Origin: Cyanidioschyzon merolae | Taxonomy: Eukaryota | Strand: one strand, 5' to 3' | NCBI GenBank assembly: GCA_000091205.1 | Contig: AP006499.2 | DNA length: 64,000 bases | Notes under the pieces: generated by a model | What the model was told of the DNA's origin: nothing | The model's database searches: none | What the model saw: the letters and a program-made list of their open reading frames with translations, nothing else | Program-made: the position numbers and the translations under genes | Shown here: positions 1 through 64,000 of the stretch, piece after piece | How positions within the stretch are numbered: position 1 is the first letter of the stretch | Layout of the letters: every line of letters begins with the position of its first letter

Positions 1-457
1 CCAGGCCAAAGATCCAGCAAATCGCTTCTTTGAACGTGCCTATATCCATATGCACGTTCCCGAGGGTGCCACGCCCAAGGACGGACCCTCTGCCGGCTGC
101 ACCATGGTGACGAGTCTGCTCTCGCTGGCGTTGAATCGACCGGTACCCAGCGACTTGGCCATGACTGGTGAGATGACACTCACTGGACGCATTCTGCCGG
201 TTGGCGGCATTCGAGAAAAGGTTGTTGCGGCGAAACGTGCCGGGTTGAAGCGAGTCCTGTTACCCCAGCAGAATATCAGAGACTGGGAAGAACTGCCCGA
301 CTATATTCGTCGGGGCTTGGAGGTCTCGTTTGTCAGCTCCTACGACGACGTCTATCGCATTGCATTTGCCAGTGCTGGTGCCGGTGCCAGTGCCGGTGCT
401 AGTGGACCAGCAGACGCCAACGCAGATGACGCACGAGAAACCACAGCGGTTGCGTGA
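1..457 (+). CDS. Lon protease, C-terminal proteolytic (S16) domain; 5'-partial, continues upstream of window
   Basis: In-frame translation from nt 2 reads ...[31 protein letters not shown]...[39 protein letters not shown]. The PKDGPSAG catalytic-Ser motif and the AMTGE..L.G.VLPVGG...K..AA.RAG.K motif are the classic Lon protease domain. Stop at 455-457; the low-complexity tail does not end in SKL, so a peroxisomal Lon is not indicated. Confidence 0.85.
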
Positions 458-552
458 GCGCGCTCTCGAGGTACGACCAGTGAACGATTGCTGTTCCAGG
501 AGCGTATACACTCCAGAGGCATATGCTGGTCGCTTTACGCCTTAAACAGAAG

Positions 553-607
553 ATGCGACGACGACGACGACGACGACGACTGCTGCTGCTGCTGCTGCTG
601 CTGCTGC
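553..607. repeat. compound microsatellite (GAC)n(TGC)n in the Lon 3' flank
   Basis: gacgacgacgacgacgacgacgac followed by tgctgctgctgctgctgctgctgctgct, read directly. Confidence 0.9.
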
Positions 608-866
608 TATGCATATCGTCCATTCATGCATCGTGCTAGAGAATGCAGTTCGTACGTGAACGCGAGGCGTTGACGCGGGAATTCTTGTTCGTGCTGTGCG
701 TGTGTGTGTGTGTGCGTCACATACACACACACACGCTCGATATTGCATCTGGTCCGGTTCTTGCAATTGTGTAGAATCAGAGGCTAGGGTGGCCACTGCT
801 CTTGAAACGCTTGTTTTCCGTGCCGCCCGGGGATTGCAGCGCATGCCAGACCAACTGCGAAACGAT

Positions 867-3800
867 TCACGTGCATGGAGTCGGGTTCCAGAACGCGAAC
901 AAAGACTGCAGTGCTCGACTGGTGGTGCATGTTTCCCAGCGACTTGTCGTGCAACTGCCGCTGCACTCGCATTGATCGCTGAGCAGACGGCCCTGGGCTG
1001 TGCCGCAGCGATCGCACAAACCATCCTGAACGAGATAGGTTTGTAAAAGCGCGGATAAACGTCCCGCGACTCGGTACCGAAGTTGTGCTTCCGATAACGG
1101 ACACGCACATATACGACAGCTTCGCGTTGACAAAGCTTCCGTCGTCTGACTCGACGCAAGCTGGGCCACATTCACTGCAAAGCACCGGCTGCAGACAATA
1201 GGGTCAAGAACGATGACCCGATGGCTAGCGTCCAGCGATTTCGCTTTGTACGCAAACGGACTGCATTTGAGGAAGCGGAAGACCGCATGCTCAACTCCGA
1301 GTAGCGCCTCTTGCCATGGACGATAGAGTAGCAGGAGGCGGAAGAGCCAGTGCGCATCCTGGGCTGCTGCCTGAGGCTCCCGATCAAGCGACCATTGCTT
1401 CACAAGGAAAAAGATTTGATCGGCAGCCAAGGGCGTGAGCGCCGCTGGGGCGGCACGAGCGCCCACGGTGCCGGCTGCTGTCACATGGGGAGCGCGGCCC
1501 TGGCCCTCTTGTCCAGCAAGGGCGAGATGCTGGAGCAGGCCCTGGGCCAAGGCCGCAAACTGTTTGCGGGCAGGCGCACTCCAGTGCTCCGCATCGCGCC
1601 AGCTGTACTCGAGCCGATACGACAGCGCAACGTTCCCATTTGCTGTTCCGTTTGGTATAGCTCCTGCCTCTGTTGTTGTTGTTGTTGTTGTTGTCGTCGT
1701 CGTCGTCGTCGGTGCTTCTGCTTCGGTCTGGACTGGCGTCGTTTCCATGGTCCATGCCCAGTAGTGATCGGAATCGTGCCAGAATGCCGCGCGTATGTAG
1801 CGAAGCACAGGCGCAAAAATGAGGCGCCGCAGCACCGGCCGCGTGCGGCACGACTCGAGCAGGAACCGACAGTAGGCTTTTGCTTCGGATAGCTGTCGCC
1901 GGTGCGTGCAGAGCATCAGCCGGAACGGCGTCGCGTGGATCACAGAGGCATTCATTTCGGCAAGTGTTTCCATGAGATGGTGAAAAGTCTTCCGAATGAG
2001 ATGCAGCAGCTCAGCACAGAGCATGCGACTTGTCCGACCCGCAAGGCCTCGAACGATCCACCGATGCAAGTGACTCGTTAAGAGCGCTGCGCTCTGGTCC
2101 CCGTTCGCTTCGAGGCCGACCCAGGTCTGCACCAGCGGCCGAAGAACTTGTACCAGCAAGCTACCGGACGGTGCTTGTGAGCGATCCATCGCGTAGAGCG
2201 TATCAGCTTCGAGAATGGCAACCAGTGGCAAGTCTTGAATCTCCAGATCAATGCAAATACCCGAATACGCACCCGGAACCGACACCTGGGGCCAGGTCTC
2301 AGCGTCGCTCGTGGTATCCACATCCAAGGCCAGGGAGTCACCTCGATGAAGCCAGTCCAGCGGCCAGCCTCGCTGCAGCAGCGCCCTCGCCACGGCCACA
2401 TCAAGCGTCTCTGCAACCAGGTCGCCACTGAGGTTGCCGATCGGCACCCCATATAGGTCACTGAGTTGGAAACGCAGCGGCAGCTGAGCGCACAGCGCTG
2501 TCACTCGCTGCAGGGTGCGCTGCATGGCTGGTGCCTCCCAGCCAGTCGGCTGATAAGAGCAATCCGCGGCGACGTGCGGTACCACAGCGAGCGGGTAATT
2601 GTTCAGCGCCGGAACACGGCGGCGCATCAGCGCGACGGGCACGGCAGTCTGCAGAAACAACAACGGTGGCCGAGCCCCCCCGGGGAAACGATTCGCTAAC
2701 GTGAGTCCGAGCAGGCGGAGGCCTCGCTTCCAGTCCTGAGCGTGAATAATCTCCGTCTGATTGAGTGCGTTTCCGAGCGTTTGCAGTGAACCATCGCCAT
2801 GGACGCTGCTTTCGTGTCGCAGGCGCATCAAGGTGGATCGCGTTTCAGCGTCGGATCGGAACGAACCGACCAGGATCAGAATGATGCGGTCGGGACTGAA
2901 GATGACCCAAATGCCGCGGCCAGAACGGTCTTTTGCGTGACTACCGCAGACTATGATCCATGAAGGAGAAGCGAAGTCTGCGGGCTTCCGTTTCTCGACC
3001 GAGTCCAGGTCGGTGAGCGCGATGCCCTGCAGCTGAAGCGCACGTAACGTCTGTTTGGCTGCATCCGGTTTCAGCACACAAACAATGCCCAGCGAGGCAA
3101 CGGCAAGCAAGAGCGGTGACACCTGCACACCATAAAGTCCAACCAGATAGCCAGCGTGTAGACAGAGAGCGTCCCGGGCCATTGTGGTCAACTGGGCCTC
3201 GCTGACGCTCGCGTCACGGACGGTGAGCGTGTGCACGGCAAGCTCGTCACTGCACCAGGCTCTGTTCCTGCTCGTTTCGATCGGTTGACCCAGTGCGTCG
3301 GGCGGGAGTCTGCGGTAGAGCAACCAGAGTTCGTGCGGCACGTGGACAGGCAGCGAGAGCACACGTCCCCTGCTCGTTTGGAACCAAACTCGACATGTTT
3401 GGAAAGTTCCTGTTTCGCGAATACCAAGGACGAGAAGCGGTTCGACAAGGTCGGCGTGCTCGAGAACCAGTCCGCTGAGGCGGCAACGTAGACCTGCTGG
3501 GTGCGCTGCTGCACTTCTCCTGGCTCGCCGCTGGCGGACCCAGAGACGCCACTGCGGCTTGGCAACCGCTTCAAGCCACTGCTGGTACGATATCGGTCGC
3601 AATGACGGCGGCTCGCCACGGGCTGCTGCGTCCGAATGAGGTCGACAACGGCCTGGCTGAACCACCTGTTGCACACCGGCCCGAAACGGAGCCAAACGTG
3701 AACCTGATGCGTCACGCTCAGTAACTTGTTCCTGAGCGCTATGAGCAAACCCAACCGACGTACCAGCAGCAGTCCACTTCAACGAGGTGCTCACAGTCTC

Positions 3801-6800
3801 AAGTACGGTACGAGCAAGGTCAACCGACGACGTAGCACCAGCGGCACCAGCGGCACCAGCGGCAACTGCTGCGTTCAACAAAGACGTGTTCGCAATGCCG
3901 CGAGCATCGCTGCAAGGCTGCCTGCGCGGCAACGGTCCGGTTTTGACGACAACGATATCCTCGAGGTCGGGTGTGGCCTTCTGGTCGGCTCTGAAGAAGC
4001 TCTTCAACGTAGTTTGCTTCTGCGCGCAGGCAAGGTCTCGCAAGCGCCGTCGCAACCAGTCGGGATGCTCAATACGAGGCACCGGATTCGGTACGCCTTG
4101 GCAAGCTGCTGGAATGGAAATGATCCGCTGCACGGTGTTCGCGAGGCGGCCGCGATAATAATCCCAGTCCAGGATTTCGCGGAAATTGTACACGGGCTCC
4201 CGTAACCACTTGCGCAACAAAGCCTGGCGTTGCTCGAGGTCTGCGGAAAAGATCTGCACGGGAATAGCTCGCTCCGTCACTTGCGTTCCCAGAGGATACC
4301 GCGCAATCACGTAGCGACAGGCGAGGCCCTTGTCGCGAACCATGTCCTTGCCCAAGAATTCCTGTATCCGTTTCGCACAGGTTATTGCGCTGCTCTTCTG
4401 GCCAGCTTGTATGTATGCTGCTAGCGGCTTGCTCATATGTGTCTGCTCTGCAACGAGTTCGAGAAGCTCAGCATCACTGAGCAGGCCGCCATTACTGTCG
4501 AGCACATCGAGCCAGAGGTTCGCAGTCTCGCCAACGGCAGCATAGCATTCGGCTAGGGTGCTGCCTTCTAAAAAACGCCCAAAGATCTCACTCTGAAGCA
4601 CCTTGATCAGTTTCAGTTCGCCTCTTCTTTTCAGCTCAAAACCTTTGATTTCGGCGAGACTCCCATCGCGCTGGAATACGGCGTAACGTTTCTTGATGCT
4701 TTTCCCCTCCTCGCGACTGGCGGGGAGTACCATCGCTCGATATGGTCCGTCTATCTCGAAAAAGATACTAAACTCGGAGCGCTGCTTGTATGTTCCCTCG
4801 TCCGGTGACCACTCCTGGTATTGATGGTTCGTATACTGTGCGGCGACTTTGGTGTTGAGAACGGTGCAGAGCAAAGAAATGGAAATCTCTCGACCACTGC
4901 GAGTATGGAGTGTTATGTCGTTCGGAAAGGTAGCTGGGATCGCGCACCATATACCGTCAGTGTCGAGCTCAAGTGGCAAGCCGACGCGCTCGATCCACTC
5001 GCGGGCGAGGCGAATGATACTCGCACCGGTCTGTGTGACAACACCCGCCATTTCCATGGAGTACCAGCGAGCAGCTCTGCGCATGACGTAGCCGTAAAAG
5101 GAGTTCAGGATACACTTGTGCGCGAGTTGCATTGAATCATAGACGATGCACATGTTGCGCGCTTCGATGGAGGCGCCGCCGCTTTCCGCCAGCGCTTTGC
5201 GCCACTGCTTGAGTAGCCGCTTGTATTCGTAGCGACGGTCCCGAAACGCTCGCACGGTGTCTACGTAGAAGGGATTCTCGCGCTGACATATCCAGGCTTC
5301 TCGCGTCTGAACGGTCGGTTCGAGGACTCTTTTGTGGACCTTCATGCAGTACTCCCGTAGTCGTTTCCTGTACATGGCCTCAGCGTCATCATCCGAAACT
5401 TTCTCTCCTTGCCGTCGACGGGCCCGTACGGTCGTCAGGACTGAGGCGCGGATACTCTGCACCTCTCCAATGGTTGCAGGATAGCACTCTCCTCGCCAGA
5501 CCCAGTGCATCTTGCGGCGGCAGTCAGACGTGCCGTTAAAATCACAGGCTGCGCAAGTTTCCCGCGTGACGCAAGCGTGCGGCTGCAACCGGTTCGTCAG
5601 GATAATATTCGGGTACATGGCGCCCACATCCAGGTGGAGAATCAGGGGGCGCTCCTGCAGCAGCGGCTGCTCGGCAAGGCGTTTGAGTCGTTCCGCGAGG
5701 TCTGCCCGCACATTTTCATAGTCCGTAATTTCCTCCAGATGCAAATCCTGTTCACGCTCGATTGCGAACTGAAGGAACTGGTCCAAGTTTTCTTGCAGCT
5801 CCCGAACAGCCGCTGTGTCAATTCTGAATGGGATGGGAAGGTCTGCACGGTAGATACCTGACTGCAGTGCCTCAACATGTCCACCAATGTAGGTCTCATT
5901 GGCGAGCAAGCGGCTTTGAAACGTTCGTTCTGTCGCATTGTTTTTGAACTTGTTTGGAGCTACGATGTTTCTCCGATGGGCCTCACACATCAAGAGGCTT
6001 TCGCAGAGAGTGCCCGAGCCTTTTCGAAGAACATCATCCGGTCCAAATGGCAAAATGTTGCACAACGAAAATATGAAAGGTTGGACATACTTCATATACA
6101 ACTGATAGGTGGCGACTGCATCGGACACCGAGTAGGCAGCGAGTTCCTGAGGCCGTGTCCGCGCAGCTGTTAGCATCTCCTCGGGGTCGAGTTCGTGCGG
6201 TTCGTAACCTAGCAAAGCCCTGGTCACTGCTTTGAGACCACGGGAGCCTTGCGGAAGGTAGCTATCTCGATTCACCCAATGGATGCAATCCATGTGGACT
6301 GCAGCGCGTCCGCGGCATAAGCCTCTTGCTGCCGAGAACGACATTCCGATCTTGTCCAGAATGTTGATGCCTAGACGGCTAGCACGGACATGCACGAAAA
6401 ACCAATCGAAGGCGTCTCCGTTGTACGTTACGTAGACCCGCGGTTGTGCGGCTCGCGCCTCGGCGAAAAAGCGCCGCAGTAGCGATGCTTCATCGGGTTC
6501 GTTGAAGACGACAAAGCTAGATTCAAACTCAGGCTTCGGAGCGTATGTAAACCCGTGGATGTCCTCTGCTATGATCTGGCGATTTACGCCTAGATAGCCT
6601 CGGCCGTCTAACATCCATGAAATCATCATGATTTCATCATCCGCATATGGGTCGGGAAACTTCAGCGGGGCCTTGGTGCACTCGATGTCGTACGCGAGCA
6701 CGGTAGGATTCGCACGCTCGACGAGCTCGGACAAGAGGTGTAATTTTGGAGCAGCCCCTCCCGAGGATAATGAATGTTCCACGCGATACCAATAACCGCA

Positions 6801-7601
6801 GCGAATGTCGCAATCGATGCAGACCCGCGTCACATAGGGGACGTCGTATTCGCGGAGTTCCACGATGTTTTCGTACGGATCTGTTCGACGAATCCGCTGT
6901 GCCGCGCTCGAGAGGGAAGCGGATGCGTCTGTACTGAGATCCCCAGGTATGAGGCTGGGGTTTTGCTTACCATTCGCATAGGACAGCAAATGACTGCGGA
7001 TTCTTACCAAATCATCGGTTGTAAACGTTTCCACACGAAGGAACAAACGTCGGGCTCGCGTCGCCAAATGATTGAGCATATCCAGGTCCTCGAGTTCGGC
7101 CCGATGAATCCCACTGAGCACATCGCTGAAATCCCGTTTCAGCGCCGACTCTACATCAGTCTCCTTTCCTGGTGTACATCCCACATAGAAATAAGGCCTA
7201 TAACACAGCGTCACACGAAAGTCGCCACCACCTTCATCCCCGGAAAGGAAGTAACAATCCAATGCGCTCACTTGGCGGCCACTCGCTGGGTCATGTACGG
7301 CTGCAACGGCCACATTTAGCAACCATCCGATCCTTTCTGGTGCTCGAAAACCGTCCAGAACCGGGGGCAATGGGAAAAATCCAGCCATCCGATCCCGAGC
7401 ATCCAGCGCAGCTCGCGAGTCTCTTTCTACCTGCGTGTCGTGCGCAGGCAACGTCCGCACGTCCACTTCAGCGTCTTCATCTTCAGCCCCAGAGGAAAGT
7501 TGTTCCTCATCAGGGTCAAGATACCCGTCCAGTGCCATAGGTAAGCACAGTCCCTGGCGCTCTCTAGTCGTTCGCAACGACGGGGCGCGGGAAACGCACA
7601 C
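867..7601 (-). CDS. POLE: DNA polymerase epsilon catalytic subunit (family B polymerase), 2244-aa uninterrupted ORF
   Basis: Exonuclease motif ...VLAYDIECTKAPLKFPDP... Polymerase motifs ...HLDVGAMYPNII..., ...NSFYGYVMRRAARWYSMEMAGVVTQTGASIIRLAREWIERVG...LELDTDGIWC... C-terminal Cys-rich zinc-finger region (CDRCGTAQGRLLSDQCECSGSC). The size and domain order match Pol epsilon. The true start may be the internal Met of MALDGYLDPDEE near 7538. Confidence 0.9.
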   Translation of the reverse strand: MCVSRAPSLRTTRERQGLCLPMALDGYLDPDEEQLSSGAEDEDAEVDVRTLPAHDTQVERDSRAALDARDRMAGFFPLPPVLDGFRAPERIGWLLNVAVAAVHDPASGRQVSALDCYFLSGDEGGGDFRVTLCYRPYFYVGCTPGKETDVESALKRDFSDVLSGIHRAELEDLDMLNHLATRARRLFLRVETFTTDDLVRIRSHLLSYANGKQNPSLIPGDLSTDASASLSSAAQRIRRTDPYENIVELREYDVPYVTRVCIDCDIRCGYWYRVEHSLSSGGAAPKLHLLSELVERANPTVLAYDIECTKAPLKFPDPYADDEIMMISWMLDGRGYLGVNRQIIAEDIHGFTYAPKPEFESSFVVFNEPDEASLLRRFFAEARAAQPRVYVTYNGDAFDWFFVHVRASRLGINILDKIGMSFSAARGLCRGRAAVHMDCIHWVNRDSYLPQGSRGLKAVTRALLGYEPHELDPEEMLTAARTRPQELAAYSVSDAVATYQLYMKYVQPFIFSLCNILPFGPDDVLRKGSGTLCESLLMCEAHRRNIVAPNKFKNNATERTFQSRLLANETYIGGHVEALQSGIYRADLPIPFRIDTAAVRELQENLDQFLQFAIEREQDLHLEEITDYENVRADLAERLKRLAEQPLLQERPLILHLDVGAMYPNIILTNRLQPHACVTRETCAACDFNGTSDCRRKMHWVWRGECYPATIGEVQSIRASVLTTVRARRRQGEKVSDDDAEAMYRKRLREYCMKVHKRVLEPTVQTREAWICQRENPFYVDTVRAFRDRRYEYKRLLKQWRKALAESGGASIEARNMCIVYDSMQLAHKCILNSFYGYVMRRAARWYSMEMAGVVTQTGASIIRLAREWIERVGLPLELDTDGIWCAIPATFPNDITLHTRSGREISISLLCTVLNTKVAAQYTNHQYQEWSPDEGTYKQRSEFSIFFEIDGPYRAMVLPASREEGKSIKKRYAVFQRDGSLAEIKGFELKRRGELKLIKVLQSEIFGRFLEGSTLAECYAAVGETANLWLDVLDSNGGLLSDAELLELVAEQTHMSKPLAAYIQAGQKSSAITCAKRIQEFLGKDMVRDKGLACRYVIARYPLGTQVTERAIPVQIFSADLEQRQALLRKWLREPVYNFREILDWDYYRGRLANTVQRIISIPAACQGVPNPVPRIEHPDWLRRRLRDLACAQKQTTLKSFFRADQKATPDLEDIVVVKTGPLPRRQPCSDARGIANTSLLNAAVAAGAAGAAGATSSVDLARTVLETVSTSLKWTAAGTSVGFAHSAQEQVTERDASGSRLAPFRAGVQQVVQPGRCRPHSDAAARGEPPSLRPISYQQWLEAVAKPQWRLWVRQRRARRSAAAHPAGLRCRLSGLVLEHADLVEPLLVLGIRETGTFQTCRVWFQTSRGRVLSLPVHVPHELWLLYRRLPPDALGQPIETSRNRAWCSDELAVHTLTVRDASVSEAQLTTMARDALCLHAGYLVGLYGVQVSPLLLAVASLGIVCVLKPDAAKQTLRALQLQGIALTDLDSVEKRKPADFASPSWIIVCGSHAKDRSGRGIWVIFSPDRIILILVGSFRSDAETRSTLMRLRHESSVHGDGSLQTLGNALNQTEIIHAQDWKRGLRLLGLTLANRFPGGARPPLLFLQTAVPVALMRRRVPALNNYPLAVVPHVAADCSYQPTGWEAPAMQRTLQRVTALCAQLPLRFQLSDLYGVPIGNLSGDLVAETLDVAVARALLQRGWPLDWLHRGDSLALDVDTTSDAETWPQVSVPGAYSGICIDLEIQDLPLVAILEADTLYAMDRSQAPSGSLLVQVLRPLVQTWVGLEANGDQSAALLTSHLHRWIVRGLAGRTSRMLCAELLHLIRKTFHHLMETLAEMNASVIHATPFRLMLCTHRRQLSEAKAYCRFLLESCRTRPVLRRLIFAPVLRYIRAAFWHDSDHYWAWTMETTPVQTEAEAPTTTTTTTTTTTTTEAGAIPNGTANGNVALSYRLEYSWRDAEHWSAPARKQFAALAQGLLQHLALAGQEGQGRAPHVTAAGTVGARAAPAALTPLAADQIFFLVKQWSLDREPQAAAQDAHWLFRLLLLYRPWQEALLGVEHAVFRFLKCSPFAYKAKSLDASHRVIVLDPIVCSRCFAVNVAQLASSQTTEALSTRSCRICACPLSEAQLRYRVAGRLSALLQTYLVQDGLCDRCGTAQGRLLSDQCECSGSCTTSRWETCTTSRALQSLFAFWNPTPCT
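1671..1710. repeat. (GTT)n(GTC)n microsatellite inside the POLE coding region; it encodes a poly-Thr tract on the minus strand
   Basis: gttgttgttgttgttgttgtcgtcgtcgtcgtcgtc, which corresponds to ...APTTTTTTTTTTTTTEAG... in the Pol epsilon ORF. Confidence 0.85.
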
Positions 7602-8832
7602 GTCTCACAAGGCCTCGAGCGCAGTGCGCTCTCGAAGTTTCCCAAGCGATGTAGTGCAGCTTCCTCCTCAGAAGCTTCGAAGCGCGCACGGCATCAAAAC
7701 ACACGCGCCACTGGCCCCCGGAAGAGCTGCAACGATTGTCCAGCCGCCTCCGTCCAGCTCTCCCAAAGTCGCCTCACGTTCCGAAGCTGCCAGGCTTGGC
7801 AAAGATACGAGAGGCACCTTTGCGACGAGAGTTCCGCGTTACCCTGTCTCGTCACAAGATGAATCAGTTGTTCCCTACTTGCACTCACGCCTCACACACG
7901 GCCTCGAAAGAACACCAATAAGCACCGCAACTAGAGCGCTTCCTATGCACGCATACTCTTCGTGGAGCGCGGAAGCGTGTCTCCGGTGCACGCATACGTT
8001 CCCGCGACGACACGCATCGCCCCGCCGCAGAGACACGTATGCATTCCAGGTAGAAGGTGTCAGACAAAGCGCGCCGCCGTCCACTGTGCGCGAATTTTTC
8101 GCGCGCTTTTTCGCTGTCGCCTCCAGACACGATTTTGAGTTTGGCACAGGGATCGGGCGATTGCGTGCCCGGGGTGTTGCGACGCGCGAGTTCTCAGTGG
8201 ATAGTGCGATATCCCGCATGGTCATGATGGCCGGCACACCGGCACCGGTGTAGCTCGGTTCGATCAAACAACTGATCTTTCGATAAATAAGACGACAAGC
8301 GAATCAACAGTAGGGTCATTCGTGCTGCTGTCTAGCGTAAGCGAAATACCCCGGGGAATGCCTTATTAGAGAGCGCTGGTGCAAGCGCACCGGACGGTCC
8401 ATGAATGCGAGCATCGCGAAAAAGAGATCTCGTTGCTGAGACCGCGAGCACAACCACACGCGTGCTGCTTACATACGTTCTCTGGGATTCTTCCGAGCGA
8501 CCTGCCTCTTCTGTGCAGAGCCATTTGATACTGTCCGCAGCATTACTGAAGGCGCTAATACCATGCTTCAGAAGCACAGCTTCCCGCCGAGATGCAGAGC
8601 GTTCATCCTGGAATGGTCGCCGGCTTCCCGGTGTAACGTTACTGGGTCGATAATTCAGAAAACAAACATATCCAGCGTGACGCCGGCGACAGCAGCACAG
8701 GAGGCGAGGAGAACATGTTGCAATCCGCACGGGAAACGCTCGTCTGTTGCTGTGTCTCTTTTTGGCACATTTCTTTGGGAATTCACCAACTGCATGACGA
8801 GAAAGGCGACGACTTTCTCGATACACCCATGC

Positions 8833-10196
8833 CAAAATAAAATGGAATGGGTCCAGTTAGCTAACTCGGTCACCAAAACGCTAGCATTCCGCTCTCCTTC
8901 TATCTATTTTCATCAACATCAGCCTGTGCGGGCTTTGAGTGCGACTGATTCCTGTCCCTCTCGCTGATCACTGGGCTTACAAATGCCGATGTCTGCATTC
9001 GCGTCAGCCGCGCTGCAGCAGTCGAGATACGGTGATGCCAGCGTTCGAGTCCGGCGTTCGCTGTTTCTGGTTCATCCGCAAGCACTGCATCCACAAGCGG
9101 TCGTTACGATCCGTGCGTTGCTGGCCATTTGGAGCCCACGTCTCTGGAGCTTCGGTGCGGCTGCCGCAGCGATGACGCCTGACTGCGTTCAGGTGCTTCC
9201 ATGGGTCTGACGCCACACACGTGCTTCTTCGAGCACCGCCTCGTGGCACGTGAACGCGCGCGTCATCGCTCCTTGCATGCCACTGACCGCTGCAAAAGGC
9301 TGCCTTGGATGCCGTACCCAAAGAGCACGGACTTGTTCTGGGCGATCGCCTTGGCGAGCACGCTATCGACTGCGAATGCAAGCGACCGCTGCCCCGTTCG
9401 ACAGAGGATTTGCGGTAAGCGACGTCGTTCGGGATCAGGTGTGTACCGGGGGCGGAATCCAGACTGGAGCGCACGCCCAGCAATGTCGATCGGTCTGCGC
9501 TCCCTTCTTCGTGCACAGCGGTGACACGCGCTCTGCTGGAAGCGATCGCTACGATGCCTGACGTCCGACTCCAGGGCCCTTTGTAATGCAAACAAGGGAG
9601 ACGAGCACTTGTGGGCGTATTTTCGCATGAGAGGTATGTTGCTGACGATGTTGCATGGTGTGTTGTCGATGCCCACAGAGGGAGAGGGCAGGATTTGTCT
9701 CTGGAGTGAAATCGATGATTTGACGTAACGCGTTCAGAGAGGGTTCGGTATGCGCTTGAGACGAAGCCTCACAGGCTCGCCGTCGACTTCTCCTTCACTC
9801 GCGGAGGCGGCGGCCCGAATCGCCCCGCCCGCGAGTCGCCTCGCAACGGACGGATCGGGAGCTTGGAGAACGCGCGATCGCAGGATGCTGTTCGTACGGG
9901 AAGCGGAAGAGCAGAGGCTCGCACGCGTACAGCGGGTAACGAAAGCGGATACTGGACAAACCATTCTGGATTGCGTCGCGAATGGTCTTGCTTCTAGTCA
10001 CGTAACGAATTCCTGCTATGAAAGTGGTAGGAACTACTCCGAGGGTTATCACCGAAAATCCTAAAAGTGCATGCAAATCCCTGAGCCCCAATCGCTGCAC
10101 GTGGAATGTCGATGCTATGCTTCTGAATAAAAAACTCGGTGAAAATCACGAGGCAGGAACAGAGCAAACAATTCAGTGTTCCATTTTATAATCTAA
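8833..10196. repeat. Left copy of a 1.36 kb near-identical inverted repeat (GC-rich, no convincing coding)
   Basis: Reverse complement of 17278-18632. The six-frame ORFs are mirrored with only a few substitutions (9795..10100- equals 17373..17678+ except TTFIAG/TAFIAG and LLFRFPY/LLFCFPY). Boundaries were read from where the flanks diverge. Confidence 0.85.
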
Positions 10197-10602
10197 AAGA
10201 GGTTAAGGAAAGTAGCACCAATTGACAGGCAGTCATCGCAGCTGGGATGCTGCACCAGCCGCTACGAAGAGCGCAGCGAGCATGTCTTTGTCCTGCATTG
10301 ACGACAAGTTCTGTTAGAGTCCGGGACGCAGCAGCAGCAACAGCAGCAGTTCTGCAAAAGCGTGCAGTGTCCTTGACGATGAGCTCGCTGCGCTCACAAA
10401 ACGCAGCTCGCGGACACTAGCAGGTGTGAGAAGGTCGATCCTGTGAACCCGCTAGCGACTTCGAGCGCCTCGGTCGTTGCAGCAGCCGCAGAGGCAACCG
10501 TTATTGACCCTTTGGGACCAGAGTGACCCGAGTTTGTTTCTTCTGGTGCAAGTTGCAGCCTAGACGGAGTGGAAACGCGAAAGGATTTCTTCTTTTGGCG
10601 AG

Positions 10603-11457
10603 ATGAGTGCAGCGCCGCCCTATGTGCGTGCAAGTGGGCGTAGAACCAGTGACTCTGTTGTGGACGCCAGCAGAGCAGACACAGCTTCAACAGTGAGCGC
10701 CAACCGTCGTTTGCAGACGCTCCTCGATCACTGGATTAGACGGGGCTGTGTCACCGAGGTAAGTGGCCCGCGAGGTGTCGGAAAAACTCACCTTGCGCTG
10801 GCATGTGCATGTCGCGCCATCCGAGACAACGCTGAGGTTATCATTCTGGATACAGAAGGTGGTATGACTTCGGACCGGCTCCAGCGCATAGAGCCTTCTG
10901 TAGCGTCTCGAATGCACCGTATACAGTGCTTCCGTCCTAGCTCGATGACAGAAGTATTGGCGCTGGCTTACTGCATGGATGCAGGTGTAATCGATACAAG
11001 TCAGGTCGCTTTAGTTATTGTAGACACCCTCGCGTCGGTTGTGCGAAGCGAATTCGTGCCGGATCGATCACTGGCACGACTTGGTCTGCTCCTACAGCGA
11101 CTGGCGCATCAGACGAATGCTATCGTGCTGGTGCTGAACCATGTCAGCTTTCGCATTCTTGAAGCCGAAGGCCCACGTGAAGTTCCGTGTGTCGAGAGAA
11201 TATGGGCATCTCTCTGTACGGTGCGCATACAGCTGATAGGACGGGACCAGTACATTGTATGGAAAGGTCATCAGCTTGATCACGGGGGTGTTGTGTCCGA
11301 ACGCTCGCAAGGAGACGGCTCAGTCGTTGGCTATTCGCAACCGCACAGATCAGGGAACGATACGCAGCCTTTCGATGCATCTGGAGCTGAGAATCCGGCC
11401 TCGCAGCCAAGCGCTCAATCGGATACTTCTTGCAAGGAGCCTAGTGGATCCAATTAG
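10603..11457 (+). CDS. RecA/RAD51-fold ATPase, RAD51-paralog-like (XRCC2/RAD51D-like)
   Basis: Walker A-like VTEVSGPRGVGKTHLALACA. The segment VIILDTEGGMTSDRLQRI resembles RAD51 ...YIDTEGTFRPERL. Walker B-like hydrophobic stretch LALVIVDTLASVVRSEF. The family assignment is tentative. Confidence 0.5.
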   Translation: MSAAPPYVRASGRRTSDSVVDASRADTASTVSANRRLQTLLDHWIRRGCVTEVSGPRGVGKTHLALACACRAIRDNAEVIILDTEGGMTSDRLQRIEPSVASRMHRIQCFRPSSMTEVLALAYCMDAGVIDTSQVALVIVDTLASVVRSEFVPDRSLARLGLLLQRLAHQTNAIVLVLNHVSFRILEAEGPREVPCVERIWASLCTVRIQLIGRDQYIVWKGHQLDHGGVVSERSQGDGSVVGYSQPHRSGNDTQPFDASGAENPASQPSAQSDTSCKEPSGSN

Positions 11458-12812
11458 ACCAGAGTTGCGTCCGATAATAGGCATCGCATCCGTTGCGACA
11501 GCAACGACGTGTTCCGATCGGTTGCTGCATAGATAATAGAGCTTGTTCAGGATTCTTGCCCGGTTGTAATGTCCTTCTGGGGACGACCGGGCGTGCACCT
11601 TCGAGTTTGTCGCGAGCTGGGAAACTGCACTGTGCGATTGATTGCACTGCACGTACACCTCTCGGGATACACGAAAAGAATGTGAAAGCTTCGTATGGAG
11701 GCGCATTTGCGCAGAACCGAAAAGTGCGCTCCACCGTATTCGGTCAACGATGCGGGATGAATCCGTCTCATGATAGCTGGCGAAATCTTTCTGCCCCTTT
11801 TTAGCCGGGTGGTTGTTCAGCGAACACTTGTGTTTGCGTCGAAAAAGTGGGAGCGCGCATCCTTGCACGAGCGCTTTTGGGTATCGGATATGTGCATTTG
11901 CGCACCCGTGTCCGTATACGTATCTGTATCTGAATCTGGGGGCGCGCCTGGACCAGTGCCTGTGTACGTGACTGTAGATGCATCGATGCAAAAATGCATC
12001 TACATCTTTGCGCATTCGGATACCGGGACCTAGAAATGTGTGTGTATATATAGAGGAGCCCATCTAGGAGCCTCTGAATTCGTGCATAGTTTCATTCAAT
12101 GCCCCGTTCGTGCCCAGCGACATTGCAGTGCAATGGAGAAGCTTTTTCAAGGTGGCTATTTCTGGGACAATTCTGTCTTCAAATTCTGATTGGCATTCGC
12201 ATGCTTCCAGATCTTGTCGAAAATCGCTGCTAGAGTTTCGCACACCCCAAACTGTACATCAGATGCGCTCAGTATAGCCATTTTGAGAATCCTAATTGGC
12301 AATCGCGCTTGATGCACAGGGCCAAGGAACGAGATGGAGTCGACCACGCGAACGCCCCTTGCAAAGTAAAACCCTTCTGTGCGCTGATTGGACTCATTCA
12401 CGATCAGGAACAACAGATTCAAGGAAGGTTTCCGTGCTCGTGCACTGTATGTCCGGCAGTGTGTTGTCGTGCGGGATTGTTTGCTGTGACGTGAGAGACT
12501 CGCTCAATTCTAGTCCCGAACGCAAGGCCAATAGGGCCTGGCATGGCTCGCGTTCGTCGGCCACCATTGCACGCTTATCTGAGAGTATGATGGAAAACAT
12601 TTCACGCGATCGTGGCTTCATTCGTATGCGGAGTTCCGACCACTCATCTACGATATAGTTCTGCTCCAGCTAAAAGCGGCGGTGGTCCTGTGTCTCACAG
12701 GAAACCAAAATCCACTTGCATCCCTTTGTGCACGACAGGCGCCCATGTCACTGGAATACTTTGCTGTCCAGGTCGCTGCAGCCTTCGCCACAGCGCGTGG
12801 GGTTTTTTCGCT

Positions 12813-14978
12813 TCACGCGGCAGCAGCCTGACCTCTTTTGCGCGGGTCACTCGCTGCGTACATGATACCGTCTTGGACAGTGCCGCGCTGCACCGGCTCG
12901 TTTGAATGCAGAGCAAATAGCGGCAAACCAGCATGGGGTCGCACGACAGCCTGCACACAGCCAACCATTTCTGGTGCAATACTCTCATGGTCTTGGCTTC
13001 CCTCAATTTCGTGACCGACACGACGCATGTATTGGCACATCTGAGTCCAAATACCGCTATTCTTTTCCTGTGCAGATCGAACTCCTCCGAGCTCGCATTT
13101 TTGACCAACCGCTTCCATCCAGAGAACATTCGGTAGCAGCTGATGGTGTACGCGTGGCATAGAAATGGCCTCTACCAGGCCATCAGCAAAGTCGAGCACA
13201 TTGATCAGCACCTGCAGCGTCGATGAAATGATTCGGGGCCCACCGGATCCGCCAACAACAAGCACGGTACGTCCGTTGCGTACGACAATTGTAGGTGACA
13301 TCGAGGAAAGTGGTCGCTTTCCAGGCACGGGAAAATTTGGCTCTGAGGGTGATATATCGAAGGCATTCGGATGCCCGGCCACGGAAAAGTCGTCAATCTC
13401 GTTGTTGAAGACAATGCCTGTCGAGCGACTTCGAATCATGGAGCCAAATTCAGTATTGATGGTGGACGTGAGCGCGACAGCATTGCCTTGTGCGTCAAGA
13501 ACGCTCAAATGGGTAGTGCCGTGGTCATCGACTCCGCCGATAGTCGAATGAATACGCTCGGCGTCAAAGTAATAGTCCGCAGGATGCGTTTGCAGGGTAT
13601 CCAGAGTTTCGCGCAGACGCGCGGCTGCCGCTTTGTTCACCATGTAGTCGCTGACGTGAACTGCTGCTTCAGGCACAAAGTCCGGATCTCCTAATTGCGA
13701 ACGGCTCGCAAAAGCGTATTTCAGGGCTTCGGTCACAAGCTGCAGACTCTCATTGGAATGTCCACGAGATGGCATATTGTAGCCCTCGAGGATGTTCAGC
13801 GCCATAGCGATCGCCGGTCCACCGGAGCTCGGAAGTGAAGAACCGAGAATCTCAAAGCCCCTGTAGAAGCTTTGCAGAGGCTGTCTCCGTTTCGGTTGAT
13901 ATCCACTGATGTCCTCGGCAGTCATTAGTCCACCTGCCTCCTGAATTTCTTTCGCCAGAGTCGAGGCCGAGTGATTGTACAAGTAATCAGCGCCGTGAAG
14001 CGCAATCTGCGTCAGGAGTTCTGCCAGCGCCGTCTGGACGAGCGTCTCGTTTTCCGCCAAGACACGAGAACCGCTGGGGTCACAGAACACTTCACATAAA
14101 GTAGGCGATTTGAGAATTGTTGGAGCATTCTGAGCCAGGCGATATGCGAGCATGGTTCCAACCGTCGCGTTACGAGCGAGAGGGATCACTGGCAACACAA
14201 CATCTCTCCAAGAAAGCTTCCCGTATAGGGCATGCATGAGCTCGAGACCTCGAAGTTCACCAGGAACCGCGATGGAGAGTCCGCCATGGCGCGTACTTTC
14301 CGGGCCCCGTTCGCGTAGAAGCTGGTGCGTTAGGTTCATTGGCGCCGTCTCCCGTGCGTCAATGAAGTCCGTTGACCCGTTCTGCAGCCGAACGAGCGCG
14401 AAGCACCCACCTCCGATTCCAGATGCAAATGGCGACAGAACTCCTTGGCAAAGGGCAGAGGTCACAGCGGCGTCCACGGCGTTTCCGCCCAGTTCCGATA
14501 GAACCTGCAGTCCTAGTTTCGAACAGACGGGGTTGTCCGCTGCAACCGCTCCATATCGCTCACCACGTGCCAAGATGCTTTTGCCAAACGGAGCAAAGTT
14601 TTCTACAAGTGACGCTGCAGTGGTGTCGTCGCCACGAGCGCCTTTGTGGGCATCAGAACCTCCAGCGACAGGGCCTCCCTTTGAATCGTGAGTCGAGTCA
14701 GCCGCCTGAGATGGCGTACTCGTTCCAGCACGCTCATCACTTGGTGGCAAAAAGATCGGGATGCTCAAAACTGCCGCGGCGAACAGTACAAGAAAGAAGA
14801 AGAGTAGCGCATACTTTCGCAGCTCGCGAGGGTCACGCTCGCCTTCCCACCACGAAGGCAACTCGAGCCCTGAGCGAACCAAGAAAGGCTCGCGTTGCTG
14901 TTGGGACTCAACATCCAGAAAAGTCGTCCGTCGATCAATCTGTTTGCGTGGACTCAGAACAGTGATCTGGTCGGTCAT
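12813..14978 (-). CDS. gamma-glutamyltranspeptidase (Ntn hydrolase), type II membrane-anchored
   Basis: ...TSTINTEFGSMIRSRSTGIVFNNEIDDFS... has the catalytic Thr and GGT signature. ...GGSGGPRIISSTLQVLINVL... is also GGT-typical. N-terminal hydrophobic anchor ALLFFFLVLFAAAVLSIPIFL. The start is taken at the Met of MTDQITV, because the longer track ORF (to 15068) runs into an interspersed repeat. Confidence 0.85.
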   Translation of the reverse strand: MTDQITVLSPRKQIDRRTTFLDVESQQQREPFLVRSGLELPSWWEGERDPRELRKYALLFFFLVLFAAAVLSIPIFLPPSDERAGTSTPSQAADSTHDSKGGPVAGGSDAHKGARGDDTTAASLVENFAPFGKSILARGERYGAVAADNPVCSKLGLQVLSELGGNAVDAAVTSALCQGVLSPFASGIGGGCFALVRLQNGSTDFIDARETAPMNLTHQLLRERGPESTRHGGLSIAVPGELRGLELMHALYGKLSWRDVVLPVIPLARNATVGTMLAYRLAQNAPTILKSPTLCEVFCDPSGSRVLAENETLVQTALAELLTQIALHGADYLYNHSASTLAKEIQEAGGLMTAEDISGYQPKRRQPLQSFYRGFEILGSSLPSSGGPAIAMALNILEGYNMPSRGHSNESLQLVTEALKYAFASRSQLGDPDFVPEAAVHVSDYMVNKAAAARLRETLDTLQTHPADYYFDAERIHSTIGGVDDHGTTHLSVLDAQGNAVALTSTINTEFGSMIRSRSTGIVFNNEIDDFSVAGHPNAFDISPSEPNFPVPGKRPLSSMSPTIVVRNGRTVLVVGGSGGPRIISSTLQVLINVLDFADGLVEAISMPRVHHQLLPNVLWMEAVGQKCELGGVRSAQEKNSGIWTQMCQYMRRVGHEIEGSQDHESIAPEMVGCVQAVVRPHAGLPLFALHSNEPVQRGTVQDGIMYAASDPRKRGQAAAA

Positions 14979-15039
14979 CGGGTGTTGCCAGTCCACGCTG
15001 AGCAGGTTCAGAGGCGTGGCGAAGGTTGCAGCGACCGGG

Positions 15040-15330
15040 CAAGAAACCCCTCGATGAGCCCAGCACACGCGTAGCGTTCGCAGCGGCTCACGCCTGAGCG
15101 GATGAGGTACGCATCTCCTTCGTCATTGGGAGTTTCGTTAGGTTTCTTGTTCGTTAAAAAATACTCACGACACGATTCATGTGCATGTATATACGTTTAT
15201 TCCTGATGCTTGTAATGCAACTTTATCGGACTATGGATGGTGAACTGTTTTGGATTGCACTGCTATCGGGCGTTATGGGCTGGCACTGATGACACTACAT
15301 GTTGTTGCCGTACTGTCGTCGTTGTCTAGG
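15040..15330. repeat. Interspersed repeat R2, copy 1 (about 290 bp, non-coding)
   Basis: Aligns with 31020-31300: shared acgcgtagcgttc.cagcg...ggatgaggtacgcatc..., ...acgtttattcctgatgcttgtaatgca..., ...gggctggcactgatgacactacatgttgttgccgtactgtcgtcgttg... Confidence 0.7.
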
Positions 15331-15692
15331 TCATGGTGCCTGCTACTTTCCCCGGATCCGGCGATCTTGGCAGAGATGCAGCGCGCTTTCAGCGTCGATA
15401 TGGACCACGACGTGCGAGCCTTGTACATCACATGGCAGGATCGAGGCACCCGACAAAAGCAGATACTGCATTTTGGTCTACGCTATTGGTGTACTGGCGA
15501 GAGCGTACCCGGAAGGTCGTGGCGCAATCGCCAAACCGTGAAGTGATTCTTACTCCCGCCAGTCATATGCGCCCGGATATTCGTTGGCTACCTGCTGATT
15601 TTTCACATCAAGTAGGAATACTTTGGAACGTACGGATTTTCTCTCTTTCCGTTTATACGTCCAGTGAGGCGGAACAGGTTCACAGCGATGGA

Positions 15693-15769
15693 AGGTAAAA
15701 ATATCTGTCCAATCGCAGACGCCTCCCAACGTCGTTTGACCGGTCGCCTGGTATCGGCTTCAGATTTTC
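15693..15769 (-). ncRNA. Conserved 3' module downstream of the Fanzor-like stop; candidate omega-RNA scaffold remnant (copy A)
   Basis: The reverse complement reads ...gttgggaggcgtctgcgattggacagatattttt. This aligns with the equivalent position in copies B, D, E, G and H. Confidence 0.25.
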
Positions 15770-15995
15770 CTCACATACTGCGCGAAGAGGCTGCCCCATA
15801 AATAAAGTAAGCTCGCCTCAGATCCCCGAGTCTCCTCTTCGGCACCGCACATCGTCTCATATTTGTGGCGGCGTTGATGTCACAGTTGACAAACTCCTTG
15901 CTTTTATTGCATCCGGGCGAAATAACCAAAGCAAGTATTTCTAGAGCTCATGTCCTCTGCGCCACGACAGTCTCGTCATCGTCCCGCTGGGTAAA
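15770..15995 (-). pseudogene. TnpB/Fanzor-like RuvC-III C-terminal remnant (copy A)
   Basis: The minus-strand translation reads ...VFTQRDDDETVVAQRT*... and FVNCDINAATNMRRCAVPKRRLGDLRRAYF. This is the D-x-NAA-x-N motif plus conserved tail; frameshifts and stops are present. Confidence 0.55.
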
Positions 15996-16513
15996 CACCT
16001 TTTCTCAACTTTTCCCCTTCTTCTGCTTCTTCGTCACTTGCTCCTCTTCTCACGATGGTATCGGAGAAGAGAATTTTATTGGTTTTCGTCCAACCCGGTG
16101 ATGATGGCCCTCCGAGATCCTCGAATTATACGCCCATACCATCGCATTTTATTTTTTATTTTGGAACATGAACACCCTTCTTCATGTCCTGAGGTGAAAC
16201 CCCTTCACGGAGGGAGAAGGACTTGCGGAAGACAGACGGAATGTGCCCCGGTGAGTCAAAGTTGTGAAAGCTTGATCAGTTCGCCCAGCGTAGCGTTCAT
16301 TACGTTTCACGGTACGACACATTCCTTCGATGTGTTGAATCACGTAGAGGAAGCATTAATGAAAAGCAGCTCTATCCGGATAGAATCCGCAAAAACTCGA
16401 ACCCAAAGGGCATCATGAAATACCAACTTGTATAGTTGAAGGACGTTACCAGATGTCAGGGAAAAGTCTTCAATGATTCGGCTAATTTGTACATGGTGTT
16501 GTATGAGACTTCT

Positions 16514-16987
16514 CTACGAGCGACGCTGAGGCCGCCATACGAATCCCTTGTAGCTAGACCAGATGATATCCTCGTTCTCTTCGAGTTCGGTCGTATATAA
16601 CATAATCCCTCCCCGCGAACACCCATATATGCGCCAACGGTATCGCCTGAAGGAACCATCATCAACTGAAAAAAGAAACCGACGTCCCTGTGCCTCATAC
16701 CGGTCGTGAGGTACCAGGAACACTTTCTTTGCGATTTCGTTGGAAGATGGACATGCTGTAACTAGTACCTTTTTGGGACTGTATCCCAGTGTTTTCAGGA
16801 CAGGATGAAAAAGCTGGTGAGGTGCAGAGACGCCCGTAGTGGCTACTGTTGTCGCTTCTACCTTCCGGAAGGTGAACGACGGTTCGCTGTCTGCCATTGA
16901 CCGCCAGCATTCTATAAAACTATCGGTTTCTGGCGTAAAGCGCACATACATCTTTCTTTCCACGTTCCTCAACCATCTGAGTGTCAC
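16514..16987 (-). pseudogene. Tc1/mariner-like (DDE_3) transposase remnant (copy A)
   Basis: ...VLKTLGYSPKKVLVTACPSSNEIAKKVFLVPHDRYEAQGRRFLFSVDDGSFRRYRWRIYGCSRGG... follows the Tc1 pattern L..LGY.RKK..P.LS..H...R..FA..H..W....W..V.FSDE..F. The catalytic DE is degenerate, reading DDGSF. Confidence 0.55.
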
Positions 16988-17277
16988 GGTGTGACTGATC
17001 TGAAGGAGAACTGCAGTCTTCCTTGCACTGTTCAGTACAAAGTATACCCTACAGACAATTCATCGACGATCTATAGAGCACACTGCAGAGTTATTTCGAT
17101 CTGCTGCTCTACACCGCATCCGCCGAGAAATAAAATTGAGTTGGAAGACTAATGTAGCCCTTGGGCCAGCGTCCGGCGGATACCGCTGCTTCTTGTACAC
17201 GCTCTTCGGGATGCATGCGGCAGGTACGCATCAACTCTGCATGACATGCATCCGCTTTGAGATCCAAAACCCCCTAT

Positions 17278-18632
17278 TAGATTATAAAGTGGAACACTGA
17301 ATTGTTTGCTCTGTTCCTGCCTCGTGATTTTCACCGAGTTTTTTATTCAGAAGCATAGCATCGACATTCCACGTGCAGCGATTGGGGCTCAGGGATTTGC
17401 ATGCACTTTTAGGATTTTCGGTGATAACCCTCGGAGTAGTTCCTACCGCTTTCATAGCAGGAATTCGTTACGTGACTAGAAGCAAGACCATTCGCGACGC
17501 AATCCAGAATGGTTTGTCCAGTATCCGCTTTCGTTACCCGCTGTACGCGTGCGAGCCTCTGCTCTTCTGCTTCCCTTACGAACAGCATCCTGCAATCGCG
17601 CGTTCTCCAAGCTCCCGATCCGTCCGTTGCGAGGCGACTCGCGGGCGGGGCGATTCGGGCCGCCGCCTCCGCGAGTGAAGGAGAAGTCGACGGCGAGCCT
17701 GTGAGGCTTCGTCTCAAGCGCATACCGAACCCTCTCTGAACGCGTTACGTCAAATCATCGATTTCACTCCAGAGACAAATCCTGCCCTCTCCCTCTGTGG
17801 GCATCGACAACACACCATGCAACATCGTCAGCAACATACCTCTCATGCGAAAATACGCCCACAAGTGCTCGTCTCCCTTGTTTGCATTACAAAGGGCCCT
17901 GGAGTCGGACGTCAGGCATCGTAGCGATCGCTTCCAGCAGAGCGCGTGTCACCGCTGTGCACGAAGAAGGGAGCGCAGACCGATCGACATTGCTGGGCGT
18001 GCGCTCCAGTCTGGATTCCGCCCCCGGTACATACCTGATCCCGAACGACGTCGCTTACCGCAAATCCTCTGTCGAACGGGGCAGCGGTCGCTTGCATTCG
18101 CAGTCGATAGCGTGCTCGCCAAGGCGATCGCCCAGAACAAGTCCGTGCTCTTTGGGTACGGCATCCAAGGCAGCCTTTTGCAGCGGTCAGTGGCATGCAA
18201 GGAGCGATGACGCGCGCGTTCACGTGCCACGAGGCGGTGCTCGAAGGAGCACGTGTGTGGCGTCAGACCCATGGAAGCACCTGAACGCAGTCAGGCGTCA
18301 TCGCTGCGGCAGCCGCACCGAAGCTCCAGAGACGTGGGCTCCAAATGGCCAGCAACGCACGGATCGTAACGACCGCTTGTGGATGCAGTGCTTGCGGATG
18401 AACCAGAAACAGCGAACGCCGGACTCGAACGCTGGCATCACCGTATCTCGACTGCTGCAGCGCGGCTGACGCGAATGCAGACATCGGCATTTGTAAGCCC
18501 AGTGATCAGCGAGAGGGACAGGAATCAGTCGCACTCAAAGCCCGCACAGGCTGATGTTGATGAAAATAGATAGAAGGAGAGCGGAATGCTAGCGTTTTTG
18601 CGACCGAGTTAGCTAACTGGACCCATTCCATT
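17278..18632. repeat. Right copy of the 1.36 kb inverted repeat
   Basis: Reverse complement of 8833-10196 at more than 99% identity by eye. It is also homologous, though diverged, to the direct-repeat units at 36485 and 42863, in the same orientation as those. Confidence 0.85.
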
Positions 18633-19100
18633 CTATTCTGGAATGAATATAAGACGCGCAACGCATTCGCAGAAGACGTACTGCGATGTCTAGCGCCGAA
18701 AATTGTCCAGAGTTCTAGGTGCTTCGCCAAATGCTCCTACAATGCATATCGAAGACTGCCGATTTGTGAGCATTAGGCCTCCTGTGCCATAGAGTGCGCC
18801 TCTCTTCCTCAAAGCAGGTACAGGTATCTCTTCCTCAAGAAATTCCGATCAGAATCACTTAAGAAGAATGCTATCCACATTGCGGCTCACCTGACCTTTT
18901 AAAAACTTCACACAAGAGTGCGCGTCGGTGACCCACATCAGACGCGTACCGATAACTGCAGCCGCTCCTCATGGACCTTGTCCAGGAACGCGTCTCTGCA
19001 GTAAATCAATCGCCTCTGCCGCGTAGCCACGCAGGATCGTTTATCGCGAATTTTTGCTCCTAGGCAGCACTACTCACTCTGTCCAGCAATCACGCGAGTG

Positions 19101-20222
19101 CTACAGACTCTTCCTATCGACGGAGTCCGCTGGAGCGCTGCGCCAAACGTAGAGAATTCTCTCATAAAAGGAAGCGGTGACACATTTCAGATTGTGCCCC
19201 AACCCCGGAAGCCAGCTTGCGGCATAGACGAGCGAATGATCCATATGCTGCCCGAGATGGACTTGAAGTCGCGGTAGCGGCCCCAGGAGATCGACGATCG
19301 CGGCGTGTCCTTGCATGCAGGCCACCAGCAGCGAGGTGCCGCGCACCTCAATACGCCATGGCCCGCCAGGCATCTGCAGCGTTTGCCACGAGCGCCCGAG
19401 CATACGCGTGTCCCAAAAACGCAGCTTTTCATCGAATCCACCGGAAACAAAAACGTGCTCATCCAAGAAGCACGCTCTGGTCACGCCCAGTGCTTCATGT
19501 GCTTGGTAGCTTGATACGCAAGGGTCCTCCTGCGGTCGCAAACGCGAATCCCAAAGGCGTAGGTACCCGTCATCGCCACCGCTCATGATCAGATACTCCT
19601 GCGCTCCGAAGCACGCGAACCAAGCCTCGTGGGCGTGCGCTTGCGTTCGTTCCCAGAGCCAGCTGGGAGAATCCAACGTCGCCAGCGCGATCGCTCCGTC
19701 AGCAAAACTGGTGACGATCTTGCCCTCGCTTGCTCCCGCCCCAAGACAAACCGATAGAGCGATAGCTGGACCGTCTAGATGTTGCTGTACTGTCCAGCCT
19801 GAGGCTCCATCTTGCACTTGCAACGCACGGATCCCGCCGTCAGCTGAGGCTACCACCAGGCTGTTTTCGTTGAACCAGTGCAAGTCGAGGACGCCGAAAT
19901 CCAGCGCTTTCCAGGCTAGTAGCGGCTTGTCTTCGGGAGAAAACTTGATGAGGCCAACACCGCCGATCCGCCTGTTTTCGTGGAGCTCGTACGCCCCGAA
20001 AGCCAGACAGGCGCCCCGCTCTAGGCACCTGGTAGCGACCGCGTCTGGGCAAGATGGCACGGTAATCTTACACCATTCCTCCATGAGGGCCCCGATTTGC
20101 TCTAGCCCCTGTCCCGTAGGACTCAAAACCGGAATTGGATCGACTCCCTCCCCATGCTGAGGCCGGTCACCGAGCAAACCACAAGCACTACAAAAGCGCC
20201 ACCGGGCTGGACGCACTGGCAC
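19101..20222 (-). CDS. DPH7: Diphthamide biosynthesis protein 7 (WD40 protein, WDR85 family)
   Basis: Blockwise match to human DPH7: [15 protein letters not shown] ~ [50 protein letters not shown] ~ [48 protein letters not shown] ~ [23 protein letters not shown] ~ DSLVYGADWS. The start may be the internal Met of MEEWCKIT near 20084. Confidence 0.75.
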   Translation of the reverse strand: [373 protein letters not shown]

Positions 20223-20520
20223 GAGAACGGACTCTGGTCCATCCGAGTGCTGTGGCTGGCACGAGTTACCTGAGGAGGACGCGCACGGTCGGTGGTTCCA
20301 ACGATACTCGCGACCTGGTTAGGAAGCGTCCTAGCAACAGTTAGTTGATTCTCGATACTTGGGTAGCGAGCGCAGCGTCTGCAGTTAGAGTCGCACCGAT
20401 AGGCGAGTTTGTAAGCACCGCGCCTCCAGGGACAGGTGCAAGCACGAACTTGGAGAACCTCTGCAACAGGCGGCGTGTCTGGAACATTTCCTGTTTCTCT
20501 GATAGAAGATTGTTGAGAAC

Positions 20521-21228
20521 TTGTACACTATGAAGAAGCAACTCCGCGTTTTAGATCTGAAACAGCGACGAGCGCGTCTGGCCGAACTAGAGGCTACACT
20601 GCTTGCTCAGAGTGCTACTGAGCAGGAGCACGTCGAATCCCTGTCAGAAGAGCAGGCGGCTGCCGACTTCATCGAGCACTTGGTATGCCTCCGTACACCT
20701 CAGCCCATCATCCTGGAGTCTATTTTGAGCTGCGCGCTGCGCAAGCTGCGAGAACTTGTGATATATGCTTCAGAAACAAACCTTTCCGCCTCGGACCCGG
20801 ATGTGAAGGAGGCCTTGCAAGCTTTCCGGAGGGTCATTGTACTCTGTTTTAGGAGCTCCACCATACACAACTTTCTCACCCGCTCGAACATGGCATGCAT
20901 CGATGAACTTGCGCGGCTTACTGTCTACCGCCTTCGGCAGGAGCTGGCTACACATCAGTCGTTACACATCGCTGCGCTGCAGTGTGCGCAGGAAGTGTTT
21001 TCGTCCTGCAACCCAACCATCGATGCTTTTTCAGCGCCACAGGAAGATGAAAAGCTTGCTCATCTTCGAGCCATCCTTCAGGTCTGGGATTCTCCCGAAC
21101 TCGAGACAGACGCAGCCCGCATCGCTGCCTGGATGAACCTGGGCGGGCCGGTCGCACACGCGCTCGCCTCCGCGTGGGCGCGTAGCGCGCCAGCACCAGC
21201 GGCAACTGCGAAACGCTGTTCCTCCTAA
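20521..21228 (+). CDS. Hypothetical protein (235 aa, helical, no recognisable domain)
   Basis: Clean ORF with ordinary composition, sitting between DPH7 and the pantothenate kinase gene. I recognise no motif in it. Confidence 0.35.
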   Translation: MYTMKKQLRVLDLKQRRARLAELEATLLAQSATEQEHVESLSEEQAAADFIEHLVCLRTPQPIILESILSCALRKLRELVIYASETNLSASDPDVKEALQAFRRVIVLCFRSSTIHNFLTRSNMACIDELARLTVYRLRQELATHQSLHIAALQCAQEVFSSCNPTIDAFSAPQEDEKLAHLRAILQVWDSPELETDAARIAAWMNLGGPVAHALASAWARSAPAPAATAKRCSS

Positions 21229-21264
21229 CCGTAAAACTTTGCGACGGTTTGCCATGTACTGTCC

Positions 21265-22893
21265 ATGAGGGTTCGTAGAGAGACGCGCGGAAAAGCTGAA
21301 GGTGACCCCGACGATGCGTTAGACGGTTTTGTGCCGCCTTCGCTGGTGTGCAAGGGCACTGCGTTGGCTGTACTGAAGCGTGTCAACGTGCTAGCAGAGT
21401 CGAACGCTCTGGCGTTGGACATAGGCGGCTCGCTCGCGAAAATACTGTACTTCCAGCCCAATACGCGAGGAACTGCAGAGAGACAGCTATGTATCGACTT
21501 TCTGGAGCCGGTAGCGGCGGCACACCGCTCAGCGCTGTCAGTAGCCGTGCAGGAGCTCGGGGGTACGTTCCACTTTTTTGCTTTCGAAACGAGAAACATT
21601 GAGGAGTGCGTGCAGTTTATTAAAGAGCACTGGATGCCAACGAATACGGAGAAACCTTATGTGATTCGCTCAACCGGTGGCGGTGCGTACAAATATCGAG
21701 AGCTCTTTCGCGCGATCGGTGTAGAGCTTAGCACCCAAGATGAGATGGCTTGCACGGTGGCTGGGTTGAACTTCCTTCTGACTCATTTCGAGCATGAGGT
21801 GTACTCTGTGACTGTTGCCCCAGATACGCAAATAGGCTCTCCGAATCCCATCATTCAGCGGAACTACTTGGACGCTCGACCGGATCCGTATCCTTATCTG
21901 TTGTGTCATATTGGCTCGGGAGTGAGCTTTATTAAAGTACAGGGGCCGCGCAGCTTTCGTCGCGTCAGCGGCACCTCGCTGGGCGGGGGAACCTTCTGGG
22001 GCCTCTGCCGAATTCTCACTAACTGCAAGACATTTGACGAGGTGATCGAGCTCACGAAGAAAGGAGATAACTCGCGCGTCGACATGCTTGTCGGGGACAT
22101 CTACGGGGGCGCCTACGAGAAACTGGGCCTCGATGCAAATCTAATCGCAGCCTCATTTGGAAAGGTTACCATGAGGAAGGAGCCATCGCCGACTTTTGAA
22201 AACTTCCGACGCGAGCTGCGCCGCTTCATCGTCGGAACAATGTCGCTTTTCGTGCAGCTCCTCATTGCGCTTCCGTTCCTCGGCCAAATCTTCCGGTGGC
22301 TCGGTCTGGAGCGAAGGGCACACGCCACCCTGAGCAATGTCTATTTCAGTCGCCATTTCCATGCCGAGGATGTTGCCTTGAGTGCATTGCGCATGGTGAG
22401 TTACAACGTCGCCCAACTGGCCTACCTGAACGCTGTCATTGAGAACGTTCCACGAATCTATTTCGGGGGCAGCTTTGTCCGTGAGCATCCTTTCACGGTA
22501 TCTGCAATATCCTATGCGGTAGAATTCTGGAGTAAGAAAAATATGCAGGCGCTCTTCCTAGTGCATGACGGGTATCTCGGTGCCCTAGGAAGCTACCTGG
22601 GCGTCGACTGGACCGAATCTGAACAATTTGCGGATGAACAGATCCCTACAAACGCGATTTCACAGATGCATTCGCATGTGGCGATGAACCGCGTCATCTT
22701 TAACCCGGCGGCGAACGGCTCAAGTCGGAAGAACAAAAGGCAAAGGCGCAAGCAAAGCCTCGCTTCAGCGCCGTCATCTGCGGCTGCACCGATGCACTTC
22801 AGCAAAGCACGATCCCAACAGCGTAGCGCCCTCGGCGACGAACATGGACCCGAATTCGAAGGCACCGGAACCGAAACAAGTCGTCTGGACTGA
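21265..22893 (+). CDS. PANK: Pantothenate kinase, eukaryotic type II (fumble family)
   Basis: ...ALDIGGSLAKILYFQP..., ...RSTGGGAYKY..., ...LLCHIGSGVSFIKVQG..., ...VSGTSLGGGTFWGLCRILT..., ...IYFGGSFVREHP... are canonical type II PanK (ASKHA fold) motifs. Confidence 0.85.
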   Translation: MRVRRETRGKAEGDPDDALDGFVPPSLVCKGTALAVLKRVNVLAESNALALDIGGSLAKILYFQPNTRGTAERQLCIDFLEPVAAAHRSALSVAVQELGGTFHFFAFETRNIEECVQFIKEHWMPTNTEKPYVIRSTGGGAYKYRELFRAIGVELSTQDEMACTVAGLNFLLTHFEHEVYSVTVAPDTQIGSPNPIIQRNYLDARPDPYPYLLCHIGSGVSFIKVQGPRSFRRVSGTSLGGGTFWGLCRILTNCKTFDEVIELTKKGDNSRVDMLVGDIYGGAYEKLGLDANLIAASFGKVTMRKEPSPTFENFRRELRRFIVGTMSLFVQLLIALPFLGQIFRWLGLERRAHATLSNVYFSRHFHAEDVALSALRMVSYNVAQLAYLNAVIENVPRIYFGGSFVREHPFTVSAISYAVEFWSKKNMQALFLVHDGYLGALGSYLGVDWTESEQFADEQIPTNAISQMHSHVAMNRVIFNPAANGSSRKNKRQRRKQSLASAPSSAAAPMHFSKARSQQRSALGDEHGPEFEGTGTETSRLD

Positions 22894-23182
22894 GGCTTTA
22901 CGGAAAACTTGTTCCGCGAGATAGTATCGAATCTCCGCGAAATATTCGTAAGCATCACGATGAGGACAAGCGTTTCGCGCAGCGAATGGATAGCATCACC
23001 GTTTCCCTGATGTCTCGCGAGTTGGTTTCGACTTGTGGACGATGCCCGGCGAGCATGTCGTACACGAGGATTCCCCAAGTCTCGAGAGGACTCACGCGAG
23101 CTCGGCAGGAAAGCTTGCGCTCCGTCAAAATCCCTTCATCGTCCGCAGGCACTTCAGTACCATGTGAGCATGCCCCGGTTGA

Positions 23183-23560
23183 TTACCGTCCATGCAGCCG
23201 CGCATCAAGCGTCTGATCGGGCGACCCTCGTGATCTGGCAACGTGCAAGACGCTTCCCATAAAGTGCCCTCGTCTCTGATATTTCGTGCTTGTTTCGCAT
23301 CGAGTCGATATAAAACGAACAATGCCAGCGAAGCGATATACGCGCCACAGAGTCCGGGGACGGTTCGCGTACTCGTTGAGCGGTCGCTCCAGGAACGCGC
23401 GCTTCGACTTGAAGGCATGCCCCAACTGATTGGCACCATTAGTTTCCAGGGTATGTGGAACAAAATTCATCACGAGATTGTCGGTAAACTCCCAAAAGGG
23501 TTCAATCAACGTAGGCAGTGCACCCCGAAATACTTGATCGTGAATGTAGAGCTCGGTCAA
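23183..23560 (-). CDS. Unassigned protein-like ORF (125 aa); possibly an exon of a spliced gene
   Basis: ...ALPTLIEPFWEFTDNLVMNFVPHTLETNGANQLGHAFKSKRAFLERPLNEYANRPRTLW... has globular-looking composition but I recognise no family. Confidence 0.2.
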   Translation of the reverse strand: MTELYIHDQVFRGALPTLIEPFWEFTDNLVMNFVPHTLETNGANQLGHAFKSKRAFLERPLNEYANRPRTLWRVYRFAGIVRFISTRCETSTKYQRRGHFMGSVLHVARSRGSPDQTLDARLHGR

Positions 23561-26179
23561 ACTTTGCTCTCTGCACTAGGACGAGTCCGACTGCAATCAC
23601 CATCATGTCCTACCACATTGAGAATGTCCAGAGACCGCATGACGCAGCGGTGACGGTCTTCGCTGTGGCATGTTTGCGCAAAAGCAGCATCCATACCGAT
23701 GCATCCGCACAAAGCGGGAACTCGTTGCCAAACACTCACCGTTCCGGCGGGTATAAGTGCCGTGAATGGTACCAGGCCCGAGGCTTCCCCGACTCCAGCG
23801 CTGTGCAATGACCTTCAAACAAAAACGCTCAAGCCGACTCCTGAGGCAAATTGCCACCCCGAACGAAATGCAGGGAACTCGCGTCCACGCAAAGGATCGC
23901 GTCCTATTTCACAGGATACTTGCAAGCGACACGCGTGTCTCTTAAACATAATGAAAACATCCACAGAGACCAACGATCGGGTTGCCTGGCTGGGGAGCAC
24001 GCACCTTACCATGCACACCCGCGCGAATGCATATTTTATTCCTCATCGACAATGAAACGTGCAGAGGTGCCGTGCTCGGTGCTTGAGTGAAATCAAATAG
24101 CAGAACTGCCCGGCACTTGCCATGCCGCGATCTCACAGGCACTGAACAGACGCCGGGTAAAGCGGCTCCCTTGGGTCGAGGCGTCAATTGTCCGTATCCG
24201 TCGAAAATGGAAGGCTGACATGTTCGCTGGGCTCCCGGCTATCGATGTTTTCCGACATTGTTTCCATGTACAGCATCGAGTATCGAACTGCAGCAATATG
24301 GGCGTACGAATTCATACGTGGTTTAAGATTCGTGGTTGTCTTTATCGGAATGGCTTTTACGAATCTATGCTGCGGAAATTTGTTTTGTTTATTTGTTTCA
24401 TTGACAAAACGTTTACATGGGCCAGCGTTCTCCAATTGTGCGCTCTTTCTGCTCCCACATTTTTTTGTGTTTTTTCCAGTACACGGTGAAGTATCCATCA
24501 AACGCCCTACCTCCAAGTTACATGTCCCATACTTCTTCTCGGATATTCAGGTCGTTTCATACGTCCTATCGTGTGTGCCTGGTGCCTGCCGAAAGCGACC
24601 GCAATGGAGTCTTTAGCGCCGATGCGTTCGCTGCACGGAGACAGAATGGCGTTGCCGTACCACACAGAGGGCATCGGCTCGAGATTCGTTCTGGTAAGGG
24701 AATCGGGAAGATTCGCGACGCACTCGAAAAAGCGTTTGAAAAAATAGATACCATCATCCAATTGAGTTTTGCATGCCCCCACTCTTCTCCTTTCGTTAAG
24801 CGTGGCGTGCTCAAATTATGCCTTCTAAATGTTTTCCATCCTTCTGTTTCACCACAACTCGTAAGAGCAGGAATTCGCACCGCTATATAGAAAAGGAAAA
24901 GAACTCGACAGTTTCAGTTGATGAGCGTTTTGTGGAAGCACCTGCCGAAAGCTATTTTGACTTTCCTTTATCAAATAATCGAGACAATTCGAATAACGAA
25001 TCCTCCTACTTTGCGGCCAGCGACTAGACGGTGTTCGACAAGATCACGCTACCTCTCACAGGGTTTGCGCGCAGAGGCACCAGTCTCGTCTGTTTAGATG
25101 TAACAGGGTCGTAGACTGCGGCTCGAGACATCGCAGCAGTTGCCCCATTGGGGAGCGCGTCACCGCTTCACACGACGAGAGCGTAGACCAATCGAATCAT
25201 TTCGATGTGCTATGCAGTCAAGGTTCCCCTTCCTGCACTGGTTTCATCAGGAGCAACATCGCGCTCCACAAAAAGCCTCTTTTATTCGCAAAATAGCAGA
25301 GGGCAGAATATAGGTCATCTTGCCTACTTTAACTTTTTCTCCGTTGTTCGACGCTATTCAGAGCTTGTTCCGGACCATGGCAAACATATTCATGGATTTG
25401 AATTACTTTTTCGGCAACCCGGATCGCCCTCGACACGACCAATACTCAGTGCTTTTGGCGCCGAAACTGCTGCCACTGGGCTCCTCCGCACCTGTTTGGC
25501 GCAATTTGTTCCCGTTCACGGATCGGGGACTTCCAAATAACCATGAACGATAGCGATGAACAAGATGTACAGAATGAATATGTAATGCATTCTTATCAGT
25601 AGAGGCACATGGCCGATGCGCACCTGGTACACCGAGGTAAGAACTTTCTCAGAGCAACAATGAAATCCCGGAGTATTTCGCTTAGAGGCGCATACCATCC
25701 ATACAGAACGTCGCCCATGTCGGACGCAACGCCTTCCTCCACGAAGCGCGTCGCATGGGCATCTTCTCGAACGAGGAGCTGTCTTCATCGCTACTCTACG
25801 GCACTGCGGTCGTGACGGCATATCTCGGACCACACTAGCTTATGCCGTGACATCGAGCCCGAAGAGAAGAGCGGGAACTCCATCGCCGCATTCTGAAGCA
25901 ACGCGATTGCCTCAAGCTCAAGCGCATGCACAGCTTGTGCGGCGTAGACCTTGGAGTCCTTCACCGCAATTGTGTTCCACCTCCGGGTACGTGTCATCAA
26001 GCGCTCTTTAGCGGTCTATATCAGACTTGCTCAGAGTGCGTTCATTTGAAGAAATAAAAAATCTAGGGGACAGGTATCGACATGAAAGTTGGAGATATTG
26101 CAGGGGATGTCGTCGCCGGCTGCCTGTAGAAAACGAAAAAAAAAATCCGCTTCTCGTCAGCTATCTAGCGAAGAAGGGC

Positions 26180-26535
26180 ATATGCTGAAAAAGAAGAAAA
26201 AGAAACAAAGAGAACGACGAGTCAAGGGGCTTGCCCAACCGAACGACAACGAGACTGTGGTGGCATAGAGGGCACGAGTTCGGGGACTCCTTCCAATAGT
26301 GAGTTCACCCGGAGGCCCTGCACGCAGGGAGTTCGCGAAACGAGACTTCAACGCCATCATCAATGTCAAGAGATATGCGGCGCTGAGGACGACACCCGCA
26401 TAGCTGACGCGATCTGTCGTCGTGGGGCAGCTCCTCAGGCTCAAGATCTACAGGGAGATGCTGAAATCGATAGCATACGGCCGGTCGGAAAAAACTGGGA
26501 GGCGCCTGTGACTGGGTGTAAACATATACAATCTA
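26180..26535 (+). mobile_element. Fanzor-like 3' fragment, copy D (C-terminal remnant plus conserved 3' module only)
   Basis: ...KGLAQPNDNETVVA... then REFAKRDFNAIINVKRYAALRTTPA*. The 3' module follows: ...ctcaggctcaagatctacagggagatgctgaaatcgatagcatacggccgg...aaaaactgggaggcgcctgtgactgggtgtaaacatatacaat. Confidence 0.55.
26401..26535 (+). ncRNA. Candidate omega-RNA scaffold remnant (copy D)
   Basis: The conserved segment immediately 3' of the Fanzor-like stop, aligned to copies B and G. Confidence 0.25.
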
Positions 26536-28258
26536 CGGTAGAAAAAGGTTTTTTCGCTCCATGGACTGTAACACGGACAAGTGATTCTAGATTGCGTGGT
26601 TGTTATCGGGGCCTGAGAAAACGTCCACCATTACGCAACATCCTTCAAGTTGCTCCAGACATCATCTATGCTTTCCTTCGGAGATGCTGGATCGTTCTGG
26701 CGATCCTCTGGAAACCGAGTCCACTGTGAGTGCCAACAATGGCATCTTATGCACCAGTACAGACGCCAAACGGAGACAGAGCGGCTTTAATGTGCTTTTG
26801 TGAGCGTCGGTTCGAGGGCTGCTCGCGCGAGAGGTCCCCGTCACAAGCAAGCGCAAACGCACGTCACCGTGGATATAGTGCAACCGGGGAATCTGGTTCA
26901 CATTATCGACGTTTCACACCATGGGGAACCAGGGTTTCATCTCGCGTAGATGCCCTTCCAGGTGCCGTTGAGCCACGCCGTCGCCTCGTGCGGCGAATGC
27001 GTCGTCACTGTACGGATCCAATCCCCAGCGCTGATGGGAGGTGCTGTTTACGGTTCTTCGAATGTGCTTATATTCGGACAGAAGCAGTGATCCCTCGACT
27101 GATCTCCACTGGCAATAGCGAATGCTGGGAATTCATGTCCAATGTTTCAAGCGTATACCATAAAACATTTTATCCGGCATATGATGCCGTTCTAGCAGCA
27201 GTGAGAAAGCCGCTCTATGTTTCTCGAATTACTGCTCATCAAACGCGTAACGCGGCCGGCAACTCCCGTGTTCCATCGCACGAACTGATGCACCATGACG
27301 GTCTCGTGCAGCGTCCTCGCTCGTGACTGTGTCGCCTTTCATGTCCGACGACTTCTGCGCCAGGTACTCAAGTTCGCAGCAATGTGGACGATAGATGCAG
27401 AGGGCCGAATTCGCAAATCCAATCGACTTCGAGCGAGCAGATGCCGCGCATCCTGAATACCCCTGTTGTTCCGTTCTACTATCGCGCACAGATAATAACC
27501 GCCGACGATGAGCTGGTTTCCGATGAACGAAGCTTGGCGAATGCAGGCTCGGGCGGTGTCTTCTTCAGATACGCAACCCATATCCGAACGCTAGCTGTGC
27601 CGATCCCCGCGCAGAGTGCGTCTCTGTGCCCGTGAGCCTCTGTGAGGGCAAAAGTTTACGCGCTAGCGCTCGGAAGCTAACGCTCAGCCTTGCTTCTTCG
27701 TGTCTCCGAGCTCGATCTCGCCTCAATACATAGCATGCAGCGCTATAACTCTGTGGGCTTCTTCGCTTCGCCTGGAACGTCCTCGGCGTCTGCGAGGCCA
27801 CTGTTGAGGAACGCGGTCCAGAAAGCCTCTGCTGTCCCTGGTGCGGCGTCATCCGACGTTCGTTCAGCGAGTTCCATGATGCCGTCGGGATTCACATAGT
27901 CCTCGCCACTGAGCCACCAGAGGTTCGCGTGTTCGTCGGCCCCGCTCTGCGCACGACCAAACAGCGTTCGAGCGCTCTGTTTGTGTTTCGTTAGAAGGCG
28001 TCGTATGGCGGGCGGAGCGCTCGCAAAGTCTTCATCATCTGACGACAACTCTGCGCGCAAAAGCACCCTTGACTGTGAGCACGTTGACACTAGTACTGGA
28101 CGAGACCTTTGGCAACCCAGCGGTACGGACTGTGGCACGAACATGTTATCGATGCAGTACGTCCCAACAAAGAACAGTGTCATCGCCAGCTCTCGCGCGC
28201 CGTTCGAGCACGCGTGTTTACAGTTCTCGAACGTGCTTCGAGGACGGTTTTGGAAGAA

Positions 28259-28948
28259 ATGAGCGACGCTACGAACAACGCAGTTTTGGTAAGAAATTTG
28301 TCCCCCGAGGTGACTAAACAGACTCTCTTGGACTTTTTCTCGTTCTGTGGCGAAATCTCCGCGGTGAAAATTCGTCCATCCGTAGGGGAGGGGGGTTCTT
28401 CCAGCTCTGGGAGCCCAACGGAAGCGATGGAGGCCCTGGTGATTTTTGAAAACCAGTCAGCGAAGAAAACCGCTCTAGTCCTGGATTCTGCTACTCTTAA
28501 GAAGCGAAAGATTAGTGTTATGGATGCAACCGAGGAGCTCGTCTCCTCTTTTAAAGACGTCCGGGAAGTGGACCTCGCGAGGGACAGCACCGACGTTCCA
28601 GAGACTGCTACCGCTCGCCAGGAACGGCTGCAGGGCCTCCGCGAAGAGTTCGACCGCGCCATCAAACGCGCTTCCGACAAGCTCAGCGATTTCAATGAAA
28701 AGCACCGAATAACGGAAAAGGTCCAGGAGTTTGGCGACTTGACCAAACGCAAAACGCAGGAGATCAATGAACAGTACCGTCTAACGGAGCGAGCTCGCGA
28801 AGGCTGGCAGACCGTGCGTGAGAAAACACGCGAATTGGATGAGCGCTTGCATCTCAGCGAAAGTGCTCGGGACGGATGGAGATCGTTGAAAGCATCTGTG
28901 AGTAAGATTATGCAGAAAGATCGCGGCGGAGAGGTTGATAAAGCGTAG
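28259..28948 (+). CDS. RRM-domain RNA-binding protein (Vip1-like) with repeated C-terminal helical motifs
   Basis: MSDATNNAVLVRNLSPEVTKQTLLDFFSFCGEISAVKIRPS... has an RNP-type RRM (LVRNLS ... FCGEI). The C-terminus repeats (ITEKVQEFGDLTKRKTQEINEQYRLTERAREGW / QTVREKTRELDERLHLSESARDGW). The start is taken at the Met of MSDATNN rather than the longer track ORF. Confidence 0.6.
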   Translation: MSDATNNAVLVRNLSPEVTKQTLLDFFSFCGEISAVKIRPSVGEGGSSSSGSPTEAMEALVIFENQSAKKTALVLDSATLKKRKISVMDATEELVSSFKDVREVDLARDSTDVPETATARQERLQGLREEFDRAIKRASDKLSDFNEKHRITEKVQEFGDLTKRKTQEINEQYRLTERAREGWQTVREKTRELDERLHLSESARDGWRSLKASVSKIMQKDRGGEVDKA

Positions 28949-30100
28949 GGACTCAGGGAATTCGTACTATTGAGACCGCCTGCTCTGAAACTCGAGCGAA
29001 GTTGCACCAGCAATGGATTTGGGTTTCAAATCTGATCCTCCGATTTGTGATGGCGAAGCTCCCATATCTGTATCATACATATGGTACCGTGATCGGAAGG
29101 CTCTGGCTCTGGGACAGGAGCTACCCAGCAACAAAGTGTCGAACGCGAAGAGCCCAGCCTTCTGGCGCGGCACCGACACCCGTCACAATTTTCTGCGTGC
29201 GCGGCACTGCATTTCGCGTTGATTTACGTCACTGCACAGTACTGGACGAGGGGCCATGCCATCAGCGAAACGTCCACGGGAGACGACAGCTCAAATTGCG
29301 CGTCTTCTATGTATACGATTCTGGAACGCGGCTGGGTCGAATCACGACAGCGTACGGATTCTTTGTCTGTGGACACTTTTCGACGAGTGCTTTCGAGTGG
29401 CTGGAGAATTCGAACCCTAGTCGTGGAGATTCGTCGTTCTGGTATAGCCGTCCGAATGAGCTAGAGCGGTGCCTCTGACAGAGAAAGATGTGTGATTGCA
29501 TTCGAGCGGACGAGCTGCGGAGGTCTCCATGCCGGAGACCTAGCGCCAAACTGAGCACACAGCACAGACCTGCGGGCGCTCACATAGAGGAGAAGATTAC
29601 GCGCCGATTGCGCTCGATTTGCGAAACGGCGCCTGCAGATAAATGGTGGCATTCAGGGCTCGCGCTGTAACCACGGAGAATGCTCCGCCCAAACAGTTGC
29701 TACAGAGACACGAATACCCGTATCACGGGAGCAGATAGGGACTTGCGGTGTAGCTGTTGTATGAAAAGATCGTTTAGATTCATTTACTGTGCAGGAAGGC
29801 AGAACCAGAATCCCATCATGTAATCTAAAGAATACGATCGCCCTGGGGTTTCTGAGGTCTTTGGAGATTTTGCGTAGGCTCGCGCATGTTCTCCAGAAGA
29901 ACGATTGAACCGCAAATCTACGAACTGATAGCTTTACCTCGGAAATAAACGCCTATTCGCTACAAACACTACAGATCACAGTATGTATCGGACGCAAGAA
30001 CAGAGTGCTGGGAAACCATACGACGCGAGGTGGAGGACACAATCTCGACGAATTACATGCATCCCCAGGGCGAAGAACAACTTTTTACATCTATGGAGCG

Positions 30101-30159
30101 TATGGAAACCCATACGCAGACGCCGCGCAGCATTTTTGACCGGCCTCCTGCCACCGATA
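30101..30159 (-). ncRNA. Candidate omega-RNA scaffold remnant (copy H)
   Basis: Contains the conserved ...aaaaa.gctg.g.ggcgtctg... segment 3' of the RuvC-III remnant. Confidence 0.2.
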
Positions 30160-30790
30160 TCAGTTTTTACCCCAGCACACTTTGAGCTTGAGAGTCTGGG
30201 CCACGAAGTTGAATCGCGTCGGATCCTTGGGTCTCGTCTTCTGCACCGCACACTGTCTGATATTAACAGCGACTTTAAGTCTCAGTTCATAAACTTAATG
30301 CGCGTATTGCCCCTGGCTGAACTCACCAGTGGACGGACTGCTAGAACTCGCGCCTTCTGTGCCACTACGGTCTCTTCAGTGTTCCGTCGGGCACACACTT
30401 TTTCCCGCCTATTTCCACTCTTCCTCTACGTCACATGCTCGGCTTCGCTCGATGCTAGGTGACAAGACAATTTTGTCTGTTTTTTCTTGAACCCGGCGAC
30501 ATCGGTACTCCAGGATCGTCGACTTGCTTTTCCATAACTTTCCTTTTCTAATTTTTGTCTGAAAAAGAACGCTTTTTGAACGCTTCTTTTATAGACTGCA
30601 AAAAACCAATCGAATACACTTGTTTGAGGTTTGGAACTCAAATGAATTGAAAGACTGTACTTTGCTTCGACCCCAACGCAAATACAACTTTTTCCGGTAG
30701 AACAACACGCTAATTGATCGGGATCATGTTTCCCTCCAACGGCGACATGCGCGTCGTGTCTCATGTCTGCCCGATCTCCCAGGTGCGCTC
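30101..30790 (-). mobile_element. Fanzor-like partial copy H (3' half: internal segment, C-terminal remnant, 3' module)
   Basis: The minus-strand translation reads ...ETVVAQKARVLAVRPLVSSARGNTRIKFMN* and ...LKVAVNIRQCAVQKTRPKDPTRFNFVAQTLKLKVC. The 3' module reads ...ggtcaaaaatgctgcgcggcgtctgcgtatgggtttccatac. Region 30490-30790 matches the internal segment of copies A, C and E. Confidence 0.55.
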
Positions 30791-31019
30791 ACCGCCGCGA
30801 CGCATGCACCGCGCGAGACGGTACTCCGATCGATGAAGGACACGTGTCCGATGCCGCACTGGCACATGCGTGTTCTCACCAGCGCACTGCAGCTGCAATC
30901 CAGTGTCCTAAATCGGAAACTCACGTAGAATTATCTCCTGCTATAGGCCATGTCGCTGGTGCCCATCGCAGTACCGACCTGACATACAAGGAGATGTTGG
31001 GGCCTCCCACAAAAGCCCT

Positions 31020-31300
31020 GCAACGATTCCAGCAAACGCGTAGCGTTCTCAGCGACACACGCTTGTGTGGATGAGGTACGCATCACTCTACTCAATAGGA
31101 ATTTCATCAGTTTTATTGATCGTAATCAAACAATGTACGGCAGGGTTCCCGAACACGGATATGCGTTTATTGCCTATGCTTGTTATGCATGCTGCACGGA
31201 CGCTGGAGTATGGAACTGATTCGAATTCTGCTGGTATCCTGCGTCATGGGCTGGAACTGGTGGCAGTTCAAGTCATTGCCATGTCGTCGTCGTGCGTCGG
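31020..31300. repeat. Interspersed repeat R2, copy 2
   Basis: Aligns with 15040-15330 (see that entry). Confidence 0.7.
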
Positions 31301-31989
31301 ATTGTATTCGCTGAAAGGAAGCCGCAGGACTTGTGTAACGTATTCAAGAAGAAACTCACGATGCTTTTATTCGATCTATTTCCAGACACTACCGCTCCCG
31401 AGCCTAAATTTCTGGACAAGCGTCAATATACTGTCCTTCAATCCCCAAACTGCCTATTATCAAAGCCAGCGGGGCGACGAGGGGCTAAACGAGCCCAAGA
31501 GCCACCGACACCAGTTTTACGGCTGGGCACCTTGCTGAGCACATCTTCCAGCGTTGCCGTTGTGCCGAAAGGGTTTGACTTCGGGCCCGCACCGCTCAGC
31601 TTATCTTTCCACTGCCCCTGCAGGTCCCAAGGCTTTCTTTGCTTGGGCACACGATCAAGATAAGACTCAGAGCCGTCCCGAGGGGTCGCGCGGCCTCCGA
31701 TGCCGCCAGCCCGAGCTCTGGCAATTGTGCGCTCCGCAGAAGGCGAACGGGGCTTCGAGTTGCCCTGTCGCGCTAGAACGTCGCTCCATGCAAGCGGTTC
31801 ATTGTTCAAGAGATCTTGCAGATCTGCCGCACCTCTCACGAATACCTGGACAGCTATCTGCGAACAAGACACCAAACCGAGCGCTCCGAAACTCAAGGAA
31901 GCCATGTCACCACAGTCGAGTCCGAACAAGGGTAAGCGAACGGCGCCTCGCGAAGCGTGACCTGGGAGGTGCACTGCGAGATCTCGAAC

Positions 31990-32069
31990 GAATGTTGACA
32001 ACTTGACCACAGACGCCTCCTAGAATTTTTGGACCGGCCACCTACTACTGGTTCCAACTTATTCTTGCA
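31990..32069 (-). ncRNA. Candidate omega-RNA scaffold remnant (copy E)
   Basis: The reverse complement reads ...ccaaaaattctaggaggcgtctgtggtcaagttgtcaacatt, aligned to copy G ...aaaaagcctgggaggcgtcttctggtggatatgcatatac. Confidence 0.25.
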
Positions 32070-34450
32070 TCATTCCACCTTGAATGGTTCTCCCACAAAA
32101 TTCTCTCTTGTCATCTCTGGAAGTCTTTTTTCCATCACCACACATTTCCTGATATTGATTGCGGCGTTAAAGTCTCGGTTCACAAACTCCATCCGTTTCT
32201 TGCCATCATTGATTGTACTTACTAATGCAAGTCGCCCATGAACGTTCGCCCTCCTTTCCATTTGCTGTCCCGTCAGCGGTCCGTATTTTTCATATCCTCA
32301 GGGCTCCGCTGGCACTTTTTTCATCTCGAATCTCTGAAGTGTGCATCCCAGTTCATGGTGTATATACAATGCTCGGAACTCATCGATCGGTAGCGGAACG
32401 AAACGCCTTGCGCACTCCTTGTACGTTCTCGCCGGTGGAGCTGGTGTAGTCCCTTTTTGGGTCTTCCAGCGTCCTGCTCCGTTTGCCACTACGAGCCTCT
32501 GACGTTCATCCTCCTTCAAGCCACTCAACTGATTGAAAAAGTTGGCAAACGCCCGCTGCTTCCCACAATACAGGTTCATTCGCAGACGAGCCCACCGAGG
32601 CTTTGTATACTCTTTCCACAGCGCATCCCAATGAGCAACGCGACCTTCCATGAATTTCCGAAAAGCTTCAAAGTCCGCTCCTCGACTCGTCACCTTGCTC
32701 AAGGCCTCCAGGTGCTCTTTCAGTTATGCGTTCCACGTCTCGATTTTATTCCTTGCATTCATGATTCTGGAATCTCGATAGTTTCTTGCTCTCGAGAACT
32801 TTAAAATACTCATGCCTTTCTGAAGTAAGTTGCCGTGGATTCCATCTTCCGCACGCTTGGGTACTGCGGTGGTTATGATACTTGTGCCCCAGGGTCCGCG
32901 CCAACGACAAGGTCGTTATCCTGCACTTTCTGCGTCGCAGAATCCGCCTCCTTCTCATCTTCATGCTTCGTTACGGGCGAGGCCGAGCATGGAACAAGAC
33001 GATCCGCCTTCAGGCGCCGACGGTGTACACACATGGATACCCCATCGGTTTCGATCACCCCAGCGAATACCTTTTGTTCGCTGACTTTCAAACGTTTGAT
33101 TTCGAAGATATTTTTCTGGTACTTCTCCCGGTTGACACCGGTGACCTCCTTCCTGCTAACCTTGAACTCCGGACAGATCTCCCTCATGATGCCATGAAGG
33201 ACTGCGGAATCGATGGTCACGAAATGTGCCCTGATGTTGCACAACGGAACCACGTTGAAGCGCTTCTCCATTAGGAACGCTTCCGTCTCTCAGACGCTTC
33301 ATTGTTCCCGCGATTCAGCTCCATCTCCGCCTTGGGTTCGAGCTCTCGGTCTGGGTGCACGAAATAGCGCATAATTAGGGGATATCATCATTTTTTCACC
33401 TTTTTTCATATCTGATACCTTTTCTGCTGGGTTGACCGGCCTCAAGGGTGCACGGTGCTCATGAATAGTCGCACGGATTATAGAATCCTCATTCGTGCAC
33501 CTGCGTGATGTCTTCTTGTCGACGAACTCGATCTCCTGTTCAAGCTGCCGATCGTCCGTCATCCCATTGGTGATGGCCCATCTTTCCTTCGCGAGAGAGA
33601 CCCGGTTGGAGTGCAAACACGGCGCATATCATGAAGCCCTGGAGGTTCATGGTTAAACGGTCTCCAAGTTCGTTAGGTACCGCATGGCCCCGTGGGTGTA
33701 AATATTCCAGTCCCTCTGAATCGAGTACCGTAGAAGCTGTAGAAGGGATGCTTTTCGTGGAGGGCATGCACCCGCTCATTTCCCCTCGAGGTTTCCCCTG
33801 TGGCGAGCACCAGGTGGCGAAGAAGGGTCCTGCTGAAAAATTCTTCCGGAACCTCGGCTGTTTCGATGTCGGCCACGTCTTCATTCATCTCCTTCACCAA
33901 ATGCATTAGCCCTGACGAAGCCTTTATAACACTCATGGAGTAAGACGCAACACGGTTTCTGGGAGTCTCTTGCAACGCTTCCTTGGACGGATGCTTGATA
34001 TGTTTAAGATGGCAGGCTTTGACAACCATCACGTCGTTGTGCCGTCTTTCTTGCAGCCTTTGACGTCGGGCCTCCTTCATTTGCTTCTTTGTCTCGTCCT
34101 GTTCCTCTTCGCACTGGACTGTGTGTTCGTTTGTATCCGCCAGCTGACGACACTGGGCCTCCAGGAGCCTCCACTTTCACTCGCATAACTTTCCTTTTTA
34201 ATTTTTTTTCTGAAAAAGAACGCACCTTGAATGCTTCAGGTATAAACAGCGAAAAATCACTTGAATACACTTACTTGAGGGTTGGAATACGATTGAACTG
34301 AAAAGCATACTTTGCTACGACTTCAATGCAAATACACCGCGTGCAGCAGAACAACACGCTCTTGATACCGATCGCGTTTCCGTTCAAGAGCAGCATGCGC
34401 GAAGTGTCTCGTGTAACTGGCTGATGTCTCTGGTGCACGTGTCCAGCCCC
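31990..34450 (-). pseudogene. Longest Fanzor(TnpB)-like copy (E, about 2.4 kb), frameshifted. It has a RuvC-I-like GxDxG motif, a candidate RuvC-II, and RuvC-III D-x-NAA-x-NI.
   Basis: Minus-strand ORF pieces run in order. 33271..32873 ends ...[15 protein letters not shown] (RuvC-I-like). 32702..32298 reads ...VPLPIDEFRALYIHHELGCTLQRFEMKK... (candidate RuvC-II Glu and degenerate zinc-finger region). 32261..32070 reads ...GKKRMEFVNRDFNAAINIRKCVVMEKRLPEMTRENFVGEPFKVE* (RuvC-III). The 3' module is at 31990-32069. Region 34160-34450 matches the internal segment of copies A, C and H. The short copies lack the central roughly 1.9 kb present here. Confidence 0.55.
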
Positions 34451-35419
34451 CTACAGAAAAAAAACAGAGACTCACGACTAACTGGCAACGATATGACAAT
34501 TTCTTTCCCCCCTCTAAGGTAAACGTTAAAAGGCGAAAAGGTTTCCATATTGTCGAAAGTTTATTTTATAGGCGAAACGTCCCGCGAGCCGGACGTGTCT
34601 GCCAGACCAGTGCTTCATGCGACCCCAGTGGAAGGTGCTTGCTGGAAACCCGAGCAACTCGTGCGAAATGCAGTTTATTATGAGACTAGGAGCGGGTATG
34701 CTGCGTCAGGGCGTCGGCCTGGTCGCAGTTATCTCCTTACATATCGCTTGGCGCTGCCGCAGGCACTAGGTCTGTCTGCAGAGCTTGCAGGCTCCCAGAA
34801 AGATTATGTACTCTGGCTCTGTATCGGGAAAAGCGCTCCTCGATTCGATGCCCTCTGTGGTACGGTAACGCGGTTTTGTCTCCGCGATCCATCTGTTCCA
34901 GCGGTTTAGGCGCCACTACGGGTGCTCGTGGTAGGTACTCGCGCACGCTAGAACGTAAAAACCGACCAGTATGTCCGAGATGAAGTGTAAGAGATGGATC
35001 TTAGTCGGCCGGGGCGGGAAGGGCAGCATGATGAGCGCTTCCTCGAAAGCCACTACCCATCCATCCCGAAATCTGGGATCCATGGTAAATGTAAACGTTT
35101 GTCATCGAAAAAAAACAGATCGAAATTAATATGCAATTCACCGTTTAGATCGAAGACGAATTGTCTCTAGTATGTATATTCTTTATTGAAGAGTGCAATG
35201 AGGACTGCATGGTTCCTTCAGGTCAGTCATAGCAGGTCACTCAGGTGGTTGACGAACACTGAAAGAGACCAACAGATGCGCTACGCGCCGAAAACTGATA
35301 TTCTTCAGGCCTGCTTGCGGTCAATGATAGAAAATGGTCCGTTGATAATGCTACCGAAGAGCAAAAGCTATGATAATAGACGTCAAGTAGGTGTCTCTGT
35401 TTCTCACTAGTTTGTTCAT

Positions 35420-35713
35420 GTGGTCCAGCATACAGGGGGATACAGTCGCAAGAAAGTCCTAGTTCACGAACGGTCATCTTCCAATGAAATCGCAACGACA
35501 GCGTTCCTGGAGCTCAGCGATCGGGACAGAGTACAGGAACGTCGGGTTGTTTCAGTTGATGAGATTTCCTTTCGACAAAACGGTCGGAGCATGTATAGGC
35601 ATTTGTGGGGAAAAGAGCCTGTTATATATACGATCGAACTCGAAAATAACTCGGACCTCATTATCTGTTCTAGCTGCAGTCGATTCACTCTCCGGCCTCA
35701 GTCCCGCTCGTAG
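35420..35713 (+). pseudogene. Tc1/mariner-like (DDE_3) transposase remnant (copy B)
   Basis: ...GGYSRKKVLVHERSSSNEIATTAFLELSDRDRVQERRVVSVDEISFRQNGRSMYRHLWGKEP... fits the Tc1 pattern, with FSDE-like VDEISF and downstream Y.W..G. It is truncated, with no second Asp or Glu block. Confidence 0.55.
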
Positions 35714-35874
35714 AGAAGGCTCATCCAACAGCACCAACCATTCCGTCGAATCATTGAAGACTTTTCCCTCACGTCTCGCGACGTTTTTCCACTGAAAAAC
35801 GTGGTATTTCAGCATTACCGTCGCGGTCGAGTTTTTGCCGATTCTGTCGGGGTAGAGTTGGTTTTCATTTCTCC

Positions 35875-36342
35875 GTGAGCTCCGTGATTCGGTCCCATCG
35901 AAGGAGAGTTTTCGATCGAAAAAAGGTAATGATCTCTCCACTGGGCGAATTGATGAAGCGTCCAGCACACGATGACACCGCGGACAATGTCGTCTCTCTT
36001 CTGCAAGTCTTCCTCTTTCCGGGAAGGTCCTCATTTAGGCACATTCAAAAGTGCGCCCATTCGCAGAAAATGAGGGATGAACTGAGGTGTATATTTCAGA
36101 AGGTCGAGATTGAGAGAAGGCAGCGGAGCGCTTCGGTGATAGGAAAGCACAGAGGGCTGACAGAGCACCACATGACGCTGAGGGTGCGAATTCGAGGACT
36201 ACTTGCACTGGTGAGTTCAACCAGCAGCAAAAAACGCATGAAGTTCGTGAATGGTGAGTTTAACACTGAGAAAAATACAAGGAGATGTGCATTGTTGAAG
36301 ACGAGACGCGAGGAGCTGACGCGAGCGAACTTTATGGGGTAG
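35875..36342 (+). pseudogene. TnpB/Fanzor-like C-terminal remnant (copy B)
   Basis: The ORF ends ...SSKKRMKFVNGEFNTEKNTRRCALLKTRREELTRANFMG*. This is the degenerate D-x-NAA-x-NI context (NGEFNTEKN), conserved with the other copies. Confidence 0.5.
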
Positions 36343-36443
36343 CCTCTCGGGTTCGAGGTGTACAAGGAGAAGCTGAAGCCGATCGCAGGGTGCCGGCCAA
36401 ATACGGTTTGAAGGCGCCTGCCGTTGGGCGAATATACATACTC
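36343..36443 (+). ncRNA. Candidate omega-RNA scaffold remnant (copy B)
   Basis: cctctcgggttcgaggtgtacaaggagaagctgaagccgatcgcagggtgccggcc...gaaggcgcctgccgttgggcgaatatacatac aligns with copies D and G. Confidence 0.25.
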
Positions 36444-36484
36444 AAAAGTCGTGGAATGTTGTTCGTTATACTGGAAAGAATACT

Positions 36485-37747
36485 CGTAGTCAAACCATGA
36501 GGGCTCACCAACGCATGGGTACTTTTAACAACATCAAGCGTTGTTTTGGGACGGCCTCTTCCACTCCTTGCCGCTGGATTTCGTTACCTCACCGCCACCA
36601 AGATGAGTCGTGACGCCCGCTACAAAGCGCTCCTAAAATAACCGATACCACTATGCAGCGCATTCATAAACCACTGCGCGCTTCTCCTTTTCTTACGAAC
36701 AGCACGCTCAAATACCCCATTCATCTGGCTCTCCGTCTAGCGGTTCCATGGCAGCTCGTGGGCGCACCAGATCGCGCCCCTATATCGCGACGACGAACAC
36801 CCGACGTCGGCCGTTCACGAGTGTTCTCAGACACTCATGCCGAAAGCCCAACGGGGTTCTCACGTCAAATACTCCTCTCCGCTCTCATCGCACGCCCCCC
36901 TCTCTTCGCGCCCGTCGACGAGCCGGCACTCAACAGCGACACCGTATGTCTCTCCAGCTGCAGGCTCGCTACGGCTCCCGCGTCTCCCGTTTCCATGGGA
37001 AAGGGGCCTTGGACGCGGGCGCGCGCCGTCGCAGCGGCCGCCTCCAGCAGAGTTTGCGTCACCGCTCTGCACAGCGGGAGCGTAGACGGATCGAACCAGC
37101 TGGGCTGGATATCTCCAGCGCGGATCTCCCTCTTGGTGCCCCGCCTCATCGTGGTCAGCATTGCGTTGCACGGATTCTCCCGCGGACTGGACAGCGTGCG
37201 CGTGCGCATGCGCCCGCCCAGAATACGCGCCGTGCGGATCGCCCCGAGCGAGCCCGGGGTCTGTCGGTACCGCACGAGACGCCGAGACGGAACGAGGGCG
37301 TCGAGGCGACCCTTCTGCATCCGCCAACGACATGTATCGGGCGACGAGGGAGGCCCTCGGTGGATGAGCTTTGTCGGACATGTTGTCACACCTTACCACA
37401 GCCGATCATGGCAGCTACGTTGTGCGTCTCGAGGCTGTACACAGCGAAGATGGCAATGGCAAGCAAAGCATATATCGTGACGACCGCCTCTGGATGAACT
37501 GTTTCAAGAACACCTGGTGGCAGCGAAATCGGGACTTGAACACTGCCATCAGCATCCTTCAACAGTCGACAACGGACTCCGAGGGAGCGGAGCGTCCAGC
37601 ACGCTGACTGGCGGACATAAGAAAGGAAAACGGAGCATTTGCAGAAAGAGTCTGCGAGGGCTGGTGTGCATGACAGTACGATGAAATCCAAACCTGTGCG
37701 AGTACGCCCGTGTCAGGATGCCTGTTCCATTTCATCCCGACATGCGT
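36485..37747 (+). repeat. Left copy of a 1.27 kb direct repeat (same GC-rich repeat family as the inverted repeat at 8833 and 17278, diverged)
   Basis: Near-identical to 42863-44147. The ORF pair 36653..37480 and 43030..43878 is identical except for a 21-nt indel (...GGPRWMSF... versus ...GGPHAPWSGPRWRSF...). It starts cgtagtcaaaccatg and ends ...catcccgacatgcgtg. Blocks such as gtcaccgct.tgcac..gggagcg.agac.gatcga......ctgggc are shared with the inverted-repeat unit. Confidence 0.85.
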
Positions 37748-38066
37748 GAACGTACATGCACTGAACCCGTTACGTAGCGGCGACGTCGTATGAGTGATTG
37801 CCGTTTGCAATCACGCGCCGATCGCGAGACGGCCGCGCGTCACAGCATAGGGTGCCAGATTTCAGGGGCGTCTGCTGCGGAGCCGTATCCCACGGCCTGC
37901 CTGCAGGCTCGGACACGTCCCAGATTGGCAACTGATCCCGGACACGTGGTGCGATCTGGACGCGTTTCACATGGACAGCAGCTGGAGCGCTCGCGCGTCG
38001 ATGTGGAACACCCGGCGACAAGAGCCAGCCTGAAATTCACACCCGGCTTTAGAACTCGCTGTACTT

Positions 38067-39902
38067 ATGGTTGCGCTGGAACTTCCAGCAGCCATGTCTA
38101 AGGTGGAAGTGGTAGGTCTGGTGGAGTCCAACACGGGACGACAGGCAGTCCTTGTTTCCGGTGAGCAGGAAGCTGGGCAACCAGACAGGAACTGGTTTAC
38201 AAGTCAGACGGCCGCTGATCTTTGCACCCAGAGCAGGCCTCGTACTCGCCAGATGGGTCCGGTTTACTGTCCAATTCTTGGCAGAGAGCCCACCACCAAA
38301 AACCGGGCACGCTCAGATCAAAATTCGCTCTATGTTCGGGAAGCTTGCGAAGGGACCGTGTACGCTTCCAATCGCTACGAAACACGAACTTCTGAGCTCT
38401 CGCGGGAAGCGCCAAGAGACGAAGCTGGCGACGGTAGAGCGCAGGTTCAAACGACGCCCACGCTGATTTCCGCTGAAAAAAGACTCGAAGAAACCAACAG
38501 CCTTCCCTGTGTTCTCGAAGGTTCCTCTTCACACATGCCACGCGTTCTGAATAGCACCGTCGAAGTGCCGATATGCAAGTCACGGAATATCTCGGCGGCA
38601 GATGAGCAGCCTGAGGTTCTGCGTGAGCGGTCACTGGAGAAAAATGTGAAGCATTGGTCTTCTATTCATTTCCTTCTATCAGCTGCACTTCGTCCCCAGT
38701 ACTCGACAACCGTCAAGGAGGACGATTGCTCGAGACGAGCAAGGCGACGTGTTCATACTCGATCGCGTTCGGCAGGATATGGCGCTCTTCGCGTAGTCCC
38801 GGAGAAGTATCTGCTGGATCGAACGCATGCTTCGGTGCTGGGGGCTTCAAATCAGCGGGTTCTTCGATGGCTCGCACCACACACTGGGGAGAGCGGTGTC
38901 CAGTTATCATCATCATCATCATCAGCAGCAGCAGCAGCAGCGCCCCGGAGCGTTACTGGCACGGGAGCACTGGTATCCAGACCACGCGAGGGCGGATCCG
39001 AGCATGCGGCGCCCAAATGTTCGAGTACGTCATTCACTGCGCGAAAGCGTGGCCGCAACATCTCCTGCACGCTGAACAGCAACGTGAACAAATGCTCTTC
39101 CAGGGACACCGACTCAGACGGGTCGAGTGCAGTCACGGAGATGATCCCCGATACAGAGCACATCCTGATCCATCAGGCTGGCGTCAGTTCACTTGCGGTA
39201 GAGGTAGATGGTGAAATCGATCCATGGCTCATTATCGCCACGCTGCCGCCCCGAGAGTATGCGGCTCCCGCGCCTCAGATCCGCCTACCGAAGCCGGATC
39301 CCGCCGTGCGAGATCGCCCGACACTCGTTTTGGATCTGGATGAGACGCTTGTACACTGCTCGACAGAGTTTATGTCTGATGCTGACTTTAATTTCTCCGT
39401 GCACTTTGAAGGAACGAATTACACAGTATATGTGAAACGGAGACCTTTTTTACAGGCGCTGCTCCAGTACGCTGCTCGCTATTTTGAAGTGGTGGTCTTT
39501 ACCGCCTCGCAGAAAGCGTACGCAGATCGTCTTTTGAACATTTTAGATCCTGATCACACACTAATCCACCACCGGCTCTTTAGAGATGCGTGCATCAATG
39601 TTGCGGGTAACTATCTGAAAGATTTGACCGTGCTGAGTCGTGACCTGCGACGTACCATCATTGTGGATAACAGCCCCCAAGCTTTCGGCTATCATTTGGG
39701 GAACGGCGTTCCGATTCTAACCTGGACCGATGACGAAAATGACCGCGAATTGATCCAGCTGATTCATCTGTTAGAGGATATGCGCGACGAATTGGAACAC
39801 GGTAGCGGCGATGTTCGTTTTCTTGTCGAGCGGCGTTTCCGCAATAAGAATCGCGTTGAGTTCTACAGAGCGTTTCTTGCCTCCATTGATTCTGCACAAT
39901 GA
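38067..39902 (+). CDS. CTD-like (FCP1/SCP/NIF family) HAD phosphatase with a long disordered N-terminus
   Basis: ...RPTLVLDLDETLVHCS... is the DxDxT/V catalytic motif. ...FEGTNYTVYVKRRPFLQALLQYAARYFEVVVFTASQKAYADRLLNILDP...VLSRDLRRTIIVDNSPQAF... is the NIF/FCP1 homology domain. Confidence 0.8.
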   Translation: MVALELPAAMSKVEVVGLVESNTGRQAVLVSGEQEAGQPDRNWFTSQTAADLCTQSRPRTRQMGPVYCPILGREPTTKNRARSDQNSLYVREACEGTVYASNRYETRTSELSREAPRDEAGDGRAQVQTTPTLISAEKRLEETNSLPCVLEGSSSHMPRVLNSTVEVPICKSRNISAADEQPEVLRERSLEKNVKHWSSIHFLLSAALRPQYSTTVKEDDCSRRARRRVHTRSRSAGYGALRVVPEKYLLDRTHASVLGASNQRVLRWLAPHTGESGVQLSSSSSSAAAAAAPRSVTGTGALVSRPREGGSEHAAPKCSSTSFTARKRGRNISCTLNSNVNKCSSRDTDSDGSSAVTEMIPDTEHILIHQAGVSSLAVEVDGEIDPWLIIATLPPREYAAPAPQIRLPKPDPAVRDRPTLVLDLDETLVHCSTEFMSDADFNFSVHFEGTNYTVYVKRRPFLQALLQYAARYFEVVVFTASQKAYADRLLNILDPDHTLIHHRLFRDACINVAGNYLKDLTVLSRDLRRTIIVDNSPQAFGYHLGNGVPILTWTDDENDRELIQLIHLLEDMRDELEHGSGDVRFLVERRFRNKNRVEFYRAFLASIDSAQ

Positions 39903-41066
39903 CAACTTGCCACATGAGTATGGAGTATGTTTAGATGGGAAGCATGTTACCTGCCATTGACCACCAGGTTGCGCCTCTCCTGGCGAACAGAAACGATGAC
40001 AGCATTCCTCTGTGCAATGACGCGTCGCGAGATCGAGCGCTGTAATGCGGACCGCGACGCCCACGGAAGCGCCGAGATCATTGTCCGGTGAAACAATTTC
40101 AGTTCGGGCGCTTGGTACTGATCGTCGGGACAGCCGCTGCTCGCGACGAGATTGTATCGCCTGGTGCCCTTTGAGCCTTTGGAGAGCACACGATCGCCGC
40201 GAGTTTCCTACTCTGTACATATAAACGGCTTTTCCCGCTGTGCCAAGTTATACCAGACGCTCTGACGCACAGTTTCCTTTCGAATGAAGTTTTAGAGCTC
40301 TGGAGTTTTACTAGCTGCGAGCATCGAGTCCAGGGAGCGGCTTGGTCTATCAAGGAACGGGATTGCAAGTGATTCTCCTAAAGGAGTGCAGCTTAAACAC
40401 GTATGCATGGAGCCCAGTCCAAGACAGCCTTGGGCAAACTTTACTTTGTGAGAACCCACGAAAACTGTCGGTGATATGCAAGCTCTTATTCTGATGATCT
40501 AACGTTCCCAAGCGCAGATGCTCGCTTGCGAACTCCGTGAGGGAGACGCACCTAAGCTGCGCACACTGAGTACCTCCAAAGAGTTGGAACACTCTCAGGA
40601 TCGGGCTGGGCCGAGCGATATTCATCGAAATTTTCGATTCTCATGCATTTTCCCCATGAGCCTCCGAGTCGATAGGCGTCCGAAGCAGAAACCTTGTCCG
40701 TGCAAATCGATTTGCTGCGCTGAAGTTTCTGTCCGCTGCTGTCCGGCAAAGCTGGTACCGCATTCCGTATGAGTACGCAACGCAAGGCTCTGTTCGCGAA
40801 GCGAACGTCATTGGTCAGAGCGTGTCAACGAGTCCAGATCCGCTGCAAATTGCATGCTTGTCTGTATGCGTGGATGCGTGCGCGCATTAGTGCTTGTATG
40901 TCGATGGAAATCCGGGAGTCAGTCAATCAGTAAGTCAGTCAATCAGCATGCACAGCTGGCCGTCTGCTTGCGGGCATACCTATACGCATATTTACATACA
41001 TGTGTGCGTGCGAGCATGCATGTCTGTCTGCTTGCGGTCGATTGCAGCCTTTCATGCGCCAAAACA

Positions 41067-42368
41067 TCAAATCCAGTCTCCGTGACGAATCTTTTCGGGC
41101 AAATATACTTCGGTTAGGTACTGGAAGCCGAAATTGCTGAGAGCCTGAATCTCAGCCTTCTCTTTCCGCTTCACCATCAGGGAGAGCTCTCGATGCCAGG
41201 CTGGATTCTTTTTGATAAAATCTTCTTCCAGCATGTCTTTTCCGGTCTTAAGATCATTTTCTGTCATCGCAAGGCGGCACTGCTCCGGGATACCGTAGCG
41301 ATCAAGGTCGGTTGGCCGAATCCCCAACCACTTTATATCGGGCGTTGCTAGATTTGCAGAATCGTAGCTCATGCCCTTACTGCCACTCATGTAAACCGAA
41401 AGAATTTTCAGTCCGTACGGATCGCTGTCTACTAGACCAAGGATTGGTAAATGCAATTCCCGCTTCAGTCTTCGCAGAAACAAACGTGTTCCGACGTCCG
41501 GCTGACCTTTTGCAGTGACAATAATGCATTTCACGCGATTATAGAAGCGATCTTCCGCTAAGCGCATAAATGCTGCATCCTTCTCGACCAGGAGGATAAA
41601 TTCGGCGTCCGATGTTATATTCGTGATTCGATCGGTGTACGGAGGTATTGCTTTCCCGCCAACGCCCATACGCGTGCAGTCGATCAAATCCCCGTCTTCC
41701 TGGAAAGTTACACGGCCAACGACGATGCCTTTCTCTGACGCAACGACGTTTAGAGAGTTTCGAGTACAGCCGATCAGGCATGCAACATCGTTGAGCACAT
41801 CGTCTGACTCGGTTTGCTGCCGAAACAATTTCACATCTGTGTAGAACAAGTCGCGTTTTGTTGTGTGTATCCGTCGGGTGCAAAGCTCGTGCACAAGCTG
41901 TAGCACTCTCGTCATGATAGTGGTTTTGCGAACCGAGGCGACGGAGGCGAAGTTGCGAATCGCGACCCCGTCTTTGAGCACGATCCGTTCCAGCTCCTCG
42001 ACGTACTCTTGGTTGCCCGCGGATCTCCGTGGCACCTTGTAGGAGAGACCACGACCCTCCAGTATAGACTTTGCTGCGGAGAGAATGACTCGTTCGAGTT
42101 CGGCAAGTACCTGGTCGCAATCGAGCTCGCGCACCTCTATGCGTGCTGCGCTCGAGGCATCGGAACTCTGCTGCAAAATAAACCGTTGTTTTGCAGCCTC
42201 TCTGGACTCTATTTCCCTTTTCAACTCCCGGACTCTGTTCAGAAAAGACTCAGCGTCAACAGCCGCCGTTCCGCTAGAGACAGCACCCGATTCTGCCGCC
42301 TGTTTCCACTTCCGAGAGGCTGTGCTCAGCCGCGGCTCGGTCGCGGTTTTCTTTCTCTTCGCAACCAT
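41067..42368 (-). CDS. SPO11: SPO11 / DNA topoisomerase VI subunit A
   Basis: ...[16 protein letters not shown]... is the catalytic-Tyr region (5Y-CAP). The Toprim domain reads ...[17 protein letters not shown]...[17 protein letters not shown]...[29 protein letters not shown]... I cannot tell a meiotic SPO11 from a TOP6A-type paralog by eye. Confidence 0.85.
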
Positions 42369-42862
42369 AAGATGAGGTGCTCGGGCCCCAGTCCGTCCAA
42401 AAAGCTTTCAAGCAGGAACGTATGCAGCACAAGCGGTACGACGAAGCAGCCTGCCTTTCGATCTTGAGCGCTGATGCGTACCGTTCGGCGAAAACTCGCG
42501 CCCGCCACGGGATCGGCAGAGGCGCAGTGTGCACCGAACACTCGCGTTCGCGCCAAGCTTGCATGCGGCGTGCGGATGTCAGCGCATCGCCTTCTGAGGC
42601 GAAGTACGACACGCGTATTCGGTTCTCTTCAGCACCTGGACCGGTTTCAGCGCCGCGGATCAAACGCAATCAGGATCGAAAGTCACAGAAAAGGCCTCGA
42701 GGGCCCGTATGGACCATGAAATGTCCGAACCTAAGGCACGATAACTGACGTGAACGCCAGAGCCCGACACAGCAGGAAGAAAAAATCCAGCTTTGAGCTA
42801 CTCCTTCTGATCCTGCATTTCCATTTTTCTCGAAATGTTTTAGATGAGCAGTGCCGAGGTTC

Positions 42863-44147
42863 GTAGTCAAACCATGTGGGCTCACCAACGCATGGGTACT
42901 TTTAACAACATCAAGCGTTGTTTTGGGACGGCCTCTTCCACTCCTTGCCGCTGGATTTCGTTACCTCACCGCCACCAAGATGAGTCGTGACGCCCGCTAC
43001 AAAGCGCTCCTAAAATAACCGATACCACTATGCAGCGCATTCATAAACCACTGCGCGCTTCTCCTTTTCTTACGAACAGCACGCTCAAATACCCCATTCA
43101 TCTGGCTCTCCGTCTAGCGGTTCCATGGCAGCTCGTGGGCGCACCAGATCGCGCCCCTATATCGCGACGACGAACACCCGACGTCGGCCGTTCACGAGTG
43201 TTCTCAGACACTCATGCCGAAAGCCCAACGGGGTTCTCACGTCAAATACTCCTCTCCGCTCTCATCGCACGCCCCCCTCTCTTCGCGCCCGTCGACGAGC
43301 CGGCACTCAACAGCGACACCGTATGTCTCTCCAGCTGCAGGCTCGCTACGGCTCCCGCGTCTCCCGTTTCCATGGGAAAGGGGCCTTGGACGCGGGCGCG
43401 CGCCGTCGCAGCGGCCGCCTCCAGCAGAGTTTGCGTCACCGCTCTGCACAGCGGGAGCGTAGACGGATCGAACCAGCTGGGCTGGATATCTCCAGCGCGG
43501 ATCTCCCTCTTGGTGCCCCGCCTCATCGTGGTCAGCATTGCGTTGCACGGATTCTCCCGCGGACTGGACAGCGTGCGCGTGCGCATGCGCCCGCCCAGAA
43601 TACGCGCCGTGCGGATCGCCCCGAGCGAGCCCGGGGTCTGTCGGTACCGCACGAGACGCCGAGACGGAACGAGGGCGTCGAGGCGACCCTTCTGCATCCG
43701 CCAACGACATGTATCGGGCGACGAGGGAGGCCCTCACGCGCCATGGAGCGGCCCTCGGTGGAGGAGCTTTGTCGGACATGTTGTCACACCTTACCACAGC
43801 CGATCATGGCAGCTACGTTGTGCGTCTCGAGGCTGTACACAGCGAAGATGGCAATGGCAAGCAAAGCATATATCGTGACGACCGCCTCTGGATGAAATGT
43901 TTCAAGAACACCTGGTGGCAGCGAAATCGGGACTTGAACACTGCCATCAGCATCCTTCAACAGTCGACAACGGACTCCGAGGGAGCGGAGCGTCCAGCAC
44001 GCTGACTGGCGGACATAAGAAAGGAAAACGGAGCATTTGCAGAAAGAGTCTGCGAGGGCTGGTGTGCATGACAGTACGATGAAATCCAAACCTGTGCGAG
44101 TACGCCCGTGTCAGGATGCCTGTTCCATTTCATCCCGACATGCGTGT
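42863..44147 (+). repeat. Right copy of the 1.27 kb direct repeat
   Basis: See 36485-37747. The spacing between the two copies is 6378 bp. Confidence 0.85.
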
Positions 44148-44209
44148 TGAACGCAGCAGCAGATTCGTGCCCCATGTGCAGCGCATGATGGAGCCCTCGC
44201 CTCGTGCTC

Positions 44210-44490
44210 TATAGCGCCCAGCATAACTACCTTCGAAAAACGGCCGTAACCCGTAAAGAAAGCGAAGATTCCTGGGATCTGCACATAATAACGAGCGGCG
44301 ACAACAAGGATTCAAGGAAAATCGGGCCAATGGCTCGCTCTTGTGTACAGGAGACGCGCAAATCTGTCTGGATTTTATGCAAAGCGCAGAATACATGGAT
44401 GTCGTGCACAGGAGACGGATAACTTTCTGTAGCTTTGACGCAAAGCGCAGCATAACTGGATCCTGGGCAATAATAACGCACAATTGAGTT
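44210..44490. repeat. Degenerate minisatellite-like tandem repeats
   Basis: Recurring blocks agcgcccagcataactacc / agcgcagaatacatggat / agcgcagcataactggat, tcctgggatctgcacataataacg / tcctgggcaataataacg, and gtgtacaggagacgcgcaaatctg / gtgcacaggagacggataactttctg. Confidence 0.5.
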
Positions 44491-45024
44491 TTTCTCAATA
44501 CGCTCACGCTGAAAGCAAGGACACAGAGGAAAACACAAGACCTTACTCCAGGACGCGTCCCCCGCCAAAAAAATACGGCCTCGCCAGTCACCGGGCTCTT
44601 TTTCAGCGGTTCGCCAGCCCAGTTTCGCCTTGGCGCTCCCCGCAGAGCAGTATCGGAGCTACAATCCCCAGCGACATCGCTAGCACGTGTCCCGGCGCTG
44701 GGATGCGAATCCCGCCAATTGGCGGCTGCACCGAGTCGTGTGCTGATCGCGCAGCGTGATGCACTCAGCGCCGCCGTCGTCGCCGGCGCCGGCGCCGGCG
44801 CCGCCGCATAAGGGCAACCGGACAATCCGCCAGCCACGACACGGCAGCGGCCGGACGTCGGGTGCCGCCAAAGCCTTAGAACGTACACCGTTTCTGCTCG
44901 CGTAACTGAAGGGCCTGGACGCCACGCTCAAAGGGTGTGCGTTGTCGATCTCGTGCTTCTTTCCATAATACGGACGAAACGTTGAAAAACAAAGTTTTTG
45001 TAGTTGAGTGGAGACCCCGAAAAC

Positions 45025-45534
45025 ATGATCGTGTGGAAAGACGTTTTCACTAAAGACGAACTGCTCTCTGATGGAATGAAAAACGTTCGGGAGCTGGAGA
45101 ACGGCCTTCTCCTGGCTTGCGATTCGTACAATGTGACGCTAGGCGGAGGCGACTATGGAATCGCGAACAACGACGAAGAAGCTATGGGGGCAGGCGGCGA
45201 CACTGCGGGCGCAGAGTCGGTGAACGTGGTGGTGGACGCTTTCAAGTTGCAGAACATTCAGCTGCCACGGAAGGATTTTCAGGTGTACATCAAGAAGTAT
45301 TCAAAACGGTTGAAGGAATACCTTGAGAACGAGAATCCATCTAGAGTGGCGGCGTTCATGGAAGGAATGAAGGAATGGGTACCGAAGATGCTCAAGGAGT
45401 TCGACGAGTACGAGTTTTATATGGGCCCTTCCTGCGATCCCGACGCATTACTGGTTCTCGCGAAATACGAAGGCGAAAGTCACTACCCGACTTTTCTGTA
45501 TCTCAAGGATGGGCTTGCTGAAGAGAAGTTTTAG
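45025..45534 (+). CDS. TPT1: Translationally controlled tumour protein (TCTP/fortilin)
   Basis: MIVWKDVFTKDELLSDGMKNV... is the TCTP N-terminus (MIIYKD..). ...FKLQNIQLPRKDFQVYIKKYSKRLKEYL...FYMGPSCDPDALLVLAKYEGESHYPTFLYLKDGLAEEKF is the TCTP C-terminal signature. The start is taken at the Met of MIVWKD. Confidence 0.9.
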   Translation: MIVWKDVFTKDELLSDGMKNVRELENGLLLACDSYNVTLGGGDYGIANNDEEAMGAGGDTAGAESVNVVVDAFKLQNIQLPRKDFQVYIKKYSKRLKEYLENENPSRVAAFMEGMKEWVPKMLKEFDEYEFYMGPSCDPDALLVLAKYEGESHYPTFLYLKDGLAEEKF

Positions 45535-45629
45535 AACAGAACAGAAACACTCATTTCAGTTTAATCTGCAGGTTAAATACGACCAATGGATACCTGGGGA
45601 TTTAAGACCGCTCGTGACCAACAGTGCGG

Positions 45630-46622
45630 TCATGCGAGGTTGCCTTCGGGCTCTGGCTCTTGTTCACGATGCTCGGCAAACTCATGAGGATCAAATTCTG
45701 GCGGGGGCGATGCACCCCCGGCAACAGAGTGATCAACGCTATCCGAGAGGGGGCTCGCATCCGCCGAAAACCGTGACGGCGTCTTTGACGTCGGGCTCTG
45801 CATACGCTGACTTGTGCGCTCACCCGAGGTGTTCACCTGAGAGCTTTCAGTCCAATCAATCTTTTGACTGGTGAGGCTTCCATGTTCAGTCATAATATCT
45901 TGCAGTTCTCTGTCTTGTTCAATAAGCGGCTCGAATTTCAATGCTGCCAGTTGGTTAGAGATATAAACAATGAGGGCCCTTGAGAACACAACATCCTTGT
46001 TGCGTTCGAGCATTTCAACACCAAGCTGGAGAGAGTTGCAGGCGTCCTCTGCAGACTGTCTGGATTCAAGGAGTTTCAGACGGTTGCGTTCCAAACGCGC
46101 GTCCGAATCCTGCTTTTGCGCTGCTTCGAGCTTCTCGACTTTGGTTAAATAATAGTTGACCTCTCTCAGGCGCTCCTCATACACGTGTGCTCGTTTTCTC
46201 ATCTCTTTGCACTTTTCGAGGAACTCGTCAACTTGCGCTAAGACGCTCTGGACCCCCTCCGGTGTCGGTTTACTCTCGTTCTGGCGGTAACCCGTTGGCG
46301 GTGGGCGAAGAAGACCAATCTTACACATGTGTTGTTCCAGTGCCGAGACAACGTTCGCAGTATCTGTTGCGGTGCTGTAAAATGGGTGCGTAGCTTCGAA
46401 CATAGTCTGTATTGAGCCGGTGGCATCACTCATGTTCGCCAGCAGGCTCTTCCAGGCGTTCTCGTTCGCAGCTAGCACGGCTCGTACTCGTTGGGCCCGA
46501 CGCTCCAGGCTGTCCAGTACGTCCATCGCAGCCTCGTACCGAGTTTCGGGCGCACTCGCCGGCCCCCTGCGAAGTACAGCGTCTTTCGAGCTCTTTAAGC
46601 TTAACTTAACGCGGTGAAGCAT
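45630..46622 (-). CDS. Hypothetical coiled-coil protein (possibly a BAR-like helical domain) with a Ser/Pro-rich C-terminus
   Basis: Clean 330-aa ORF with a long helical region (...EKCKEMRKRAHVYEERLREVNYYLTKVEKLEAAQKQDSDARLERNRLKLLESRQSAEDACNSLQLGVEMLERNKD...). The family is not recognised. Confidence 0.4.
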   Translation of the reverse strand: MLHRVKLSLKSSKDAVLRRGPASAPETRYEAAMDVLDSLERRAQRVRAVLAANENAWKSLLANMSDATGSIQTMFEATHPFYSTATDTANVVSALEQHMCKIGLLRPPPTGYRQNESKPTPEGVQSVLAQVDEFLEKCKEMRKRAHVYEERLREVNYYLTKVEKLEAAQKQDSDARLERNRLKLLESRQSAEDACNSLQLGVEMLERNKDVVFSRALIVYISNQLAALKFEPLIEQDRELQDIMTEHGSLTSQKIDWTESSQVNTSGERTSQRMQSPTSKTPSRFSADASPLSDSVDHSVAGGASPPPEFDPHEFAEHREQEPEPEGNLA

Positions 46623-49600
46623 GGTTGCGGTCGCTGAGAGGCAGAAGCTTATAATAGCGATGGTTCATTTGCGCCGATCATGAATACATCACGTACAAGT
46701 GCCGTTTTGTCCAGTATTCCCTGGATCATTCCCGAAGGCTGTAACGCAGGACACGTGGCTGCACCGCGGCATCTCGTTCCGGAACGTGCGTAGACGGACG
46801 CCGCGGCCCCTGGGTGTCCGATCATCCGGTGGCGTTCGGCGATGCACCGATGCTGCGGAAACCACGAGTTGATCAGCGAGCGGCTCGAATGCCGAGGTGC
46901 CTCGTCAACGCGCGACGCCAACATCCCCCAAAATACGATATTTCGCGATCGCGACCTGTGGAAACGCCGTTCATGCAGGGGGTTGTCGGCGATGCCGCGC
47001 CAGGCGCAGGCGCACGTGTGGCGCTGCTCAACCAGCCCGAGTCTTTGCGTAGCCAAGGCAAAACATGAAACATGAAAATCACGTTGGGGGCGCTCGACCC
47101 TGAGTCTGGATTTCTGAGCAGCGGATGATACCAGGGCGTGCGCCACTACATCCATGTCAGAATAAAATTGAAGAGGTCCACTTAGCCGACATGGGTGCAA
47201 ACATCAGAATCATTTCAGAGTAAAACAGAATAGGTTCATCGCGCAAGCTTGGATCCGCACTCGCTATGGTTACGGCTCTTCCTAATGGCATCAACGCGTG
47301 CCTTTAGAGGCTTTTTCTATGACAGCTTCCCTTTACGCTCTTGTATCTCGGGCTCTATACAGGCCGACCTCCGCTTTCCGTCGAGCTCTGTTGCCAGCAG
47401 TCGGAGGATATTTATGGCAACATATTCGTTTGGATTCCGCCGTTTCCGGCTGCAGCAGACGCATTTCACGCACAGAGTGAAGATGAGATCTACGTTTCTC
47501 TTGCCATTTTCATACTCTTTGCACAAGGCCTCGATACGGTATTCGTAACCTTCAGAATTGCCACTGTTAACGTGTTTCAGTGTGTCCAACACAACTTCTC
47601 CTTCGAGGGCTAGCCTATGACGTATGAACGCTTACTTCATCGCTCGGTGCATGCCCTTGACAGGTACATAAGGTTCACCGCCCCGCTCCGATGTTCTCCT
47701 CGGTTTTCGCGCCCGGTACAGTTCCTTACGATCGCGGACCTCTTGTGAGCGATTCTCGCGGTGAGGGCACTGCACGCTGCTCGTGCAAGCCCAAACTGTT
47801 GTGTTTCAAACATGGATTGTGGAACACGATATTGTCCATGATCAAACAAGTATCGAAAGGAAAATTTAGGCTGGAGGGGAATTCGAGCTGTGTCGGTCCC
47901 TCTACGCTCGCTTCGTGCACAGCGGTGACGCATTCTCTAGTCAAAGCAATCACTGGAATGACTCAAGTCCGAGTCCAAGACGATTCTTCGTGTAAGAAGA
48001 ACAGACGGCAGCCGATGGGAGCGTATTCCTTGGTAGGTATCATGCTGCTGCCGTCGAATAGTGTTTCGTCGATGGACACCAAGAGCGGAGGGTTTGTCTT
48101 TCGAACGAAGTCCAGGATTTGATGTGAAAGGTTCGAAAAACAAGTGGCATGAGCTTTTTAACGACTGGTCAAGGGAGGCTGCCGCGTTTTTTCCTTCCTC
48201 AATCTAGCTACCCGAATTGATACCCCCACGAGTCGCGTTGAAAAGTGACCATCGAAACCTTGAAGAATGCGTTATTTGAGGACGTTACGCATATGGAAAT
48301 GAGCCGACTGGAGGGATGGACGTATGAATCGGATCATGACATCGGAATTTTACGAATACATTGTCGATGGGATCGCGAATCATTTCGATTCACGTGGCGG
48401 AACGAACTCAAGCGACAGAGAGTTTGAGGAGCCACTCCAAAATGACCGCCGAAAGTCCTGAAACTTCGAATGAATCCTCAAGTCCTTGCTGCCGCACTTC
48501 GAATGTCGAGGCTGTACTTCAGAAAACCATTCGAAAGAATCGAAATTATCTGAAGAGAGCGAGAAGCTGAGTGTTGCAATCAATTCTGAAACAGGTTTAG
48601 GAATCTTCTCTTCGGTGCTGCGAACGAATATTCCTTATCTGGAGCCTGTTGTGACGAGCGACTTTCCAGCATCCAAGAATGACGCTTGTCTGTTGGTGTC
48701 GCTGCAATAAATCTAGCTTTATGTTCATTCATCCTAGTTCACGAAGAAACATATAATTGAATTGAGGATCCTTTCCGATCAATGGGCCACAAGTTATCTT
48801 CGTGATGAATCTTTCTTCTAGAGGCCTCTGGCAAGATTCACCTGGAGACTCGGATATTTTGAACGGGAACGTCTCGCAATGACCATCTCAATTGCCACCA
48901 CTCAACTGCCCAACTCTTGCTCCGCGCCACGCTTTGGTGCCAGGACAGAATCCACGGCCCCCCGGGGCATACCATCAGATACTACCTATTCGACAACGCT
49001 TTCGTTGGGTAGGCTCGATGGATTAAAGCTGATGTTTTCGAGTGCGCGGAGCATGGCGGTTCGTAGGGCACAATCCTCATCTCAGCTGTGGATACAGCTA
49101 GCACCGCTTATACCATATATTTACGTGTACAATGTTCACCTCCGGAACAGCAGCATGATCGTTCCAGCGATACCTCGAGCGACGCATCTTCAGGGAGCAT
49201 TGCTTATGGCACTTGACGCGCCTCCGGGGTCACGCTGCACAGACAGGACGAATTTGCGATGTTTTTGCGGCAGTCAGCTCGAGACTTGCAATCATTTTTT
49301 GAATGATAGAGAGGAACTTCACCGTGAAATAGCGAGCTCGAGCTTACGACTATCCATCGCGTTGAAAGCCGATAGACATCTGATGTGCGAGCTCGTGCAC
49401 TAGATTCGCTGAAGGCAATTTTTTCCAGGAAACAATCATGTATCCAACCAGGATTGCTCTCGTGTGCGATGAGTTCATGCGACAGGGAAATGGATATCAC
49501 ACCGATCAGCGCACCTGAATTTTCCAAGAGCCTCAGAGGATTCTTCCCGTCGAAGCTGGCTGGTTGATGTCTCCACCGATATGAGTTTACCACCGGATGC

Positions 49601-50152
49601 CGGGCCTACCGAGGACACGCACTGAGATTCTGCATTTTCGGTAGCGACCCTCCCACAAAATGACCGGTTTCTTTTCGTGGCCATGTGGGCTCGCTACGGT
49701 GCAGAACGTTCTCGCTGAGCCTCAATCGCGAAGCAAGCATTGGTGCCTTGCTGGAGACGCGGTGCGCGCTCTGGGCGTCCACCTCAAACATTCGGAGCCA
49801 GACCTCTGCCAATTCATCATCGTCGCTACTCTGGAAAGTGCTCGAGCGATGCGCGACATGCGTGTGCTCCGAGCGCTCACGAAAGCTCGCGCGCTGAAAC
49901 GCAAACCTTTGCTCCTCTGGCCTGAAAGCCGGTTCTGAATACAGTCTCTACTGCATAGCGCTTGTAGCGGAGCCTCGACGGAGCTGTAAGAAAGGGCCCG
50001 CATTGTCGTTCCAGTCAAGGAGAGCATCATCTGCACAGAGACACAAGTTCAGCGCATAGTACGAGACATGCTCGAGGCAACTGCAACAGCGACAGCACAG
50101 CGGTGCTCCGCACGTGGACATGCAGCACACAAGGCCTTACAATACGCATATT

Positions 50153-51331
50153 TTAGAGCAGCCTGCCAATGAGGCGGCTGAGGAGTAGTCTGAGCTGAAT
50201 TCCGGGAGTCATAGGAAGCTGCAAACGGCGATCGAATGCGTCATAGCCCGAAGCACGTAATTTGCGCAGATAGTCCGCCGCCAAAACAGCTGGTAGAAAC
50301 GCTAATCGACACGAGCGGGGAATCCGCTTCCAGGTCTCTTTGTCTGAGCGAGCGCGCTCCAAATATTCTTCTGCCACAAGTGCAATCGACTGGAAGGCAC
50401 CCCGCCGATCCACGGAGGACTGGACCTGGAGGTTCACCAACTCCTTCGCGGAAATCTTCCAAGCTTCCATGACATCACGAGGCACATATGTCTGCAAGCG
50501 AGCTGCGTGATATGGTGCGCCTCGCAGAAGCGTTGCAAGACCCGCCGCCGTACCTACGTCCATAGCGACTCGATCCAGCAGCTGAGCTGTTTCGCGTTTG
50601 GGCGGCTCGCCGTTGGCCCCGACAGCATGCAAGATTCTCGCGTGCAGCGCAATACACGACCCGTGCGAAGCCTGGGTGTATTCTACCAGATCTTGGATTG
50701 TATGCGGCTGCGGATACTTTAGATCCTGCTCCCTTGCTGCAAATAGTGCTTCAAAAGGCTCTACAGGGAGCGCGAAACGTTGAATCGTTTCGCATAGAGC
50801 ACGCAGCGTCGGACTGGAGATCGAGGTACGAACACCAGTCTCCGCACTGCTTCCATCGTATATTCCGTGCACGGCATTGCGGAAGAAAGATAGACGGAGT
50901 CTTCCCATGTCCTCGTTAGAAACAGAGTCTTTGATTCGAGCGAGCTGCAGGTTGAACGCGAAGAGCGCCGCATGCGCACAACGTGCTCTCTGCTCCGCAT
51001 GAAGTACGTTGATCAAATAGGCTCCATACTCCATCTGTCGCAACTGTTGCAAGCAGTACTCATAATCTTGGCGTTGCGCCTCCAAAACTGTGGGAAACTT
51101 AGGCTCCCAACTCGTCGGGAAGGTATGAACGCTCATGCGGCCCGCGGTGAACGCGTGTGTTTCGGTGGTGCTTCCAGTCCGACAGCCCGTTTCTCCCTTT
51201 TCTAGACTTGATGGCTGCCTCGCCTCAAAGTCTTGAAGGTTCCGGTAACCTCCAGGCGTTCGCCATTGGTCCATGGAACCATTCTTTACGGGAACTTGCA
51301 AGGCTTTCGGCACCCCGCAGCTAGCACACAA
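50153..51331 (-). CDS. NDUFAF6: NDUFAF6-like protein (squalene/phytoene synthase fold; complex I assembly factor family)
   Basis: ...YEYCLQQLRQMEYGAYLINVLHAEQRARCAHAALFAFNLQLARIKDSVSNEDMGRLRLSFFRNAVHGIYDGS... and the C-terminal helices follow the pattern of the NDUFAF6/C8orf38 family. The start could be an internal Met. Confidence 0.65.
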   Translation of the reverse strand: MCASCGVPKALQVPVKNGSMDQWRTPGGYRNLQDFEARQPSSLEKGETGCRTGSTTETHAFTAGRMSVHTFPTSWEPKFPTVLEAQRQDYEYCLQQLRQMEYGAYLINVLHAEQRARCAHAALFAFNLQLARIKDSVSNEDMGRLRLSFFRNAVHGIYDGSSAETGVRTSISSPTLRALCETIQRFALPVEPFEALFAAREQDLKYPQPHTIQDLVEYTQASHGSCIALHARILHAVGANGEPPKRETAQLLDRVAMDVGTAAGLATLLRGAPYHAARLQTYVPRDVMEAWKISAKELVNLQVQSSVDRRGAFQSIALVAEEYLERARSDKETWKRIPRSCRLAFLPAVLAADYLRKLRASGYDAFDRRLQLPMTPGIQLRLLLSRLIGRLL

Positions 51332-51460
51332 GTGCAGGGACAGGCACTTAAGGCGCCGGAGGCGTGCGCGCGCGGCACTGCAGAGCGTTTCGGGGGAGCA
51401 GTCTCCGGCGCTCAGCAGCGAGACGGTGGGTCACCTGTAGAAAGCGTCGCCGATCTCAAG

Positions 51461-51560
51461 GATGCCGAAGAACAAGGGCAAAGGAGGCAAAAACAGGAGA
51501 AGAGGGAAGAGCGATAATGACTCGATCAAGCGTGAGATAGTTTTCAAGGAGGACGGGCAA
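51461..51560 (+). CDS. EIF1A: eIF1A exon 1 ([33 protein letters not shown], phase-1 end)
   Basis: atgccgaagaacaagggcaaaggaggcaaaaacaggagaagagggaag... is the canonical eIF1A N-terminus. It is followed by gtaagt at 51561. Confidence 0.7.
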
Positions 51561-51818
51561 GGTAAGTGACTGCGATGTAACCTGCTAGGGCAGTGTCGAG
51601 CACAGCTGCACGCTCGGTGTGGAATCAGCTCTGCGTGATGAAACTTTCGAGTCTCGAATCCTGAATGGCGAACCAACGTCTCTGAAGAATACTGAACCGA
51701 ATTCCTCGTTTCTGATTGGGCACTGTCTGAGCTTTGCGTGTCTGCGCACCGTAGACAGCGCTGCGTGCACTAGTTCCACGAACAACAACTAACCGTTTCG
51801 TTTTCGTATCGGTGACAG
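51561..51818 (+). other. Spliceosomal intron (GTAAGT...ACAG), 258 nt, phase 1, in eIF1A
   Basis: 5' site gacgggcaag|gtaagtgact. 3' site ggtgacag|aatatggacaag. Splicing joins ...KEDGQ to [12 protein letters not shown]..., restoring the conserved eIF1A sequence. Confidence 0.65.
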
Positions 51819-52189
51819 AATATGGACAAGTTTTGCGCATGCTTGGCAACGGCCGGTGCGAAATCCACTGCTTCGATGGACAGAAGAGGCTTGGACATAT
51901 TAGAGGAAAGATGCGGAAGAAAGTGTGGGTAAATGCGGGCGATATCGTTCTGGTCGGTTTGCGGGATTTCCAAGACGACAAATGCGATATCATTCTCAAG
52001 TATTCTGCTGATGAGTCTCGTGCGCTCCAGCGCAAGGGCGAACTTCCGGATAACATTGTTCTGAATGAAGCAACGGATACTGGGGATGGAGCTGAAGTCG
52101 AGTTTGAGGTCGACTTTGACGAAGAGGAAGAGGTTGCGAAGCAGCCAGCACGCGGGGCCATGCCTGAACTCGACATCGATGACATTTAA
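51819..52189 (+). CDS. EIF1A: eIF1A exon 2 (OB-fold S1-like domain and acidic DIDDI tail)
   Basis: ...[77 protein letters not shown]...ELDIDDI is near-identical to eIF1A from animals, plants and fungi. Confidence 0.9.
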
Positions 52190-53184
52190 TGGAGATCGAT
52201 TTGAACTCGGCCTTGTGCACAAGAACGGGATATGATTTGACGACATATCAGCTCCCTTGCGTCAGATCGTGGCCAACCCTACCGCCCTGGGCTGGCAGTG
52301 CGACCCGGGGCCATGCCGATCTCAGGTCGTGAGCCGTCGCCTCTACGCAAATCGTAAAATGCTGTGTGGCAGATGCCGGCCTGTGCGCCTATGCTTCAGA
52401 GTCCATAAACGTATACTCGACATGCGAAAAAGCCGTATTTTCCGAGTCCAGGGCCATGGGTGCAACCATGAAAGACTGAACACGAGCACCCGAAGGGGGC
52501 AGCAGCTAGCGCTCACGACCTACATTGACAGCTGTTTCAGTCACAGACACGAGTGCGGTGTTTTTTGCGTGGTTCAACAGCATCTCGCCCAGTTGGAAAA
52601 TAATGGACAAATTGCTGGCTACCAATGTCTTTGACTCGCACAGACGGCTACTTGCAATGCATTCCATCCTTCTAGGAAAAGGCCTACAGGTGGGTCGCAG
52701 CGATGCTCAAAGGCGCTGGCAACCCAACGTTGCGGTTTAGAAGGTAGTTCGCGTTTTTTAGCAGAGCGATGATAGTACGAATATTTTTCCCCGCTGCAGC
52801 ATAAGCATGGTCCGAAGCCACTCGCTGACTACAGAAGCACAGACTTTACAGTGCCGGAACTGAGTTTTGCACGACACGGAAGCGCCGCACTGCTCTGGGC
52901 TGGTGACACTTGGAGCCTTCAGCGCAGGATCTGGGGTCTCGTTGCCGGCTGCTGGTCGGGGTCGCGCATCCCGGGTCAGTCAACGGCGACGGGTCCGATC
53001 CGTTGCAACACTGGGGAAACGCGTGCGCGAGCCCACGCAGAAGCATTGCACCCAAGATCTGTACATGGGCGGAAGAAGTGGACATTGTGCCCGTGCGCCG
53101 TCGGCGTCGCCACGCACGCGAATGCTCCCGGATACTTTTTGCTCATCATTGAACGTCGTTTCTGTCGCGGCTAGCACTGCATCA

Positions 53185-53340
53185 ATGCCTTCTCATAAAA
53201 CTTTCAAGATAAAGATCAAGCTCGCGAAGAAGGCGAAGCAGAATCGTCCGGTTCCTGTATGGTTTCGGTACAAAAAGGACACAAAGATCAGGTACAACAA
53301 CAAAAGAAGGCACTGGCGGCGAACGAAGCTGAACTTTTGA
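53185..53340 (+). CDS. RPL39: 60S ribosomal protein L39 (eL39), 51 aa
   Basis: [51 protein letters not shown] compares with canonical [51 protein letters not shown]. It is embedded at the end of a longer alternative-start track ORF. Coordinates are taken from the track frame, and my manual position count was off by one here. Confidence 0.85.
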
Positions 53341-53643
53341 AGCGCAGTACTTGCGAGCAACGCCGTGTACGTCGTCGTGTTTACCGGCGGCTCTGGTAGC
53401 TCAATGTTTCCGAGGAACGCATCGCAAGCTACTGAACGGCAACGGTGCGCTGCTTGAAGGCGATGCGAAGTGTAAACCCGGGTCGGGGAAATAGATCTTT
53501 GGAGCTATCGAAACCAGAGCGCTGGTTGCCCGTGCACCTGAGCAAGTAAAGTTCAATAAGATACCGTGAATACCTTTGATGCAGCTTCTTACGATTAGCA
53601 AGGTTTTAGGCGCTGCAGAGTGACCAGTGTGTTGCGACTAGCG

Positions 53644-54528
53644 TTACAATTCCCAAGGGGTGTCTAGCTTGGACTCTTTCGGTGACGAGGCGCCTCGCGG
53701 CATAGTCGGCCCTCGAGCGGAGAGCGGGGTTTGTCTGTTCGGGGCTTCTCGTACACCAATGACAGCGTCGTTCAGATAAACCTGACTGTCGTCATCTGCC
53801 CCGCTCGGTGCGTGCTTTTCATTCTTCGAATAGCTCGGCCAGTCATATTTTTCCTTGAGCAGCAGCAAATGCTTGTAGACGACATTCCATTTGCGTTCCT
53901 GGCCATTGGGAAGACGGGCTTGTACCTCTTTCGCGATCTGAACTTTGCTACGGATCCTTGGAGCAAGCTCATGGTAAACCTCGCTGAATATCGCATCCTC
54001 CGCTTCAGTGAACCGTAAACGATGCGCTTTGCTGTTGACTGGGACACCGGTCTCGCGGGAGCCGCTGCGCGCTGCCGCATGGCCGTTATAAGTGCGAGCT
54101 TCGCGCTGCTCGACACCGTAGCTCGAGGCCTCTTGGACCTCTCTGAAACCAACTGGGCTGGCGGCTAACGCTCTCTTGGCCGATAACTTTCCGAGTTCGA
54201 TGTTTTCGGATAGTGTTTCAGGTGTCGAGCCCACCTGAACAGTTTCGTTTTCGAGTGTCCCTTGGTGAGTCGGAGCCCCAGTAGAAAGCGTCTCAATCAT
54301 GAACTGGGCTGAAGCAATACTTGCTTGCGCAGCGCTGAGCACAGAAGGCGCGTACTCTGCAGCCCATTCACGGAGCGTCTGCTGTGATTCCAGTGTAACG
54401 GAGAGTTGCCTTAAGTAGTCTAGTTTCTCCCGGAGTGTAGCGGTAGCTGCGAGCAGTTCAGAGAACAGAAGGTTCCATGCCTCTGGCGGAGCGCCTCGCT
54501 CTTGATTCATAAGAGCAACACACCCCAC
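53644..54528 (-). CDS. Hypothetical protein with a possible Myb/SANT-like helical segment
   Basis: 294-aa ORF. ...RFTEAEDAIFSEVYHELAPRIRSKVQIAKEVQARLPNGQERKWNVVYKHLLLLKEKYDW... has the spacing of aromatic residues suggestive of a Myb-like fold. This is weak. Confidence 0.3.
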   Translation of the reverse strand: MGCVALMNQERGAPPEAWNLLFSELLAATATLREKLDYLRQLSVTLESQQTLREWAAEYAPSVLSAAQASIASAQFMIETLSTGAPTHQGTLENETVQVGSTPETLSENIELGKLSAKRALAASPVGFREVQEASSYGVEQREARTYNGHAAARSGSRETGVPVNSKAHRLRFTEAEDAIFSEVYHELAPRIRSKVQIAKEVQARLPNGQERKWNVVYKHLLLLKEKYDWPSYSKNEKHAPSGADDDSQVYLNDAVIGVREAPNRQTPLSARGPTMPRGASSPKESKLDTPWEL

Positions 54529-55113
54529 TGTCCAAAGTCTCCTGTTGATTAGTTACTCGTGAAACACAGAGAGGACCATCCGCCCTGAGAAACCAGAACG
54601 CAAAGCCGCTACTGTGCTGGGCGCTCAACAAAACGGTGGCGCACGCGCATCAGTGACGTGTGTTTCCCGGTGCGACGTTGCGCGGTATTTAGTGCAGAGC
54701 GGTCGAGCTTCGGTAACACAACTGTCTTATCTATGAGGACACTCGCATTCTATGCTGGGAGCGCCCAGAAGCGCACTTCTCGTCTGAACCGGACGTAAGG
54801 GCATATGGTGTTGTATCGTCTGGTGCGCTGCGGTCGATAGTGCGCTTGACGGCGTTGGACGATGTAAGGCGCACTTGAACGTGCCTGGTCGCGGTTTCGA
54901 CTGTCGACTCAGCCTCTATAACGTCTAGGCGTTTTCTCTTGTTTTGTAAGTCGCGGAAAACGTACAATAGACAACGCAGCTCCATAGCACAATACACACA
55001 AATTAGTCGAGCGCACGGTGGGAGGTCGGTTGCGTCTCGACGGCAGCGAGCAGGCTGCACGCTTTCTGGAGCGAAAAGTTTCGCGACCATAGAATGTACA
55101 CAAATAAACCTAC

Positions 55114-55542
55114 TCACAGAAGACACCCAGCCTTTTTTGACGGACTGCATGCTATCGGCTTCAGCAACCCCTTGCACAGTTTGAGCCTTAGCGGTTGCGC
55201 GACAAAGTTCGCTCGCGTCACCTCCTCGTGTCTTGTCTTCAGCACTGCACATCTTTTGGTATTGATGGCGACGTTACCGTCTCGGTTCACGAAATCCTTG
55301 CGTTTATTGCCTCTGCTTGAACTCAGCATTGCAGGGATTGCTAGAGGTCCTGCCTTCTATGAAATCAAAGTCTCGTTATCGTCTCGTTGAGCAAACACAT
55401 TTTCTCGCCTTTTTCCGTTCTTCTTCTTTATCACTCGCTCTTCTTCGGTTGGTGGTCGGCGTGAAGAGGATCTTTTTTTTCGTTCCTTTTTTGTGGAACC
55501 CGGCGACACCGGGCCTCCAGGATCCTTGACGTCCGTGACCAT
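55114..55542 (-). pseudogene. TnpB/Fanzor-like C-terminal remnant (copy C)
   Basis: ...KKERKKRSSSRRPPTEEERVIKKKNGKRRENVFAQRDDNETLIS*, then in another frame MLSSSRGNKRKDFVNRDGNVAINTKRCAVLKTRHEEVTRANFVAQPLRLKLCKGLLKPIACSPSKKAGCLL*. Confidence 0.5.
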
Positions 55543-55860
55543 ACCTATTCCTCGGATTTTTTTTATTTGAAAATGAACGCACTTCTTTATGCCCTTAGAT
55601 GAGGGCCTTCCTGGAGCGAGCAGGATTTGCGGAACAAAAACTACTTGTGCCCCGGTGTGTCACCGTGCAGAACGCTCCAGGGACTCGCCCAGTGGAGCGA
55701 TCATTATGTTAAAGGATACAAAACACTCCTTCGATGAGGTTGAAACACGTAGAGCACGGAGGAATGAAAAGCAGCGCTATCTGGATAGAATCTGCAAAAA
55801 CTCGAACGCATCGGAAATGGTGCAATGCCACGTTTTCCAGTAGAGGGAAGTCGGCGGACG

Positions 55861-56382
55861 TCAGGGAAAAGTCTTCAATGATTCGAATTTGCGGGTGCTG
55901 TTGTATGAGTCTCCTGTACGAGCGAAACTGAGGCCGTCAAATGGATCAACTGCAGCTAGAATAGACGATGATGTCCTCGTTCTCCTCGAGATCGATCGCA
56001 CATACAACGAGCCCCCTCTTTTTGAATACCCATATACGCTTCGGCCGTTTCGTCCAAAGCAAGTCTCATTTACCGGCGAAACAAACCGCCATTCCCGTGC
56101 TTCATACCGATCGCGACGTTTCAGGGATGCTGTCGTAGCGATTTCGATGGACGATGGTCGTGCATGAGCTAGGACTCTTTTTTTGCGACTGTATCCCAGT
56201 GTTTTCAGTACCACATGAACAAGTTTTTGAGAAACAGATACACTCTTGGCGGCTACTATCGTCGCTTTTGCCTCCCGCAGGGTGATCAACGGGTCGTATT
56301 TCCACCATGGACCGCAAAGAGTCTTTAAGAATATGGCTCTTGGCGCGGAGCGCGTATCCTGTGATCTTTCAGTGATCCTCAA
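55861..56382 (-). pseudogene. Tc1/mariner-like (DDE_3) transposase remnant (copy C)
   Basis: ...SQKLVHVVLKTLGYSRKKRVLAHARPSSIEIATTASLKRRDRYEAREWRFVSPVNETCFGRNGRSVYGYSKRGG... FSDE is degenerate, reading VNETCF. Confidence 0.55.
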
Positions 56383-56935
56383 CTATCTGAGAACTGCCGT
56401 ATGACTGACCTAAAAGAAAAATACGGTCCCCCGTGCACAATGAAGTAAGGAATATATATCCTCCAGGCAGTTTGCCTTCGAATTATACGGTACGATGTAA
56501 CTTGATATCGATCTGCCGCTCGTACTGCGAAAAAGCATTCGATGACACGCATCAGCGGTGGAACAGAATTGACCTGAAAGTCCGCAGAAATCGAACAATC
56601 TTTCAAGGTTTTGTCCATGATTCTAAAATGTGATATATTGGTCCATAACGCATTGCACGCCAAGCGATCGCGAGCGCCGCTCCCCATGTAACGAGCACCG
56701 ACGCGCGTCTGACGCCGAGCCCGGGCCAAAACTCGAACCGGTGCTGCGCAGCGACGGCCGCGACACGATGTGGCGAATGCCGGCGTATTCGTCGACACTT
56801 TGTAGACGCTCTAGCGCAGGCTTTACGTAACGAACTTTTTCTGATCGAAAACCAAAACTCAGTTTGATCGTACCTTGTGCACGCGTGGACAGTAAAAACT
56901 TGTATTGGGACCGATAATTGTCATAGGACGCGACC

Positions 56936-58447
56936 ATGGCAGTTTGTTTCGTTCTTCCGCACAATGGACTCGCGGCAGTAGCCGGGAGGCGAGCGCAGAG
57001 TGGCTGGAAACCCAGCGGTGCCCTCTTCCGCGAAACGAGAATGGTTATTAGCGCCAAGCCTGATTCAAAGAAAAATACTGGTGGTCGCGTATGGCGACCT
57101 TCTTCTTGGCGGGAAATGCCTGTCAAACAGGTACCGACGTACCCAGACGAGGCGAGGCTGCAGGATGTTGAGGCGAGGCTGCACAAGGCGCTGCCCCTGG
57201 TCTACACTGGTGAGTGTGAGCACCTGAAAAAGCTGATTGCAAAAGCCAGCCGCGGAGAAGCATTCGTTCTACAAGGAGGCGACTGTGCGGAGTCATTCGA
57301 GGAGTTCGAAAAGTACGGTGGCGACAACATACGGGATACTTTTCTCCTGCTCATTCAGATGAGCATCGTTCTCATGTACGCCCTCGGGTTGCCGGTGGTG
57401 AAAATCGGTCGCATGGCTGGGCAGTTTGCGAAACCACGCACATCGCCTATGGAGCGGGAAAAGAATAAGAAGCTTGAACTGCCCAGCTATCGTGGCGACA
57501 TGATCAACGGGCCCGAGTTCGAAGCACGAGCGCGCGTGCCCGATCCCGAACGGATGCTCCGAGCGTATCACCAGAGCACTGCGACGATCAACCTCGTGCG
57601 AGCGCTTGCGTATGGTGGTTTCGTGGATCTACATCGCATCCATGAAATCAACTTGGAATTCGTGAACGGCACACCGCAGGGAAAACGCTTTTTCGAATAC
57701 GCTGCTCGGATCACGGATGCTCTGCGCTTCATGTCGAGCTGCGGCATTCAAGCCAACTCCCCGATGATCAAACAGGCAGAGTTTTTCGTCTCACACGAGG
57801 CACTTCTGCTTCCATACGAAGAAGCGCTCGTACGCCAGGACAGAGAGACCGGCAAGTACTATGCAACTTCAGGCCATATGATCTGGTGCGGCGACCGAAC
57901 CAGACAGCCAGATGGTGGCCATGTCGAGTTCCTACGCGGCATCGCGAACCCGATTGGGATCAAATGCGGACCCTCTCTGACTGAGGCGGAGTTGATTGAG
58001 CTGCTGGACATTTTGAATCCGGACAATGAGCCAGGTCGCATTACGCTGATCTCACGTGTTGGTGCTGGACGAGTACGCGAACATCTGCCTCGTTTTATTG
58101 AATGCGTGCAGCGTGAGGGACGAATCGTTACCTGGTCATGTGATCCAATGCACGGAAATACGGTAACAACTGCATCCGGAGTGAAAACTCGGCGATTCGA
58201 CGACATTTTAAGCGAAGTCAAGGAATTTTTTGAAGTTCATCGTGAAATGGGCTCGATTCCGGGCGGTATTCATCTGGAAATGACCGGCCAGAATGTGACA
58301 GAATGCATCGGAGGTATGTATGAGCTCTCGGATGCGGATCTGGCCACTCGTTTTGAATCTCGATGCGATCCGAGACTGAATGCGAGCCAGAGCCTGGAAT
58401 TAGCTTTTCTGCTCTCGGAGTACATGTCGGGCAAGCGTACGGATTGA
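56936..58447 (+). CDS. 3-deoxy-D-arabino-heptulosonate-7-phosphate (DAHP) synthase, class II (plant/microbial AroA-II type), with an N-terminal extension
   Basis: ...FVLQGGDCAESFEEF..., ...KIGRMAGQFAKPRTS..., ...ELPSYRGDMINGPEF..., ...IWCGDRTRQPDGGHVEFLRGIANPIGIKCGPS..., ...WSCDPMHGNT... are the conserved class II DAHPS blocks. About 80 aa precede the conserved core; this may be a targeting peptide. Confidence 0.9.
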   Translation: MAVCFVLPHNGLAAVAGRRAQSGWKPSGALFRETRMVISAKPDSKKNTGGRVWRPSSWREMPVKQVPTYPDEARLQDVEARLHKALPLVYTGECEHLKKLIAKASRGEAFVLQGGDCAESFEEFEKYGGDNIRDTFLLLIQMSIVLMYALGLPVVKIGRMAGQFAKPRTSPMEREKNKKLELPSYRGDMINGPEFEARARVPDPERMLRAYHQSTATINLVRALAYGGFVDLHRIHEINLEFVNGTPQGKRFFEYAARITDALRFMSSCGIQANSPMIKQAEFFVSHEALLLPYEEALVRQDRETGKYYATSGHMIWCGDRTRQPDGGHVEFLRGIANPIGIKCGPSLTEAELIELLDILNPDNEPGRITLISRVGAGRVREHLPRFIECVQREGRIVTWSCDPMHGNTVTTASGVKTRRFDDILSEVKEFFEVHREMGSIPGGIHLEMTGQNVTECIGGMYELSDADLATRFESRCDPRLNASQSLELAFLLSEYMSGKRTD

Positions 58448-60570
58448 GCACCCCGCGGAGTAAAGCTCCAGCGAGTATGATCGGCAGGTTCATCTACACC
58501 ATGCAAAAAAACCCGCGACCAGAGCGAGGCCTCGCTCCTCTACATGATCGAGCATAGGCTCCGGTCCGCGTTGAGTCTCGCCCATGCTCTGGATGTGTTT
58601 GGCGTGTCGTTTCGATGCGCAGCGGGCTTTTGAAGAACGGGGAGTTCCAGAAGTCTAGTGCCGTCTGGTCGCAAAATATCTCCGTAAATGACGTACTCGA
58701 TGGTATCCAGTTCCTCTTGAGAAAGCGACCGACTGAGGACGCGACTATGCGCACGCAGGAGTTTCTCTGTGACGCGGCTTTCCGGCTGATCGCTCTTCCA
58801 TCGATTTGCTGAAGTCTGCAGAACGTCGCAGTTGGTTGAGTCTGAGCGTCCACCTTTGCCCCAGGGTGCGCGGTGGTCATACTCGTAACAGAGCGGACCG
58901 TTGCAACCATGCAGTGCGCGGCATACCAAGTTCCCGACTCGATCGAAGCGCCAGCGCCTTGGGTGTCTACCCGGAACAACTTGAGCGTTCCTCCAGCAGA
59001 TGTTTCGCTCAGTATGCGAAAACAGGCGCCTTCCGTCGCGACGCGTATCCTCCAGGACGTCTTGCGCGACGGTTAGCAGCTTCCGACCCCAGACCGGCTG
59101 CTGCATCACCTTCCCAGCTGTGCACGCTGAAGCTTGACCAGTGCAAGCAGTAGCGTTGTTTCCTCCAGGGGCTCGTAGCGTCTTATCGAGATCCTTTACC
59201 GAGTTCAGCAAGAAACCTGGGCAGGCAGTGAACCTAGCAAGCCGGCTTCAAAGGTTTGTTGCACGTCGAAGCGCTCATGAAGAAACCGTTTATCGCCCAA
59301 CACCGTCTGCGCAAGCTGGAACCAAATGAAGCGTTCTAGGATGTTTTCAGGATGTCGTACTGCTAAACTGTCAGCGTTGCGTCCGCAATGCAGCGGTTTG
59401 TGCTGCGCTCTATGATCGATGAAACCTGTGCGAGACAAATATGCTTCCGAGCGACCATCAACGGTGCAGGTCATAGAGCCAATCCATACCTGACAGGTCG
59501 AGAAGAGCATCGATCGATCCTCTGGCAATGCTCCATAGCGAAGACATGTGAGCTAGACTGCGTGATGCGCGACACCCCGAGGATCCATTCGCCCCCGGTC
59601 TTGGAGCGCCCACATGTGAGGTCGAAGATAAAATCACGAGCGCCCAGGTTCTCTTCAGGTATCTCCGCTTTCTTCCGTTGTGTCTATCTCCGGGAGGGAG
59701 CTCCCGTAAACCCAGAAACAACGCGGTAATGAAGAATCCATCGCACAGGACTCGAATTGCTGCTCGAGTGTTGCAACATTCGAGGCACTCAACATCGGGG
59801 TCGTGCATCTGCTTGACATCGCGACGTTCGTGGTTGCGTGCCTTTGCCTATTCGGAAGCTCTAGCGCACGCATGTACGGTGTGCGTCAAGCCGTCACTCC
59901 CTCATACATGGGAAAGCCCTGCTCTCTCTGTGCTGCATCCGCAACTTCGCTATAGGCGCTGTTGCGGACGCTCACGATAGAGTCGGTGTGTGATGGAACG
60001 TACGAAATGACTTGTATCTCCGGGGGGAATAGCGAGTGCTGGAACTTGTAGGTGGGTAGAATTACGGGCGCTTTCCCGATCGCCACTATCAAGCTCAATC
60101 GGAGATTCCTGGTCGCTAGAAAAGTTCTCTCAACAAGCAACGTACAGCGTTCTGGTTCGATGTATGCGCAGCGCCGTGTTCACGTCAGGTTCTGGCGCAG
60201 AAGCGTCGTATGGCTGTTTCCACCGCCGTGGCGGATGCCTTGCTCCAAGCACCAGGTATACGGTCACATTATTGGTACTGACAGGGAAGATGCCTCTCTA
60301 GCGCCGATTCCAACTACGAGATGCTACGTACTGAACGACCTGTGCTGGCGTTTCAGCATACCCAGAGCGACGCCGCATCGGATGCTGCGGAACGTTCTTC
60401 AGTGACATCCTGCACGTGGGTGAAACTGGACGCCCTCTCGGGGACGCGCACTGCGCGCCATCTGCGACACACACCGCGTCCGTTCTGGGTCCGTAGCTGT
60501 GGTCAGTGGGGTTTGCTTGACGACCTGGCGCTTAAAGAGAGCGCAGCATAAATCCGGGTCTGTCTGCTGA

Positions 60571-61230
<660 letters not shown>

Positions 61231-62272
61231 CCTGTAAGGCGATCTTGGCGGTGCAGCACTGAAGGGTTTCAAGGCCCTCGGTTAAATGTCTCAAAGTTCC
61301 GCGTACTAGGCGCGGCGCACGGAAGGCGCGCAGTCGTGTTCGTACCCTAGACTGGTACAGGCTGTGAGAATCTCTTCTCTATCATGCATCCGTCGCAGTA
61401 CGTTCTTTAAGGAAATGCATTTCTATCAAAGGACCTCGGTGGTCCTGGTAAACGAGTAGGGCGATGGTTCCGGAAAAGGCTGAAGGGCGACGGTGCTGTG
61501 CCAGCGCCGACCGCCTTCTTCGTACTAGCGCCCGCTTCTGGCTCTGTAACGCTTGCCTTAGCACTAGCAGTCGCTGACGTCGTGCTCGCTGCACCATTTC
61601 CAGTGGATGCTCTGTCATGTGTTTGCACGCTCTGTGCGGAAGCCGTTTTTGGTGGTTTCTCCGCCGCACTTGACGAGGACCCCGCAGTGCTACCGGCATC
61701 CGTTGGTACCCGAGGCACTACTCCAGTCGTTTGTTTCCTCTCAAATGCTGGCAGCTGGCCGTTGCGAATACGACTGCGAGCTGAATCAGCTCCGGGCATT
61801 GGAAGGCGCTTCTTGCCAAGTTTGCCGCCTCGAGTCAATATCCAGCCGTCGCCGCCCCAGACTCGGTCTGCGCGAAGCACCAGCAACGGGCGGCTGTTCT
61901 GCGCAGAGATCGAGCTCCGCCAGCTAGTCTCGTGAAGTGCATGCGCGCAAAACCCGATGACACCTATTGAACCGAGTGTTCCAAAGGACTGCAACGCACT
62001 CAACGCAAAAGCTTGGCACTGCATGGAGAGGCTCAGACACCCTGAAGGAATTGATGAATAAAGATCAAGCGCAGCTAACTGTGGAGCCGTAGCGGCGGTC
62101 GGCGCTCTGCGGCACACGCGGCAGTGGGTAGTTTAAGAAAAACAACAAAGCGGACATTCTCTTGCGGTGTCCGTGTATAGGGTCTTTCATCTCAATTTCG
62201 TTCCGCCTCTGCTACGTTCTGTAGAAGAAGGTCGAAATTATTGTGTAATTAACCTTTTAGATCGTAGACGAA

Positions 62273-62692
62273 TTGTCAGTAGGGTACGTATTCTTTACTA
62301 AACAGTCCACGGAGAACTGCATTCCTTCTTCATGTCAGACATTCCACATCACGCAGATGGTTGCGGAACACTGGAAGACAGGCATAGACGCGCTCTGCGT
62401 CAAGAACCGATATTCTCCACGTGTGCTTCCAATCAACGGTAGAACACGATCCTTTGATCACCTTTTCCGGAAGTACAAAGCGACGATAATAGATGCCACC
62501 AGCGCCTCTGTTTCTAAACAGCTTGTTCATGTGGTCCAGAATACACTAGGATACTGTCGCAAGAATGTCCTAGTTCAATCACCGTCATCTCCCATGGAAA
62601 TCCCAGTTACAGTGCTCCTTGAACATCGAGATCGGTATGAAGCACAGGGACGTGGGTTTTTTTCCTCAGTCAATGAGACTTGCTTCCGATGA
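62273..62692 (+). pseudogene. Tc1/mariner-like (DDE_3) transposase remnant (copy G)
   Basis: ...SKQLVHVVQNTLGYCRKNVLVQSPSSPMEIPVTVLLEHRDRYEAQGRGFFSSVNETCFR... fits the Tc1 helix-turn-helix and first DDE-block pattern. Confidence 0.55.
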
Positions 62693-63002
62693 AACAGTCG
62701 GAGAAGATACGGATATTTGCGGAGCGGGGCGCCCGTTCCATATACCATCGAATTCGAGACGAACGACGAAATCATCATCCGTTCTAGTTGTAGTGGATTC
62801 TATTTACGGCCTCAGTTTCGATCGTGGGGAAGGCTCATACAACAGCACCAACCATTTTGTCGAATCATTGACGATTTTTCTCTAACATCTGGCGACGTCC
62901 TTCTACTGAACAACGTGGCATTTCACCAGCCCCCTCGCGGTCGAGCGTTTCCCGATTCTATCGGGATAGAGCTCGTTTTCATTCTTCCGTACGCTCCGTG
63001 AT

Positions 63003-63486
63003 TCAACCGGAACGAAGCAATCTTTTGTATCCTGAAATGCAACGATTGCTCCACAGCGAGATTCGCTGAAGCGTCCAGCACATGGTAAAACTGGGCCACA
63101 TTATGTACCATTTGCGCAAGTGCTTTTTCTTCCGGGAAGGGCCCCACCAAAGGCCATAAAGAAGTGCACTCACTCTAAAAGAATTAAGGGATGAGCTGGG
63201 ATGCACACTTCAGATGCTCGAGATTGAGAAAAGACTGCAGAGCGCTTTGGCGACAGAAATGTACGAAGACATGATAGAGCACCAAATGGCACAGAGGGCC
63301 TAAGTGCGCAGATTCCTCGCATAGGTGAGTACAAGCGGAAGCAAGAAAGGCATGAAGTTCGTGACCCGAGATTATAACGCTGCTATCAATATCAGGAGAT
63401 TTGCGGTGCTGGCGACGAAATCCCGGAAGCTGACGCGAGCTTCCTTTAGAGGGTCAGCATCTCAGGCTCGAAGTATGCTGGGATAA
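63003..63486 (+). pseudogene. TnpB/Fanzor-like C-terminal remnant (copy G), the best-preserved RuvC-III motif in the window
   Basis: atgaagttcgtgacccgagattataacgctgctatcaatatcaggagatttgcggtgctg translates to MKFVTRDYNAAINIRRFAVL, matching the D-x-NAA-x-NI RuvC-III consensus of TnpB/Fanzor/Cas12. The upstream part is frameshifted. Confidence 0.55.
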
Positions 63487-63556
63487 ATACTGAAACCGAT
63501 AGCAGGCAACCGGTTGAAAAAGCCTGGGAGGCGTCTTCTGGTGGATATGCATATAC
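63487..63556 (+). ncRNA. Candidate omega-RNA scaffold remnant (copy G)
   Basis: The conserved segment ...aaatactgaaaccgatagcaggcaaccggttgaaaaagcctgggaggcgtcttctggtggatatgcatatac lies immediately 3' of the Fanzor-like stop. Confidence 0.25.
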
Positions 63557-64000
63557 CCCCACATGGCGGTGCGAAATTTTTTATTTCACTGAGGGTATGT
63601 ATTTTGATGGACTTAAATAGAAGAAGCGGACACGATCGCAGTCGACGCGGGCGTGAATGCTGCGAACCCCGTATTTCCATCCGCCCTTCTGCTGTGCTAA
63701 GCTGTGCTGCGGAAAGAACAAGGTCCCGTGTCAAATGAACACGGAGTCGCGTTGGCGGCGACAATTTGGAAGAGGTGCAATGCTTTCCTCGAATACTCTC
63801 GCCGGCTTTGTGAACGTATTCGGGCCGGTGGCGGGCCAAGCTGGAAGCACGCGTGCGGCGCTTCGAAGCGCAACGGTACGGCTCAGCAGGGTCTGCACGG
63901 ACGCGGTCTCACGGCGAAACCGGAAGCAAGCCACCTGTATGAGGCCGCGCTCGCGTGCGCGACTCTTTATGGGCACCGATACGAACCCAGATGGTGAAGA

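Follow-up and report, generated by a model that had tools for sequence, protein, structure and literature searches.

The 64,000-nucleotide stretch of Cyanidioschyzon merolae DNA analysed here (the window) contains seven decayed copies of a Fanzor1 element, one of subfamily S1 (copy E) and six internally deleted derivatives of subfamily S2 (copies A, B, C, D, G, and H; Table 1). A conserved segment near the right end of each copy (63487–63556 in copy G) was described in the original prediction as a non-coding module and a candidate omega-RNA scaffold. The best explanation, which we regard as likely, is that this segment is a decayed C-terminal coding tail and that the omega-RNA candidate for the Fanzor1 family lies downstream of it. 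For the family an omega-RNA is plausible, although it was assigned to the wrong place, the best candidate lying outside the flagged coordinates. A concrete omega-RNA candidate is now located for a Fanzor1 family known since 2013; the elements in the window are themselves relics and an ordinary finding.

Organization of the Fanzor1 copies

Two ORFs in the window match BAM82017.1 (pantothenate kinase) and BAM82022.1 exactly, and the DNA is nuclear and from C. merolae strain 10D. Self-BLAST of the window reveals a dispersed repeat, ~70% alike, at all seven of the sites originally listed, and a seven-way alignment of the 3′ portions has a mean column identity of 67%. Together with tblastn searches using a near-complete relative of 689 aa, these comparisons bear out the claim that a mutually alignable segment is present at all seven positions, and that it directly adjoins a RuvC-III-like remnant (RDFNAAINI). 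Pattern searches with the exact motifs that had been given yield only two matches each at up to three mismatches because the copies are too diverged, and BLAST and alignments were used instead.

All seven copies contain stops, frameshifts, or large deletions, and none has an intact ORF. In copies A, C, D, and H the 5′ leader and first ~40 Fanzor codons are joined to the C-terminal part, and these are therefore internal-deletion derivatives; tblastn mapping shows that every deletion derivative in the window still has a minimum of ~220 nt of 3′-terminal sequence. Copy E is the most complete, with several stops and frameshifts but recognisable RuvC-I (GADPG), RuvC-II (DEF), and RuvC-III (RDFNAAINI) motifs. 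The first part of its module matches as claimed but the remainder does not, as similarity to the S1 consensus stops at 32010, ~30 nt before the ancestral stop, and the S1 3′ UTR is absent. Copy E is truncated or replaced at its 3′ end (31921–32010, minus strand), so the candidate scaffold is missing from it; a comparison of the 3′ flank with the first 82 loci fetched, a set without L083 and L084, turned up no relative. Every window copy is a relic and none can be functional, because the ORFs are broken, copy E is without the S1 UTR, and the S2 tails are ~50% diverged.

Table 1. Fanzor1 copies and associated transposase remnants in the window; tblastn matches are to the 689-aa relative.
Copy	Feature	Coordinates	Strand	tblastn match	Description
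A	Fanzor1 C-terminal remnant	15656–15938	−	15801–15938	Module 15693–15769; tail 15656–15692
A	DDE_3 remnant	16177–17149	−		Upstream of Fanzor tail
B	Fanzor1 C-terminal remnant	36025–36483	+	36025–36420, from ~residue 560	~aa 560 onward; module 36343–36443, then tail
B	DDE_3 remnant	35117–36061	+		Upstream of Fanzor tail
C	Fanzor1 C-terminal remnant	55058–55440	−	55132–55440	Module 55094–55160; tail 55058–55093
C	Fanzor 5′ start and DDE_3 remnant	to 56521 (DDE_3 55563–56515)	−		Upstream
D	Fanzor1 C-terminal remnant	26269–26570	+	26269–26508	Module 26401–26535; tail hairpin 26536–26570
E	Near full-length degraded Fanzor1 (~3.0 kb)	31950–34985	−	32001–34048, query residues 1–684 of 689	CMe-1A type, subfamily S1
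E	Module-equivalent	31990–32069	−		Similarity to S1 consensus ends at 32010
G	DDE_3 (Tc1/IS630-like) remnant, degenerate	62229–63183	+		Fused upstream of Fanzor tail
G	Fanzor1 C-terminal remnant	63193–63486	+	63193–63543, from ~residue 567	~aa 567 onward; RuvC-III RDYNAAINI; interrupted by stops
G	Module	63487–63556	+		Remnant of last ~23 ancestral Fanzor1 codons; reads LKPIAGNRLKKPGRRLLVDMHIP
G	Post-module tail	63557–63597	+		...GGCGGTGCGAAATTTTTTATTTCACTGAGGGTA; to end of inter-copy similarity
H	Fanzor1 C-terminal remnant	30059–30270	−	30184–30270	~aa 631 onward; module 30101–30159, then tail
H	5′ leader and N-terminal remnant	on to ~30788	−

The copies resemble the published C. merolae Fanzor1 family CMe-1A, which has ~150 copies that are ~80% identical to their consensus, is ~3 kb long, lacks terminal inverted repeats (TIRs), and has undetermined target-site duplications (TSDs) (Bao & Jurka 2013, PMC3627910). 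Host, Fanzor1 protein, and length (~3 kb; copy E 31950–34985) agree, the copies are old and ~70–80% alike, there are no recognisable TIRs or TSDs, and the 5′ ~600-bp part is common to another repeat. The match is to the published description and not to the Repbase consensus, and there are differences: six of the seven copies constitute a more diverged subfamily with ~50% amino-acid identity in the tail, and the S2 copies are internally deleted and partly fused to DDE_3, an arrangement not in Bao & Jurka for C. merolae.

Assignment to Fanzor1

The earlier description of the repeats as Fanzor-type is supported by profile comparisons and RuvC motifs. A search of 1.84 billion representative proteins returned 1273 relatives, many of 600–700 aa, and a family profile composed of P0016 and 50 relatives (51 sequences) matches the solved Fanzor1 structures of Parasitella PpFz1 (9cf0; E=1.7e-20), Spizellomyces SpuFz1 (8gkh; E=7.4e-14), and Guillardia GtFz1 (9cer; E=7e-7). 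The Fanzor1 identity came only from this broader profile; a narrower profile of the C-terminal half alone has no match in the PDB, and Pfam and NCBIfam searches with C. merolae-type proteins have none, with PF07282, the C4 zinc ribbon (TNB) domain, matched in five of the 51 distant relatives. The family has the motifs VGADPGNTNI (RuvC-I), VDEFRTS (RuvC-II), and NRDFNAAINI (RuvC-III), corresponding to GADPG, IDEFRA, and NRDFNAAINI in copy E, and only RuvC-III remnants are left in copies A, B, C, D, G, and H. The stretch between RuvC-II and RuvC-III reads HHELGC...KC and is not an obvious C4 zinc ribbon. On these profile and motif matches, the window repeats are assigned to the Fanzor1 family. 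Three metagenome relatives (L005 2963–4852, L028 2978–4849, and L006 895–2349) carry an acidic ~24-aa unit (xxKxEExKEAxPxxQxVxDNDxVV) just before the RuvC-I GADPG, in one to six tandem copies according to locus.

The conserved 3′ segment is a coding tail

A protein search with copy E identifies 236 hot-spring metagenome relatives, and those covering the end read ...FVNRDFNAAINIRRCAVLEKRPPELTRENFVGQPLKVELYEKKLEAVVGGRSKKTGRRLHVSWRRFV followed by the stop codon. Eighty loci were fetched, and 74 distinct 3′ regions were aligned with the seven window copies (81 sequences); the DNA consensus has TAG eight codons after GRRL. The string reported as the hallmark of the module (...cgatagcaggcaaccgg...gaaaaagcctgggaggcgtct...) encodes PIAGNR...KKPGRRL, and the copy G module is homologous to the terminal ...KLEAVVGGRSKKTGRRLHVSWRRFV of the metagenome relatives, which a stop follows. 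As judged from these alignments, the flagged segment corresponds to the last ~23–25 codons of the ancestral Fanzor1 ORF. It is not non-coding sequence following a Fanzor stop, since the metagenome ORFs run through the homologous stretch and end eight codons past GRRL; the window copies therefore stop prematurely, as a result of later decay.

The two halves of the module appear to differ in their distribution. Distant Fanzor1 proteins (n=51; 30–45% identical) typically end ~41 residues past RD.NAA, with ...RPxxLxR...L...VG[KR]xI[KR]x at the C-terminus. By alignment the first half of the module (L-x-P-I/V-x-G-x-R-x-K-K) is the counterpart of the C-terminal L...VG[KR]xI[KR] across distant Fanzor1 proteins, and a basic extension confined to the C. 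merolae-type lineage makes up the second half.

Conservation of the module is unexceptional. Among ten S2 copies (A, B, C, D, G, H, and four metagenome copies), mean pairwise identity is 0.63 in the module and 0.61 (elsewhere given as 61–64%) in the upstream remnant from RuvC-III to the module start, which contradicts the proposal that the module survives specially where the protein is destroyed. The copies are alike through descent from one element family, all keeping the 3′ terminus.

Codon-position diversity, determined with nucleotide diversity from 61 S1 copies, also bears on the proposed scaffold. Along the final 860 nt of coding sequence the ratio of diversity at position 3 to that at positions 1 and 2 is mostly 1.3–4.9, and 2.1–4.9 in nine of the 11 earlier 22-codon windows. 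It is 1.44 and 1.23 in the last two windows, although position 3 diversity is not reduced (0.235 and 0.237); the ratio falls because positions 1 and 2 vary more. The tail is thus a protein segment under weak constraint whose synonymous sites show no visible sign of being held back, which argues against an overlapping RNA. The flagged segment is a poor candidate for the scaffold itself, as a coding tail without extra constraint at its third codon positions; the related suggestion that it is an extension of the ancestral C-terminus overlapping a scaffold is upheld by the metagenome ORFs as to the C-terminus, but not as to the overlap, third positions being as variable as elsewhere. A conserved stretch past the first in-frame stop in decayed Fanzor or TnpB copies can be the original C-terminus, and constitutes a trap for annotation.

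Right and left ends of the elements

The right end of the elements is placed by loss of similarity only, and lies farther out than first proposed. Similarity was said to stop abruptly after a catata(c) block marking the right end, but identity of ~50% persists for ~41–45 nt more before falling to background: mean pairwise identity in the S2 set is 0.51 in the 46 columns following the module and 0.15–0.30 further out. The S2 consensus continues past the module with ...ACnCTCTATGGTnGTGAAAnGTTTTTCGTTTCACTGAnnATA, and the end named earlier is ~45 nt early, similarity in copy G ending at ~63597 rather than 63556.

Left ends vary among copies, which enter a shared upstream repeat at different points, and a 5′ end is placed for copy E only (~34985). 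No terminal inverted repeats are consistent across copies, the sole pair (14 nt, 86%) being in copy G, and the left ends hold no inverted copy to partner the right-end motif GCCACTACTGTAC. A right-end-like 13-mer at window position 54605 is a chance match.

A Yellowstone hot-spring metagenome contig (Ga0078972_1008137, locus L083) matches 12.7 kb of the window at 99.16% identity (contig 5833–18544, window 22271–34985) and also carries copies D, H, and E. Collinearity breaks at window position 34985, where copy E has its 5′ end and copy B is still ~130 nt away; this is the only break in synteny, and the comparison provides no empty-site allele. At two metagenome loci (L074 4219–4736 and L068 4574–5091) an S1 and an S2 copy are arranged tail to tail with right ends ~10 nt apart, which could reflect chance nesting or insertion beside an existing right end.

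A candidate omega-RNA between the stop and the right end

The premise that Fanzor and TnpB scaffolds are encoded at the 3′ end and run up to the right end of the element agrees with the literature, as does their occasional overlap with the ORF end (PMC10432273). SpuFz1 has a 75-nt scaffold from stop to right end with a 14–15-nt guide (Saito et al. 2023, PMC10432273), and Fz1 omega-RNAs are generally 75–150 nt long and have a 7-bp SL1, the rest being variable (PMC11423790); an SL1 of seven base pairs is seen in the GtFz1, SpuFz1, and PpFz1 structures. If the C. merolae family is like SpuFz1, its omega-RNA scaffold would most likely be encoded in the interval from the ancestral stop to where similarity ends, and the transcript would read into the flank, supplying the guide. 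The family has a constrained non-coding block in this interval and, at its 3′ end, an excess of folding specific to the sense strand; the correspondence with an omega-RNA is one of position.

In the S1 relatives of copy E, ~62 nt separate the stop from the collapse of similarity (GGCGGGTTTCTCGCC-ACTACTGTACAC-CGCCGGCGTCGTTCGACTTTCGAACGGCGTTYGGTG). Within this UTR, conservation is strong in the block GGCG-loop-CGCCACUACUGUACA, and a further hairpin is predicted. Diversity is 0–0.2 in GGCG and CGCCACTACTGTACA and 0.5–0.6 in the SL1 loop between them, with S1 third codon positions at ~0.25 for comparison; this is the pattern of a stem under constraint whose loop is free to vary, with a constrained motif after it. 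Predicted SL1 is UAG+GGCG paired with CGCC+(A)+CUA around the variable loop, for a total of 7 bp interrupted by a single bulge; 38–40 of 41 copies can form the four inner GGCG/CGCC pairs and 31–36 of 41 the three outer UAG/CUA pairs. The downstream hairpin has at least two pairing forms (CGTTCGA-CTT-TCGAACG and CGTTTTTC-TTTT-GAAAGGCG), and a third variant, CGTTCTA...TAGAACG, pairs too. The element ends with CGGTG, complementary to a CACCG just past the conserved motif. A scaffold of ~62 nt would then comprise SL1, the strongly conserved sequence ACUACUGUACA(C), and a second hairpin in which CACCG pairs with the terminal CGGUG.

In S2 the post-module segment of ~45 nt is predicted to form one long imperfect hairpin, which would be the scaffold counterpart. 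The copy G segment 63557–63597 is accordingly predicted to be the S2 counterpart of the stop-to-right-end segment, and a better scaffold candidate than the module.

Comparison with published Fanzor omega-RNAs, proposed with the original prediction, favours the S1 UTR and not the flagged module. In position, conservation, and predicted structure the UTR is consistent with the published Fz1 outline, and resembles SpuFz1 in having two predicted stem-loops followed by variable flank, in a family whose profile matches 8gkh. ORF-less derivatives that keep the 3′ region occur in both, as at the SpuFz1 'ghost' loci of Spizellomyces punctatus, which retain the ends and the omega-RNA region but have lost the ORF (PMC10432273). 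The C. merolae family differs in having no 30-nt inverted repeats that could be found and an unrelated sequence.

A literature search found no report of a C. merolae omega-RNA. It is possible, though we put it forward tentatively, that CMe-1A-type Fanzor1 is active or recently was so in strain 10D and the Yellowstone populations that hold ~400 relatives, using a compact omega-RNA of ~62 nt (a 7-bp SL1 including the stop, ACUACUGUACA, and a variable SL2) followed by a guide from the flank, with ORF-less and transposase-fused derivatives acting as ghost guide donors. If true, a thermoacidophilic eukaryote would supply a Fanzor system whose minimal scaffold is defined. The host lives in hot acid and is amenable to genetics, so an active system could interest genome-editing work.

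Predicted RNA structure and alternative roles for the 3′ terminus

Structure was evaluated with z-scores and with pair counts in shuffled and slid alignments; there are two SL2 types that differ by register shifts, which sequence alignment mis-pairs. The check proposed for the seven window modules, covariation and conserved structure, gave nothing significant, and six of them fold no better than shuffles: module plus tail has z-scores of +0.56, −0.43, −0.70, −0.09, −0.51, and −0.62. Copy C (55045–55160, minus strand) has the sole strong value in the window (z=−3.81); its folding excess is a long stem with sequence past the end of inter-copy similarity, and may be fortuitous. The S2 consensus fold has no covariation term, and the S2 terminal hairpin is no better than shuffles (174/500). 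RNAalifold on S1 keeps only the 4-bp GGCG/CGCC stem, with zero compensatory pairs. In the 41-copy S1 alignment 76.0% of SL1 and SL2 cells pair compared with 74.8% in shuffles, 11 of 500 of which reach the observed value, and the covariation score is reached by 32 of 500, indicating weak covariation. Searches with Rfam 15 have no match in the window at gathering score, and four loci that carry good S1 3′ ends have none at E≤1.

The strongest folding signal is not confined to the UTR, and it raises a model in which the scaffold starts ~100 nt inside the ORF, module included, as a long rod (GCAGUAGUAGGUGGC pairing with GCCACUACUGU, and GAGGCGUCU with AGACGUUUU) followed by a terminal hairpin and guide. 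Such a rod is the predicted fold of the 147-nt S1 consensus (−65.4 kcal/mol; z=−4.5), and the terminal 150 nt of 16 copies has a mean z of −2.27 in the sense and −1.01 in the antisense orientation, compared with −0.77 to +0.08 for seven other 150-nt windows (five upstream and two downstream) and with −1.22 sense, −0.97 antisense, and −0.11 flank for the S1 UTR alone. The rod pairs are 82–93% formed across the 41 copies, with 80.8% of cells pairing compared with 79.7% when shuffled (2/500) and a covariation score above all 500 shuffles; related sequences alone can produce such a result, however, and the long-range helix strands are nearly invariant and carry no covariation information. Retention of at least ~220 nt of 3′ end by all of the window deletion derivatives would suit an extended scaffold, and scaffolds starting inside C-terminal coding sequence, as the S1 rod needs, have precedents in ISDra2 TnpB, which is the closer parallel, and in GtFz1, whose omega-RNA overlaps 17 codons (PMC10432273, PMC11423790). 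In contrast to those systems the overlap here is only predicted, the third codon positions of the tail are no more conserved than elsewhere, S2, to which six of the seven window copies belong, lacks the complementary sequences that the rod pairs with, and the window copies other than C have z-scores no lower than −0.70. We consider a scaffold that reaches into the ORF unlikely.

The conserved UTR block could instead serve transposition or mRNA 3′-end formation. The terminal block and hairpins may be DNA-level transposition signals, like IS200/IS605 subterminal hairpins or Helitron ends, and not, or not only, an RNA scaffold; CMe-1A has neither TIRs nor detectable TSDs (PMC3627910) and no convincing TIR was found here, either end of the element has palindromes (GGACACGTGTCC and GCGCTCnGTGAGCGC, for instance, close to the 5′ end), and the terminus is kept in all non-autonomous derivatives. 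Yet the right-end motif is without an inverted counterpart at the left end, and the many predicted G-U wobbles and far better folding of the sense strand (mean energy of the terminal 150 nt −52.6 kcal/mol, against −38.8 antisense) favour a single-stranded sense molecule. We consider this reading unlikely; it is compatible with an omega-RNA, and the two overlap in IS200/IS605. In algae, poly(A) signals include elements of the UGUA(A) type. The block (…ACUACUGUACA…, with UGUAA in L042, L044, and copy D) contains UGUA and lies 15–30 nt past the stop in a 62-nt UTR that must hold its own 3′-processing signal, so it might be a polyadenylation signal with incidental hairpins. This reading seems very unlikely, since it leaves unexplained both the invariant GGCG/CGCC stem with its free loop and a terminal hairpin whose closing pairs fall exactly where similarity ends.

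Transposase remnants and neighbouring repeats

In copies A, B, C, and G the Fanzor tail is immediately preceded by ~950 bp that translate, in the same orientation, to a degraded transposase of the DDE_3 (Tc1/IS630) type. The conceptual translation of the copy G remnant matches PF13358 at 18.3 bits (E=0.0023), below the cut-off of 28.6, with a visible motif ...LLLNNVAFHQ...GIELVFILPYAP.FN..E.... This arrangement suggests a transposase-Fanzor chimera or a composite family. Fanzor1 is carried in the Tc1/mariner transposons PGv-1 and PUl-1 (Bao & Jurka 2013, PMC3627910), which the four copies resemble in the order and orientation of the two parts. They differ in that the DDE match is below cut-off, neither mariner TIRs nor TA duplications are seen, and the junctions resemble internal deletions or chimeras, not an intact two-gene transposon.

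A repeat of ~600 bp precedes the Fanzor gene at window positions 34450–34985 and 30480–30790, and at metagenome loci L010, L018, L007, L046, L056, and L040. Its entry point varies by locus, perfect palindromes such as GGACACGTGTCC and GCGCTCnGTGAGCGC are abundant in it, and it is probably TE-N2_CMe of Bao & Jurka. Near-identical segmental repeats flank two of the copies, a direct pair beside copy B (36484–36700 and 42861–43077; 99.5%) and an inverted pair beside copy A (17271–17400 and 10073–10202; 97.7%); both are much younger than the Fanzor copies.
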